Source: Leucoraja ocellata (lineage: Eukaryota). From it: a stretch of DNA of 64,000 nt. The stretch is taken from NCBI GenBank assembly GCA_036785375.1, contig JAWMAR010000531.1, positions 806,001-870,000 of the forward strand. Direction: 5' to 3'. Shown one piece after another: positions 1 to 64,000 of this stretch. Each line of letters starts with the position of its first letter. The stretch's first letter is position 1. Both the position numbers and the translations under genes were made by a program. The notes under the pieces were generated by a model. The model saw nothing but the letters and a program-made list of their open reading frames with translations. It was not told the DNA's origin and searched no databases.

Positions 1-2517
1 TGTGATACTGCAATTTCCCCCATGCAGCACATAAGTGGTTACTGTTTTTCTTTATGCCACCTCCGTGGTAATTGGAGTTCTGTTCAGTCCATTCTGAATA
101 TAACTTTTATGTGGATGTTGCTGCAGAAGTCAACATTTCTTGCCTTATAATTAATTGCCTATGGAAAATGGAGAGTTGCTGCAGTTGTTGTGTAATAGAC
201 CCTCGTTTGTAGCCACTCCGACATATTCCAGTATTTAGACTTGGTGACCATGAAAAGCATTTATGTTTCCCTCTGACTCAAAGGGGACCTTGCAAATGCT
301 ACCCTCTTGTACCTCTGACCATAGTGCCCCTGGGTAGAACTTGTGGATTAGGTAGGTACCTTCAGAACTTTTTAGACAAATAGAGCATGGAAACAAGCCC
401 TTCGGTCACCATATCTGCTCATCACTATGCCAATCTAAACAAATCCATCACTGTGGCCTGCCTGTCCATATGTCTGTCTATATGTTCCTTAAATATTACA
501 AATTTGCCTGCTTCCGTCACCTTGATCCAGGCCACCACCAACTCTTTAATTTTAAAGCACGTCTCAAACCAAAATGTCACCTGTACATTTCCTCCACAGA
601 TACTGCCTAGCTTGCTGAGTTCTTCTGGCTCTTTATGTTTTACTCAAGTTGCGTCACACATATTTTAATCTTCCCCTCGCTCACCTTGAACCTATGCCCT
701 CTAGTATTTGACGTTTGCACCCTGCTTTTATCTCTAGCTTTCAAGATTTTGGACACTTCGATCGGGTCACTCCTCCATCTCTAAACCTCCAGCTCTCGTA
801 TATCATACAAATTGCAGCTACAGTGTGCTACTGCTGCAGAGAATGAATGTAATGTTAATCCAACCGGCTCCTTTGTCCTTTGCCCTGCACTCTATATTTC
901 TTTAGTGTTTGAGCTACATGAATCTGGGCACTTGTCAAATAGTTCTTTATTTTTGGTATCATCACGGGGGGGGGGGAGGGGGGAGTGGTGGAAAGGCTCA
1001 CTGCATTATAGTTGGCATGTGACCTTTACTTGCTCTTCAGGTTACCAGGTTCAATTGTGAATTGCCAAGTTTCTCATTAATTATATGACCTCTGTTTTGT
1101 TGTTGGTGAATCTAGTTATGGCAACGCTTTTGAATGTAAAGTTGGTGATTAGACGCCTGCATTTTAGTGTCCTGAGCCCATGATATTTATGGGCATGTTT
1201 GAACAGTGCTGATCGTCATTTGTCAGATGAGCTCTACTGTTTGACACCATTCTGCTTCATTATTTGAAGATGTTCACCACTGAATATAACACTCCTTGAT
1301 CTTGTTTCCACTTTAACCATGGCCCATTGTTCATCATGACTATGACTAGATTGATGGGGTAGGAGAGTTGAATTTTTATGCAAGGTGACACCTGAACTAG
1401 ACGACTGAAATATTAGCCTACCTATGCAATCCGTTTGCATTACTCGTTATCACCTTCCCCACATCCAACAATGGACCATTGTGGGCTCCACCTTTCCTGG
1501 TCTCTGCAGACTTTGATCTGTTTTTTTGCACCATTGTACCTTGTCATATCGCTCGGTTCCCTCGCCTCTGTCTCTCAGTCTGAAGAAAGGTCTCAACCAG
1601 AAACGTCACCTATTTATTTTCTCCAGTGATACTGACTGACCTGCTGAGTTACTCCAGCTTTTTGTGTCTATCTTCGGTCTAAACCAGCATCTGCTGTTCC
1701 GTCTTACAAAAACAATCGATGAATTCTTTAGCGCAGCTGACTTAAATGACTATCTTGTAATGCCTTGAAACATTGGTGCAGAGACATAGTTCACATCCCA
1801 TATTAGTAGCCGATGAATTAAAATAATTAAAAGTATCTGGAATATTTTAAAGCTAGTGCCACCACTGTCTGCCAACCTTGTTTTAGAGTGTGACACGAGA
1901 CCTGCCAATGTGTTTGACAGTTGCTTCTTCAATTCAGTGATAGTTGGATCTGCCAGTGATGTTCATATCCTGTGAATTACATATTATTTTTAAAAAAAAT
2001 CAGAAGTGAGAACAGTAAGAGCATTCTTAAGTTATGAATGATGGGCAGTGTTTTCATTTGAGCCTGTGTAATGAAGTAGAATCTTATGAAGGTGCATTTT
2101 TATTATTTTCAACTTCTGCAATTTGCAAAAACACTTAGTGCTTTTTAAAAATTAAGCGTAACAGATTGCAGTTGGATGTTCGAATGGATGTGATATGTTG
2201 CTGTAGCTTTTGAGTTTCTTTTCCTGATTCCTTTCAAATGCTGACATTGTAATCTCTGGAAATGTTCACCCCACCCCCGGTTTAATGTCACCTCTCTATT
2301 TGTCTATACCTTAAATTGTCATATTAATATCTTGTTCAGTGTCGAGCATTATCCCGTGCGGTCCTGGGAAGCTTTCTCTTCAAACTGTAATCTAATTATA
2401 AGCTGTTGCCTAAATGCAAGTCGGCAGTTAATACTCTGAGATTGAAATAGCGGGAATTGTTCTGCAATTAAGGCAAAACTTAATTTAAGATGTAACACAT
2501 CTGTTTTTGTCCTTAAG

Positions 2518-2664
2518 GTAAAAGCTTTCTTGGCTGACCCATCAGCTTTTGTTGCTCCTGTTGTTGAGGCTGCTCCAGTTTCTGTCAAGGAGGAAGTGAA
2601 AGAGGCGGTGAAGGAAGAGTCTGAGGCATCTGATGACGACATGGGCTTTGGTCTGTTTGACTGA
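2518..2664 (+). CDS. RPLP0: 60S acidic ribosomal protein P0, last coding exon (upstream exons not seen in window)
   Basis: Acceptor ...tttttgtccttaag| then [48 protein letters not shown], matching the P0 C-terminus ([11 protein letters not shown]...DMGFGLFD); AATAAA at 2715-2720. Confidence 0.93.
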
Positions 2665-3642
2665 AAAAAAAGCAGCTACCCATTGTAGCACGGCTAATCA
2701 ATCAGCCTAACCAAAATAAAACATTTTATTTACGGAAACCTGTAGCTTGTGTGTTCATGTTTTAGTTTATTTATGTCTGTTTTTAACTTGTGGCTTTTAT
2801 GCAATTTTGTGTGAGATGGTTAGTAAGTAGCTGCTTAATCGCAGTATCTGTCACATGGTGTAAATGTCGATCAGTGACGGGCAGCGGTGATCACTGCTGA
2901 CAGTAAACTCAGGCTATTCAGCCTGAGTGCTCAGAACAGTATAACCAGTTTGCATTTGAAAGCTGGCATTACAATGCAGAATGCATTTAGTGTTCAATTT
3001 GGAAATAATATAAGGCAGCATCTGTGGAGGGAAATTGATAGGCATGTTTCAGGGCCAGACCTTCGAGTCTGGGGAACGGTCCTGACCTGAAAAATCTTTC
3101 CATTTCCCTCCATAAATGCTGCCTGGCCTGCCAAATTTCTCCAGCACTGTTTTTTGCTCAAGATTCTAACATCTGCAGACTCTTGTGAGTAGGTAAATAT
3201 TAACATGGAATTTGGCTAGGGTGTGATATAACTTCTAGATAAAGGTAAACAATGCCGAAAATATACTTCATATGAATTATGTTCTATCAGAATTGAAGTG
3301 CATCAATGTAAAACAAATGGTAATGTGGGACACAGCCATAATTCGATGTTTATCTGAAATATTGACTGAGTTAATTCTTTATCCAGGGTAATGGAGGGAG
3401 GTTGTACTAACCAGGGTAATGAAAACGCACTAGAGAACACGTTCAATGGCATCAGGCTTATTGTCTGATATTAATAATATATTGACTAAACAGAGTGGTT
3501 CTGTGCCTAATTAAATGCTCTTTAGCTGTAAGTCACCACTCTTCCCGAGGCCCGACTGGAGAATGAGGTTAGAAAACCCGTTCAAGCTACAGCCAAGAAA
3601 GCAAGCCAACATCTACTTCCTCAAAAAACAAGAGGTTTGGCA

Positions 3643-4005
3643 TATTCTTAAGGGGTTGGACAGGCTAGATGCAGGAGGATTGTTCCTGATGTTGGGGAAG
3701 TCCTGAACAAGGGGTCACAGTTTAAGTATAAGGGGGAAATCTTTTAGGACCGAGATGAGGAAAACATTTTTCACAGAGAGGTGAATCTCTGGAATTCTCT
3801 GCCACAGAAGGTAGTTGAGGCCAGTTCATTGGCTATATTTAAGAGGGAGTTAGATGTGGCCCTTGTGGCTAAAGTGATCAGGGGGTATGGAGAGAAGGCA
3901 GGTACAGGATACCGAGTTGGATGATCAGCCATGATCATATTGAATGGCGGTGCTGGCTCGAAGGGCCGAATGGCCTACTCCTGCACCTATTTTCTATGTT
4001 TCTAT
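3643..4005 (+). mobile_element. CR1 LINE 3' fragment inserted in an older Rex1/L2-like fragment
   Basis: ILKGLDRLDAG...TRGHS motif region and (tttctatg)n tail. Confidence 0.85.
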
Positions 4006-6004
4006 ATCTCCAAATACTTTCCAGCTTCTACGGATGCTCAGTCGAAAGCATACTATCAGGATGCATCACAACTTGGTTTGGCAAAAGTCCTGCCCAGATC
4101 TGCAAGAAATTGCAGAGTTGTGAATATGTTTCCTGGTTTCTCTCAGATTGCATCTTTATCATGAATGTCCAGTCCTCTTGCACCTCAAATAAAGGTCACA
4201 AGGCTGTCCGGTTCTGAAACCGAGACCCAATCAATTTCCTTCTGTTAACTCACTGTTCTGCCTGGTGGAAGTTGTCCTCAACAACCACTTTGATTCCTCT
4301 CACTTTCTCCAAGTTAAAGGTGCAGCCATGCAAACTGGCATGGGCCCCAGCTATACCTGACTTTTTGTTGGTCATGTGGAACAGACGGAGGAATTGGGAG
4401 CAGGACAGTCTTTGCAAGAGGCAGGGTGGGAAGGACATACCATGATAACCACCTCATCGAACTGTTGCTGCCTTGAGTAGACTAAGATGCCTTTGGACCC
4501 TACTGTCATTATGTATAAACATTATCATTGTACCCAAAATGCAGAACTCTGCAATTTTCAGAATTAACATCTATCATTACACGGCCCACCTTACCATATC
4601 AATGTTCTGTAAATGAAGACTATTCACGCGATCAACAACAGTTTCATGATTTGTGTCAACTGTGCACTTACTGATCATATCCTACTTTTACATTCAAATT
4701 AGTAATGTATATAATTAACATCAAGGGCCTGAGCACCAATTACTTCACACATACTGGTCACAGGCTCCAATGCAAAAAGCAATCCTTGACCATTACCTTC
4801 CATACCCTATCAGCAACCTTATTTTGCATCCCATTTACCAATAAATTGAGGAATGGGACTGCTGCAAATGATCAGAGTTCAAGCATTGGTACTCAAAGCA
4901 CGTGCTGAACCAAATTTGTTAAATTCTCACCTTTCAAACATACACCAGTTCCTAACAATGAGCCTAAAGTTATTCTGCTTCTATATTGCATGAATAATAA
5001 TGAGATTTATTCCTTGCATTGATCTCAAATCTCTTTCAATCATTCCCCTACCGTTACCCCACGCGTGCTCGTTCGCCATTTTGCCCACTTCTATTTCCTA
5101 TTTTTTTCAGTCTTTAACTAAGTGTAGGAAGGTGGGAATCTGACCAGACAGTCAACAGAACTATCGAATTGGGAAAATAATAAAATCAAGGGTGTAGAAA
5201 GGAACTGCAGATGCTGGTATATATTAAAGATGAGAGGGTCTCGACCTGAAACTCACCAATCCTTTTTCTCCAGAGATGCTGCCTGACTTGCCGAATTACA
5301 CCAGCACTTTGTGTCTATCTTCATTAATAAAGTCAATACTGAGAGAATTGGTATCCGATGGTTTGAGAAAAGAGCTGGAAGTGGAAACTTTATAATTGCG
5401 GAATTAAATGGGATTGGAAGCATTTCTCTGGGTTGATTACAAAAATGTACTATAGCGTGAGAAAAACATCTATCTATATAAGTGATGGTTGATGACCATC
5501 AATTATGTTTGCAAAATTCACACATTTTAGCTATGGTGTAACCCACAGGTTGTCAGACAGTATTGTATTCTGTGGAGAATATTTGCAGTCCGAGGATGGT
5601 GTAAAACAATTTAGCGATTATGACCTTTATCTGGTTTTGCTATTGCAAAGACCCCTTTGATGTAACACCTACGCGAGATAAAAACAAACCAGCTGCGTGA
5701 ACTATTGCAAAATCTCACCAAACTTGTTAAATTCACACCTTTGAAACATACACACCAGTTGCTTAACAATGAGCCAAAAGCTATTCTGCTTCTATATTTA
5801 ATTTTAATTTAATTTTATTTAATTATTTATTACGAACAGAATAAAAGAATAAAAAGCAAGTGTGAAACAGCATACAAAAAACAAAAGAATATTTATAAAG
5901 TGTCATAAACAATATCTATAAATAAATGAAATTGTATGTGTCCGAAAAGGAGCAGGAAGAAGCCAAAGAGAGACTGGGGAGAATTGAGGGGTGGGAGGCT
6001 AGTC

Positions 6005-7090
6005 AGGTCAAGAGAGTTTATTGTCATGTGTCCCAGATAGGACAATGAAATTCATGCTTGCTGCCCCACAACTGAATATTGTAGGCATAAATACAGATCA
6101 GATCAGTGTGTCCATATAGCATAGAATACATATATACACACACATAAATAAACAGATAAAGTGCAATAGGCTGTTCAGAGTTTGTTTGAAGTTGTGTTTA
6201 ATAGTCTGATAGCTGTGGGAAGAAGCTGTTCCTGAACCTGGGTGTTGCAGATTTCAGGCTCCTGTACCTTCTACCTGTTGTGGCGGTAAGCGTAAGTGGG
6301 TCCAGGTTATTGTTGAGGTATGAGTTGATTTGCACCATGATCAGCCTCTCAAAGCACTTCATCACCACAGATGTTAGTGCCACTGGTCGACAGTCATTGA
6401 GGCATGTCACCTTGCTCTTCTTGGGCACCAGTATTATTGATGCCCTTTTAAAGCAGGTGGGAACCTTAGACCTCAGAAGTGAGGGGTTGAAAATGTCCAT
6501 AAAAACTCCAGCCAGTTGGTCTGCACAGGTTTATAAAACATGCCCGGGTATACCATCTGGTCCAGGCACTTTCCGAGGGTTCACTCCTCTGAAGGATCTT
6601 CTGACGTTGGCCTCTGTGACTGACCGAAATACAATCACGGCCAATGGGGGCTCAGGAAGGCACATCAGTGGTCTCCCTATCAAAGCTTGCGTAAAACGCA
6701 TTGAGCTCGTCAGGGAGTGATGCTTCGCTGACATTTGAGCTGCCTCCTGATTTCGCCTTGTAGGAGGTGATTGCATTCAAGCCCTGCCACAGTTGCCGAA
6801 CATCCATCTCATCCCCCAGCTTGGAGCAGAAGTTCCTTTTGGCCTTTTTGATGGCCTTACCAAGATTGTATCTGGACTTCTTGTAGACCTCGGTATCTCC
6901 TAACCTGAATGCCCGGGATCTGGTCTTCAGAAGAGTGCAGATCTCATGGTTCATCCAAGGCTTCTGGTTAGGAAACACTCGGAAAGATTTTGTTGGGATG
7001 CAGTCTTCCACACATTTCTTTATGAAGTCTGTAGCGACTGTGGCGTATTAATTCAGGTCCCTGAACATTTCCCAGTCTGTGAAGTTGTTC
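6005..7090 (-). mobile_element. Rex1/Babar-like LINE, fragmented
   Basis: ORF pieces [46 protein letters not shown]...RFRNSFFP; frameshifted. Confidence 0.85.
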
Positions 7091-7654
7091 CTTTGCCACA
7101 CCCCCCCCCCCCCCCCCCACTTCAGATCGCATGGAGTTGGACTCATCAGCAATGGGAAAACATAATAGAATCACAAAGCGGTCTGTATATGATGTGAAGT
7201 TTGCGATTTGTATATGATGTGAATGTTTTGATGAGTCAGAAGATAAGTTACTTCCCACAGCATACCCAGCCTATGGCCTACATAACAATCCAGAAGCAGC
7301 TACATGGTTTTCCTGAGAATAGCTTATTTTTCTTGTAAATGGTGACAGACAGGACATTTTATGATGGGGGCGAGGTGAGCTAAGCAATGATACAGGAAAT
7401 AAATTTGGAGGAGAGGTGATTAGAATCTCTGTTGATGGATTTGGTTACTGACTAGTACTGATATGACATGAACACTTGTCTGTGTAAACCTGAAAGCCGT
7501 TGAGTTCTTGCCACACATGGGAACATTATCTTATATTTTCTGACAAGCTGTGAATGAAACTGAACATTGCAGGGTAATCAGTAAACATATCCACAGCTGA
7601 CATTTTGGTGGAGAAGAGTAAGTTGAATCAGCTGAAAATAGTTGATGCTGACAA

Positions 7655-8420
7655 TAGACAATAGGTGCAGGAGTAGGCCATTCGGCCCTTCGAGCCAGCA
7701 CCGCCATTGAATGTGATCATGGCTGATCATCCACAATCAGTACCCCGTTTCTGCCTTCTCCCCATATCTCCAGGCTCTGCCATCTTTAAGAGCCCGATCA
7801 AGCTCTCTCTTGAAAGTATCCAGAGAACCGGCTCCACAGGCTAAGAATTCCACAGACTCACAAGTTTCTGTGTGAAAAAAGTGTTTCCTCATTTCCGTTC
7901 TAATTGCCTTACCCCTTATTCTCAAACTGTGGCCCCTGGTTCTGGATTCCCCCAACATCGGGAACATGTTTCCTGCCTCTAGTGTGTCCAAACCCTTAAT
8001 AATCATATATGTTTCAATGAGATCCCCTCTCAACCTTTTTGGTATTTAAATTTGGAATTTTAGAGTATACATGCCAAGCCGGTCCATTCTCTCAGCAGAT
8101 GACAGTCCCGCCACCTCGGGAATTAACCTTGTACATCTACGCGGCACTCCCTGAATAGCAAGAATGTCCTTCCTCAAATTAGGGGACCAAAACTGCACAC
8201 AATACTCCAGGTGTGGTCTCACTAGGGTCCTGTACAACTGCAGAAGGACCTCTTTGCTCCTATACTCAACTTCTCTTGTTATGAAGGCCAACATGCCATT
8301 TGCTTTCTTCACTGCCTGCTGTACCTGCATGCTTACTTTCATTGACTGATGAACAAGGACACCCAGATCCCGTTGTACTTCCCCTTTTCCCAACTTGACA
8401 CCACTTAGATAATAATCTGA
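7655..8420 (-). mobile_element. CR1 LINE 3' fragment (copy A only)
   Basis: LVRPHLEYCVQFWSP, RGDLIETY, TRGHSLRI. Confidence 0.9.
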
Positions 8421-10321
8421 GAGAACGTCCTTTACACTCTCCTTTGTGTGCAACGTGATAATGTCCAGTGGTCCCCTGGTTAACTTTTTTTGTTTTCCCT
8501 ACATTCTCATATCACCTCCCCCAACCGACCCCACCCCTCCCAGATTCCATATGCTCACTAGGGACCATTTAGAGTAGCCAAATTAATCCACAAATTTACA
8601 CGTTTTGGGGAATGTGGGAGGGAACCCGAACACCCGGAGGATACTCACACGATCCAAGATCAGGAGTGGAGCCAATTCCGCCGTGCATCAGGAAAACGAT
8701 TGATTTATTCAGCGTCAGAGACGAGAGGCGCTAATAACCGTGCAGCGAGAAACCATTCGTAGACTGTGTGGGCAGCTGTGTGGCCTGTAACGGAGGATGA
8801 TGCATCCAGACGCTGCTGTCTGTACCAAAGATCCTATCTGGTACAGACAGATCCTATCTATTTGGTACGCCAACACAGAGGCTGAATATGCATCATCACT
8901 TAAATCACTCCTTGAATGTTCCTTTCTGCAGGCGTGCCAGCGTGAGAGTGTGGTGTTAATGTGAAAGTAATCGGAGGGCATCAGCGTCTGAAAAGCTAGG
9001 AGTCGTGGAGACGCGAATAATGTTCAAACTGGCGGTGAACCTGCAGCAGTTTCACGGCGAAGGAGGTGTCGCGGCTCGTTGGGCTTCATCTGTCTCAGTA
9101 GGTGCCGGCGCATTTCTGTCTCGGGTTGTTGGTCCTTAAGGCTAAAACTGTAACGTTGGTGGATGTGTGGGTCAGTCATCAGGAGAGGATGGCAATGGCA
9201 CGCGTCCTTTCATTTTACCTTTTAAGGCGGGGAGTAGACCAAAGATCCCATAGGGGAGGATCCTATCGCAATAGGATCTTTGGAATAGACTGCATTTCCA
9301 GACCAGTCTTCAGAAGGACTCGCTATCCTCCTGCTGCATTAACGCAGCGGGTCAAGCAGCATCAAGGAGATAAAGGATGGGTGATATTTCGGGTCTGGAC
9401 CCCCCCCCCCCCCCCCCTACTCCTCATCCCCTCGGCTGCTCTTCCAGTGAAAACTAACTTGCATCTCTCTCTTCCCCAGTTCTGGCGAAGGATCGCAAGC
9501 CCGGAAGATTTTTCTTTCTACAGACTACGACCACCCCCCCCCCCCCCCCCCCCGCAGGAGATTATGTTTTTGTTTCAGATTTGCAGCATCTGCAGGTTTT
9601 GTTTTGTTTTTAATAAATTCTCTCTCAGTTGGGAGCGTAACTATAGCGTCAGCTCAGAGCTCACTATCCGAAGGGCAAGGTGATGTTTAATTTACACTAA
9701 TGTTGTTGCTCATTGATTCGGGCCAAGTTAACGTGAAGCCATGGGGTCAATCACAAGACAGCAATGCCTCCGTGTAGAAGCGCGGCCACAGTCGATACAA
9801 GTCTCTCTCTCAGGTGATCTTTAATCTCGGCACCTCAAGTTCCTCAGATGTTCAGTCATGTCGCTGAGAACTGGTCATGCAAAGCTCATCAGTGGTTTCC
9901 CGGACCAGTGTGAGCCACTTTACCGATTTAATTAAAAATAACAGAAAATACTGGACATGTTCAAGTCAATCACAATATTTGCAATGAGACACAAAACAGG
10001 AACGCTGAAACTTTTGATCTTTTATCAGAACTGAAAGGCAGATTTAAAGGAATTACAGATCAAAATAACGGCGACGGGAAACAGCGAAGGTTTGGCAGAG
10101 GATGTCCTGAACATGACGGCGCACACAGCAAGGTAACTTACAGCGAGGTTCTATTTCTAAACCCGCAGGTTCCAACTAATCCGCTACTTCAGCTATTTCT
10201 AACTGCTGATTTCGGCATCCATACTATTTTGCTTCGGTGGTGAAAGTTTTGTCGGAGACGGCGACCAACAGTCACAGTGACTGCGATTTACAGTTACTGG
10301 ATGCAGGTTGTCACAACGAGC

Positions 10322-10432
10322 CTAGATTTTTCCTTTAAACTGCGGCTGAGAATAAACGACAGGTACTTGCTCTCCATCGCAACTCTGTGTTTGGGGGCTG
10401 GCTTTGCAAAATTTCAGAATTGAATATTGTGC
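10322..10432 (-). CDS. Receptor A terminal coding exon
   Basis: tttcctatatttccag| AQYSILKFCKASPQTQSCDGEQVPVVYSQPQFKGKI*; YxxL and a further VVY motif. Confidence 0.8.
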   Translation of the reverse strand, partial: AQYSILKFCKASPQTQSCDGEQVPVVYSQPQFKGKI

Positions 10433-13400
10433 CTGGAAATATAGGAAATATAGATAGCAGATTAATTGTCCTTAGAATGTTTACAATTATGATGTTAGTA
10501 ATTACTCTACACATTGCAGTAAATCCACTTGACTTTAACCTGTAATGTCGCGGTAAGCAGGTTTTCAAACAATGTTAACTTTATGTCAATGTTAGCTTTA
10601 AAATAGGTCTGCCCTTTTCTCATTAATCATAGATTATATTTCACAACGCCATATTTCAGTTCATCGAGAAGATGGGGGCTCACCGAGTAAACCCATCCCA
10701 CCGCTAATTTCTCAGTGGCATTTTCTTCCCGCATTCCAATCAACGTCCCCCCCTCCCAGATTCTACCACTCACCTGCAAACTGGGGGTAATCTACAGCGG
10801 CACTGGAATCCTTGGGATCTGTGTGGGAGCACCTGGGGGAATCCCTTTGCCTTCTTGGGGAGAATGGGGAAAAGTCCTCACATGCAGCGTGGACAGCAGT
10901 GTTGCTCAGGAGTTAGACACAAAAAGCTGGAGTAACTCAGCGGGACAGACAGCATCTCTGGAGAGAAGGAATGGGTGACGTTTCGCGTCGAGACCCTTCT
11001 GCAGTTGCACCGGAGTTGCTGGAGCCGCGAGGCAGCAACTCTCTTGGAGCCATTGGGGTTGGACTAGGACTTCCCTTGGGACAATTATCTTTAATTGTTT
11101 GTTTTCCAGTACAGCCCGTGTCGTTGGATGTCTGCCCGAATACATTGTCATGTAGTTTGAAATACACTTTTTTGTTTTGTTTTTACAGCATACCTGCTCT
11201 GTTGAATTATTGATGGTCTTTACCGTCGCAAAATCGGAATAAACGACCTGTGAATCTGCAATCTGACGGATTTCCGCGTATGTTGTAGAAGACGTATTCG
11301 TATATACACCAGGTCCTGAAATATCCTTTGGGAAACAAGAGAGTTAACTTCACGAAACTCAATAACTACATAGAAACATGGAAACATAGAAAATAGGTGC
11401 AGGAGTAGGTCATTCGGCCCTTCGAGCCTGCACCGCCATTCAATATGATCATGGCTGATCATCCAACTCAGTATCCTGTACCTGCCTTCTCTCCATACAA
11501 GGGCCACAAGGGCCACATCTAACTCCCTCTTAAATATAGCCAATGAACTGCCTTCTGTGGCAGAGAATTCCAGAGATTCACCACTCTCTGTGTGAAAAAT
11601 GTATTTCTCATCTCGGTCCTAAAAGATTTCCCCCTTATCCTCAAACTGTTCTGGAGGACCAAGATAAATGTTGAATCATATAACCGTATAACAATTACAG
11701 CACGGAAACAGGCCATCTCGGCCCTACAAGTCCGTGCCGAACAAATGTTTTTTTCCCTTAGTCCCACCTGCCTGCACTCATACCATAACCCTCCATTCCC
11801 TTCTCATCCATATGCCTATCCAATTTATTTTTAAATGATACCAATGAACCTGCCTCCACCACTTCCACTGGAAGCTCATTCCACACCGCTACCACTCTCT
11901 GAATAAAGAAGTTCCCCTTCATATTACCCCTAAACTTCTGTCCCTTAATTCTGAAGTCATGTCCTCTTGTTTCAATCTTCCCTATTCTCAAAGGGAAAAG
12001 CTTGTCCACATCAACTCTGTCTATCCCTCTCATCATTTTAAAGACCTCTATCAGGTCCCCCCTTAACCTTCTGCGCTCCAGAGAATAAAGACCTAACTTA
12101 TTCAACCTATCTCTGTAACTTAGTTGTTGAAACCCAGGCAACATTCTAGTAAATCTCCTCTGTACTCTCTCTATTTTGTTGACATCCTTCCTATAATTGG
12201 GCGATCAAAATTGTACACCATACTCCAGATTTGGTCTCACCAATGCCTTGTACAATTTTAACATTACATCCCAGCTTCTCTACTCCATGCTCTGATTTAT
12301 AAAGGCTAGCATACCAAAAGCTTTCTTTACCACCCTATCTATATGAGATTCCACCTTCAAGGAACTATGCACGGTTATAGGAACTATGGACGGTTATAGG
12401 AACTATGCACGGTTATATCAAGATAAATTGTCCACAATCTATGAGAGAAAAGTTAGAATTCGTACCTTCACAGTTTGCTTTGTTTAAATATAATATCATG
12501 TTATCAAATGGAACAATTATTTTCATTCCGCATGTAAATTTCTGCCATTTTATCGCTGCTTTCCCCTAAATACCTTAATTACCAGAATATCAATTACTCT
12601 TTTCTCTTTGCACAAACCAAGGTCGAATAGATTCTAACACCTCCTTGTATCCTCAACATTTATTTTTTCCAATACTAATGTCGCTAATATGGCTTGCCCA
12701 GTCTAGTTGCTTGTCTGATTTTTCAATGGCCTTTTCTCCAATCAGATGTGATCGCTGACCATGGAACTTCGCAAGGCGCAGCGATAAGCAGTGGATGCTT
12801 TGAATTTGACTTGAACATGACACTACTTTCAATCGAAGTGTCATGTTCCTAAAAATTATGGAGAACAACTAAAACAGTGGGGGAAAAAACAACGATTAAA
12901 CACCTTTTGGAAAGTACATGTCATTTGTTTGCACTAATAACATATGGTGCGTAAAGGGACGTAAATTGTGCAGTTACACTACCTCCAGTACTGTTCCAGG
13001 AGTCGAATCACTGTGCACCATTAACCGTTTTCCTATAATTACAAAATAACCAAGCATTATTTCAAGTGACATGTTGTCATTGTGTCAAGGCTGTAAATAT
13101 AATCACAATGAACTACAGGTGCTGTTTTACACAAACTGCTGGACTAATTCAGCGGGACAAGCAGCATCTCTGGAGAACACTATGAACATAGAATTATCCA
13201 AGGTAATTACCCTTTCAAGATTCAAGATTCAATAGATTTACTAGAATGTTGCCTGGGTTTCAGCAACTAAGTTTCAGAGAAAGGTTGAACAAGTTAGGTC
13301 TTTATTCTTTGAAGTGCAGAAGGTTAAGGGGGGACTTGATAGAGGTTTTTAAAATGATGAGAGGGATAGACAGAGTTGACGTGGAAAAGCTTTTCCCACT

Positions 13401-16400
13401 GAGAGTAGGGAAGATTCAAACAAGGGGACATGACATGAGAATTAAGGGACTGAAGTTTAGGGGTAACATGAGGGGGAACTTCTTTACTCAGAGAGTGGTA
13501 GCTGTGTGGAATGAGCTTCCAGTGAAGGTGGTGGAGGCAGGTTCGTTTTTATAATTTAAAAATAAATTGGATAGTTATATGGATGGGAAGGGAATGGAGG
13601 GTTATGGTCTGAGCGCAGGTATATGGGACTAGGGGAGATTATGTGTTCGGCACGGACTAGAAGGGTCGAGATGGCCTGTTTCCGTGCTGTAATTGTTATA
13701 TGGTTATATGGTTATTATATGGTTAATAGAGTTTATTGTCATGTGTCCCAGATAGGACAATGAAATTCTTGCTTTGCTTCAGCACAACAGAATATAGAAG
13801 GCATGAATAGAGAACAGATCAGTGTGTCCATATACCATTGTATAAATATATACATACATGAATAAATAAAACAGATAAAGTGCAAATAAACAGATAATTT
13901 GCTATTAATGTTCAGAGTTTTGTTTGAGTTGAGTTCAATAGCCTGTTGGCTGTGGGTAGGAGCTGTTTCTGAATCTGGACGTTGCAGTCTTCAGACTCCT
14001 GTACCTTCTACCTGACGGTAGCGGGGAGATGAGTGTGTGGCCAGGATGACGTGGGTCCTTGATGATGCTGCCAGCCTTTTTGAGGCAGCGACTGCGATAG
14101 ATCCCCTCGATGGTAGGGAGGTCAGAGCCGCCTCCCCCTTCTCTTCCCACACCTCTACTGTACCCCACCTGGTCCCACATCTATTTTTCTCCTCCCCCTT
14201 CCCCTCCCCCTCCTTGTACATTATTTCCTCTGTCTCCACAATTCGCAACTCTTCAATCTGTTCTACTCACACTTTCTATTCTAATCCCCGGCCTTTGTTC
14301 CTACCAGGTATCAAGCCGTGCCTCCACTGATTACCTGCAATGCTTTGTCCCGTCTCCCCTCTCTTCCTGCTTCCCCCTCTCCTACAGTCAGTCTGAAGAA
14401 GGGTCCCAACCCGAAACGTCACCTATCCATGTTCTTCAGAGATGCTGCTTTGATCCACTGAGTTACTCCATCACGTTGTGTCCTTTTAGCACAAACATCT
14501 GATTATTTTATATAGATTGCAAATATTGCACAGGAGGGGACGACTTGATTATTGGAGTGAAGACACTAAGTCCTGCGATATGAACACATAAAGGAATTAT
14601 TATAACAGTTTGTTTTAGGATTAGTAAAATGTGGAACTGAGAGTAAACTGAGATTTTCTGAGAACTTATTTTTGTTTTTGTTACTTTGAAATCTTTGCAA
14701 CAGGAATGCCCCTGTCCCACTTAGAAAACCTGAACGGAAACCTCTGGAGAATTTGTGCCCCACCCAAGGTTTCCGTGCGGTTCCCGGAGGTTTTTGTCAG
14801 TCTCCCTATTTGCTTCCACTACCTGCAACCTCCGGCAACCACCTGCAAACTCCGGGAACCGCACGGAAACCTTGGGTGGAGCGCAAAGTGTCCAGAGGTT
14901 TCCGTTCAGGTTTCCTAAGTGGAACAGGGGCATGATACACACTTTCACGCATTTTAGTTGCCATATTTGAGCACATTGTTCTACACATACGATGGGCCAA
15001 ATTGGGTACTCATTGCTGTACACTTCTATGATTCATTTCCCTGTTTGAAATTGATCGCCAACACTGTCAATTTTACCTTAATAATTTGTTGATGAATATT
15101 ATATATTCAGAGTATATTCGTTATTTACAGCGGAAAATTGACGCAAGCCTCTTAAGTTGGCGGTGAAAGCTTGATACTCACGTTTTACCTTCCAACAGCT
15201 TACCGCTATGAAAATAATGACAAATATCAGGAGGCAAATCAGCGGATAAAGCCACGAATGTAGTTCTTTCCGGTAAACAGGAAGTTCTTTCCGGTAAACT
15301 TTGAAAGAAGTGTACAAATATCAGGGTTAATATTTATAGGAAACTATAATTGGCACGTTTTACTGAAAAGTAAAGGAGTAATATGTGCACTCCCGGAGAG
15401 TTACTCACACTACACCTGCATCGTTTTGAGATCCTTTACAATATTATATATGTAATCAAACTTAAAATGCCGAGGTTTAGTATTTTCTCGTTATATTCGA
15501 CCGTTTCGCTTCTCGGCGGAAGTGCTTTCCATTTAAATTCCACAAGTTGATATATTTTTTAAAGACAGCGGAAAGATGAGTTTCTTGATGTAGAAAATTG
15601 ATCAACTGATATCGCAAAACACGTTTGGCCGTCAGTGTGTATAACGGGGAGTTCCCGCCGATGTAAAATTGGCTGCCGAAGGCTCGGAGTCTTCACGTGG
15701 AACTAGAAGTTGACAATATTTTACAATGCACCAGTTATGGAATTCAGGTAAATTGTGAATCAAAACGTGTAGAATTTAGCCAAAGTTGCTTCCTGACCTG
15801 CTGAGCATTTCCAACATATTTCAGATTTTCTGCATCTGCAATATTTTGTACAAAATTATCATAGGGCAAGATCACCCGATTTGTGTAATTACTAATGCCC
15901 CTGTCCCACCTAGGAACCCTGAACGGAACGGTTCCCGGAGGTTTTTGTCAGTCTCTCTACCTGCTTCCACTACCTGCAACCTCCGGCAACCACCTGCAAC
16001 CTCCGGGAACCGCACGGAAACCTTGCGTGGGGCACAAAGTCTCCAGAGGTTTCCGTTCAGGATTCCTAAGTGGGACAGGGGCATAACGTTTGCGGTTGCA
16101 TTACGTTTCTTGAATAAACTGCAGTGACTTTTTGAAAATCAAAAATTCAACTGCAACAAACCGAGTAAAATCAAAATGGTTCAACTATACTGTGTTTTTT
16201 TTAAATTTTTATAGAGAATTGAAGATTCTCATTCTCGATAACAAATGATCTCGGGTCGGGAACCATGTCAATCCAAGTTACAGATATATAGATGTGGTCT
16301 GATCTGCAATCACCAACATCGTTAACTTTCTTTAAAACAGGACAATACAGGACCTGAACAGCCCCCTCGGCCTACATCGTATGTGCCGAACATGACACCG

Positions 16401-17621
16401 ACCCTTATTTGCTTGCACACAATCCATATCCCTCCTTTCCATGCTTATCCAAGTGCCTTTCCGCACAATTTCCGTCGTTCCAGGCACTCCCCGCCCTCTG
16501 TAACTTTTCTTTTACCGCTCACATCAACTTTAAACTTTCCCCTCTCAAAGCACAAACAGAGCAGCTTTAATACTTCTAAATTCTCACACTGATCAAAAAC
16601 ATGATGCCAAACTCTAATTCAATATAACTGTCATAGAAACGTTGCTCACCCGTTTGTATATCTACCGATCAGGTAACAATATTTAGGTTACAAAATGATG
16701 CGTTTAACTATACTCGGGTGTACAATTACACAAATGCCAACTATCAAATGAAGTCGACGTGAAGCAGAATATTTTGAGATTATCTACATTGATCTTCTAA
16801 ACCAGTTGCAAGACGAACATTTCCACATGTTGTATCCATTTTTTCTTTCTATCTCCTTCGAAGTCTATATTTCTTTTTGTGGGGACATCTATTTTGCAAA
16901 TGCTGCTTAGTGTTTAATGTTCACCAGTACATTTCACCCTCGAGGACAATCCCACCAACATCTTCCCACACTCGGGTACTCACAACGCCCAAGAGAGTTA
17001 ATTTCACGAAATTCAGTAACTAGGTAATTAGGGAGCAACAATCCCGCTGGCACTCAACCCCCCCCCACCCCCCACTAAATCGCGAGCCGCTGCTGTTGCC
17101 CAGTGGCATCCCTGTCCAGGTTGTTTTGCTAGGATCAGGAACTGAAGGCAGCTGTTCAATTGATTTAATTTGAATTTAATTATGAATAATCGCATAATCC
17201 TACCTGTTACCATCAATAGGCTTCCGTTGCCGTTGAAGCCCCGAGTGGAGGGCGGATTCAACGTAATCAATTCACAGTAATATGTGCCGCTGTCTTCTTG
17301 CTGAAGATTTTTTATCGATAATTGGCTTCTGTATAAATGTTGGTCCCTAGTAAATTCTAGCTCGAAGGAACGGAGTACTTTGGATTTGTTCATGTAAATT
17401 ACGTAGGTCTCATTACTTGCATTGCTTGATTCACGAAACCAATTGATTACCAAGTCGTGGATTTTATCAATTGAAACGACACAGTTCAGCTTCGCTGTTC
17501 CTCCTTCAGACACTGTGAGTTTACTAGGAGTCTGGTAAACCAGCATTTCGTCATTAACAATCAGTGACCAGGCAGTGCAGAAAGTCCACATATAAAAATA
17601 TATAAATGTATCGATTTTCAT
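10322..17621 (-). CDS. Single V-J-type Ig-domain type I receptor, copy A (CD28/CTLA4/PD-1/NKp30-like architecture, long tyrosine-motif tail); 5 coding exons, 275 aa
   Basis: Exons 17621-17204, 15298-15182, 13032-12983, 11325-11194 and 10432-10322 all have GT-AG borders and compatible phases (1,1,0,0); 828 nt, open to TAG. Small extra exons cannot be excluded. Confidence 0.8.
11194..11325 (-). CDS. Receptor A cytoplasmic exon 2 (YxN, ITSM, ITIM-like)
   Basis: cttgtttcccaaag| DISGPGVYTNTSSTTYAEIRQIADSQVVYSDFATVKTINNSTEQ |gtatgc; 132 nt, phase 0-0. Confidence 0.82.
11681..12416 (-). mobile_element. CR1 LINE 3' fragment, copy A-specific insertion
   Basis: LYSLERRRLRGDLIEVFK ORF; the empty site in copy B reads tgttgaatcaagataaattg (~37938-37957). 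Confidence 0.88.
12983..13032 (-). CDS. Receptor A cytoplasmic exon 1
   Basis: ttttgtaattatag| (R)KRLMVHSDSTPGTVLE |gtagtg; 50 nt converts phase 1 to phase 0 as required and supplies the basic stop-transfer cluster; same length in copy B. Confidence 0.7.
13237..13724 (+). mobile_element. CR1 LINE 3' fragment, copy A-specific, TSD aataga
   Basis: RGDLIEVFK ORF, (ggttatat)n tail, aataga on both sides; absent at ~38750 in copy B. Confidence 0.88.
14707..14932. mobile_element. Harbinger/PIF-like MITE (copy B: 40147-40359)
   Basis: TIRs tgcccctgtcccactta / taagtggaacaggggca; internally palindromic. Confidence 0.8.
15182..15298 (-). CDS. Receptor A exon: stalk + transmembrane
   Basis: ttctttcaaag| VYRKELPVYRKELHSWLYPLICLLIFVIIFIAVSCWKVK |gtgagt; 117 nt, phase 1-1; uncharged hydrophobic helix. 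Confidence 0.85.
15896..16083. mobile_element. Harbinger/PIF-like MITE with TAA TSD (copy B: 41327-41514)
   Basis: taa-tgcccctgtcccac...gtgggacaggggca-taa. Confidence 0.85.
17204..17621 (-). CDS. Receptor A exon: leader + V-set Ig domain
   Basis: MKIDTFIYFYMWTFCTAWS...VYQTP...LNC...WFR...LSIKNLQQEDSGTYYC...FNGNGSLLMVT; canonical Cys, Trp, DxGxYYC and a J-like GxG strand; phase-1 donor ACAG|gtagga. Confidence 0.9.
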
Positions 17622-17699
17622 GTTTACGAGACGCTACTGCGGGCAGACAGGTTTGCATTAGCAGTGGTTTGCCAGAGCTACCGGAGTTTGAAGACTGAA

Positions 17700-17797
17700 G
17701 TCTGAAGAAGGGTTTCGGCCCGAAACGTTGCCTATTTCCTTCGCTCCATAGTTGCTGCTACACCCGCTGAGTTTCTCCAGCATTTTTGTGTACCTAC
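17700..17797 (+). repeat. Dispersed short repeat matching the Penelope 3' region (related copies ~1578, 10915, 14390, 28170, 43160)
   Basis: gtctgaagaagggtttcggcccgaaacg...gctgagtttctccagca recurs and is part of the Penelope insertion. Confidence 0.75.
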
Positions 17798-18804
17798 CAT
17801 AGTTTTTTGCAGACACAAGGAACTGAAGATGCTAGTTTACAAAAAAAACGTCACAGAGTGTTGGAGTAACTCAGTGGGTCAGGCAACATCTCTGGAGGAC
17901 AAGAGTTTGAAGCGACCGGTTACTGTTCCCCTTTCACAGTTCGGCCGGATGTGGGGTGTGCAGAACTCGACGCTCTGCAGAGCCATGCCGCTGTGGGTTC
18001 TGAAAATAGCTGTCGCCCAATAGAAGCAGAAACGCAGAACCAAGTGTTATCGGAACGCCTCGCCTCTGCGCCGAAAACCAACACCTTAACTCGAGCATTG
18101 CTGCGCTTGGCATTTAAGGTGTGATTTTCTTCAAACCAGCCTACGCTGAAAATAAGAGGAGACAATCTAATAAGTTAAACGTGTAAAATGAATTCAGCGA
18201 AACAAAGGCTATCAGTGATCAGCGAACAAACCTTAATTTGATCAAATCCAATTCAGTCGTAGTGTCGGAGGAAACTGCAGATGCTGGTTTAAACAGAAGA
18301 TAGACAGAAACTGCTGGAGTAACTCAGCGGGGCAGAGATGCTGCCTGTCCCACTGAGTTACTCCAGCATTTTGTGTCTCTCTGAAGTAGTGTCCTTCTGA
18401 TCCCGGTGTTCCAGGAAGAAACAGTCCCTGCATCTGGAGGTATGCGTTTTCACACGTCTGTACGTCTTGCCTGATGAGAGAGACGGGAAGAGGGGTTGTC
18501 CGGGGTGAGACTGGTCTTTGGGGTTGGTTGGGGACATGCCGAACCTCCTAAAGCCTTCTAAGGAAGTTGAAGCGCTGGCGTGCTTTCGTGGCCATAGCTG
18601 CTATGTGACTGGTCCGGCACACATTGCTGGTGATATTTATTCCTATGAACTTGAAACTTGGAACCATCTCTACTTCGGCGGTGCGTGTGCGTGTGCGTGT
18701 GCGTGTGCGTGTGATCTCCTTCCTGTATTCCGTCTGGTAATTATTTGATATCCGGTCCACAAATGCCTCCGCAATTGTAAATTGAGTTGGATTGGTGTTT
18801 GGCT

Positions 18805-18880
18805 GTGCAGTGTAGTGCAGTGTAGTGTAGTGTAGGGCAGTGCAGTGTAGTGTAGTGTAGCGGGGGGGGGGGGGGGGGGC
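18805..18880. repeat. (GTGTA/GTGCA)n pentamer microsatellite + poly-G
   Basis: Visible directly; much longer in copy B (44275-45012). Confidence 0.95.
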
Positions 18881-19376
18881 TGAGAACTCATCCTTATGGG
18901 GCATCAGTGTTGAGGATTATGGTAGTGGATGATTGGTCACCTATCCTCACAGATTGTGGTCTGCTGGTTAGGAAGACTAAGACCCGTTTGAAGTGGGGAG
19001 TGCTGATTCCGTTCCATTAGTTTGGAGATGAGCTTGCTTCGGCTAATGGTATTGAAAGTAGGGCTCTAGTATATGATGTAGGTGCTCGTCTCATCCAGAT
19101 GTTCTAAGGACAAGTGTAGGGCCAGAGAGATGGCATCAGCAGTGGACCTGTTGTGGAATTAGACGAACTGCTGTAGATCAAGGCTGCTTGATAGGCTTAA
19201 TCTGGCTGCTCTAAAAGCAATTCGTAATGGTGGATGTCAAGACATGTGGACAGTAGTCATTAAGCATGAGGTTTCGATTTTCTTTGGCATCGAGGTGATA
19301 GTGGTCTTCCTGATGCATGTCGGTACCTCAGAATTAATTCCCGGTCTACATCTAGACCAGTCCTATTTACTATAAA

Positions 19377-20417
19377 TAGGTATGTTACAAAACCTACCTG
19401 AATCGTGGCTGAGCATCTGCCCTACCCCGTGTCCGCGATTTTGGCGCTGTTTAGAGGGGGCGGGTTTAAAACGCGATTTTTACTAGGCTGTTCCAATCGA
19501 AAATGTTCAGCCTAGTAAATCATTAACGGAAAATCGCTGAAAGACCCCGTCGCAAAAGGTATTATTAGTTTTTATGGCCTTGTATAATATTTATAGTAGT
19601 TTAAAAATCACTCTCTTACTCCGCAACCTCTCGCAGCCCCAGGGTTTTATAAAGCAAACAATTAAAGGTATGTACCTTATTTTTACATTAAATGGGGCTT
19701 GTAGAATAACCCTGTGTATAAAGTTTTCTATAGCGAGTAGTTCATTTTGGGCTCTTTATATCCCGCAGTATTTTTCTGGGCATTTGAGGGCACAAATCCA
19801 GCGCAGTGTGAACGTTCTAAACCAGCGCGTTCACAGGAACCCACTAGAAAGCCGATTTAAATTGACTTTAATTTACAGCAAATGAACACTAAATTCCTTC
19901 CATTTGGCCTATAAATTGATGTCAATGAGATTTAAAAATCATGTTTTATTGTGAATTATTTGTGAATATTATTTGGACACTTGGGCTATTTAAAAATGTT
20001 AATCATTTATTAAGAAATGGATAGATGTTTAGAGCTAGTAATTGAAGTTTGAAATTAGCTACAATTGGGTAACTAACTAATTATATGCTTTAATTTCAGG
20101 TCATCCAAGTAAGATTATTTTATATTTGTTTCAGAATGCTTCAATCTATGATAACTGAAAATTTCATTCAGTTCTCTTCATTTTTAAGAAGGTTATGGGC
20201 TTTTGACTGTCCACGATCACAGCTTTTTTGTTATGTCCATAGAAAATCAATAGGGAACAAGATGCTAATTTCCGAGTATGAAAATGGCCATAACTTTTTT
20301 TATTAATTGAGATATGAAAGTGAATTAGGTGTCAAATTAAACTTATTGTTATGCTTTATCTGATGGGATAAATTGCAGACTTGATTTTTTAAATCTCAAA
20401 ATTTTGTAACATTGCTA
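19377..20417. mobile_element. Non-autonomous DNA transposon (copy B: 45511-46549)
   Basis: Imperfect TIRs taggtatgttacaaaa / ttttgtaacattgcta, flanked on both sides by ctataaa; no long ORF. Confidence 0.7.
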
Positions 20418-21399
20418 CTATAAAGAGAAAGATCTATGATGTTTTGAAGATCTACATTGATATCCTACACCCAGTTGCAAGTCGAACATATCCATGCTTT
20501 GTCCCCATTTCCCTACCCCCCGCGAGGCTTCCTTTGCGTTTGATGGGCGACGGGTATTTTGGGAATACTGGTCAGAGTTTAGTGTTTCATCAACGGGGTA
20601 TTCCTCAACCTCCATACGAGCTTGGATATTTGGCCCAGCAAGCTCCTGCCGTCACATCTCCGCGGCGCCACGTGGTTTATTTACGTACACACAGAAATGA
20701 CAAGGGACATTAATCTTGCTGATAATCCCTCCCCCACAAACCCCTATTCGCCAACGACATCTCTTCCCAGAGAATTCCAGAGATTTGGGATTTGCCAGGT
20801 GAAGACTGACGCCAATAATAAAAATAGTTAAGTCCAGGGATGCTTTTAGGTCAAGAATTTGAGTCCTTCTGCACATTCCAGTTGATATATTCTTTGTGTC
20901 TGATCAGTTATTTATTATAATTTTTCCTCCTATTGAGGTAGGCAGTCTGATGAAATGAGTAATGGGGATTTCAATGAAATTAGGCGAGAATCGAATTATA
21001 GAACTATATATTTTAAAGTTGGTTCAAATTTCACCAGTTGTTATATCCATCATATACTGCATTTACAACTCATAAGTCTGTGTAACAACCTGGGAGCTCT
21101 CGTGCAAATTCTCATTTGTTCTGCAATTTGGTTGACATCAGGAAGAAAACCCAGAGGGAAATATCCCTCATCCCCGGTTAAATGTAATTTCACATAAGAA
21201 ATGGTAGTACAAGTCTTCCATAATATTACGTAAATAAATGATTGGAAGGATTATGAAATTGCATTTATTTGAATGCAGATCATTCATAAATAACAATATA
21301 ATTGGGAACAATTCCAATGCTTATATGATCACAAGTGGATGGATTGCAGTTCACAACCGCTGGTTCTTGATTCTGCTACTCTGGGTAAAAGAGTAGGTT

Positions 21400-24335
21400 A
21401 CTATAACCAAAATTAAATCAGAGAAAGGCGAATTACTAATACTACCTAAAAATATTAATAATAGATTTGCCCAATTTTACCAAAACTTATATACATCTAA
21501 AATTAAAATAGAAGATAGTAAAATAAAAAAAATTCTAGATAACTGTAATCTTCCAATACTGGACCTTTTGGAACAAGAGGGACTAGGAGCTTAAATTACA
21601 ATCAAAGAAATAGGTGAAACAATAAAATCGCTGAAAAATGGTAAGACACCGGGACCAGATGGTTTTAATAATTAATTTTATAAAAAATTTCAGGAGATAA
21701 CGACCCCTTATTTATTTAATTTATACTCCCATGCTTTTAAAGAAAACAAACTACCTGAAACACTAACAGAATCAACTATTACACTTATTCCAAAAAAAGA
21801 TAAAGATTTAGAAGATCCGGGCTCGTACAGAGCTATATCACTTTTAAATACAGATCAGAAAATTTTAGCAAAGATTTTAGCAAGAAGATTAAGCAAATAT
21901 ATTAGTAAATTGATAAACCCTGATCAAACGGGGTTTATACCTAAAAGATACTCATTTAATAATCTGAGACGCCTGTTTAATATAATGTACTCGCATAAAG
22001 TAGAGGAAGACGATATATCAATTATTTCTTTGGATGCAGAGAAAGCATTTGATCAGGTAGAGTGGCAATACTTATATAAAGTAGTACAAAAATTTAATAT
22101 GGGAGAGAATTTTATAACATGGGTAAAATTATTATATGATAAACCGATGGCAAGAATTTTAACTAATAACATGTTATCTCAAAAATTTCAACTATCAAGG
22201 GGTAATAGGCAGGGATGTGCACTATCACCCCTGCTATTTGCCCTTATGATAGAACCCCTGGCTGAAAGTATAAGAATTCATCCGAATATTCAGGGCTATA
22301 ATACCAGGGACTCAAAGAATAAAATCTCATTATATGCATACGATACACTTTTATATATTACAAAGTCACAAACAAGCATACCAAATTTATTAAACTTAAT
22401 AGAGGAATTTGGGTCTTTTTCTGGATATAGAATAAACTGGAACAAAAACGAAATCATGACATTAAAACCTCAAGAACCTATACACTTATTGAAGTTCCCC
22501 TTTAAAATCGCAACAGAAAAATTTAAATATTTAGGTATTCAGATTACTAGAAAATATAAAGCATTATTCAATGCTAATTTCATACCTTTATTAAATAAAC
22601 TTAATACACGGATTAAATTTTGGAAAACACTTCCCTTATCATTATTAGGTAGAATAAATGCAATAAAAATGATCTTCCTACCACAATTACTATACCTATT
22701 TCAGTCTATACCGGTATATATACCAAAATATTTAAAAAACAAAATTAGACTCTAACATTACAAATTATATTTGGGACTATAAATCACATAGAATCACAAA
22801 AAAACACTTATGTAAACCAAAAGAGGTCGGGGGACTTTCACTTCCGAGTTTTATGTATTATTACTGGGCAGTGTATATTAAGAATATGATTTATTGGTTG
22901 GATAGTTCTACCCAACAGACAGAATGGATAAAAATGGAGAAGGAGGATTGCCATCCTTGTAATATAGGAACGATCCTCTTTTCCCCCAAAAAATTGAATA
23001 ACACAATATATAAGAAGAACCCAATTATATATGGTACAATAAGAATTTGGAAACAAATAAAATTATCTTTAAAATTAAGAAATCTATCACTGTTAATGCC
23101 AATAGCGAACAACCCTTTATTTAAACCATCTCTTATTGATAAGACATATAACCAATGGGAAAGTCTCGGAATTAGAAGGATCAGGGATATGTACGAAATG
23201 GGAAACCTACTATCATTCCAACAACTACAATTAAAATTTAAATTGAAAAACAACTAATATTTTAAATATCTTCAGATTTGCGACTTTGTGAAAAAATATA
23301 TACAAGGATATCAAAAAGTAACTCCTGACTTATTGGAAGAAGCAATGAATATTGAAGCTGACTCACAAAAATTAATATCCTATTTATATAATAGTATTCT
23401 AAATATAGACCTACCATCGACAGAGGTACTTAGAGAAGAGTGGGAACGGGAATTAATGATAAAAATTACGAAGGTTAAATGGGAAAAATACCTGATATAT
23501 ATTCACAAATGTTCAATTAATGTAAGACATAATCTAATTCAATTTAAAATTGTACATAGATTATATTATTCAAAAACAAGATTGAACAAATTTTATCCAA
23601 ATATATCCGCCACTTGTGATAAATGTCTAGCCCAAAAGGCAACTATAACACACTCCTTAGTTTCCTGCATAAAACTTTATAGATTTTGGAATGATATTTT
23701 TGAAATACTTACAAAATTATTCAAGACAAGAATGGAACCTAATACTGAAATGATTATATTTGGTGTAATGGAAGATGGGAATAAATTGAACACATCTCAA
23801 AATCTATTCTTTAACTATGGTTTAATAATAGCAAAAAAATTAATACTTAAATTTTGGAAGGGTACATCAATACCAACGCTTAAAATGTGGATTGCAAGTA
23901 TGTTGGACACCGCTCATCTTGAGGAAATGCGATTCCTCCTAATGGATAAATCAGACCAATTCATAACGAGTTGGTCTCCATTCGTCGTTTTTTTTGGAAT
24001 CATATGGTGCAACACAATTGTAAAAAATAACTGTTTCAGGACTGGACGAGGGTTGGTCAAGATTATAAATAATGATCTCCTTTTCTTTTTTATTTTCTTT
24101 TCTTTTCACTATTTTCTCTCTCAACTTTCTTCATTTACTCGTTCTCTTTCTTCACACACTATATATTTCACACCTTTCTATCCTTTACTATCTAACTTAT
24201 TTTTCTTATTCTCATCTTTTTTCAATGTAACAAAAAAAAAAGAAGTTGTACATAAAATGTATTATGAAAATATATATTAGGCACTTTGGTGCCATATGAC
24301 TGTACTTACTTCTAATAAAATAAAATATTTAAAAA
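21400..24335 (+). mobile_element. L1/Tx1-like LINE, 5'-truncated and disrupted
   Basis: RT motifs DQTGF, LDAEKAFD, RQGCALSPLLF, catalytic YADD decayed to YAYD; CDKC..H..C zinc knuckle; stops, frameshifts, A-rich tail. Confidence 0.92.
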
Positions 24336-25519
24336 AAAGAGTAGGTTTAAGGTGGGAGATGAATGATTTAATAGGAACCCGAGGCGCAGCATTTTCGCAC
24401 AGAGATTGGTATGTGGAACGAGCTGCCACAAGAGGTAGTTCAAACAGGTACTATAACAATATTTAATACACATTTGGACACGTGCATTAATAGGAAAGGT
24501 TTAGAGGGATACGGGCTTCGTATCTTCGAGTAACCTTTCATCCTGCATGATGTGGCGCTGCATTCGACGATGTTCTGTGGTCCCTGCAGTTATCTTGCTC
24601 TTAGATGCTGAACCAATCCAAAATAGTGACATAATCTGCAGCACCTTTGGGATATTTACAGTTCTTGTCATTTATGGGGAGGCAAATGCAAACTGCTTGA
24701 TGAGTAAATGCTGGTATTGCCCAAATGTTCGTCTCTGTGCCGTGCAGTCTTGCAACAGTAGGTGGCAGCATTGCATCGGTTATGAAATAATGTTCATTGA
24801 TTGCGGAGATGGGACAAATGGTCAATTATCATTGTCTAGTCAAGTCAAGTCACATTTATTGATATAGAACATTTAAAAAACAACTCTCGTTGGCCAAAGT
24901 GCATTACATTTGTTATAAGAATAGCACAACAAAACAAAACAAAACAAAACAAACTACATACATACATGTAGCAATATTACGATAATGTGTAAGCCCATAA
25001 ACCCATCTAATGCCTAGTCATTTGGCGATTATGGGTGTGGATGCGAATATACTAATTGAGGAGCGGCTTTAACCTTTGACACATGACAGTAAAAAAGACG
25101 GAGGCAATAAAGTTACTGAATGCTCAATTGCACTTGGAGAAACAAACACAAAATATGTTTCCTCTTATGTCCAATTTATAGTGACATAGTCTTAAAAAAA
25201 GAGTTTGGATAAAATAACATACAAGCAGCTCGCACTGAGTAAAGGCGGTAATAGAAATCGACCTTTTGATATCTTTGCTTTTGACCGCGTGGGCAGAAGA
25301 TACTGATGCAGTCTCCGATTATAACGGTAGGTGGCGCTGCCGTACCTTACATCTGTGATGAAGCTCAACGCGGCCAATTCTGAAATAGGTCAAACGCAAT
25401 ATTGTGTCTGAGGTCACGTACAGGCCAGACCAGCAATAATTGGATTATTTTCCCCTTGAAGGATATATTTGGGATCCAGTTGTATTGTAATAATCAATCA
25501 TACACCATGAACATGAAAA

Positions 25520-26218
25520 CTTTAGGAGCGCACATCATCCGAGGACGTACACTCCATTGAGGATGAATGGGGATCCTGTGGATAGGGTGAACTGTTTTAA
25601 ATATCTGGGAGTCCACATCTCCGAGGATATGACATGGGCATCACACGCCTCAGCATTCGCGAGTAAGGCAAGGCAGCGCCTTTACCACCTCAGGCAATTG
25701 AGGAAATTCAGAGTGTCTCCGAGGATCCTACAGTGCTTCTACGCAGCGGCGGTTGAAAGAAACGTGTCCGGGAACATTACCATCTGGTTTGGGAATTGCT
25801 CTGCCAAGGACAAGAAGGCTCTGCACTTCACTTGCCCCCCTGCAGGAACTATACATCAGGAGGTGCAACTCCAGAGCCAACAATATCATGAGAGACCCCT
25901 TCCACCCCTGCAACGGACTGTTCCAGCTGCTACGGTCAGGCAAACGCCTCCGTTGCCATGCGGTGAGAACGGAGAGGTTGAGAAGGAGTTTCTTCCCAGA
26001 GGCCATTCGGACTGTAAACGCATATCTCACCAGGGACTAACTCTACTGAACATTTTTCCTTCCATTATTTATTATGCAAAATAATATGTGTGTTATGATA
26101 GTGTTTATAGTTTGTTTGGTTGTTTGTCTTTTGCACAAAAGTCCGCAAGCATTGCCACTTTCATTTCGCTGCACATCTCGTATGTGTATGTGACAAATAA
26201 ACTTGACTTGACTTGACG
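25520..26218 (+). mobile_element. Rex1/Babar-like LINE 3' fragment (copy B: ~51640-52408)
   Basis: FKYLGVHISEDMTW...KARQRLYHLRQLRKF; (cttga)n tail. Confidence 0.85.
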
Positions 26219-27187
26219 TTTTTTTTTTGAAAGATTACAGACATTTAACAGAATTTATATTCCACATCTTCCCTGTTGAAATATGTCTGGTTATGTGTCT
26301 GCGTTCGTAGTGATGTGATTTCGGTTTGAAACCATTGCTTATCTTCACTTCCTTCACCTTTGCAGGGAGCGAATAGGAGGAATCTTTCACTGCATAAAGA
26401 TATTCTTCTTTCACAGTTTTCCGATTCAGCCACGGTTTAACCAAAGCTTGAAAGGTAACCTCTCCGCTTACTCGATACTTCGTTCTTTGAAACCCCACAT
26501 ATATCACAGGTTTTTGCTCATTACTCTGTCATATGCTGAGATAATAGAGCATCTAGGCTTGTACACTCTGAAGGAATAGAGGATATCTCATTGAAACATA
26601 TACGATTGTTAAGGGTTTGGACACGCGAGAGGCAAAAAACATGTTCCCGATGTTGGAGGAGTCCAGAACCAGGGACCACAGTTTAAGAATAAGGAGTAAG
26701 CCATTTAGAACGGAGACGAGGAAATACTTTTTCTCACAGAGAGTGGTGAGTGTGGAATTCTCTGCCTCAGAGGGCGATGGAGGCAGGTTCTCTGGATGCT
26801 TTCAAGTGAGAGCTAGATAGGGCTCTTAAAAATAGCGGAGTCAGGGGATATGGGGAGAGGGTGGGAATGGGGTACTGATTGGGGATGATCAGCCATTGAT
26901 GCTGACATTGCTGACATTGTAATCTCTGGAAATGTTCACCCCACCCCCGGTTTAATGTCATCCCTCTATTTGTCTATACCTTAAATTGTCATATTAATAT
27001 CTTGTTCAGTGTCGAGCATTATCCCGTGCGGTCCTGGGAAGCTTTCTCTTCAAACTGTAATCTAATTATAAGCTGTTGCCTAAATGCAAGTCGGCAGTTA
27101 ATACTCTGAGATTGAAATAGCGGGAATTGTTCTGCAATTAAGGCAAAACTTAATTTAAGATGTAACACATCTGTTTTTGTCCTTAAG

Positions 27188-27334
27188 GTAAAAGCTTTCT
27201 TGGCTGACCCATCAGCTTTTGTTGCTCCTGTTGTTGAGGCTTCTCCAGTTGCTGTCAAGGAGGAAGTGAAAGAGGCGGTGAAGGAAGAGTCTGAGGCATC
27301 TGACGATGACATGGGCTTTGGTCTGTTTGACTGA
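27188..27334 (+). pseudogene. RPLP0: Orphan duplicate of the RPLP0 last exon
   Basis: [48 protein letters not shown]; acceptor and AATAAA intact; only ~290 nt of the upstream intron was co-duplicated. Confidence 0.85.
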
Positions 27335-27525
27335 AAAAAAAGCAGCTACCCATTGTAGCACGGCTAATCAATCAGCCTAACCAAAATAAACCATTTTATT
27401 TACGGAAACCTGTAGCTTGTGTGTTCATGTTTTAGTTTATTCATGTCTGTTTTTAACTTGTGGCTTTTATGCAATTTGAGTCTATTTTGTGTGAGATGGT
27501 TAGTAAGTAGCTGCTTAATCACAGT

Positions 27526-28305
27526 CGCCACATCTTCCAATCTCCCCCCATGTCTGCCTTCCGCAAAGACCGTTCCCACCGCAACTCCCTTGTCAATTCT
27601 TCCCTTCCCTCCCGCAGCACCCCTTCCCCGAGTACTTTCCGTTGCAACCGCAAGAAATGCAACACCTGTCCCTTCACCTCCCCCCTCGACTCCATTCAAG
27701 GACCCAAGCAATCGTTCCAGGTGCGACAAAGGTTCACCTGCATCTCCTCCAACCTCATCTACTGCATCCTCTGCTCTAGGTGTCAGCTGATTTACATCGG
27801 GGAGACTAAGCGTAGGTTGGGCGATTGTTTCGCCGAACACCTCCGCTCAGTCCGCAGTAACCAACCTGACCTCCCGGTGGCTCAGCACTTCAACTCCCCC
27901 TCCCATTCCCAATCCGACCTCTCTGTCCTGGGTCTCCTCCGTTGCCAGAGTGCGCAACAGCGGAAATTGGAGGAACAGCACCTCATATTCCGCCTGGGGA
28001 CCTTGCGTCCGGATGGCATTAACATTGAATTCTCCCAATTTTGCTAGCCCTTGCTGTCTCCTCCCCTTCCTTAAACCTCTAGCTGTCTCCTCCCACCCTC
28101 CTATCCGCCCGCCCTCGGGCTCCTCCTCCTCCCTTTTTCCTTCCTTCTCCCCCCCCTCCACCCCCCATCAGTCTGAAGAAGGGTTTCGGCCCGAAACGTC
28201 GCCTATTTCCTTCGCTCAATAGATGCTGCTGCACCCGCTGAGTTTCTCCAGCAATTTTGTGTACCTTCGATTTTCCAGCATCTGCAGTTCCTTCTTGAAC
28301 ACAAA
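27526..28305 (+). mobile_element. Penelope-like element fragment with GIY-YIG endonuclease, copy B-specific
   Basis: ORF 27550..28047: C..C..C, NLIYCILC..C..IYIGETKRRL...EH; 14-bp TSD tgcttaatcacagt at 27512-27525 and 28306-28319. Confidence 0.9.
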
Positions 28306-29142
28306 TGCTTAATCACAGTATCTGTCACATGCTGTAAATGTCGATCAGTGACGGGCAGCGGTGATCACTGCTGACAGTAAACTCAGGCTATTCACCCTGA
28401 GTGCTCAGAACAGGAGTTTCCCCAGCAGTAATGTGGATGTATAACCAGTTTGCATTTGAAAGCTGGCTTTACAATGTAGAATGCATTTAGTGTTCAATTT
28501 GGAAATAAATAATACTACAAAAATATTCAACAAGCCAGGCAGCATCTGTGGAGGGAAATTGATAGGCATGTTTCAGGTCCAGACCTTCGAGTCTGGGGAA
28601 CGGTCTTGACCTGATAAATCTTTCCATTTCCCTCCATAAATGCTGCCTGGCCTGCAAAATTTCTCCAGCACTGTTTTTTGCTCAAGATTCTAACATCTGC
28701 AAACTCTTGTGAGTAGGTAAATATTAACATGGAATTTGGCTAGGGTGTGATATAACTTCTAGATAAAGGTAAACAATGCCGAAAATATACTTCATATGAA
28801 TTATGTTCTAACAGAATTGAAGTGCATCAATGTAAAATAAATGGTAATGTGGGACACAGCCATAAATAGATGTTTATCGGAAATATTGACTGAGTTAATT
28901 CTTTATCCAGGGTAACGGAGGGAGGTTGTACTAACCAGGGTAATGAAAATTAAAATGCACTAGAGAACACGTTCAATGGCATCAGGCCTATTGTCTGATA
29001 TTAATAATATATTGACTAAACAGAGTGGTTCTGTGCCTAATTAAATGCTCTGTAGCTGTAAGTCACCACTCTTCCCGAGGCCCGACTGGAGAATGAGGTT
29101 ATAAAACCCGTTCAAGCTACAGCCAAGAAAGCAAGCCAACAT

Positions 29143-31337
29143 TTGAGGGTATGAGACGTCAATTGGCCAAGATTGACTGGCAATTAATTCTAAAAGGGTT
29201 GACGGTGGATATGCAATGGAAGACATTTAAAGACTGCATGGATGAACTACAAAAATTGTTCATCCCAGTTTGGCAAAAGAATAAATCAGGGAAGGTAGTA
29301 CATCCATGGATAACAAGGGAAATCAGGGATAGTATCAAAGCGAAGGATGATGCGTACAAATTAGCCAGAAAAAGCAGCATACCGGAGGACTGGGAGAAAT
29401 TCAAAGACCAGCAGAGGAGGACAAAGGGCTTAATTAGGAAAGGAAAAATAGATTATGAAAGAAAACTGGCAGGGAACATAAAAACTGACTGCAAAAGTTT
29501 TTATAGATATGTGAAAAGAAAGAGATTAGTTAAAACAAATATAGGTCCCTTGCAGTCAGAAACAGGTGAGTTGATCATGGGGAACAAGGATATGGTGGAC
29601 CAATTGAATAACTACTTTGGTTCCGTCTTCACTAAGGAAGACATAAATAATTTGCCGGAAATAGCAGGGGACCGCGGGTCAAAGGAGTTGGAGGAATTGA
29701 GTGAAATCCAGGTTAGCCGGGAAGTGGTGTTGGGCAAATTGAATGGATTAAAGGCCGATAAATCCCCAGGGCCAGATAGGCTGCATCCCAGAGTACTTAA
29801 GGAAGTAGCTCCAGAAATAGTGGATGCATTAGTAATAAGCTTTCAAAACTCTTTAGATTCTGGAGTAGTTCCTGAAGATTGGCGGGTAGCAAACGTAACC
29901 CCACTTTTTAAGAAGGGAGGGAGAGAGAAAATGGGGAATTACAGACCAGTTAGTCTAACATCGGTAGTGGGGAAACTGCTAGAGTCAGTTATTAAAGATG
30001 GGATAGCAGCACATTTGGAAAGTGGTGAAATCATTGGACAAAGTCAGCATGGATTTACGAAAGGTAAATCATGTCTGACGAATCTTATAGAATTTTTCGA
30101 GGATGTAACTAGTAGCGTGGATAGGGGAGAACCAGTGGATGTGGTGTATCTGGACTTCCAGAAGGCTTTCGACAAGGTCCCACATAAGAGATTAGTATAC
30201 AAACTTAAAGCACAAGGCATTGGGGGTTCAGTATTGATGTGGATAGAGAACTGGCTGGCAAACAGGAAGCAAAAAGTAGGAGTAAACGGGTCCTTTTCAC
30301 AATGGCAGGCAGTGACTAGTGGGGTACCGCAAGGCTCAGTACTGGGACCCCAGCTATTTACAATATATATTAATGATCTGGATGAGGGAATTGAAGGCAA
30401 TATCTCCAAATTTGCGGATGACACTAAGCTGGGGGGCAGTGTTAGCTGTGAGGAGGATGCTAGGAGACTGCAGGGTGACTTGGATAGGCTGGGTGAGTGG
30501 GCAAATGTTTGGCAGATGCAGTATAATGTGGATAAATGTGAGGTTATCCATTTTGGTGGCAAAAACGGGAAAGCAGACTATTATCTAAATGGTGGCCGAT
30601 TGGGAAAGGGGGAGATGCAGCGAGACCTGGGTGTCATGGTACACCAGTCATTGAAGGTAGGCATGCAGGTGCAGCAGGCAGTAAAGAAAGCGAATGGTAT
30701 GTTAGCTTTCATTGCAAAAGGATTTGAGTATAGGAGCAGGGAGGTTCTACTGCAGTTGTACAGGGTCTTGGTGAGACCACACCTGGAGTATTGCGTACAG
30801 TTTTGGTCTCCAAATCTGAGGAAGGACATTATTGCCATAGAGGGAGTGCAGAGACGGTTCACCAGACTGATTCCTGGGATGTCAGGACTGTCTTATGAAG
30901 AAAGACTGGATAGACTTGGTTTATACTCTCTAGAATTTAGAAGATTGAGAGGGGATCTGATAGAAACTTACAAAATTCTTAAGGGGTTGGACAGGCTAGA
31001 TGCAGGAAGATTGTTCCCGATGTTAGGGAAGTCCAGGACAAGGGGTCACAGCTTAAGGATAAGGGGGAAATCCTTTAAAACCGAGATGAGAAGAACTTTT
31101 TTCACACAGAGAGTGGTGAATCTCTGGAACTCTCTGCCACAGAGGTTAGTTGAGGCCAGTTCATTGGCTATATTTAAGAGGGAGTTAGATGTGGCCCTTA
31201 TGGCTTAAGGGATCAGGGGGTATGGAGAGAAGGCAGGTACAGGATACTGAGTTGGATAATCAGCCATGATCATATTGAATGGCGGTGCAGGCTCGAAGGG
31301 CCGAATGGCCTACTCCTGCACCTGTTTTCTATGTTTC
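29143..31337 (+). mobile_element. Young CR1 LINE, 5'-truncated, uninterrupted 685-aa RT ORF
   Basis: KSPGPD, YRPVSLTS, LDFQKAFDKV, GVPQGSVLGP, FADDTKL; no stops. Confidence 0.95.
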
Positions 31338-34277
31338 TATATCTCCAAATACTTTCCAGCTTCTACCAAGACCCAATCAATTTCCTTCTGTTAACTCACT
31401 GTTCTGCCTGGTGGAAGTTGTCCTCAACAACCACTTTGATTCCTCTCACTTTCTCCAAGTTAAAGGTGCAGCCATGCAAACTGGCATGGGCCCCAGCTAT
31501 ACCTGACTTTTTGTTGGTCATGTGGAACAGACGGAGGAATTGGGAGCAGGACAGTCTTTGCAAGAGGCAGGGTGGGAAGGACGTACCATGATAACCACCT
31601 CATCGAACTGTTGCTGCCTTGAGTAGACTAAGATGCCTTTGGACCCTACTGTCATTATGTATAAACATTATCATTGTACCCAAAATGCAGAACTCTGCAA
31701 TTTTCAGAATTAACATCTATCATTACACGGCCTACCTTACCATATCAATGTTCTGTAAATGAAGACTATTCATGCGATCAACAACAGTTTCATGATTTGT
31801 GTCAACTGTGCACTTACTGATTATATCCTACATTTACATTCAAATTAGTAATGTATATAATTAACATCAAGGGCCTGAGCACCAATTACTTCACACATAC
31901 TGGTCACAGGCTCCAATGCAAAAAGCAATCCTTGACCATTACCTTCCATAACCTATCAGCAACCTTATTTTGCATCCCATTTACCAATAAATTGAGTAAT
32001 GGGACTGCTGCAACTGATCAGAGTTCAAGCATTGGTACTCAAAGCACGTGCTGAACCAAATTTGTTAAATTCTCACCTTTGAAACATACACCAGTTCCTA
32101 ACAACGAGCCTAAAGTTATTCTGCTTCTATATTGCATGAATAATAATGAGATTTATTCCTTGCATTGATCTCAAATCTCTTTCAATCATTCCCCTACCGT
32201 TACCCCACGCGTGCTCGTTCGCCATTTTGCCCACTTCTATTTCCTATTTTTTTCCAGTCTTTAACTAAGTGTAGGAAGGTGGGAATCTGACCAGACAGTC
32301 AACAGAACTATCGAATTGGGAAATAATAAAATCAAGGGTGTAGAAAGGAACTGCAGATGCTGGTATATATTAAAGATGAGAGGGTCTCGACCTGAAACTC
32401 ACCAATCCTTTTTCTCCAGAGATGCTGCCTGACTTGCTGAATTACACCGGCACTTTGTGTATATCTTCATTAAAAAAGTCAATACTGAGAGAATTGGTAT
32501 CCGATGGTTTGAGAAAAGAGCTGGAAGTGGCAACTTTATAATTGCAGAATTAAATGGGATTGGAAGCATTTCTCTGGGTGATTACAAAAATGTACTATAG
32601 CGTGAGAAAAACATCTATCTATATATAAGTGATGGTTGATGACCATCAATTATGTTTGCAAAATTCACACATTTTAGCTATGGTGTAAACTAGTCCCGCA
32701 GGTTGTCAGGCAGTATTGTATTCTGTGGTGAGAATATTTGCAGTCAGAGGATGGTGTAAAACAGTTTAGCGATTATGACCTTTATCTGGTTTTGCTATTG
32801 CAAAGACCCCTTTGATGTACCACCTGCGCGAAATAAAACAAACCAGCTGCGTGAACTATTGCAAAATCTCACCAAACTTGTTAAATTCACACCTTTGAAA
32901 CATACACACCAGCTGCTTAACAATGAGCCAAAAGCTATTATGCTTCTATATTTAATTTTAATTTAATTTTATTTAATTATTTATTACGAACAGAATAAAA
33001 GAATAAAAAGCAAGTGTGAAACAGCATACAAAATAAAGAATATTTATAAAGTGTCATAAACAATATCTATAAATAAATGAAATCGTATGTGTCCGAAAAG
33101 GAGCAGGAAGAAGCCAAAGCTTGTTAATTCCCTTATTCAACTGCTTGTAATTATCTTATACAAATTTAGCAACTATATGTACACCAGCAGCTATGTACAC
33201 CAAATTATTTACATTTATACACTAATCAAGCATTTACAAAGCCATACAAAAAAGAAAAAGAAAAGAAAAAACCCTCATATACTATACAGTATCTTAGTCA
33301 TATATACAACCCATCGCCCTATAATCACCCTTCCCAATATAATCATTATAACAAATATCCCACTCACAATCACCTATCCTTATCCCAAGATCCTTTTAAA
33401 CAAGTGTTTTTGTACATCTTTTTAAACTAAATTATGCTTGTGCTAAATTTTATCTCCTGTTCCAGACCATTCCACAAATTCACACCACAGATTGCTATGC
33501 ATATACTTTTAAGAGTTGTTCTGACATTGCATGAATAATAATGAGATTTATTCCTTGCATTGATCTCACGTCTCTTTCAATCATCCCCTCCACCGTTCGG
33601 CATTTTACCCACTTAATAAATTCTATTTTCTATTTTTTTCAGTCTTTTTCTGATCAATAATAATTTACTTGCCAACCTGGACACATGCATTGGTTGAAAT
33701 GTCTGGCCCAACAGCCGCTCAGAGGATAGTCGGATCAGAGGGGTCGCTGGCTAATCGCTCTCGGTCGCTGCAGGTACAACTTGTTCCCTTTTGTGTCGCC
33801 GGTAGCTTCTATCTCAAATCCTCCGCCTTGACGTCAGCAGTTTTTATATTAATTTGTCTGATAAAATCACTGGGAATGATTTAACACAACCAATGAATAT
33901 ATAAACCTCAAATTTGCTCCAGGCAGTGTTGGAAGATGCAAAAGAAAGACTGGGGAGAATTGAGGGGTGGGAGGCTAGTCAAGTCAAGAGAGTTTATTGT
34001 CATGTGTCCCAGATAGGGCAATGAAATTCATGCTTGCTGCCCCACAACTGAATATTGTAGGCATAAATACAGATCAGATCAGTGTATCCATATAGCATAG
34101 AATACATATATACACACACATAAATAAACAGATAAAGTGCAATAGGCTGTTCAGAGTTTGTTTGAAGTTGTGTTTAATAGTCTGATAGCTGTGGGAAGAA
34201 GCTGTTCCTGAACCTGGATGTTGCAGATTTCAGGCTCCTGTACCTTCTACCTGTTGTGGCGGTAAGCGTAAGTGGGT

Positions 34278-34834
34278 ACCGTGAAGCACAGCGACCTAAA
34301 TTTTCAGGCAAAAAAAAAGATAGAAAGTAAGGTAATTACAAGAGGGAACTGAAGGTGGAAAAACAGCGGAAGTGCTTAGCAGACATTTGCCGTGGAGATT
34401 TTAAGATCCAAAATATCGGGAATTATCGCGTTTTCTCGCTGAATTTCATAAAAATTAAGGCATTATTAACTTACTTTTGATGAAATTCAGCGAGCAAACG
34501 TGTTAATTCCCGATATTTTGGATCTTAAAATCTCCACGGCAAATGTCAGCTGTTCACTTCCGCTGCTTTCTACCTTCAGTTCCCTCTTGTAATTACCTTA
34601 CTTTCTATTTTTTTTTTGCCTGAAAATTTAGGTCGCTGTCCTTCACGGTCACCCCGACTAGCACAGAAAATTTCAGCTCAAAAATCGGCCGTTTTCCATG
34701 TTTTTAACGGGTGGGAAAGTGCGTGTTTCCCCATTCACTTACATGTACCGATCTGACATATGTCCTCCAGTTAAAATTTTCGGTCACGTGAGGGGGGGAT
34801 CTACGCTCATTTGACCTTTGGTGAAATCACCCTA
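34278..34834. mobile_element. Partial DNA transposon with a ~370-bp internal inverted repeat, copy B-specific
   Basis: 34278-34649 folds on itself (accgtgaagcacagcgacctaaattttcaggc... / ...gcctgaaaatttaggtcgctgtccttcacggt); right end ...tcacccta. Confidence 0.7.
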
Positions 34835-37273
34835 TTCACACGATCCCAGATCAGGAGCGGAGCCAATTCCGCCGTGCATCAGGAAAACGATTGATTTATT
34901 CAGCGTCAGAGACAAGTGGCGCTAATAACCGTGCAGCGAGAAACCATTCGTAGGCGTTGCGCGGTAGACTGTGTGGGCAGCTGTGTGGCCTGTAACGGAG
35001 GATGATGCATCCAGACGCCGCTGTCTGCACGCCAACAACACAGAGGCTGAATATGCATCATCACTTAAATCATTCCTTGAATGTTCCTTTCTGCAGGCGT
35101 GCCAGCGTGAGAGTGTGGTGTTAATGTGAAAGTAATCGGAGGGCATCAGCGTCTGAAAAGCTAGGAGTGGTGTAGACGCGAATAATGTTCAAACTGGCGG
35201 TGAACCTGCAGCAGTTTCACGGCGAAGGAGGTGTCGCGGCTCGTTGGGCTTCATCTCTCTCAGTAGGTGCCGGCGCATTTCTGCCTCGGGTTGTTGGTCC
35301 TTAAGGCTAAAACTGTAACGTTGGTGGATGTGTGGGCCAGTCATCAGGAGAGGATGGCAATGGCACGCGTCCTTTCATTTTGCCTTTTAAGGCGGGGAGT
35401 AGACCAAAGATCCCATAGCGGAGGATCCTATCGCAATAGGATCTTTGGAATAGACTGCATTTCCAGACCAGTCTTCAGAAGGACTCGCTATGCTCCTGCT
35501 GCATTAACTCAGCGGGTCAAGCAGCATCAAGGAGATAAAGGATGGGTGATATTTCGGGTCTGGACCCCCCCCCCCCCCCTACTCTTCATCCCCTCGGCTG
35601 CTCTTCCAGTGAAAACTAACTTGCAACTCTCTCTTCCCCAGTTCTGGCGAAAGATCGCAAGCCCGGAAGATTTTTCTTTCTACAGACTACGACCCCCCCC
35701 CCCCCCCCCCGCATGAGATTATGTTTTTGTTTCAGATTTGCAGCATCTGCAGGTTTTGTTTTGTTTTTAATAAATTCTCTCTCAGTTGGGAGCGTAACTA
35801 TAGCGTCAGCTCAGAGCTTACTATCCGAAGGGCAAGGTGATGTTTAATTTACACTAATGTTGTTGCTCATTGATTCGGGCCAAGTTAACGTGAACTGAGA
35901 ACTGGTCATGCAAACCTGATCAGTGGTTTCCCGGACCAGTGTGAGCCACTTTACCGATTTAATTAAAAATAACAGAAAATACTGGACATGTTCAAGTCAA
36001 TCACAATATTTGCAATGAGACACAAAACAGGAACACTAAAGCTTTTGATCTTTTATCAGAACTGAAAGGCAGATTTAAAAGAATTACAGATCAAAATAAC
36101 GGCGACGGGAAACAGCGAAGGTTTGGCAGAGGATGTCCTGAATAACATGACGGCGCACACAGCAAGGTAACTTACAGCGAGGTTCAATTTCTAAACCCGC
36201 AGGTTCCAACTAATCCGCTACCCGCCTTCAGCTATTTCTAACTGCAGATTTCGGCATCCATACTATTTTGCTTCGGTGGTGAAAGTTTTGTCGGAGACAG
36301 TGACCAACAGTCACAGTGACTGCGATTTACAGTTACTGGATGCAGGTTGTCACAACGAGCCTAGATTTTTCCTTTAAGCTGCGGCTGAGAATAAACGACA
36401 GGTACTTGCTCTCCATCGCAACTCTGTGTTTGGGGGCTGGCTTTGCAAAATTTCAGAATTGAATATTGTACCTGGAAATATAGGAAATATAGATAGCAGA
36501 TTAATTGTCCTTATTTTACCGTATATGATATTTAGAGAGCAGAATGTTTACATTTATGATGTTAGTAATTACTCTACACATTGCAGTAAATCCACTTGAC
36601 TTTAACCTGTAATGTCGCGGTAAGCAGGTTTTCAAACAATGTTAACTTTATGTCAATGTTAGCTTTAAAATAGGTCTGGCCTTTTCTCATTAATTATAGA
36701 TTATATTTCACAACGCCATATTTCAGTTCATCGAGAAGATGGGGGCTCACTGAGTAAACCCATCCCACCGCTAATTTCTCAGTGGCATTTTCTTCCCACA
36801 TTCCAATCAACGTCTCTCCCTCCCAGATTCTACCACTCACCTGCAACTGGGGGTATCTATAGCGGCACTGGAATCTTTGGGATCTGGGTGGGAGCACCTG
36901 GGGGAATCCCTTTGCCTTCTTGGGGAGAATTGGGAAAAGTCCTCACATGCAGCGTGGACAGCAGTGTTGCTCAGGAGTTAGACACAAAAAGCTGGAGTAA
37001 CTCAGCGGGACAGACAGCATCTCTGGAGAGAAGGAATGGGTGACATTTCGCGTCGAGACCCTTCTGCAGTTGCACCGGAGTTGCTGGAGCCGCGAGGCAG
37101 CAACTCTCTTGGACCATTGGGGTTGGACTAGGGACTTCCCTTGGGACAATTATCTTTAATTGTTTGTTTTCCAGTACAGCCCGTGTTCGTTGGATGTCTG
37201 CCCGAATACATTGTCATGTAGTTTGAAATGCACTTTTTTTGTTTTGTTTTTACAGCATACCTGCTCTGTTGAA

Positions 37274-40200
37274 TTATTGGTGGCCTTTACCATCGCAATA
37301 AACGACCTGTGAATCTGCAATCTGACGGATTTCCGCGTATGTTGTAGAAGACGTATTCGTATATACACCAGGTCCTGAAATATCCTTTGGGAAACAAGAG
37401 AGTTAACTTCACGAAACTCAATAACTACATAGAAACATAGAACATACTCAACAACGTACCTCGGTGACTGCCAATCACCACCCCCCCTCCCCCCCCCCCC
37501 GCCCACTTATAATCATTTATTCAAATCGTTTGCTATGTCGCTCTTCCAGGGAGATGCTAAATGCAGTTTGTTGTCTCTGTACTGTACACTGACAATGACA
37601 ATTAAAATTGAATCTGAATCTGAATCTGAAACATAGAAAATAGGTGCAGGAGTAGGTCATTCGGCCCTTCGAGCCTGCACCACCATTCAATATGATCATG
37701 GCTGATCATCCAACTCAGTATCCTGTACCTGCCTTCTCTCCATATCCCCTGATCCCGTTAGCCACAAGGGCCACATCTAACTCCCTCTTAAATACAGGCA
37801 ATGAACTACCTTCTGTGGCACAGAATTCCAGAGATTCACCACTCTCTGTGTGAAAAATGTTTTTCTCATCTCGGTCCTAAAAGATTTCCCCCTTATCCTC
37901 AAACCGTGACCCCTTGTTCTGGAGGACCAAGATAAATGTTGAATCAAGATAAATTGTCCACAATCTATGAGAGAAAAGTTACAACGTACCTTCATACTTT
38001 GCTTTGTTTAAATATAAAATCATGTTATCAAATGGAACAATTATTTTCAATCCGCATGTAAATTCTGCCATTTTATCGCTGCTTTCCCCTAAATACCTTA
38101 ATTACCAGAATATCAATTACTCTTTTATCTTTGCACAAACCAAGGTCGAATAGATTCTAACACCTCGTTGGATCCTCAACATTTATTTTTTCCAATGCTA
38201 ATGTCGCTAATATGGCTTGCCCAGTCTAGTTGCTTGTCTGATTTTTCAATGGCCTTTTCTCTAATCAGATATGATCGCTGACCATGGAACTTCGCAAGGC
38301 GCAGCGATAAGCAGTGGATGCTTTGAATTTGACTTGAACATGACACTACTTTGAATCAAAGTGTCATGTTCCTAAAAATTATGGAGAACAACTAAAACAG
38401 TGGGGGAAAAAACAACGATTAAACACCTTTTGGAAAGTACATGTCATTTGTTTGCACTAATAACATATGGTGCGTAAAGGGACGTAAATTGTGCAGTTAC
38501 ACTACCTCCAGTACTGTTCCAGGGGTCGAATCACTGTGCACCATTAACCGTTTTTCTATAATTACAAAATAACCAAGCATTATTTCAAGTGACATGTTAT
38601 CATTGTGTCAAGGCTGTAAATATAATCACAAGGAACTACAGGTGCTGTTTTACACAAACTGCTGGACTAATTCAGTGGGACAAGCAGCATCTCTGGAGAA
38701 CACTATGAACATAGAATTATCCAAGGTAATAACCCATTCAAGATTTAAGAGAGTTTATTGTCATGTGTCCCAGATAGGACAATGAAATTCTTGCTTTGCT
38801 TCAGCACAACAGAATATAGAAGGCGTGAATACAGAACAGATCAGTGTGTCCATATACCATTGTATAAATATATACATACATGAATAAATAAAACAGCTAA
38901 ACTGCAAATAAACAGATAATGGGATATTAATGTTCAGAGTTTTGTTTGAGTTGAGTTCAATAGCCTGATAGCTGTGGGTAGGAGCTGTTTCTGAATCTGG
39001 ACGTTGCAGTCTTCAGACTCCAGTACCTTCTACCCGATGGTAGCGAGGAGATGAGTGTGTGGCCAGGATGACGTGGGTCCTTGATGATGCTGCCAGCCTT
39101 TTTGCGGCAGCGACTGCGATAGATCCCCTCGATGGTAGGGAGGTCAGAGCTGCCTCCTCCCTTCTCTTCCCACACCTCTACTGTACCCCACCTGGTCCCA
39201 CATCTATTTTTCTCCTCCCCTCCCCCTCGTTGTACATTATTTCCTCTGTCTTTACAATTCGCAACTCTTCAATCTGTTCTACTCACACTTTCTATTCTAA
39301 TCCCCCGGCATTTGTTCCTACCAAGTATCAAGCCGTGCCTCCACTGATTACCTGCAATGCTTTGTCCCGTCTCCCCTCTCTTCCCTGCTTCCCCTCTCCT
39401 ACAGTCAGTCTGAAGAAGGGCCCCAACCCAAAACGTCACCTATCCATGTTCTTCAGAGATGCTGCTTTGATCCACTGAGTTACTCCATCACGTTGTGTCC
39501 TTTTAGCACAAACATCTGATTATTTTATATAGATTGCAAATATTGCAGAGGAGGGGACGACTTGATTATTGGAGTGAAGACACTAAGTCCTGCGATATGA
39601 ATACATAAAGGAATGATTATAACAGTTTGTTTTACCATATAACCATATAACCATATAACAATTACAGCACGGAAAGTCCGTGCCGAACAACATTTTCCCC
39701 TTAGTCCCACCTGCCTGCACTCATACCATAACCCTCCATTCCTTCTCATCCATATGGCCTATCCAATTTATTTTTAAATGATACCAATGAACCTGCCTCC
39801 ACCACTTCCACTGGAAGTTCATTCCACACCGCTATCCATTCTCTGAGTAAAGAAGTTCTCCCTCATATTACCCCTAAACTTCTGTCCCTTAATTCTGAAG
39901 TCATGTCCTCTTGTTTGAATCTTCCCTATTCTCAAAGGGAAAAGCTTGTCCACATCAACTCTGTCTATCCCTCTCATCATTTTAAAGACCTCTATCAAGT
40001 CCCCCCTTAACCTTCTGCGCCCCAGAGAATAAAGGATTTATAAAACAAAAGGTTTTAGGATTAGTAAAATGTGGAACTGAGAGTAAACTGAGATTTTCTG
40101 AGAACTTATTTTTGTTTTTGCTACTTTGAAATCTTTGCAACAGGAATGCCCCTGTCCCACTTAGAAAACCTGAACGGAAACCTCTGGAGATTTTGCGCCC

Positions 40201-43082
40201 CACCCAAGGTTTCCGTGCGGTTCCCGGAGGTTTTTGCCAGTCTCCCTATTTGCTTCCACTACCTGCAACCTCCGGCAACCACCTGCAACCTCCGGCAACC
40301 ATCTGCAACCTCCAGTGTCCAGAGGTTTTCGTTCAGGTTTCCTAAGTGGAACAGGGGCATGATACACACTTTCACGCATTTTAGTTGCCATATTTGAGCA
40401 CATTGTTGTATACATACGATGGGCCAAATTGGGTACTCATTGCTGTACACTTCTATGATTCATTTCCCTGTTTGAAATTGATGGCCAACACTGTCAATTT
40501 TACCTTAATAATTTGTTGATGAATATTATATATTCAGAGTATATTCGTTATTTACAGCGGAAAATTGACGTAAGCCTCTTAAGTTCGCGGTGAAAGCTTA
40601 ATACTCACGTTTTACCTTCCAACAGCTTACCGCTATGAAAATAATGACAAATATCAGGCAAATCAGCCGATAAAGCCACGAATGTAGTTCTTTCCAGTAA
40701 ACGGGAAGTTCTTTCCGGTAAACTTTGAAAGAAGTGTACAAATATTAGGGTTAATATTTATAGGAAACTATAATTGGCACGTTTTACTGAAAAGTAAAGG
40801 AGTAATATGTATCATTGTGCGCTCCCGGAGAGTTGACCCACTACACCTGCATCGTTTTGAGATACTTTACAATATTATATATGTAATCAAACTTAAAATG
40901 CCGAGGTTTAGTATTTTCTCGTTATATTCGGCCGTTTCGCTTCTCGGCGGAAGTGCTTTCCATTTAAATTCCACAAGTTGATATATTTTTTAAAGACAGC
41001 GGAAAGATGAGTTTCTTGATGTAGAAAATTGATCAACTGATATCGCAAAACACGTTTGGCCGTCAGTGTTTAAAACTGGGAGTTCCCGCCGATGTAACAT
41101 TGGCTGCCGAAGTCTCGGAGTCTTCACGTGGAACTAGAAGTTGACAATATTTTACAATGCACCAGTTATGGAATTCAGGTAAATTGTGAATCAAAACGTG
41201 TAGAATTTAGCCAAAGTTGCTTCCTGACCTGCTGAGCATTTCCAACATATTTCAGATTTTCTGCATCTGCAATATTTTGTACAAAATTATCATAGGGCAA
41301 GATCACCCGATTTGTGTAATTACTAATGCCCCTGTCCCACCTAGGAAACCTGAACGGAACGGTTCCCGGAGGTTTTTGTCAGTCTCCCTACCTGCTTCCA
41401 CTACCTGCAACCTCCGGCAACCACCTGCAACCTCCGGGAACCGCACGGAAACCTTGCGTGGGGCACAAAGTCTCCAGAGGTTTCCGTTCAGGATTCCTAA
41501 GTGGGACAGGGGCATAACGTTTGCGGTTGCATTACTTTCCTTGAATAAACTGTGCAGTGACTTTTTTGAAAATCAAAAATTCAACTGCAACAAACCGAGT
41601 AAAATCAAATGGTTCAACTATACCGTGTTTTATTTTTTATATAGAGATTTGAAGATTCTCATTCTCGATAACAGATGATCTCGGGTCGGGAACCATGTCA
41701 ATCCAAGTTACAGATATATAGATGTGGTCTGATCTGCAATCACCAACATCGTTAACTTTATTTAAAACAGGACAATACAGGACCTGAACAGCCCCCTCGG
41801 CCTATATCCTATGTGCCGAACATGACACCGACCCTTATTTGCTTGCACACAATCCATATCCCTCCTTTCCATGCTTATCCATGTGCCTTTCCGCACAATT
41901 TCCGTCGTTCCAGGCACTCCCCGCCCTCTGTAAATTTTTTTTTACCGCTCACAACTTTAAACTTTCCCCTCTCAAAGCACAAACAGAGCAGCTTTAATAC
42001 TTCTGAATTCTCACACTGATCAACAACATGATGCCAAACTCTAATTCAATATAACTGGCATAGAGACGTTGCTCACCCGTTTGTATATCTACCGATCAGG
42101 TAACAATATTTAGGTTACAAAATGATGCGTTTAACTATACTCGGGTGTACAATTACACAAATGCCAACTATCAAATGAAGTCGACGTGAAGCAGAATATT
42201 TGAGATTATCTACATTGATCTTCTAAACCAGTTGCAAGACGAACATTTCCACATGTTGTTTCCATTTTTTTCTTTCTATCTCCTTCGAAGCCTATATTTC
42301 TTTTTGTGGGGCCATGTATTTTGCAAATGCTGCTTAGTGTTTAATGTTCACCAGTACATTTCACCCTCGAGGAATCCCCGTTTTGTTTTTGGCCCAGGCC
42401 AATCCCACCAACATCTTCCACACTCGGGTACTCACAACGCCCAAGAGAGTTAATTTCACGAAATTCAGTAACTAGGTAATTAGGGAGCAACAATCCCGCT
42501 GGCACTCAACCCCCCCCCCCCCCCCCCCCCCCCCAACTAAATCGCGAGCCGCTGCTGTTGCCAGTGCATCCCTGTCCAGGTTGTTTTGCTAGGATCAGGA
42601 ACTGAAGGCAGCTGTTCAATTGATTTAATTTGAATTTAATTATGAATAATCGCATAATCCTACCTGTTACCATCAATAGGCTTCCGTTGCCGTTGAAGCC
42701 CCGAGTGGAGGGCGGATTCAAAATCATCAATTCACAGTAATATGTGCCGCTGTCTTCTTGCTGAAGATTATTTATCGATAATTGGCTTCTGTATAAATGT
42801 TGGTCCCTAGTAATTTCTAGCCCGAAGGAACGGCGTACTTTGGATTTGTTCATGTAAATTACGTAGGTCTCATTAGTTGCATTGCTTGATTCACGAAACC
42901 AATTGATTACCAAGTCGTGGATTTTATCAATTGAAACGACACAGTTCAGCTTCGCTGTTCCTCCTTCAGACACTGTGAGTTTACTCGGAGTCTGGTAAAA
43001 CAGCATTCCGTCAGTAACAATCAGTGACCCAGGCAGTGCAGAAAGTCCAGATATCAACATATATAAATGTAACGAACTTCAT
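37274..43082 (-). CDS. Receptor copy B: Arg-containing TM and truncated tail (putative activating paralog, or pseudogene)
   Basis: Exons 43082(or 43060)-42664, 40722-40609, 38555-38506, 37384-37261 and 36471-36361. TM is SWLYRLICLIFVIIFIAVSC; an 8-nt deletion gives ...VVYCDGKGHQ* (TAA 37276-37274). One extra G in the leader puts the homologous ATG (43082) out of frame; ATG 43060 is in frame. Confidence 0.6.
37443..37628 (+). mobile_element. Short Rex1-like 3' end insertion, copy B-specific
   Basis: Matches the 3' end of the element at 54495-54678; (gaatct)n tail; aaacatagaa on both sides. Confidence 0.8.
39635..40040 (-). mobile_element. CR1 3' fragment, copy B-specific
   Basis: (ccatataa)n tail; same family as 11681-12416; absent at ~14612 in copy A. 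Confidence 0.85.
40609..40722 (-). CDS. Receptor B exon: stalk + transmembrane with Arg
   Basis: VYRKELPVYWKELHSWLYRLICLIFVIIFIAVSCWKVK; CGG codon at 40669-40667; in-frame 3-nt deletion relative to copy A; splice sites intact. Confidence 0.8.
42664..43082 (-). CDS. Receptor B exon: leader + V-set Ig domain
   Basis: ORF 42506..43060: ...LFYQTP...LNC...WFR...DSGTYYCELMILNPPSTRGFNGNGSLLMVT; same donor as copy A. Confidence 0.8.
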
Positions 43083-44274
43083 GTTTACGAGACGCTACTG
43101 CGGGCAGACAGGTTTGCATTAGCGATGGTTTGCTAGAACTAACAGAGTTTGAAGACTGGAGTCTGAAGAAGGGTTTCGGCCCGAAACGTTTCCTATTTCC
43201 TTCGCTCCATAGTTGCTGCTACACCCGCTGAGTTTCTCCAGCATTTTTGTGTACCTACCATAGTATTTTGCAGACACAAGGAACTGAAGATGCTAGTTTA
43301 CAAAAAAAACGTCACAGAGTGTTGGAGTAACTCAGTGGGTCAGACAACATCTCTGGAGGACAAGAGTTTGAAGCGACCGGTTACTGTTCCCCTTTCACAG
43401 TTCGGCCGGATGTGGGGTGTGCAGAACTCGACGCTCTGCAGAGCCATGCCGCTGTGGGTTCTGAAAATAGCTGTCGCCCCAATAGAAGCAGAAACGCAGA
43501 ACCAAGTGTTATCGGAACGCCCTCGCCTCTGCGCCGAAAACCAACACCTTAACTCGAGCATTGCTGCGCTTGGCATTCAAGGTGTGATTTTGTTCAAACC
43601 AGCCTACGCTGAAAATAAGAGGATACAATCTAATAAGTTAAATGTGTAAAATGAATTCAGCGAAACAAAGGCTACCAGTGATCAGCGAACAAATCTTAAT
43701 TTGATCAAATCCAATTCAGTCGTAGAGTCGGAGGAAACTGCACATGCGGGGTTTAAACAGAAGATAGACAGAAACTGCTGGAGTAACTCAGCGGGGCAGA
43801 GATGCTGCCTGTCCCACTGAGTTACTCCAGCATTTTGTGTCTCTCTGAAGTAGTGTCCTTCTGATCCCGGTGTTCCAGGAAGAAACAGTCCCTGCATCTG
43901 GAGGTATGCGTTTTCATTTCACACGTCTGTACGTCTTGCCTGATGAGAGAGACGGGAAGAGGGGTTGTCCGGGGTGAGACTGGTCTTTGGGGTTGGTTGG
44001 GGACATGCCGAACCTCCTAAAGCCTTCTAAGGAAGTTGAAGCGCTGGCGTGCTTTCGTGGCCATAGCTGCGATGTGACTGGCCCGGCACACATTGCTGGT
44101 GATATTTATTCATATGAACTTGAAACTTGGAACCATCTCTACTTCGGCGCTGTCAATGTATACTGGTGTGTGTGTGTGTGCGTGTGATCTCCTTCCTGTA
44201 TTCCGTCTGGTATATTTGATATCCGGTCCACAAATGCCTCCGCAATTGTAAATTGAGATGGATTGGTGTTTGGC

Positions 44275-44912
44275 NNNNNNNNNNNNNNNNNNNNNNNNNN
44301 NNNNNNNNNNNNNNNNNNNNNNNNNNNNNNNNNNNNNNNNNNNNNNNNNNNNNNNNNNNNNNNNNNNNNNNNNNNNNNNNNNNNNNNNNNNNNNNNNNNN
44401 NNNNNNNNNNNNNNNNNNNNNNNNNNNNNNNNNNNNNNNNNNNNNNNNNNNNNNNNNNNNNNNNNNNNNNNNNNNNNNNNNNNNNNNNNNNNNNNNNNNN
44501 NNNNNNNNNNNNNNNNNNNNNNNNNNNNNNNNNNNNNNNNNNNNNNNNNNNNNNNNNNNNNNNNNNNNNNNNNNNNNNNNNNNNNNNNNNNNNNNNNNNN
44601 NNNNNNNNNNNNNNNNNNNNNNNNNNNNNNNNNNNNNNNNNNNNNNNNNNNTATAGTGTAGTGCAGTGTAGTGCAGTGCAGTGTAGTGCAGTGTAGTGTA
44701 GTGTAGTGTAGTGTAGTATAGTGTAGTGCAGTGTAGTGCNNNNNNNNNNNNNNNNNNNNNNNNNNNNNNNNNNNNNNNNNNNNNNNNNNNNNNNNNNNNN
44801 NNNNNNNNNNNNNNNNNNNNNNNNNNNNNNNNNNNNNNNNNNNNNNNNNNNNNNNNNNNNNNNNNNNNNNNNNNNNNNNNNNNNNNNNNNNNNNNNNNNN
44901 NNNNNNNNNNNN
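44275..44912. other. Two assembly gaps (44275-44651, 44740-44912) inside an expanded pentamer microsatellite
   Basis: N runs adjoining gtgta/gtgca repeats. Confidence 0.98.
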
Positions 44913-47529
44913 GCAGTGTAGTGCAGTGCAGTGTAGTGTAGTGCAGTGTAGTATAGTGTAGTGCAGTGCAGTGTAGTGTAGTGTAGCGGCGGGGGGGGGG
45001 GGGGGGGGGGGGCTGAGAACTCATCCTTATGGGGCATCAGTGTTGAGGATTATGGTAGTGGATGATTGGTCACCTATCCTCACAGATTGTGGTCTGCTGG
45101 TCAGGAAGACTAAGACCCGTTTGAAGTGGGGAGTGCTGATTCCGTTCCATTAGTTTGGAGATGAGCTTGCTTCGGCTAATGGTATTGAAAGTAGGGCTCT
45201 AGTATATGATGTAGGTGCTCGTCTCACCCAGATGTTCTAAGGACAAATGTAGGGCCAGAGAGATGGCATCAGCAGTGGACCTGTTGTGGAATTAGACGAA
45301 CTGCTGTAGATCAAGGCTGCTTGGTAGGCTTAATCTGGCTGCTCTAAAAGCAATTCGTAATGGTGGATGTCAAGACATGTGGACGGTAGTCATTAAGGCA
45401 TGAGGTTTCGATTTTCTTTCGCATCGAGGTGATAGTGGTCTTCCTGATGCATGTCGGTACCTCAGAATTAATTCCCGGTCTACATCTAGACCAGTCCTAT
45501 TTACTATAAATAGGTATGTTACAAAACCTACCTGAATCGTGGCTGAGCATCTGCCCTACCCCGTGTCCGCGATTTTGGCGCTGTTTAGAGGGGGCGGGTT
45601 TAAAACGCGATTTTTACTAGGCTGTTCCAATCGAAAATGTTCAGCCTAGTAATTCATTAACGGAAAATCGCTGAAAGACCCCGTCGCAAAATGTATTATT
45701 AGTTTTTATGGCCTTGTATAATATTTATAGTAGTTTAAAAATCACTCTCTCACTCCGCAACCTCTCGCAGCCCCAGGGTTTTATAAAGCAAACAATTAAA
45801 GGTATGTACCTTATTTTTACATTAAATGGGGCTTGTATATAACCCTGTATATAAAGTTTTCTATAGCGAGTAGTTCATTTTGGGCTCTTTATATCCCGCA
45901 GTATTTTTCTGGGCATTTGAGGGCACAAATCCAGCGCAATGTGAACGTTCTAAACCAGCGCGTTCACAGGAACCCACTAGAAAGCCGATTTAAATTGACT
46001 TTAATTTACAGCAAATGAACACTAAATTCCTTCCATTTGGCCTATGAATTGATGTCAATGAGATTTAAAAATCATGTTTTATTGTGAATTATTTGTGAAT
46101 ATTATTTGGACACTTGGGCTATTTAAAAATGTTAATCATTTATTAAGAAATGGATAGATGTTTAGAGCTAGTAATTGAAGTTTGAAATTAGCTACAATTG
46201 GGTAACTAACTAATTATATGCTTTAATTTCAGGTCATCCAAGTAAGATTATTTTATATTTGTTTCAGAATGCTTCAATCTATGATAACTGAAAATTTCAT
46301 TCAGTTCTCTTAATTTTTAAGAAGGTTATGGGCTTTTGACTGTCCACGATCACAGCTTTTTTGTTATGTCCATAGAAAATCAATAGGGAACAAGATGCTA
46401 ATTTCCGAGTATGAAAATGGCCATAACTTTTTTATTAATTGAGATATGAAAGTGAATTAGGTGTCAAATTAAACTTATTGTTATGCGTTATCTGATGGGA
46501 TAAATTGCAGACTTGATTTTTTTAATCTCAAAATTTTGTAACATTGCTACTATAAAGAGAAAGATCTATGATGTTTTGAAGATCTACATTGATATCCTAC
46601 ACCCAGTTGCAAGTCGAACATATCCATGCTTTGTCCCCATTTCCCTACCCCCCGCGAGGCTTCCTTTGCGTTTGATGGGCGACGGGTATGTTGGGAATAC
46701 TTGTCAGAGTTTAGTGTTTCATCAACGGGGTATTCCTCAATCTCCATACGAGCTTGGATATTTGGCCAAGCAAGCTCCTGCCATCACATCTCCGCGGCGC
46801 CACGTGGTTTATTTACGTACACACAGAAATGACAAGGGTCATTAATCTTGCTGATAATCCCTCCCCCACAAACCCCTATTCGCCAACGACATCTCTTCCC
46901 AGAAAATTCCAGAGATTTGGGATTTGCCAGGTGAAGACTGACGCCAATAATAAAAATAGTTAAGTCCAGGGATGCTTTTAGGTCAAGAATTTGAGTCCTT
47001 CTGCACATTCCAGCTGATATATTCTTTGTGTCTGATCAGTTATTTATTATAATTTTTCCTCCTATTGAGGTAGGCAGTCTGATGAAATGAGTAATGGGGA
47101 TTTCAATGAAATTAGGCGAGAATCGAATTATAGAACTATATATTTTAAAGTTGCTTCAAATTTCACCAGTTGTTATATCCATCATATACTGCATTTACAA
47201 CTCATAAGTCTGTGTAACAACCTGGGAGCTCTCGTGCAAATTCTCATTTGTTCTGCAATTTGGTTGACATCAGGAAGAAAACCCAGAGGGAAATATCTCT
47301 CATCCCCGGTTAGATGTAATTTCACATAAGAAATGGTAGTACAAGTCTTCCATAATATTATGTAAATAAATGATTGGAAGGATTATGAAATTGCATTTAT
47401 TTGAATGCAGATCATTCATAAATAACAATATAATTGGGAACAATTCCAATGCTTATATGATCACAAGTGGATGGATTGCAGTTCACAACCGCTGGTTCTT
47501 GATTCTGCTACTCTGGGTAAAAGAGTAGG

Positions 47530-50468
47530 TTACTATAACCAAAATTAAATCAGAGAAAGGCGAATTACTAATACTACTTAAAAATATTAATAATAGATTT
47601 GCCCAATTTTACCAAAACTTATATACATCTAAAATTAAAATAGAAGATAGTAAAATAAAAAAAATTCTAGATAACTGTAATCTTCCAATACTGGACCTTT
47701 TGGAACAAGAGGAACTAGGAGCTCAAATTACAATCAAAGAAATAGGTGAAACAATAAAATCGCTGAAAAATGGTAAGACACCGGGACCAGATGGTTTTAA
47801 TAATTAATTTTATAAAACATTTCAGGAGATAACGACCCCTTATTTATTTAATTTATACTCCCATGCTTTTAAAGAAAACAAACTACCTGAAACACTAACA
47901 GAATCAACTATTACGCTTATTCCAAAAAAAGATAAAGATTTAGAAGATCCGGGCTCGTACAGAGCTATATCACTTTTAAATACAGATCAGAAAATTTTAG
48001 CAAAGATTTTAGCAAGAAGATTAAGCAAATATATTAGTAAATTGATAAACCCTGATCAAACGGGGTTTATACCTAAAAGATACTCATTTAATAATCTGAG
48101 ACGCCTGTTTAATATAATGTACTCGCATAAAGTAGAGGAAGACGATATATCAATTATTTCTTTGGATGCAGAGAAAGCATTTGATCAGGTAGAGTGGCAA
48201 TACTTATATAAAGTACTACAAAAATTTAATATGGGAGAGAATTTTATAACATGGGTAAAATTATTATATGATAAACCGATGGCAAGAATTTTAACTAATA
48301 ACATGTTATCTCAAAAATTTCAACTATCAAGGGGTAATAGGCAGGGATGTGCACTATCACCCCTGCTATTTGCCCTTATGATAGAACCCCTGGCTGAAAG
48401 TATAAGAATTCATCCGAATATTCAGGGCTATAATACCAGGGACTCAAAGAATAAAATCTCATTATATGCATACGATATACTTTTATATATTACAAAGTCA
48501 CAAACAAGCATACCAAATTTATTAAACTTAATAGAGGAATTTGGGTCTTTTCTGGATATAGAATAAACTGTAACAAAAGCGAAATCATGACATTAAAACC
48601 TCAAGAACCTATACACTTATTGAAGTTCCCCTTTAAAATCGCAACAGAAAAATTTAAATATTTGGGTATTCAGATTACTAGAAAATATAAAGCATTATTC
48701 AATGCTAATTTCATACCTTTATTAAATAAACTTAATACACGGATTAAATTTTGGAAAACACTTCCCTTATCATTATTAGGTAGAATAAATGCAATAAAAA
48801 TGATCTTCCTACCACAATTACTATACCTATTTCAGTCTATACCGGTATATATACCAAAATATTTAAAAAACAAATTAGACTCTAACATTACAAATTATAT
48901 TTGGGACTATAAATCACATAGAATCACAAAAAAACACTTATGTAAACCAAAAGAGGTCGGGGGACTTTCACTTCCGAGTTTTATGTATTATTACTGGGCA
49001 GTGCATATTAAGAATATGATTTATTGGTTGGATAGTTCTACCCAACAGAGAGAATGGATAAAAATGGAGAAGGAGGATTGCCATCCTTGTAATATAGGAA
49101 CGATCCTCTTTTCCCCCAAAAAACTGAATAACACAATATATAAGAAGAACCCAATTATATATGGTACAATAAGAATTTGGAAACAAATAAAATTATCTTT
49201 AAAATTAAGAAATCTATCACTGTTAATGCCAATAGCAAACAACCCTTTATTTAAACCATCTCTTATTGATAAGACATATAACCAATGGGAAAGTCTCGGA
49301 ATTAGAAGGATCAGGGATATGTACGAAATGGGAAACCTACTATCATTCCAACAACTACAATTAAAATTTAAATTGAAAAACAACTAATATTTTAAATATC
49401 TTCAGATTTGCGACTTTGTGAAAAAATATATACAAGGATATCAAAAAGTAACTCCTGACTTATTGGAAGAAGCAATGAATATTGAAGCTGACTCACAAAA
49501 ATTAATATCCTATTTATATAATAGTATTCTAAATATAGACCTACCATCGACAGAGGTACTTAGAGAAGAGTGGGAAAGGGAATTAATGATAAAAATTACG
49601 AAGGTTAAATGGGAAAAATACCAGATATATATTCACAAATGTTCAATTAATGTAAGACATAATCTAATTCAATTTAAAATTGTACATAGATTATATTATT
49701 CAAAAACAAGATTGAACAAATTTTATCCAAATATATCCGCCACTTGTGATAAATGTCTAGCCCAAAAGGCAACTATAACACACGCCTTAGTTTCCTGCAT
49801 AAAACTTTATAGATTTTGGAATGATATTTTTGAAATACTTACAAAATTATTCAAGACAAGAATGGAACCTAATACTGAAATGATTATATTTGGTGTAATG
49901 GAAGATGGGAATAAATTGAACACATCTCAAAATCTATTCCTTAACTATGGTTTAATAATAGCAAAAAAATTAATACTTAAATTTTGGAAGGGTACATCAA
50001 TACCAACGCTTAAAATGTGGATTGCAAGTATGTTGGACACCGCTCATCTTGAGGAAATGCGATTCCTCCTAATGGACAAATCAGACCAATTCATAACGAG
50101 TTGGTCTCCATTCGTCGTTTTTTTGGAATCATATGGTGCAACACAATTGTAAAAAATAACTGTTTCAGGACTGGACGAGGGTTGGTCAAGATTATAAATA
50201 ATGATCTCCTTTTCTTTTTTATTTTATTTTCTTTTCACTATTTTCTCTCTCAACTTTCTTCATTTACTCGTTCTCTTTCTTCACACACTATATATTTCAC
50301 ACCTTTCTATCCTTTACTATCTAACTTCTTTTTCTTATTCTCATCTTTTTTCAATGTAACAAAAAAAAAAAGAAGTTGTACATAAAATGTATTATGAAAA
50401 TATATATTAGGCACTTTGGTGCCATATGACTGTACTTACTTCTAATAAAATAAAATATAAAAAAAAAG
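47530..50468 (+). mobile_element. L1/Tx1-like LINE (copy B of the same insertion)
   Basis: Near-identical to 21400-24335 with different frameshifts. Confidence 0.92.
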
Positions 50469-53400
50469 AGTAGGTTTAAGGTGAGAGATGAATGATTTAA
50501 TAGGAACCCGAGGCGCAGCATTTTCGCACAGAGATTGGTATGTGGAACGAGCTGCCACAAGAGGTAGTTCAAACAGGTACTATAACAATATTTAATACAC
50601 ATTTGGACACGTACATTAATAGGAAAGGTTTAGAGGGATACGGGCTTCGTATCTTCGAGTAACCTTTCATCCTGCATGATGTGGCGCTGCATTCGACGAT
50701 GTTCTGTGGTCCCTGCAGTTATCTTGCTCTTAGATGCTGAACCAATCCAAAAATAGTGACATCATCTGCAGCACCTTTGGGATATTTACAGTTCTTGTCA
50801 TTTATGGGGAGGCAAATGCAAACTGCTTGATGTGTAAATGCTGGTATTGCCCAAATGTTCGTCTCTGTGCCGTGCAGTCTTACAACATTAGGTGGCAGCA
50901 TTGCATCGGCTATGAAATAATGTTCATTGATTGCGGAGATGGGACAAATGGTCAATTATCACTGTCTGGTCAAGTCAAGTCACATTTATTGATATAGCAC
51001 ATTTAAAAAAAACTCTCGTTGGCCAAAGTGCTTTACATTTGTTATAAGAATAGCACAACAAAACAAAACAAAACAAAACAAACTACATACATACATGTAG
51101 CAATATTACGATAATGTGTAAGCCCATAAACCCATCTAATGCCTACTCATTTGGCGATTATGGGTGTGGATGCGAATATACTAATTGAGGAGCGGCTTTA
51201 ACCTTTGACACATGACAGTAAAAAAGACGGAGGCAATAAAGTTACTGAATGCTCAATTGCACTTGGAGAAACAAACACAAAATATGTTTCCTCTTATGTG
51301 CAATTTATAGTGACATAGTTTAAAAAAAAAGAGTTTGGATAAAATAACATACAAGCAGCTCGCACTGAGTAAAGGCGGTAATAGAAATCGACCTTTTGAT
51401 ATCTTTGCTTTTGACCGCGTGGGCAGAAGATACTGATGCAGTCTCCGATTATAACGGTAGATGGCGCTGCCGTACCTTACATCTGTGATGAAGCTCAACG
51501 CGGCCAATTCTGAAATGGGTCAAACGCAATATTGTGTCTGGGGTCACGTACAGGCCAGTCCAGCAATAATTGGATTATTTTCCCCTTGAAGGATATATTT
51601 GGGATCCAGTTGTATTGTAATAATCAATCATACACCATGAACATCAAAAAAAGCGAAGGAGCTGATCATGGACTTTAGGAGGGCACATCATCCGAGGACG
51701 TACACTCCATTGAGGATAAATGGGGATCCTGTGGATAGGGTGAACTGTTTTAAATATCTGGGAGTCCACATCTCCGAGGATATGACATGGGCATCACACG
51801 CCTCAGCACTCGTGAGTAAGGCAAGGCAGCGCCTTTACCACCTCAGGCAATTGAGGAAATTCAGAGTGTCTCCGAGGATCCTCCAGTGCTTCTACGCAGC
51901 GGCGGTGGAAAGCATCTTGTCCGGGAACATTACCATCTGGTTTGGGAATTGCTCTGCCAAGGACAAGAAGGCTCTGCAGAGAGTAGTGCGTTCGGCCGAA
52001 CGCACTATGGGAACTTAACTTGCCCCCCTGCAGGAACTATACACCAGGAGGTGCAACTCCAGAGCCAACAATATCAGGAGAGACCCCTTCCACCCCTGCA
52101 ACGGACTGTTCCAGCTGCTACGGTCAGGCAAACGCCTCCGTTGCCATGCGGTGAGAACGGAGAGGTTGAGAAGGAGTTTCTTCCCAGAGGCCATTCGGAC
52201 TGTAAACGCCTATCTCACCAGGGACTAATTCTACTGAACGTTTTTCCTTCCATTATTTATTATGTAAAAGAATATGTGTGTTATGATAGTGTTTATAGTT
52301 TGTTTGGTTGTTTGTCTTTTGCACAAAAGTCCGCGAGCATTGCCACTTTCATTTCACTGCACATCTCGTATGTGTATGTGACAAATAAACTTGACTTGAC
52401 TTGACTTGTTTTTTTTTAAAGATTACAGACATTTAACAGAATTTATATTCCACATCTTCCCTGTTGAAATATGTCTGGTTATGTGGCCCAGGCCTCTGCG
52501 TTCGTAGTGATGTGATTTCGGTTTGAAACCATTGCTTATCTTCACTTCCTTCACCTTTGCAGGGAGCGAATAGGAGGAATCTTTCACTGCATAAAAATAT
52601 TCTTCTTTCACAGTTTTCTGATTCAGCCACGGTTTAACCAAAGCTTGAGAGGTAACCTCTCCGCTTACTCGATACTTCATTCTTTGAAACCCCACATATA
52701 TCGCAGGTTTTTGCTCACTACTCTGTCATATGCTGAGAGAATAGAGCATCTAGGCTTGTACACTCTGTAGTTTAGAAGGATGAGAGGATATCTCATTGAA
52801 ACATATGCGATTGTTAAGGGTTTGGACACGCGAGAGGCAAAAAAACAGCTTCCCGATGTTGGAGGAGTCCAGAACCAGGGACCACAGTTTAAGAATAAGG
52901 ACTAAGCCATTTAGAACGGAGAAGAGGAAATACTTTTTCTCACAGAGAGTGGTGAGTGTGGAATTCTCTGCCTCAGAGGGCGATGGAGGCAGGTTCTCTG
53001 GATGCTTTCAAGTGAGAGCTAGATAGGGCTCTTAAAAATAGCGGAGTCAGGGGATATGGGGAGAAGGCAGGAATGGGGTACTGATTGGGGATGATCAGCC
53101 ATTGAATGGCGGTGCTGGCGCGAAGGGCCGAATGGCCTCCTCCTGCATCTATTGTCTGTAGTCTATTGTCTACTCTCGCGATATATCTTTCTACCTTGGC
53201 AGATGTGTGCTCATGAACCCAAAGTCCCTCGGTTCCTGCGAACTTTGAACCCACATTGCCTCCCCCTCCCCCTCCCCTCCACACACGAGGCAAACTATAC
53301 AAGCTCATACTTCTCTGTGATAGATTTCATCCATCATTTACCTACTCATTCTCCTGTCATATTGAAGTTTGAAGTGGTCGCTGAATACTCTCTCCCTCTC

Positions 53401-53589
53401 CTGCGTGTAAGCCGATATTCCATCATGATTGTTGATGTGAATATATTGCTATTGGTACAGAACACAACTAGTTATGGGGATAGAGGAGAATTAAATCATT
53501 GGCCAAAATGCTCGTGCATACTGAATGTGAATAATGGGAATGTTACCTCCGGAAGAGACTTCCGGAGGTAACATTCCGGAGATGGAGAC

Positions 53590-54678
53590 ATTATACCATC
53601 AAAACTGATCACCAAACTCGGTAACCTGGGCATCGACCCCTCCCTCCGCAACTGGATACTGGACTTTCTAACCAACAGACCCCAGTCTGTGAGGTTAGAC
53701 AAGCACACCTCTTCAACCCTCACCCTGAACACCGGCGTTCCACAGGGCTGTGTGCTGAGCCCCCTCCTCTACTCCCTCTTCACCTATGACTGCACACCTG
53801 TACATGGTACTAACACCATCATCAAGTATGCAGATGATACAACGGTGATTGGCCTCATCAGCAACAACGACGAGCTGGCCTACAGGGAGGAGGTCCAGCA
53901 CTTAGCAGCATGGTGCGCTGACAACAACCTGGTCCTTAACTCCAAGAAGACCAAGGAGCTCATTGTAGACTTCAGGAAGTCCAGAGGCGGCACGCACACC
54001 CCCACCCACATTAACGGGACGGAAGTGGAACGTGTTTCTAGCTTCAGGTTCCTGGGAGTCAACATCTCCGATGACCTCTCTTGGACCCACAATACCTCTA
54101 CTCTGATCAAGAAGGCTCATCAGCGTCTCTTCTTCCTGAGGAGACTGAAGAAGGTCCATCTGTCTCCTCAGATCCGGGTGAACTTCTACCGCTGCACCAT
54201 CGAGAGCATCCTTACCAACTGCATCACAGTATGGTATGGCAACTGCTCTGTCTCCGACCGGAAGGCATTGCAGAGGGTGGTGAAAATTGCCCAACGCATC
54301 ACCGGTTCCTCACTCCCCTCCATTGAGTCTGTCCAAAGCAAGCGCTGTCTGCGGAGGGCGCTCAGCATCGCCAACGACTGCTCTCACCCCAACCATGGAC
54401 CGTTTACCCTCCTACCATCCGGGAGGCGCTACAGGTCTCTCCGTTGCCGAACCAGCAGGTCGAGGAACAGCTTCTTTCCGGCGGCTGTCACTTTACTCAA
54501 CAACGTACCTCGGTGACTGCCAATCACCCCCCCCCCCCCCACACTTATTATTATTTATTCAAATCGTTTGCTATGTCGCTCTTCCAGGGAGATGCTAAAT
54601 GCATTTCGTTGTCTCTGTACTGTACACTGACAATGACAATTAAAATTGAATCTGAATCTGAATCTGAATCTGAATCTG
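53590..54678 (+). mobile_element. Young Rex1/Babar-like LINE 3' part
   Basis: ORF 53689..54516: [40 protein letters not shown]; (gaatct)n tail. Confidence 0.92.
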
Positions 54679-56084
54679 AGACTTTAATATTTTTTTTGAC
54701 AAACATGAAGACAGTTGCAAACAGGATTTTGTACATTTGAGTGGGTTTTGGTCCCAGGATTTTAGCCCCAGGTTTTCCATCTATCCAATTTGCCAAGGTG
54801 TTGAGTGTCAATGAAAGTCATAAAGATTTAAACAACGACGCATGACATAAATAACTGAACATTGTTCTCTTAAAAGAAACAAACAGAAAATCCAATTACA
54901 ACTCATTTTAAACCGAGAACTCTTGTTTGCAGAAACATCGCAGGCACGTAGACTGTGACAGAAAATACACAGCAATAAATGATACATACATTATACATGT
55001 ACATCAGAAAGAAAGAAACAAGATTGCGATCAATAACATAATAATAAAAAAACACGTCGATAGTGTACAAGTTTTGGGGCATAGTGTCGCGTTACCGAGG
55101 CAGCATTTGGGGTACGTAGGTCCTTCCAAAATCTGGATAGTTGTAGGTAAGTAGCTGTTCTTAAACCGGGTGGTGTACTTTCTGTAGTAGATCTGTAAAT
55201 GTTTGTTGGAGTATTTGGAGACAAATAATTTTTTTTAATTCTTTGAAAGTCGAGGCATTGGCGCTCATTCGCTGATGCATTTGTTTGCTGGGCCCGGTGT
55301 TAATGCCTTGAATTAGTTATAATCAGTTATAACCCTCTCCACAACTACTCCACTAAAACAAACTGGCCTGGGGTCCCCGGACTTCCTCTTTCTGAAGTCA
55401 GCGACCAGTTCCGTCTTGTTGCTTTGGAGCGAAAGGTTGTTGTTCTGACACCACTCAACCAAGTGTTCCGTCTCTCTTCTCTATGTTGACGCAGCACCAT
55501 CAGTGATTCATCCAAATAGAATGGTGTTGGGGTGGATCAATAGATGACTTTGGAGCTGTGCTTCATTCCATGTGTGTACAGGAAGTAGAACAGGGTGTAA
55601 AGCCGCAGCCTTGAAATGCACTGTGTTGCTGGTCAATGGGGAGGAGATGATGTTCCCCATCCGCAATCGGTCACTTGAAGCTAATTCACCAAACAGTAAA
55701 ATGGTGACTAAACTGATTGTAACCTCTGATCTGCAGTCCCAGCCACCCCTGGTAACATATCACTACCCACCTTGTTTATTAGGAATATTTCTACCTTTGG
55801 AAAAAAATAAAGACTGCTTCTACCACATTTTCAGAAACGTAATTGATGAGGCTTTCTCCATTCTGAGAGATGTGTTTTGTTTCTTCAATTACATTTTGTA
55901 GTTTTTTTGACTGTGTGTAAACATTTTTGGGAATTGTGGCTCCAGCAGTGATCTATGAGGCACATCAGTTTTTGCATCTTTCCAACCAGAAATTAGCCGG
56001 TTTATGCGTTTTCTATGTTTCCAACTAATCACCCAATGTTCTGTTCTTCCGATTTCCATAAACACCAGCGCTCTCAGTAAAAAG

Positions 56085-57115
56085 GAGCAGGAGAAGACCA
56101 TTCGGCCCTTCGAGCTGCACCTCCATTCAATATGATCATGGCTGATAGTCCAAAATCAGTACCCCGTTCCTGCTTTCTCCCCTATCCCTTGATTCCGTCA
56201 GCCCTAAAATCTATATCTAACTCTCTCTTGAACATATCCAGTGAATGGCCTCCACTGCCTCCACTTGTATGGCAGAGAATACCACAGTCACAACTCTCTG
56301 GGTAAAAACGTGTTTCCGCATTTCAGTAAGGCCCTACCCCTTCTTTTTAAACTGCAACCCCTGGTTCTTGACTCCCCCAACATCGGGCATATATTCCCTG
56401 CATCTAGCGTATCCAACCTCTTAAGAATTTTATATGTTTCTATAAGAACCCTTCAAATCCTTCAAAATTCCAGTGCATATAAGCCCTGTCAATCATTTAT
56501 CAGTTCCACCATCCCGGGAATTAATCTCGTGAATTTACGTTGCACTCTTTCAATAGCAAGAATGTCCTTCTTCATATTAGGAGACCAAAACTGCACACAA
56601 TCCTCCAGGTGTGGTCTCACCAGGGCCCTGTACAACTGCAGTATGTCCTCCATGCTCCTGCACTCAAATCCTCTCGCTATGAAGGCCAACGTGTCATTTG
56701 CTTTCTTCACTGTCGACTGTACCTGCATGATTTATTTCTGTGACTGATGTTCAAGGACACCCAGGTCTCGTTGCACCACCCCCCCCCCTCCCCTTTCCCT
56801 AATCTGACACCATTCGATTATAATCTGCCTTCTTGTTTTTGCCCCCAAAGTGGATAACCGGATATTTATGCACAAAGTACTGCATAATCTTGTCCAGGTC
56901 ACCCTGCAGCCTCCTAGCATCCTCCTCGCAGCTAACACTGCCACTCAGCTTTGTGTGATCCGCAAACATGGAGATGTTACATTTAATTCCTTCATCATCG
57001 TCAATATATCTTGTAAATAACCGAGGTCCCATCACCGAGCCTTGTGGCACCCCACTTGTCACTGCCAGCCATTGTGAAAAGGACCCGTTAATTCCTATTC
57101 TTTGCTTCCTGTCTG
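56085..57115 (-). mobile_element. Degenerate CR1 LINE
   Basis: GVPQGSVMGP, FADHTKL, LVRPHLEDCVQFWSP in broken frames. Confidence 0.88.
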
Positions 57116-58464
57116 CCATACAAGTTCTTCATCCATATCAATGCCCTACCCCCAATGTTACCATATTATTTACCATATCAACCTTCGATTCATCACCTTA
57201 TCAAATGCCTCCTCGAAATTATATCTGCCTGGCATTGTACTTCTTCAAAGCCTTTGGTTAAATTGGTGAAACATCGTTCATGAATTCATAAATTGTAGGA
57301 GAATTAGGCCATTTGGCCCATCAATTCTACCTCGCAATCCTATCACGCTTGGTTTATCTTTTCTTCTCAACCCCATTCTCCTGACTTCTTCTCATAACCC
57401 TTAACACTGTTACTAATCAACAACCACTCAATCTCCACCTTAAAAATATCCATCGACTTGGCTCCCACAGCCTCCTGCGGCAACGAATTCCACAGATTCA
57501 CCACACACTGTCTAAATGAATTCCTCCCCATGTCCTTTCTAAATAGACGTGCTTTTATCCTGTTTTTGTATTTTATGCTTTGATCCTGTTTTTGTATTTT
57601 GTTTTTGTGTTCTGGCCCTCTCCAAAGAAATGCTTTCCTTACTACCGACTTGTAAATTAACTTCACCACCCTGCACCAGCACTCCCAAGCCCCTCTGCTC
57701 TCATTTCTAAATTATCTCTCTTTCTCAACAACATTTTGACTTTTGCGAGATAACCTGGATCATTTTGTCAGTGCCCTTTATATCGATTGGGTAACAGCTT
57801 GCAATATTTCTCCAGGACAGATGTGCAACCAACTGGCCTGCGGTGGACGACTTTCTGTCTCCCCTTCTGGATAAAAATGAATACCAAGGAACGTCCATGG
57901 TAGTTTTGAAATAAAAAAACCCAAAGCAATGAATTCAGCGCTGCAACGGAATGAATTAAGACTCCAGAATGCATTACAATACATCTTAACGCCCTGTCAG
58001 CCCGTGTCTCTATCGACTTCCTAATGATTGCAACTTTTGTGAGTTTGTTTCTTGCTTCCGTGTCTACAGCCGTTTCTGGGATGTTAAGTCCATGTTCTGT
58101 GGAGCAGACCGATGAAAAATTACCATTTAATTTATCTGTCATCTCCATGTTCCCCTTTAATTACACGGCTGCGAATTATTTGTAGGAAAAGGACAAATGT
58201 ATTATTTTATAACTATTTGGAAGCTTAAGGTGATTAGTGCAAAGTCTCTACAGTGCCACCATTCAACACAGCTGACACCGTTTACTCAGTAAATAAGAGC
58301 CTGCTCTCACACAACAGTTCCCGTCTGAGTCTCAGAGCTTCTCTCCCCCTCCCCCCGCCGCCGTTGAGTTCACCGTTGTCTGCTATTCTCCTCCCACTTA
58401 AAACAACATGAATATTTTTTTCACCCAAAGGGCTGGAGCTGCAGAAATATCATTTTACACCGAG

Positions 58465-58543
58465 CCAATAATTCAGCGAATAGATGTCACGTGGATAAAG
58501 ATTTGCATGAATAATTAATAATTAGTGACTGAAGACTTTAAAA
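58465..58543 (+). promoter_or_regulatory. Ig light-chain promoter: CCAAT, E-box, octamer, TATA-like
   Basis: CCAAT 58465-58469, CACGTG 58488-58493, perfect ATTTGCAT 58501-58508 (light-chain orientation), TTTAAAA 58537-58543, 65-140 nt upstream of the ATG. Confidence 0.85.
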
Positions 58544-58607
58544 GAGAAACTTGGAAAGGGCTCAAAACCGCGCTTGTGCAGCAAAATATTCCCTTATAAC
58601 CTTCAAC

Positions 58608-61600
58608 ATGGCTGTATGGGTTTGGGTTCTCGCCTTGGTGACCTGTTTCCACTGTGAGTAGAGCGCAGAATGATTAATGCTGTATCGTTTTACATTCTGC
58701 TGTGTTTTTTTTTCTAATGGTTCTGTATATTTATCTGTTATTTCTATCAGCTATAAACGCGGAGACTACCTTGACTCAGAGCCCGGCTATATCACAATCG
58801 CCGGGAACAACCGTCAAAATCACCTGTACACTGTCAGGGGGCAGCATCGGTAGCTTGTACACGAGCTGGTACTGGCAGAAGCCGGACAGCAGCCCTGTCT
58901 TCGTGTGGTATGGAAGCTCCACCAGAGGCACCGGAATTCCAGACCGATTCACGGGATCCGTGGTCTCATCCACGAACCAAATGCATTTAACCATCACCAA
59001 CGTGCAATCGGAGGACGCGGCCGATTATTACTGTGCTGCGTGGGACAACAGTAACTACAAATTCACCTTCGGGAGAGGAACCAAACTGAATCTAAGCAGT
59101 AAGTAAAGTATTCACGGTGTGAAACAACGAATCGTTGAACTTAGGTTTTGCTTTCCATCACAAATCCTCGGTAGAAATATCCTATTAGACCAAAGTAGAA
59201 CACAACGGGCCAGCCAGCATCTCCGGTAGACGTATAGATGGGCAATGTTTCGTGTCGGAATCTTTGCGAGACTTTCCCGAACGGAAATATCATCTTTCTT
59301 TGTGGACTAGAGATGCTGTCTGATCCGCTGGATTACTTCAGCACTTTGTGTTGTACTCAAGATGCCAACATTCGCGGTTCCCTGTTTCTCCTACGTGAAC
59401 TTGTTTTTTTTTTAATAATCCTTTACCTCCATCCCTACAATACTCCGGGAAATCTGCGCTCATTTATCCGTGGCGTCTTGATCATCGTGGAATTTAACGC
59501 CTTCACAGACTGACAGCTGTGCTTCAAATGCGAAGTTGTTAAATTCTGTAATGATCTGAAAGTCTATTTCCCACTTTCTTCCCTGATGTTCACGAAACCT
59601 GCTCCTATAACAGGAATACTGATTCTCTGATTTGAAGTATCCTCAAGTGGCGGGTTTCATATGAGACTGCTGCTATTGGTCACTTTGCTTCAATATAAGC
59701 GGAATGCAAACCAAAACTGTTGCCGTTACTTGAACAAATGTTTGGGAAATTATGAGATTTCATTAACTTACAGTATATTGTGGACACGGATAATACCAAC
59801 TCTGAGAGTGGGCCAAATAGAATCATTGGAAACATCCAAAGGAAAGTTAATAAACATTTGGCAAGGGATGTCGGTGAATTTAAATGGGATATTTTTGGAA
59901 TTGCAAATACCCATTAGGGCAAATTGCGCGAAGTTGATTTCTGATCGTTTTAATGATACCATGAGGGTGAAGTGGAGTTTAGACAGGTTTACACGCGCTC
60001 CCTACAACAGCGCTAAAACTAATTGTCAGGGAAAAGGTTAAAACCAAAATGTAAACGCTTCGCACGGCAGCATTTCAATTCCCTTTGCGCGAAAGCGTGG
60101 AGGATTGTTGCAAGTCTGAATCAGCTCCGAAATTAGACACAAGAGCAGAACCGGATTCTGGTTCATTCCTCGTTCAGCGAGCCATTGCCACCTTAGCTGA
60201 TCACATTTGTGTGGATGTGCCGTCAGACTCTTTGTACCCTTGACTCTTGTAGATCCTGCAAGGGATTTTGATGCTGGTTCTCCGATTGCCATCGAGTGTA
60301 TGATATAGCAGAAAACGCAGACTGTTCATTATGCTGTTAAACATGATCCCTCTGAGTGTTGATTTTTTTTACGGGCAGGCGGTTGGTAGACCGACATGTC
60401 AAAAAAGCTTCAAGGAGCGAGACATCATTTTGCCATTTTCGGATAAATTAATGCAGAAATGGGCACACGTGTATACGAGGTTATTGCTGAATTGCCTTGA
60501 ATCGTACGATTGGAAGGAAATAGTACAGCGTCTTTAAATTCAGCATTAGCTTGAAATGTTTTTTAAAGTCCGAATATGTTGGATGTTAAACCCAGAGCTG
60601 TCTGGACAAGTGTCAGATGGAATTTGAATCTGACCAATACATTTCTTTAGTTTTACCTTTCATTTTTCTGCCCGCCACCATCATTGAATGATGGACTTTC
60701 TGGACGATGTGGAAGATTCACTAATAAGTGACATTCTAAAGACTGTTCCGGGATAGAATTGGGATTACTATTTAAACAAGCATTAATTTGGAAATGCTGC
60801 TCATTCTGCCAGGATTAGTTGTATTTACATTTTTTCTGCCCGTTTCCATGATCTGTAGAAAATCGTATGTTATATGTTTCATCAAACCTCGGATATACCC
60901 CCATAAAAATTAACTTATCATGATTCTGCTGTATAAAATGAGGTTTATAAATGAACGGTAGTTGTAAAGCCAGTGCAGTACACGGCCATAGAGCCACGGA
61001 GTTATGCAGCGGTGGAACAGTCCTTCAGTCCACCTATTTCATGCCGACCGGGTTGCCCTACTTGAGCTGGTCCCATTTGCGCGTGTCAGGCCCATATCTC
61101 TTTGAACCTTTCTTATCCAAATATTAATTCAAATGTTTATTTAAATGGTGTTATTGTACCTGCCTCATCAACTTCTCTGGGGAACTCATTCCATGGAGTC
61201 AACGCATTATGTGAACAAATGTTGCCCTGAACCAAAGCCCTCTAATTCTTCATTCTCCTACTACGGGGAAATGATTCCGTGCGCCAACCCTATGTATTCC
61301 CCTCGCGATTTTGTAACCGCCATGCGATCACCCTAAGGTCTTCTACACTCCAAGGACTAACGTCCTCGCATATCCAATCTATGCCTATAGTTCAGGCGTT
61401 CGAAACCTGGCACCGTCGGCATATATCTTGCCTGGAGTCATTCCAGCTGAATCGATTCTGACTTTTCAATCAACTGATAAATAATTCATTTGTATTTATT
61501 TCAATTCTTTATTTCCAGGTCCGCGCTCCCCCACCGTTTCCATTCTGGCGCCATCAATGGGTGAAGTCACCGCAAAAAGTACCGCCACCCTGGTGTGTTT

Positions 61601-61841
61601 GGTGAGCGGGTTCAACCCGGGCGTTGTGGACATTAAGTGGACCGTGGACGGCAGTGCGAGAAGTGACGGCGCTGCGACCAGCCGGGTCCAGCAGGAGAAT
61701 GGCAACTCGTTCAGTGCGAGCAGTTACCTGACTCTGCCAGCCGCCTACTGGAACTCACACGAGCTTTACTCCTGTGTGGTTAAACACGAAACCCAGGCAA
61801 CCCCGATTAAGGCCAACATCGCCAGATCCAGTTGCCTCTAA
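58608..61841 (+). CDS. IGL: Immunoglobulin light chain, lambda (type II), germline-joined VJ cluster gene
   Basis: Leader exon 58608-58653 (MAVWVWVLALVTCFH|gtgagt), VJ exon 58751-59098, C exon 61519-61841; all junctions phase 1 and open. Confidence 0.95.
58751..59098 (+). CDS. IgL joined V-J exon
   Basis: ETTLTQSP...ITCTLSGGSIGSLYTSWYWQKP...GIPDRFTGSV...DAADYYCAAWDNSNYKFTFGRGTKLNLS; FGxG J motif contiguous with V and no RSS between them; WYWQKP...PVFVW is typical of shark lambda chains. Confidence 0.95.
61519..61841 (+). CDS. IgL constant (C1-set) exon
   Basis: atttccag| SPRSPTVSILAPS...ATLVCLVSGF.PG...W...YSCVVKHE...RSSCL*; penultimate Cys for the interchain bond. Confidence 0.95.
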
Positions 61842-62020
61842 TTCAAAGGATCAAATTCCCGATTTGCTCCATTTCTTTGTAAATTAATCCAATATTCAGA
61901 TATGGAATGTTCGCTTTAACAGGGTATTTGTTCAAACGCAGCACGTGTGCATTTTGTTGCCGTGAATGCGCTGTTGGTATTTTACGATGAACTGAAAAAC
62001 GATAATGTAACATTGAATGC

Positions 62021-62026
62021 AATAAA
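62021..62026 (+). terminator. IgL polyadenylation signal
   Basis: First AATAAA, 180 nt after the stop codon. Confidence 0.7.
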
Positions 62027-63554
62027 ACAGATTATTCTACTTACGATGCATCGTTGTAATTTTCTGTGCAAATGTCCTTGCCTTCAATAGAATAAAAACA
62101 ATAATGTCCGATGATGCCAGTGTGTAGAAACTGGCGTTTTGTGAAACTTTGTTATATTTCAAATACACTGCGGTTTCATGATTGATCGTAGATCCATGTG
62201 TTAGGACAGTTGAAGGGACCGCTTGCACATACCCCCCCCCCCCCCCCCCCCCCCCAGATTGAATAAATTAGGTGCAAACCAGTGTCTCCTATTTTGGATA
62301 TCCCAAAAATACGGAAGCGCAGTCTTGGCATTACGCTAATATGCTTGAAGTACCCAAATGTGTCCAATCGTTCCGCACTAAATATCACCATATATCAGTG
62401 ATTCTCCACTACGATGTCAATTTCCAGTAGTACAATAACAGGTTCGGGACGTGTGCTGTCTATTTTTGCCCCATCCCTTCCTGCACGGTTATCATTCACT
62501 CCTTTTCCCCCTTATTTTGTGGCTGATTTCATTTCTTGTTCCTTTTCACCCACAGCCTTTGCCAATTAACCCCCCGCCCCAATCTGCTAATCAACCCCAT
62601 CTCACATGTATCCACCGATCTATCACTTGGCCAGCTGTATCGCACCTCATATCTATTTTACACATTTACCTCCTCTGTTCCAGGGGCACGACCTGAAATG
62701 ATGCCTCGCCATTCTAATCAGCTGTTGCCTGACCCGGCGAGTCATGTGGAGTCCAATGGCGAAGCCCCGCGAGGCTTCCTTTACTTTTGATGGGCGACGG
62801 GTATTTTGGAAACACTGGTCAGCGTTTAGTGTTTCATCAACGCAGTATTCCTCAACCTCCATACGAGCTTGGATATTTGGCCCAGTAAGCTCCACGGCGC
62901 CACGTGGTTTATTTACAAGAGGTAGTTCAAACAGGTACTATAACAACATTTAATAAACATTTGGACAGGTACATTGATAGGAAAGGTTTAGAGGGATACG
63001 GGCCACCGCGGGCAGGTGGGAATTGTTGGGCCGATGGGCATTTCCCTACTGAATAACTCCTAGTGATACTTTAAAAAAATTAAAATAGGTGCAGGAGTAG
63101 GCCATTCGGCCCTTCGAGCCTGCACCGCCTTTCAATATGATCATGGCTGACACATGCTTGAGTCAAATAAACTTGACTTGACTTGACTTGACTTGCTTAC
63201 AGCGGATCTGCAGAAATGATCGGGACCTGTACAAAACGAAGCCCAGTTGGCAGAGGAATGCGGGGGCTGGTGGGCAGGAGAACTCATCTCTGTACCGTAA
63301 AATAAAGTTGTCTGGCTGCTCACAATAACACAAGATGTAGCTTCGAGTAAATGTTCATCCAGCATGAAGTGGCGCTGCATTCGACGATGTTCTGTGGTCC
63401 CTGCAGTTATCTTGCTCTTAGATGCTGAATCAATCCAAAAATATTGACATAATCTGCAGCACCTTTGGTATATTTACATTTCTTGTCATTTATGGGGAGG
63501 CAAATGTAAACTGCTTGATGTGAAAATGCTGGCATTGCCCAAGATGCCTATCAA

Positions 63555-64000
63555 GAGGTCTTTTCGCTGATGATATCATTATTTTTCTTGAACGTCCAGA
63601 TATATATCTCCAAAATGTAATGAACCTATTTGAAACAAATGGATACTACTCAGGGTATAAACTGAATATAACAAAAACACAAATTATTTCATTCAATTAT
63701 TCTCCATCCAAACAAATCAGAGATGCATATAAGCTGGAATGGAATTCTAAAACGATGCAGTATCTTGGTGTAACTATAACCAAAACACTTTCCAACTCGT
63801 TTGAAACTAATTATAACAAAATTGAAGAAAACATCAAAAATGATGTTGAAAGGTGGTCGACCCTTCCTCCAGACTTCAGTGCCACAATCCAAACGGTAAA
63901 AATGAATATCCTACCTAAACTACTATATTTATTCCAATCTCTCCCAATTAAAGTCCCCCGAGATAAATCCATAGCCTGGGATAAAATGATCTCTAGATTC
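63555..64000 (+). mobile_element. L1-like LINE RT fragment (runs off window)
   Basis: Hand translation [10 protein letters not shown]...[12 protein letters not shown]...YLGV...[17 protein letters not shown]. Confidence 0.85.

Follow-up and report, generated by a model that had tools for sequence, protein, structure and literature searches.

A conserved, unnamed single-IgV receptor gene of sharks and rays, likely of the CD28 family and likely inhibitory, in the skate Leucoraja ocellata

The stretch of 64,000 nucleotides analysed here (the window) raises the question of whether three short minus-strand exons between positions 10322 and 13032 form the tyrosine-bearing tail of a receptor and, if so, to which family this receptor belongs and whether its signalling motifs are those of the family or of the skate. 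The exons are in frame as the preliminary description had joined them, with AG acceptors at all three and GT donors at the first two, and they extend the frames at 17621-17204 and 15298-15182 to a protein of 275 amino acids. The resulting minus-strand gene has five exons in one open frame of 828 nt (275 aa and the stop), with an AG acceptor and a GT donor predicted at all four introns:

17204..17621, minus strand: exon 1, with the start codon, the predicted signal peptide and the entire V-J type IgV domain
15182..15298, minus strand: exon 2, with a short stalk followed by the transmembrane helix
12983..13032, minus strand: exon 3, 50 bp, the first tail exon, without tyrosine
11194..11325, minus strand: exon 4, 132 bp, with Y203, Y211 and Y224 (VVYSD)
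10322..10432, minus strand: exon 5, 111 bp including the stop, with Y242 (ITIM-like) and Y266 (VVYSQ)

Exon 1 matches the Pfam V-set family (E 4.9e-16), and its structure model has a V-set fold (pLDDT 85). In most CD28-family genes the leader and the V domain lie on separate exons; here they appear to share one, since the sequence from the ATG to the beginning of the V domain has no phase-1 acceptor. The best 19-residue window of the exon 2 helix (residues 156-174) contains zero charged residues, and the exon holds competing donors at 15203 and 15188, one of them consensus-like, which would break the frame if used. The membrane exon opens with a short direct repeat (15298-15270 of the window), which makes the stalk about five residues longer than in the ray orthologs. 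Exon 1 is identical to two ray orthologs at 79/139 and 80/139 residues; the identity to the sawfish ortholog is 19/39 in exon 2, 11/17 in exon 3, 21/44 in exon 4 and 17/36 in exon 5, and exons 3-5 are therefore more than a chance reading. Breaks in the ortholog models coincide with these exon edges, with P0012 cleanly lacking exon 4, P0158 lacking the membrane exon, and P0005 and P0159 ending just past exon 3. One contig of the putative-RNA set X9 spans 10144-10435, carries 49 unplaced letters and ends at the expected exon-4 splice point. The exon 4 sequence had 0 records in the putative-RNA sets X9, X2 and X8 and in about 5% of the raw run X23, and no spliced read across the receptor junctions was found among four putative-RNA contig sets compared with 9800-17900, a comparison swamped by repeats. 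At the level of sequence, exons 3-5 are confirmed as the predicted cytoplasmic tail of a five-exon receptor gene.

Relatives of the receptor were found in a stingray, a sawfish, two catsharks, the horn, white, bamboo, zebra, sevengill and basking sharks, and a chimaera, all annotated as uncharacterized or hypothetical except the chimaera protein ('PD-1-like'). A profile search returned 11 cartilaginous-fish proteins at E<=1.2e-75, the next match lying at 8e-13, and by sequence comparison nine full-length shark and ray proteins are orthologs of the skate receptor. No paper was found for the accessions looked up, and the further accession and locus terms sought in the supplements of PMC11599192 gave no match. 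Tail conservation was counted over these nine proteins, one per species, leaving out the isoform duplicates P0004 and P0007, the models P0005 and P0159 (ending after exon 3), P0012 (skipping exon 4), P0158 (skipping the membrane exon) and the chimaera protein, whose tail is not comparable; P0160 was retained, though 19 residues around Y224 are missing from it.

Four tail tyrosines are kept at 0.78-1.0 in these orthologs (Y203 in 9/9, Y224 in 7/9, Y242 in 8/9 and Y266 in 9/9), against a mean of 0.35 for the remaining 92 columns of the tail, where 7/9 is reached in 14. No complete set of tyrosines is invariant, since the horn shark is without Y242 and the bamboo shark without Y224. The surroundings of Y203 follow (T/S/I)(I/T)YAT(L/V), being an ITSM in three proteins, an ITIM in five and TIYATL in one, and a hydrophobic +3 residue follows Y203 in 9/9, Y242 in 8/9 and Y266 in 9/9 orthologs. 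Strict ITIMs occur at Y242 in 3/9 and at Y266 in 1/9, and in the skate at neither; the white shark has a YxN, placed at Y224.

The skate tail carries the peptides that had been reported for it, namely VYTN (11307-11296), TTYAEI (11286-11269), VVYSDF (11247-11230), AQYSIL (10432-10415) and VVYSQP (10360-10343), all on the minus strand. None of its five tyrosines fits the canonical ITIM, in agreement with the earlier wording of VVYSDF, AQYSIL and VVYSQP as ITIM-like and non-canonical. The hydrophobic +3 residue is lost in the skate at Y203 and Y266, and one site has been added:

11269..11286, minus strand: TTYAEI (Y211), fitting TxYxx(V/I), its tyrosine present in 0/9 orthologs and in 4/4 copies of this assembly

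The spacing of Y203 and Y224 in the skate equals that in two rays and the flanks align gap-free, so Y211 is a new tyrosine and not a shifted Y203; in sequence terms, the skate has eroded the Y203 motif, and an ITSM has arisen eight residues further along. When the 99-aa skate tail was shuffled (100,000 shuffles), an ITSM arose in 7.8%, a YxN in 14.2% and both in 1.1%, and the skate ITSM and YxN matches would, taken alone, be weak evidence. Thus, of the conservation on which the preliminary description had made its reading depend, Y203, Y224, Y242 and Y266 hold, while Y211 and the YxN at Y203 are each found in 0/9 orthologs, and the BTLA-like combination of YxN and ITSM is not supported as a family trait. 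Its motif order with the ITSM first stands at the family level as an ITSM-like first site, but the position differs, this site being Y203 (TIYATV in 3/9, a canonical ITIM in 5/9) and not Y211. As far as the aligned tails tell, the skate motif order is a peculiarity of the skate and not the design of the receptor family.

The term checkpoint-like receptor, by contrast, is supported by the single IgV domain, the one membrane helix, the four conserved tail tyrosines and, as a lead only, the nearest look-alike clusters of the sawfish ortholog, which include PD-1-, BTLA- and CTLA4-like ones. We therefore consider it probable that the locus encodes an intact single-IgV, single-pass receptor conserved in sharks and rays, likely of the CD28/PD-1 family and likely an inhibitory co-receptor; its splicing, expression, ligand, phosphatase binding and inhibition are what we infer. 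Its V domain would meet a cell-surface ligand, expected from the family to be a B7-type protein; once a Src-family kinase had phosphorylated the tail, SHP-2/SHP-2L or SHP-1 would dock on two tail sites through their tandem SH2 domains, and the docked phosphatase would damp antigen-receptor signalling. The likely docking sites in the orthologs would be Y203 (YAT-L/V), Y242 and Y266, the sites with the hydrophobic +3 residue. The shark TIYATV fits the CD150-type TIYxx(V/I), and TTYAEI fits the preference of the SHP-2 C-SH2 domain, (T/V/I)-x-pY-(A/s/t/v)-x-(I/v/l), both as given or cited in the available text of PMC12151841. In the skate, this new site would take over after the +3 loss at Y203 and Y266, and such a compensation may be proposed from the motifs. 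Against an inhibitory reading stand the skate tail without a canonical ITIM and the unconserved ITSM and YxN.

As to the family, the best reading is likely an unnamed, likely inhibitory receptor of the CD28 family. The single extracellular IgV domain, one transmembrane helix and tyrosine-bearing tail of this family are present, as are the CDR3 prolines and the G-strand GxG: the skate YYC-x6-PPS-x5-GNG is in register with the YxCx6PPPx4/5GxG given as the CD28X and CTLA4 signature in the available text of PMC11599192. The same survey (Quiniou et al. 2024), in that text, lists nine family members and reports CD28HL3 as undetected in cartilaginous fish. V-domain trees on 118-128 columns with few true outgroups left the receptor family unplaced among the CD28-like groups, the forks between groups being unresolved. 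A tree that nested the bird PD-1-like rows inside the receptor family was rejected as long-branch attraction, these rows having left once the skate PD-1 was added. The receptor is not PD-1 itself: the genome carries another V exon, on C331/C438, that agrees in its CDR3 with the one published for shark PD-1, bears a glycan site ahead of DSG and clusters with the bird PD-1-like rows (93/94).

The receptor may be a tenth, so far unlisted CD28-family member that cartilaginous fish have retained and that has disappeared or become unrecognisable in bony vertebrates, perhaps as a sister of PD-1; in our estimate this reading has close to an even chance. A bird PD-1-like query ranks the receptor V exon first (E 4.5e-5), with the true PD-1 behind (4.5e-4); the receptor family and PD-1 make up one side of a branch with support 84, not starred; the chimaera relative was automatically named PD-1-like; the look-alike atlas ranks PD-1 clusters second and third for the sawfish ortholog, as a lead only; and the profile search gave no bony-fish match close to the receptor family. 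However, long branches make an attraction to PD-1 unreliable, and the PD-1 hallmarks are missing. The tyrosine after the C-strand W (Y68), K78 and the N116-x-S/T glycan site, in PD-1 numbering aligned by eye, are not found, the pair being W-F in the skate and W-L in most orthologs, and the Asn before DSG being absent; nor does the tail hold the PD-1 consensus (I/V)(D/E)Y(A/G)(E/V)L followed by (T/V)EYATI. This reading also leaves the location in the CD28HL3 block unexplained. In its most specific form, put forward tentatively, a tenth CD28-family checkpoint receptor would be sister to PD-1, have its ITSM-like site ahead of the others and lie at the edge of an Ig light-chain locus, with a single exon for the leader and the joined V-J; the skate lineage would have moved its main phosphatase-docking site by eight residues, through the loss of one motif and the gain of another.

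The receptor may instead be the cartilaginous-fish ortholog of CD28HL3, a possibility of somewhat under even chance, compatible with the preferred explanation of a likely inhibitory co-receptor and fixing its name. This reading draws on the neighbourhood. The gene order on the contig of the window (C531) is a SIRT4-type sirtuin, a PP-loop gene, paxillin, RPLP0, the receptor, its duplicate and Ig light-chain clusters, with an MRP-L28-family gene near the contig end; the names SIRT4, CTU1, MRPL40 and lambda used for these neighbours are partly our presumption. The first light-chain cluster, presumably lambda/type II, lies in the window:

58609..61838 (start approximate), plus strand: leader, germline-joined V-J and C1 exon, with Pfam V-set and C1-set matches

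Tandem light-chain clusters with germline-joined V-J start 15 kb from the second copy of the receptor and continue on C531 to at least 953 kb. The neighbours RPLP0, PXN and SIRT4 fall within the interval on human 12q24 that was published for CD28HL3: in humans they lie between PRKAB1 and PLA2G1B (PMC11867633), and the CD28HL3 synteny block is marked by prkab1b, pla2g1b and tmem233 (PMC11599192), each as far as the available text of the source goes. Chicken chr15 likewise has RPLP0/PXN/SIRT4 with PRKAB1, TMEM233, PLA2G1B and PATZ1, next to IGLL1, according to the accessible part of PMC7402339. However, searches for the named markers other than TMEM233 gave no match on either C531 or C384; PRKAB-, PLA2-, CCDC60- and CNH-family matches lie on other contigs of an assembly of 5,847 contigs. 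The 140 kb of C102 around its PLA2 cluster and CNH match held no V domain, and a search for the Gcn1_N domain gave no match.

The sequence comparisons with CD28HL3 point both ways. By eye, the last two tail sites resemble its YAAL ... VLYS pair, and Y242 and Y266 recall the pair [IV]xYxxL ... VTYxxV; however, CD28HL3 has two tail sites against four in the receptor family. In its CDR3 pattern, YxCxxxxx[IAVL]P, the skate YYC-ELITL-N-P has N at the [IAVL] place, where the rows seen of PMC11599192 vary too. With a single CD28HL3-like row available, the AU test does not reject the grouping with the receptor (p 0.135), and the rival grouping of this row with a gene on C276 has support 21. Pairwise V scores do not discriminate. 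The receptor gene is absent from the 10 genome matches (E<=0.001) of a paddlefish protein labelled by eye as CD28HL3-like, which finds instead the C276 gene at 1e-6, with a last exon (ICYAKL and TVYSPV) closer to the sterlet VCYASL. This unnamed single-IgV gene, at L006:1450-1980 and L088:9468-9608 (G000:C276), occurs twice on its contig, has a relative in P0087 and is a rival candidate for the cartilaginous-fish CD28HL3.

Several other IgV genes were observed in the genome and its relatives. V exons of CD28H, CD28HL1 and CD28HL2 type, labelled by eye against the rows seen of PMC11599192, lie at other loci, the CD28H exon having the CDR3 of the little skate row there. The V exon at L063:1471-1875 (G000:C271), with CDR3 YHCEVLVEIPPP..G, matches the shark CD28HL2 rows, a gene reported as not found in rays in the available text of that survey. 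A further shark and ray single-IgV family (P0088, P0100, P0139, P0183), with a CD28-like CDR3 and YSEI-type tail sites, has no close match in this skate genome. Clusters of V-J type IgV exons, some with an EIPPP CDR3, lie on G000:C175 (1.08-1.20 Mb), C2394, C3523 and C471.

Membership in another V-J type receptor family appears unlikely, and is kept in view because the trees leave the receptor unplaced and fold searches with its V domain return antibodies and TCRs first, PD-1 ranking only 49th by Foldseek; searches of the PDB by sequence and by fold yielded generic V-set matches only.

Whether the skate gene is instead decaying, its altered motifs being drift and not function, is in part a question of its copies. 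The window contains a tandem duplication and a second receptor copy:

2239..53105 (2239-26899 and 26909-53105), strand not assigned: tandem duplication of about 26 kb, self-BLAST blocks mostly 94-98% identical
36361..43082, minus strand: second receptor copy, exons at about 43082-42664, 40722-40609, 38555-38506, 37384-37261 and 36471-36361

The duplicated unit holds the last RPLP0 exon (Pfam Ribosomal_60s at 2446-2661 and 27119-27334), the receptor gene and a LINE, and the duplication recurs on C384, which is probably the other haplotype with two receptor copies. Near-complete reverse-transcriptase frames, which we take to be those of a LINE, lie in both halves (21676-24277 and 47529-50149 of the window). 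Large in-line duplications of 97-99% identity were also seen on C531 (547-590 kb versus 671-711 kb), C132 and C276; they carry twin equal-score matches (sirtuin, CCDC60-type, IgV) and may be uncollapsed haplotypes. The second copy, about 26 kb from the first and absent from the preliminary description, has one extra G in the leader, a 3-bp loss in the membrane exon and an 8-bp frameshift deletion in exon 4, and a stop 23 codons after its first ATG, with a later in-frame ATG. On C384, copy one has a V frameshift and no membrane exon, whereas copy two is undamaged as far as residue 230 and has its stop 13 nt ahead of the last junction, and would therefore give a short-tailed receptor keeping the ITSM. 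The leader variants are swapped between the copies on C531 and C384, which may point to gene conversion or to a switch in phasing. Selection on the V exon, from nine replacement and one silent codon differences between two intact V exons, was set aside as resting on too few differences.

Thus, one of the four assembly copies, that at 10322-17621, is full-length; frameshifts or a lost exon in the other three and the loss of the +3 residue at two ancestral sites speak for decay, and the shortening of both C384 copies may reflect relaxed selection in this species. However, the copy at 10322-17621 keeps all five exons, the splice sites and the frame, two of the frameshifts come down to one base each within short runs and may be read errors, and the gained TTYAEI fits the SHP-2 preference, so that decay is rather improbable. 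Finally, a conserved BTLA-like dual-signal receptor, whose YxN would recruit Grb2 and whose ITSM would recruit SAP or SHP-2, is very doubtful: both motifs are present in all four copies of the assembly and rarely coincide in the shuffled tails (1.1%), but no ortholog has either at these places, and the only YxN seen, that of the white shark, is at Y224.

The receptor gene is accordingly real, conserved and unnamed, and it is of a known kind. If it is the CD28HL3 ortholog, a gap in the 2024 survey would be filled and CD28HL3 dated to the common ancestor of jawed vertebrates; otherwise the receptor would be the tenth member of the CD28 family. In both cases, a likely inhibitory checkpoint receptor would be added to those that the literature searched records for sharks and rays, and the skate copy would be a small case of signalling-motif turnover.

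Among the known systems, PD-1 shares with the receptor the order of IgV domain, stalk, membrane helix and tyrosine tail, and the shark Y203 core YAT(V/L) recalls the PD-1 YATI (available text of PMC12151841 and PMC11599192); its V domain scores no closer to any other group than to PD-1. Unlike PD-1, the receptor is without the N116 glycan and Y68, has GxG and other neighbours, and places its ITSM-like site first, where PD-1 has it second. BTLA resembles it in the single Ig domain and multi-tyrosine tail, and is among the atlas look-alikes of the sawfish ortholog, as a lead only. The BTLA tail is laid out as YxN, then ITIM, then ITSM. In the receptor, however, the YxN is unconserved (0/9 at Y203) and the ITSM-like site precedes the ITIM-like ones; the tandem ITIM and ITSM of BTLA is described in the available text of PMC12151841. 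With CD28X and CTLA4 it shares the CDR3/G-strand spacing YxC-x6-PP-x-x5-GxG, but its third proline is S, its tail is without YEDM or YVKM, and the CD28X neighbours pudp, sts and anos1 were not seen at its locus. CD28HL3, in the available text of PMC11599192, is also a single IgV with a GxG G strand and an ITIM-like tail ending in (V/I)(V/L)YS, predicted to be inhibitory, and it belongs to the same human 12q24 interval; it differs in that the receptor has the CDR3 CELxxLxPPS, and its sequence does not single the receptor gene out.

Follow-up and report, generated by a model that had tools for sequence, protein, structure and literature searches.

What kind of gene carries an immunoglobulin V domain with its J-like strand already joined in one exon, at the edge of an array of immunoglobulin light-chain genes? 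The question is raised by an exon on the minus strand of the window, i.e., the whole stretch of 64,000 nucleotides of Leucoraja ocellata DNA analysed here. A first-pass annotation had described there a CD28/CTLA4-like FG loop, four N-glycosylation sequons and a V domain sharing one exon with a J-like strand, all of which are present in 17621-17204, and had proposed a single-V receptor of the CD28/PD-1/TMIGD2 type, a proposal that is now backed by the architecture, the FG-loop pattern, the tail motifs and the nearest relatives. In the reading favoured here (probability about 0.85) the gene encodes an unnamed inhibitory receptor of the CD28/PD-1 family. In what follows, the five-exon gene opening at 17621 (minus strand) is called the focal gene, and this gene together with its cartilaginous-fish relatives the focal group; C531 is the contig holding the window, and other C-numbers denote other contigs of the same assembly.

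An intact receptor gene and its damaged copies

Exon 1 opens a gene of five exons, all intact, that encodes a membrane receptor with a single V domain. The features of the window are the following:

17204..17621, minus strand: exon 1 (coding), predicted signal peptide and VJ-type Ig V domain in a single exon with a phase-1 donor
15182..15298, minus strand: exon 2, short stalk (a 7-residue unit occurring twice) and transmembrane helix; phase 1 to 1, canonical AG/GT, aligned with the transmembrane segment of the orthologue
12983..13032, minus strand: exon 3, short juxtamembrane segment; phase 1 to 0, aligned with the orthologue
11194..11325, minus strand: exon 4, tail with Y203 (VYTN, a YxN), Y211 (TTYAEI, an ITSM) and Y224 (VVYSDF)
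10322..10432, minus strand: exon 5, tail end with Y242 (AQYSIL), Y266 (VVYSQP) and the stop codon
36361..43082, minus strand: second, broken gene copy, with its V exon at 42664-43082
2239..53105, no strand: tandem duplication of ~25 kb carrying both window copies (self-blastn; 2239-26899 against 26909-53105, mostly 95-98% identical)
2518..2664, plus strand: last exon of RPLP0, a synteny marker (Pfam Ribosomal_60s), with Ribosomal_L10 exons upstream at C531:801-805 kb
58678..61838, plus strand: first germline-joined lambda-like Ig light-chain VJ-C cluster (Pfam V-set and C1-set; lambda chains among the PDB matches)

The frame of exon 1 runs uninterrupted from the ATG at 17621 to a phase-1 GT donor at 17204 on the minus strand and reads YYCELITLNPPSTRGFNGNGSLLMVT. 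Its V domain contains the sequons NAS (67), NET (70), NKS (78) and NGS (132), matches the Pfam V-set family (E=4.9e-16; 59.3 bits against a cut-off of 26) and is modelled by AlphaFold as a V-type sandwich with a mean pLDDT of 75. A signal peptide is predicted within this exon and aligns without gaps to the N-termini of the relatives; across the entire exon, leader included, identity with Hemitrygon XP_072911515 is 57%, and P124, G131 and G133 are invariant in 11/11 aligned rows. A rearranging antigen-receptor segment was considered and rejected: the focal V splices to a transmembrane exon, there is no linked C1 exon, and a scan of both strands over 16900-17900, tolerating up to one heptamer and three nonamer mismatches, found no recombination signal sequence, in agreement with what had been noted earlier from the letters.

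The Hemitrygon protein served as guide to exons 2-5; its tail matched exon 5 in tblastn at 50% identity (E=1.8e-7). Two earlier candidates, a final exon near 10540 and another exon at 14572, gave way to the exons that this orthologue revealed. All introns are GT-AG with matching phases, and the product is a type I receptor of 275 aa that is 47% identical to XP_072911515 from start to stop (130/277 columns). The transmembrane helix (hydropathy peak of 2.9 at residues 156-174) contains no charged residue; a cysteine early in this helix, found in the focal gene and in most relatives, might support a dimer. The tail has five tyrosines, and TTYAEI is a strict ITSM. Contigs of run X1 (possibly the source sample) show 0 differences from exons 2-5. 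One run-X4 contig (RNA by guess) aligns from 3 bases ahead of the exon 5 acceptor onward, preceded by 49 letters that do not align; no joint with exon 4 is present among the matches listed, and this contig was not counted as expression.

The second window copy is damaged by one extra base in the leader, which brings a stop at codon 24, a 3-base deletion in the transmembrane exon and an 8-base deletion in exon 4. The same two-copy layout has been found on C384, which is probably the other haplotype because paxillin exons are repeated there. The near C384 copy has a stop at codon 77, and its transmembrane exon was not found; the far one keeps the V and transmembrane exons, and the 8-base deletion, common with the second window copy, cuts its tail at residue 230. 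Only one of the four copies in the assembly, the focal one, is thus intact, three being broken or truncated, and the locus may therefore be in decay in this skate. Frameshifted LINE reverse-transcriptase frames also occur in each half of the duplication (21676-24277 and 47529-50149); at ~27188-27334 the duplication has left an orphan copy of RPLP0's last exon.

Relatives in cartilaginous fish

A homologue search with the focal protein returned one protein among 126 candidates, Hemitrygon XP_072911515, and no match when limited to near-equal length. With the Hemitrygon protein as query, a search of 1.84 billion representatives gave 288 matches at E <=0.001, and seven of the best 10 of these 288 are the same gene in Pristis, Heterodontus, Carcharodon, Chiloscyllium, Heptranchias, Cetorhinus and Callorhinchus. 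The relatives thus come from seven other elasmobranchs and one chimaera. The RefSeq models (Hemitrygon XP_072911515, Pristis LOC127579543, Carcharodon LOC121286045/47, Callorhinchus XP_007906700 and others) are 37-58% identical to the focal gene over the exon and represent the same gene, modelled by pipeline and without a name; all are database models, and their source labels read 'uncharacterized' or, for the chimaera, PD-1-like. A literature search, with subscription papers mostly outside its coverage, did not find the accessions or gene names of the relatives and matched only 'CD28HL3' (PMC11599192); neither these accessions nor the loop strings sought appear in 9 supplements of that paper or 6 of PMC12151841. 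The passages considered of PMC12227049, in which the interest of single-exon VJ genes near antigen-receptor loci is stressed, are silent on the focal gene. This is a real and unnamed gene conserved among cartilaginous fish, and it probably fills a stated gap.

The tails of the relatives are more regular than that of the skate. In 6/6 full-length relatives the first tail position reads YAT[LV] and the last YSx[LVM], and the focal-group tail is therefore inhibitory in type; the first position is a strict ITIM or ITSM in 5/6 of them, the sixth having a strict ITIM further on. In the focal skate gene the first motif is now YxN, an ITSM has been gained, and the last motif has no hydrophobic residue at +3.

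Probable placement within the CD28/PD-1 family

The CD28 family has been defined, in the parts of PMC11599192 considered here, by an IgV-TM-intracellular layout with a single V, a motif in the CDR3 region and tyrosine motifs in the tail. The focal gene shows a single IgV-TM-tail layout, a Pro-rich FG loop with GxG, and tyrosine motifs in its tail. Several known members are excluded as its identity, namely PD-1, CD28H and CD28HL1, each of which has its own gene in this genome: PD-1 on C331/C438 (matching thorny skate PD-1 XP_032887962), CD28H on C1120/C6 (with a loop identical to that of the little skate row in the portion of Data Sheet 4 of PMC11599192 examined) and CD28HL1 on C228/C436. The earlier suggestion of a lineage apart from CTLA4, PD-1 or TMIGD2 accordingly holds for PD-1 and CD28H/TMIGD2; for CTLA4 the comparison is one of motifs. 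CD28, CTLA4 and ICOS were rejected in that way, as none of their three marks (a P-[P/L]-P loop, YxxxxT in the transmembrane segment and a YxNM/YVKM tail) occurs in the focal gene model (0/3), from which both YESF and the transmembrane YxxxxT are absent.

The resemblance to other members is partial in each case. The focal gene is like PD-1 in its single V, in a transmembrane exon that ends in phase 1, after which comes a short exon of phase 1-0, in an ITIM/ITSM-type tail and in an NW in strand C. It differs from PD-1, which is without PP and GNG in the FG loop, both present in the focal gene, and which has its own locus and a leader not fused to V. In fact, the V exons of skate PD-1, CD28H and CD28HL1 each have their own acceptor, whereas the focal leader and V form one exon. 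CD28H/TMIGD2, CD28HL1, CD28HL2 and CD28X share the YxC..PP..GxG loop pattern and the IgV-TM-tail layout, but the first two and CD28HL2 have an E-I-P CDR3 motif that is absent in the focal gene (the skate EIP genes lie on C1120, C228 and C271), and CD28X combines a YxCx6PPPx4/5GxG loop with an EYEDM tail; the spacing of the focal loop fits this pattern but the loop reads PPS, and there is no YEDM. As a separate observation, a V exon at C271:841 kb (L078:1471-1875) has a loop, YHCEVLVEIPPPV..., almost identical to that given for white shark CD28HL2 in Data Sheet 4 of PMC11599192, in the passages of which considered here CD28HL2 is reported as not found in rays. A comparison with sheet 3E suggests a mix-up in Data Sheet 4 between sterlet and gar CD28HL3: both rows have the gar loop, with accessions and tail motifs swapped.

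The closest named candidate, missed by the first-pass annotation, is CD28HL3, which according to the passages considered of PMC11599192 (Quiniou et al. 2024) was not detected in Chondrichthyes and is known in bichir, gar, sturgeons, carps and catfishes. The 'separate lineage' of that annotation becomes only one of two readings, because the focal gene shares the linkage group of CD28HL3. As far as these passages describe it, CD28HL3 resembles the focal gene in its single V, transmembrane segment and paired ITIM-like tail motifs, the last near the C-terminus, in equal FG-loop length with Pro at position 10 and GNG, and in the ancestral linkage group (gar LG20, bird chr15, human 12q24.23). Its loop motif as given there, YxCxxxxx[I,A,V,L]P, is not found in the focal group, which has N, D, S, A or T before the Pro (N in the focal gene), with L one place earlier in the focal loop; the paired ITIM/ITSM is present in kind in the relatives and partly degenerate in the focal skate gene. 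By the same partial account, CD28HL3 also differs in having two tail tyrosine positions, against four conserved in the focal group, in a distal spacing of 27-61, against 16-18, in a V identity of 27%, and in its neighbours prkab1/tmem233/pla2g1b, which are not beside the focal gene in this assembly.

The V-domain tree comprised 50 rows, i.e., the focal gene, 10 other V exons of the genome and 39 proteins, mostly single-V, chosen by hand among the search matches; multi-domain matches were left out, extraction gave no domain for one row (P0131), CD28HL3 was represented by 5 sturgeon/paddlefish rows, and named references for CD28, CTLA4, ICOS, NKp30, CD79, NITR, SIRP, MDIR, BTLA and CD300 stand outside it. 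Eight rows, the focal gene and 7 relatives, form one branch (94/90) with the chimaera outermost and with no bony-fish or tetrapod protein among the 50 rows inside it; deeper forks are weak. The unconstrained tree does not join the focal group to sturgeon CD28HL3. In AU tests, a clade of these two (p-AU 0.35), one of the focal group with PD-1 (p-AU 0.40) and one of the C276 gene described below with CD28HL3 (p-AU 0.53) were not rejected. Mean identities of the focal V are similar throughout, at 26-29% with the CD28H-like groups, bird PD-1 and CD28HL3: 27.0% with sturgeon CD28HL3, 26.9 with bird PD-1, 27.2 with shark CD28HL1 and 28.8 with skate CD28H. Therefore, sequence alone does not assign the focal gene.

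A competitor for the name CD28HL3 exists in the same genome:

C276:1059 kb (L071:1468-1998) and 1392 kb: unnamed single-V gene in two copies 333 kb apart

When sterlet CD28HL3 (LOC117973280, a member of the set in the part of PMC11599192 considered) was compared with the genome (116 candidates scored), this gene came first with 45.8 bits, the focal gene being the second-best distinct gene with 31-34 bits. The C276 gene is 30.5% identical to CD28HL3, shares with the sturgeon proteins a CEVxRxxPxP loop and a CYAxL ITIM, and has a double ITIM (ICYAKL and TVYSPV) in its last exon; its neighbours, legumain-like, tetraspanin-like and Smoothened exons, are not CD28HL3 markers. A profile comparison of the focal-group tails with CD28HL3 gave 0-6 bits only, and unrelated ITIM tails score higher. 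Sequence thus favours the C276 gene as CD28HL3, and position favours the focal gene.

The order along C531 is AIFM3, LZTR1, SIRT4, CTU1, PXN, RPLP0, the focal gene twice and the light-chain array, in which at least 23 germline-joined lambda-like VJ-C clusters (23 joined VJ and 23 C exons, in several subgroups, two inverted) occupy C531:865-1170 kb; RSPH14-like exons lie at the far end of C384. Domain families were verified for RPLP0, PXN, a BTB exon, CTU1 and a sirtuin, while the names AIFM3, LZTR1, SIRT4, CTU1, RSPH14, BICDL1, CIT, SLC2A11 and MSI1, with their human positions, are presumptive. RPLP0, PXN and SIRT4 presumably lie inside the human interval given for CD28HL3. C102, not C531, carries BICDL1, CIT, a sugar-transporter cluster, a PLA2 cluster and MSI1; its CIT-PLA2-MSI block (C102:100-560 kb) showed no V exon motif, and no PRKAB1 was seen after CIT. 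Searches for AMPK-beta and CD225 gave no match on C531, C384 or C102, which does not prove absence, and the genome search turned up a single AMPK beta gene (C267:843-855 kb), which we take to be PRKAB2. A search for the GCN1 family gave no match and carries no weight, and four 10-kb samples of C384 contained no Ig exon motif. In the passages considered of PMC11599192, CD28HL3 is placed beside prkab1b, pla2g1b and tmem233, with a human interval of chr12:119.33-120.34 Mb, and on LG20 in gar; none of the markers prkab1, pla2g1b and tmem233 was found on C531/C384, and neither PRKAB1 nor TMEM233 could be located. Gar LG20 has been paired with bird chromosome 15 (PMC8040251, in the part considered) and carries a C-lambda pseudogene (PMC5985310, likewise). 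The focal gene is therefore in the right neighbourhood for CD28HL3 by RPLP0, PXN and SIRT4, with identical position not proven.

Two further observations concern these contigs. On C102 (428-471 kb and 245-407 kb), seven clustered calcium-loop exons of secreted phospholipase A2 lie by at least four sugar-transporter copies, which we assume to be SLC2A11-like. On C531, 463-577 kb and 587-701 kb form a duplication of ~115 kb with 98-99% identity, over LZTR1-like, sirtuin and CTU1-like genes, that is either real or an assembly effect.

We put the chance that the focal gene is the cartilaginous-fish orthologue of CD28HL3 at about even. A somewhat more tentative reading is a separate, tenth lineage of the CD28/PD-1 family, possibly an old PD-1 paralogue, restricted to cartilaginous fish and acting as the same brake, with CD28HL3 being the C276 gene or absent. 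Bird PD-1 finds the focal gene first in the genome (33.4 bits, against 30 and 29 for skate PD-1), and HMM searches give the same order, which would fit an old PD-1 paralogue. PD-1 clusters also rank 2 and 3 in the Atlas feature search, whose top cluster, si:dkey-52l18.4, could be tied to no family, and the chimaera relative is annotated as PD-1-like. The AU test rejects neither a union of the focal group with PD-1 nor one of the C276 gene with CD28HL3, no bony-fish or tetrapod protein falls within the focal branch, and the fused leader-V exon is unlike skate PD-1, CD28H and CD28HL1. Against this stand the marks of PD-1 in the passages considered of PMC12151841 (Y68, K78 and a sequon at N116), in place of which the focal gene aligns F/L, T and no sequon. 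Furthermore, under this reading only chance would place the focal gene in the CD28HL3 linkage group, and the C276 gene does not lie by CD28HL3 markers.

A receptor of another VJ-type inhibitory family (NKp30-, SIRP-, NITR-, BTLA- or CD300/MDIR-like), its CD28-like FG loop reflecting shared ancestry or convergence, seems unlikely. Among non-members, the focal-group HMM scores highest with cartilaginous-fish V-C1 receptors (66 and 64 bits), and the named references of this alternative stand outside the 50-row tree. Fold searches are unspecific: the PDB sequence search with the focal V returned antibody V domains only, Foldseek and VIA-align matched V-set domains in general and singled out no family, TCR V, VNAR, CD8, PD-1 and CD79b fall within ~2 Z units, and CD28, CTLA4 and NKp30 chains are absent among the rows listed, an absence that does not exclude them. 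However, the focal gene has no C domain, its single V, transmembrane segment and tail are arranged as in the CD28 family (in the parts of its description considered), and its YxC-x6-PP-x-GNG loop is the CD28H/CD28X pattern, combined with a transmembrane helix free of charge. Its location also differs from the MHC, LRC and CD300 clusters as we assume them to lie, which was counted against such a family. Far less probable still is a displaced or degenerate piece of the adjoining germline-joined lambda array, or a non-functional relic, as might be suggested by a joined VJ exon ~41 kb from the first lambda cluster and by the damage in 3/4 copies. Identity to the adjoining light chain is 22.7%, the gene has its own transmembrane and tail exons and an intact frame, relatives extend from chimaera to rays, and the run-X1 contigs agree with exons 2-5.

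Possible function and significance

By analogy with PD-1 biology, as presented in the passages considered of PMC12151841, and with BTLA as a further analogue, the focal receptor is likely a PD-1-like inhibitory co-receptor. Its glycosylated V domain would bind a cell-surface Ig-superfamily ligand through the FG loop and the GFCC' face; the ligand is likely a B7 relative, because the CD28 family binds B7 relatives; both the PD-L1 contact residues and the EIP motif are, however, missing in the focal V. Phosphorylation of the tail would be the work of a Src-family kinase; SHP-2/SHP-1 would then dock on the ITSM (TTYAEI) and the YxxL motif (AQYSIL) and weaken signals from the antigen receptor. Of the conserved ITIM positions, the first is a YxN in this skate, a possible Grb2 site, and the last lacks the +3 hydrophobic residue, so that the brake would rest on the two middle motifs.

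The gain is one of comparative immunology, with no new mechanism shown. If the focal gene is CD28HL3, the one CD28-family member that had been reported as lacking in Chondrichthyes occurs there after all, in chimaera and rays alike; every lineage known so far would therefore go back to the first jawed vertebrates, and sharks would have, next to PD-1, another ITIM/ITSM brake. Otherwise, the family gains a further ancient inhibitory member. A more specific and rather doubtful version of the latter is a tenth checkpoint receptor of sharks, rays and chimaeras only, lost in bony vertebrates, with its fused leader-VJ exon at the edge of the Ig lambda locus; such a VJ gene would have kept its linkage to an antigen-receptor locus without rearranging, and would have given the earliest adaptive immune systems a second brake of the PD-1 type. 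Either way, a conserved and testable checkpoint gene is named for which databases hold only 'uncharacterized' entries.
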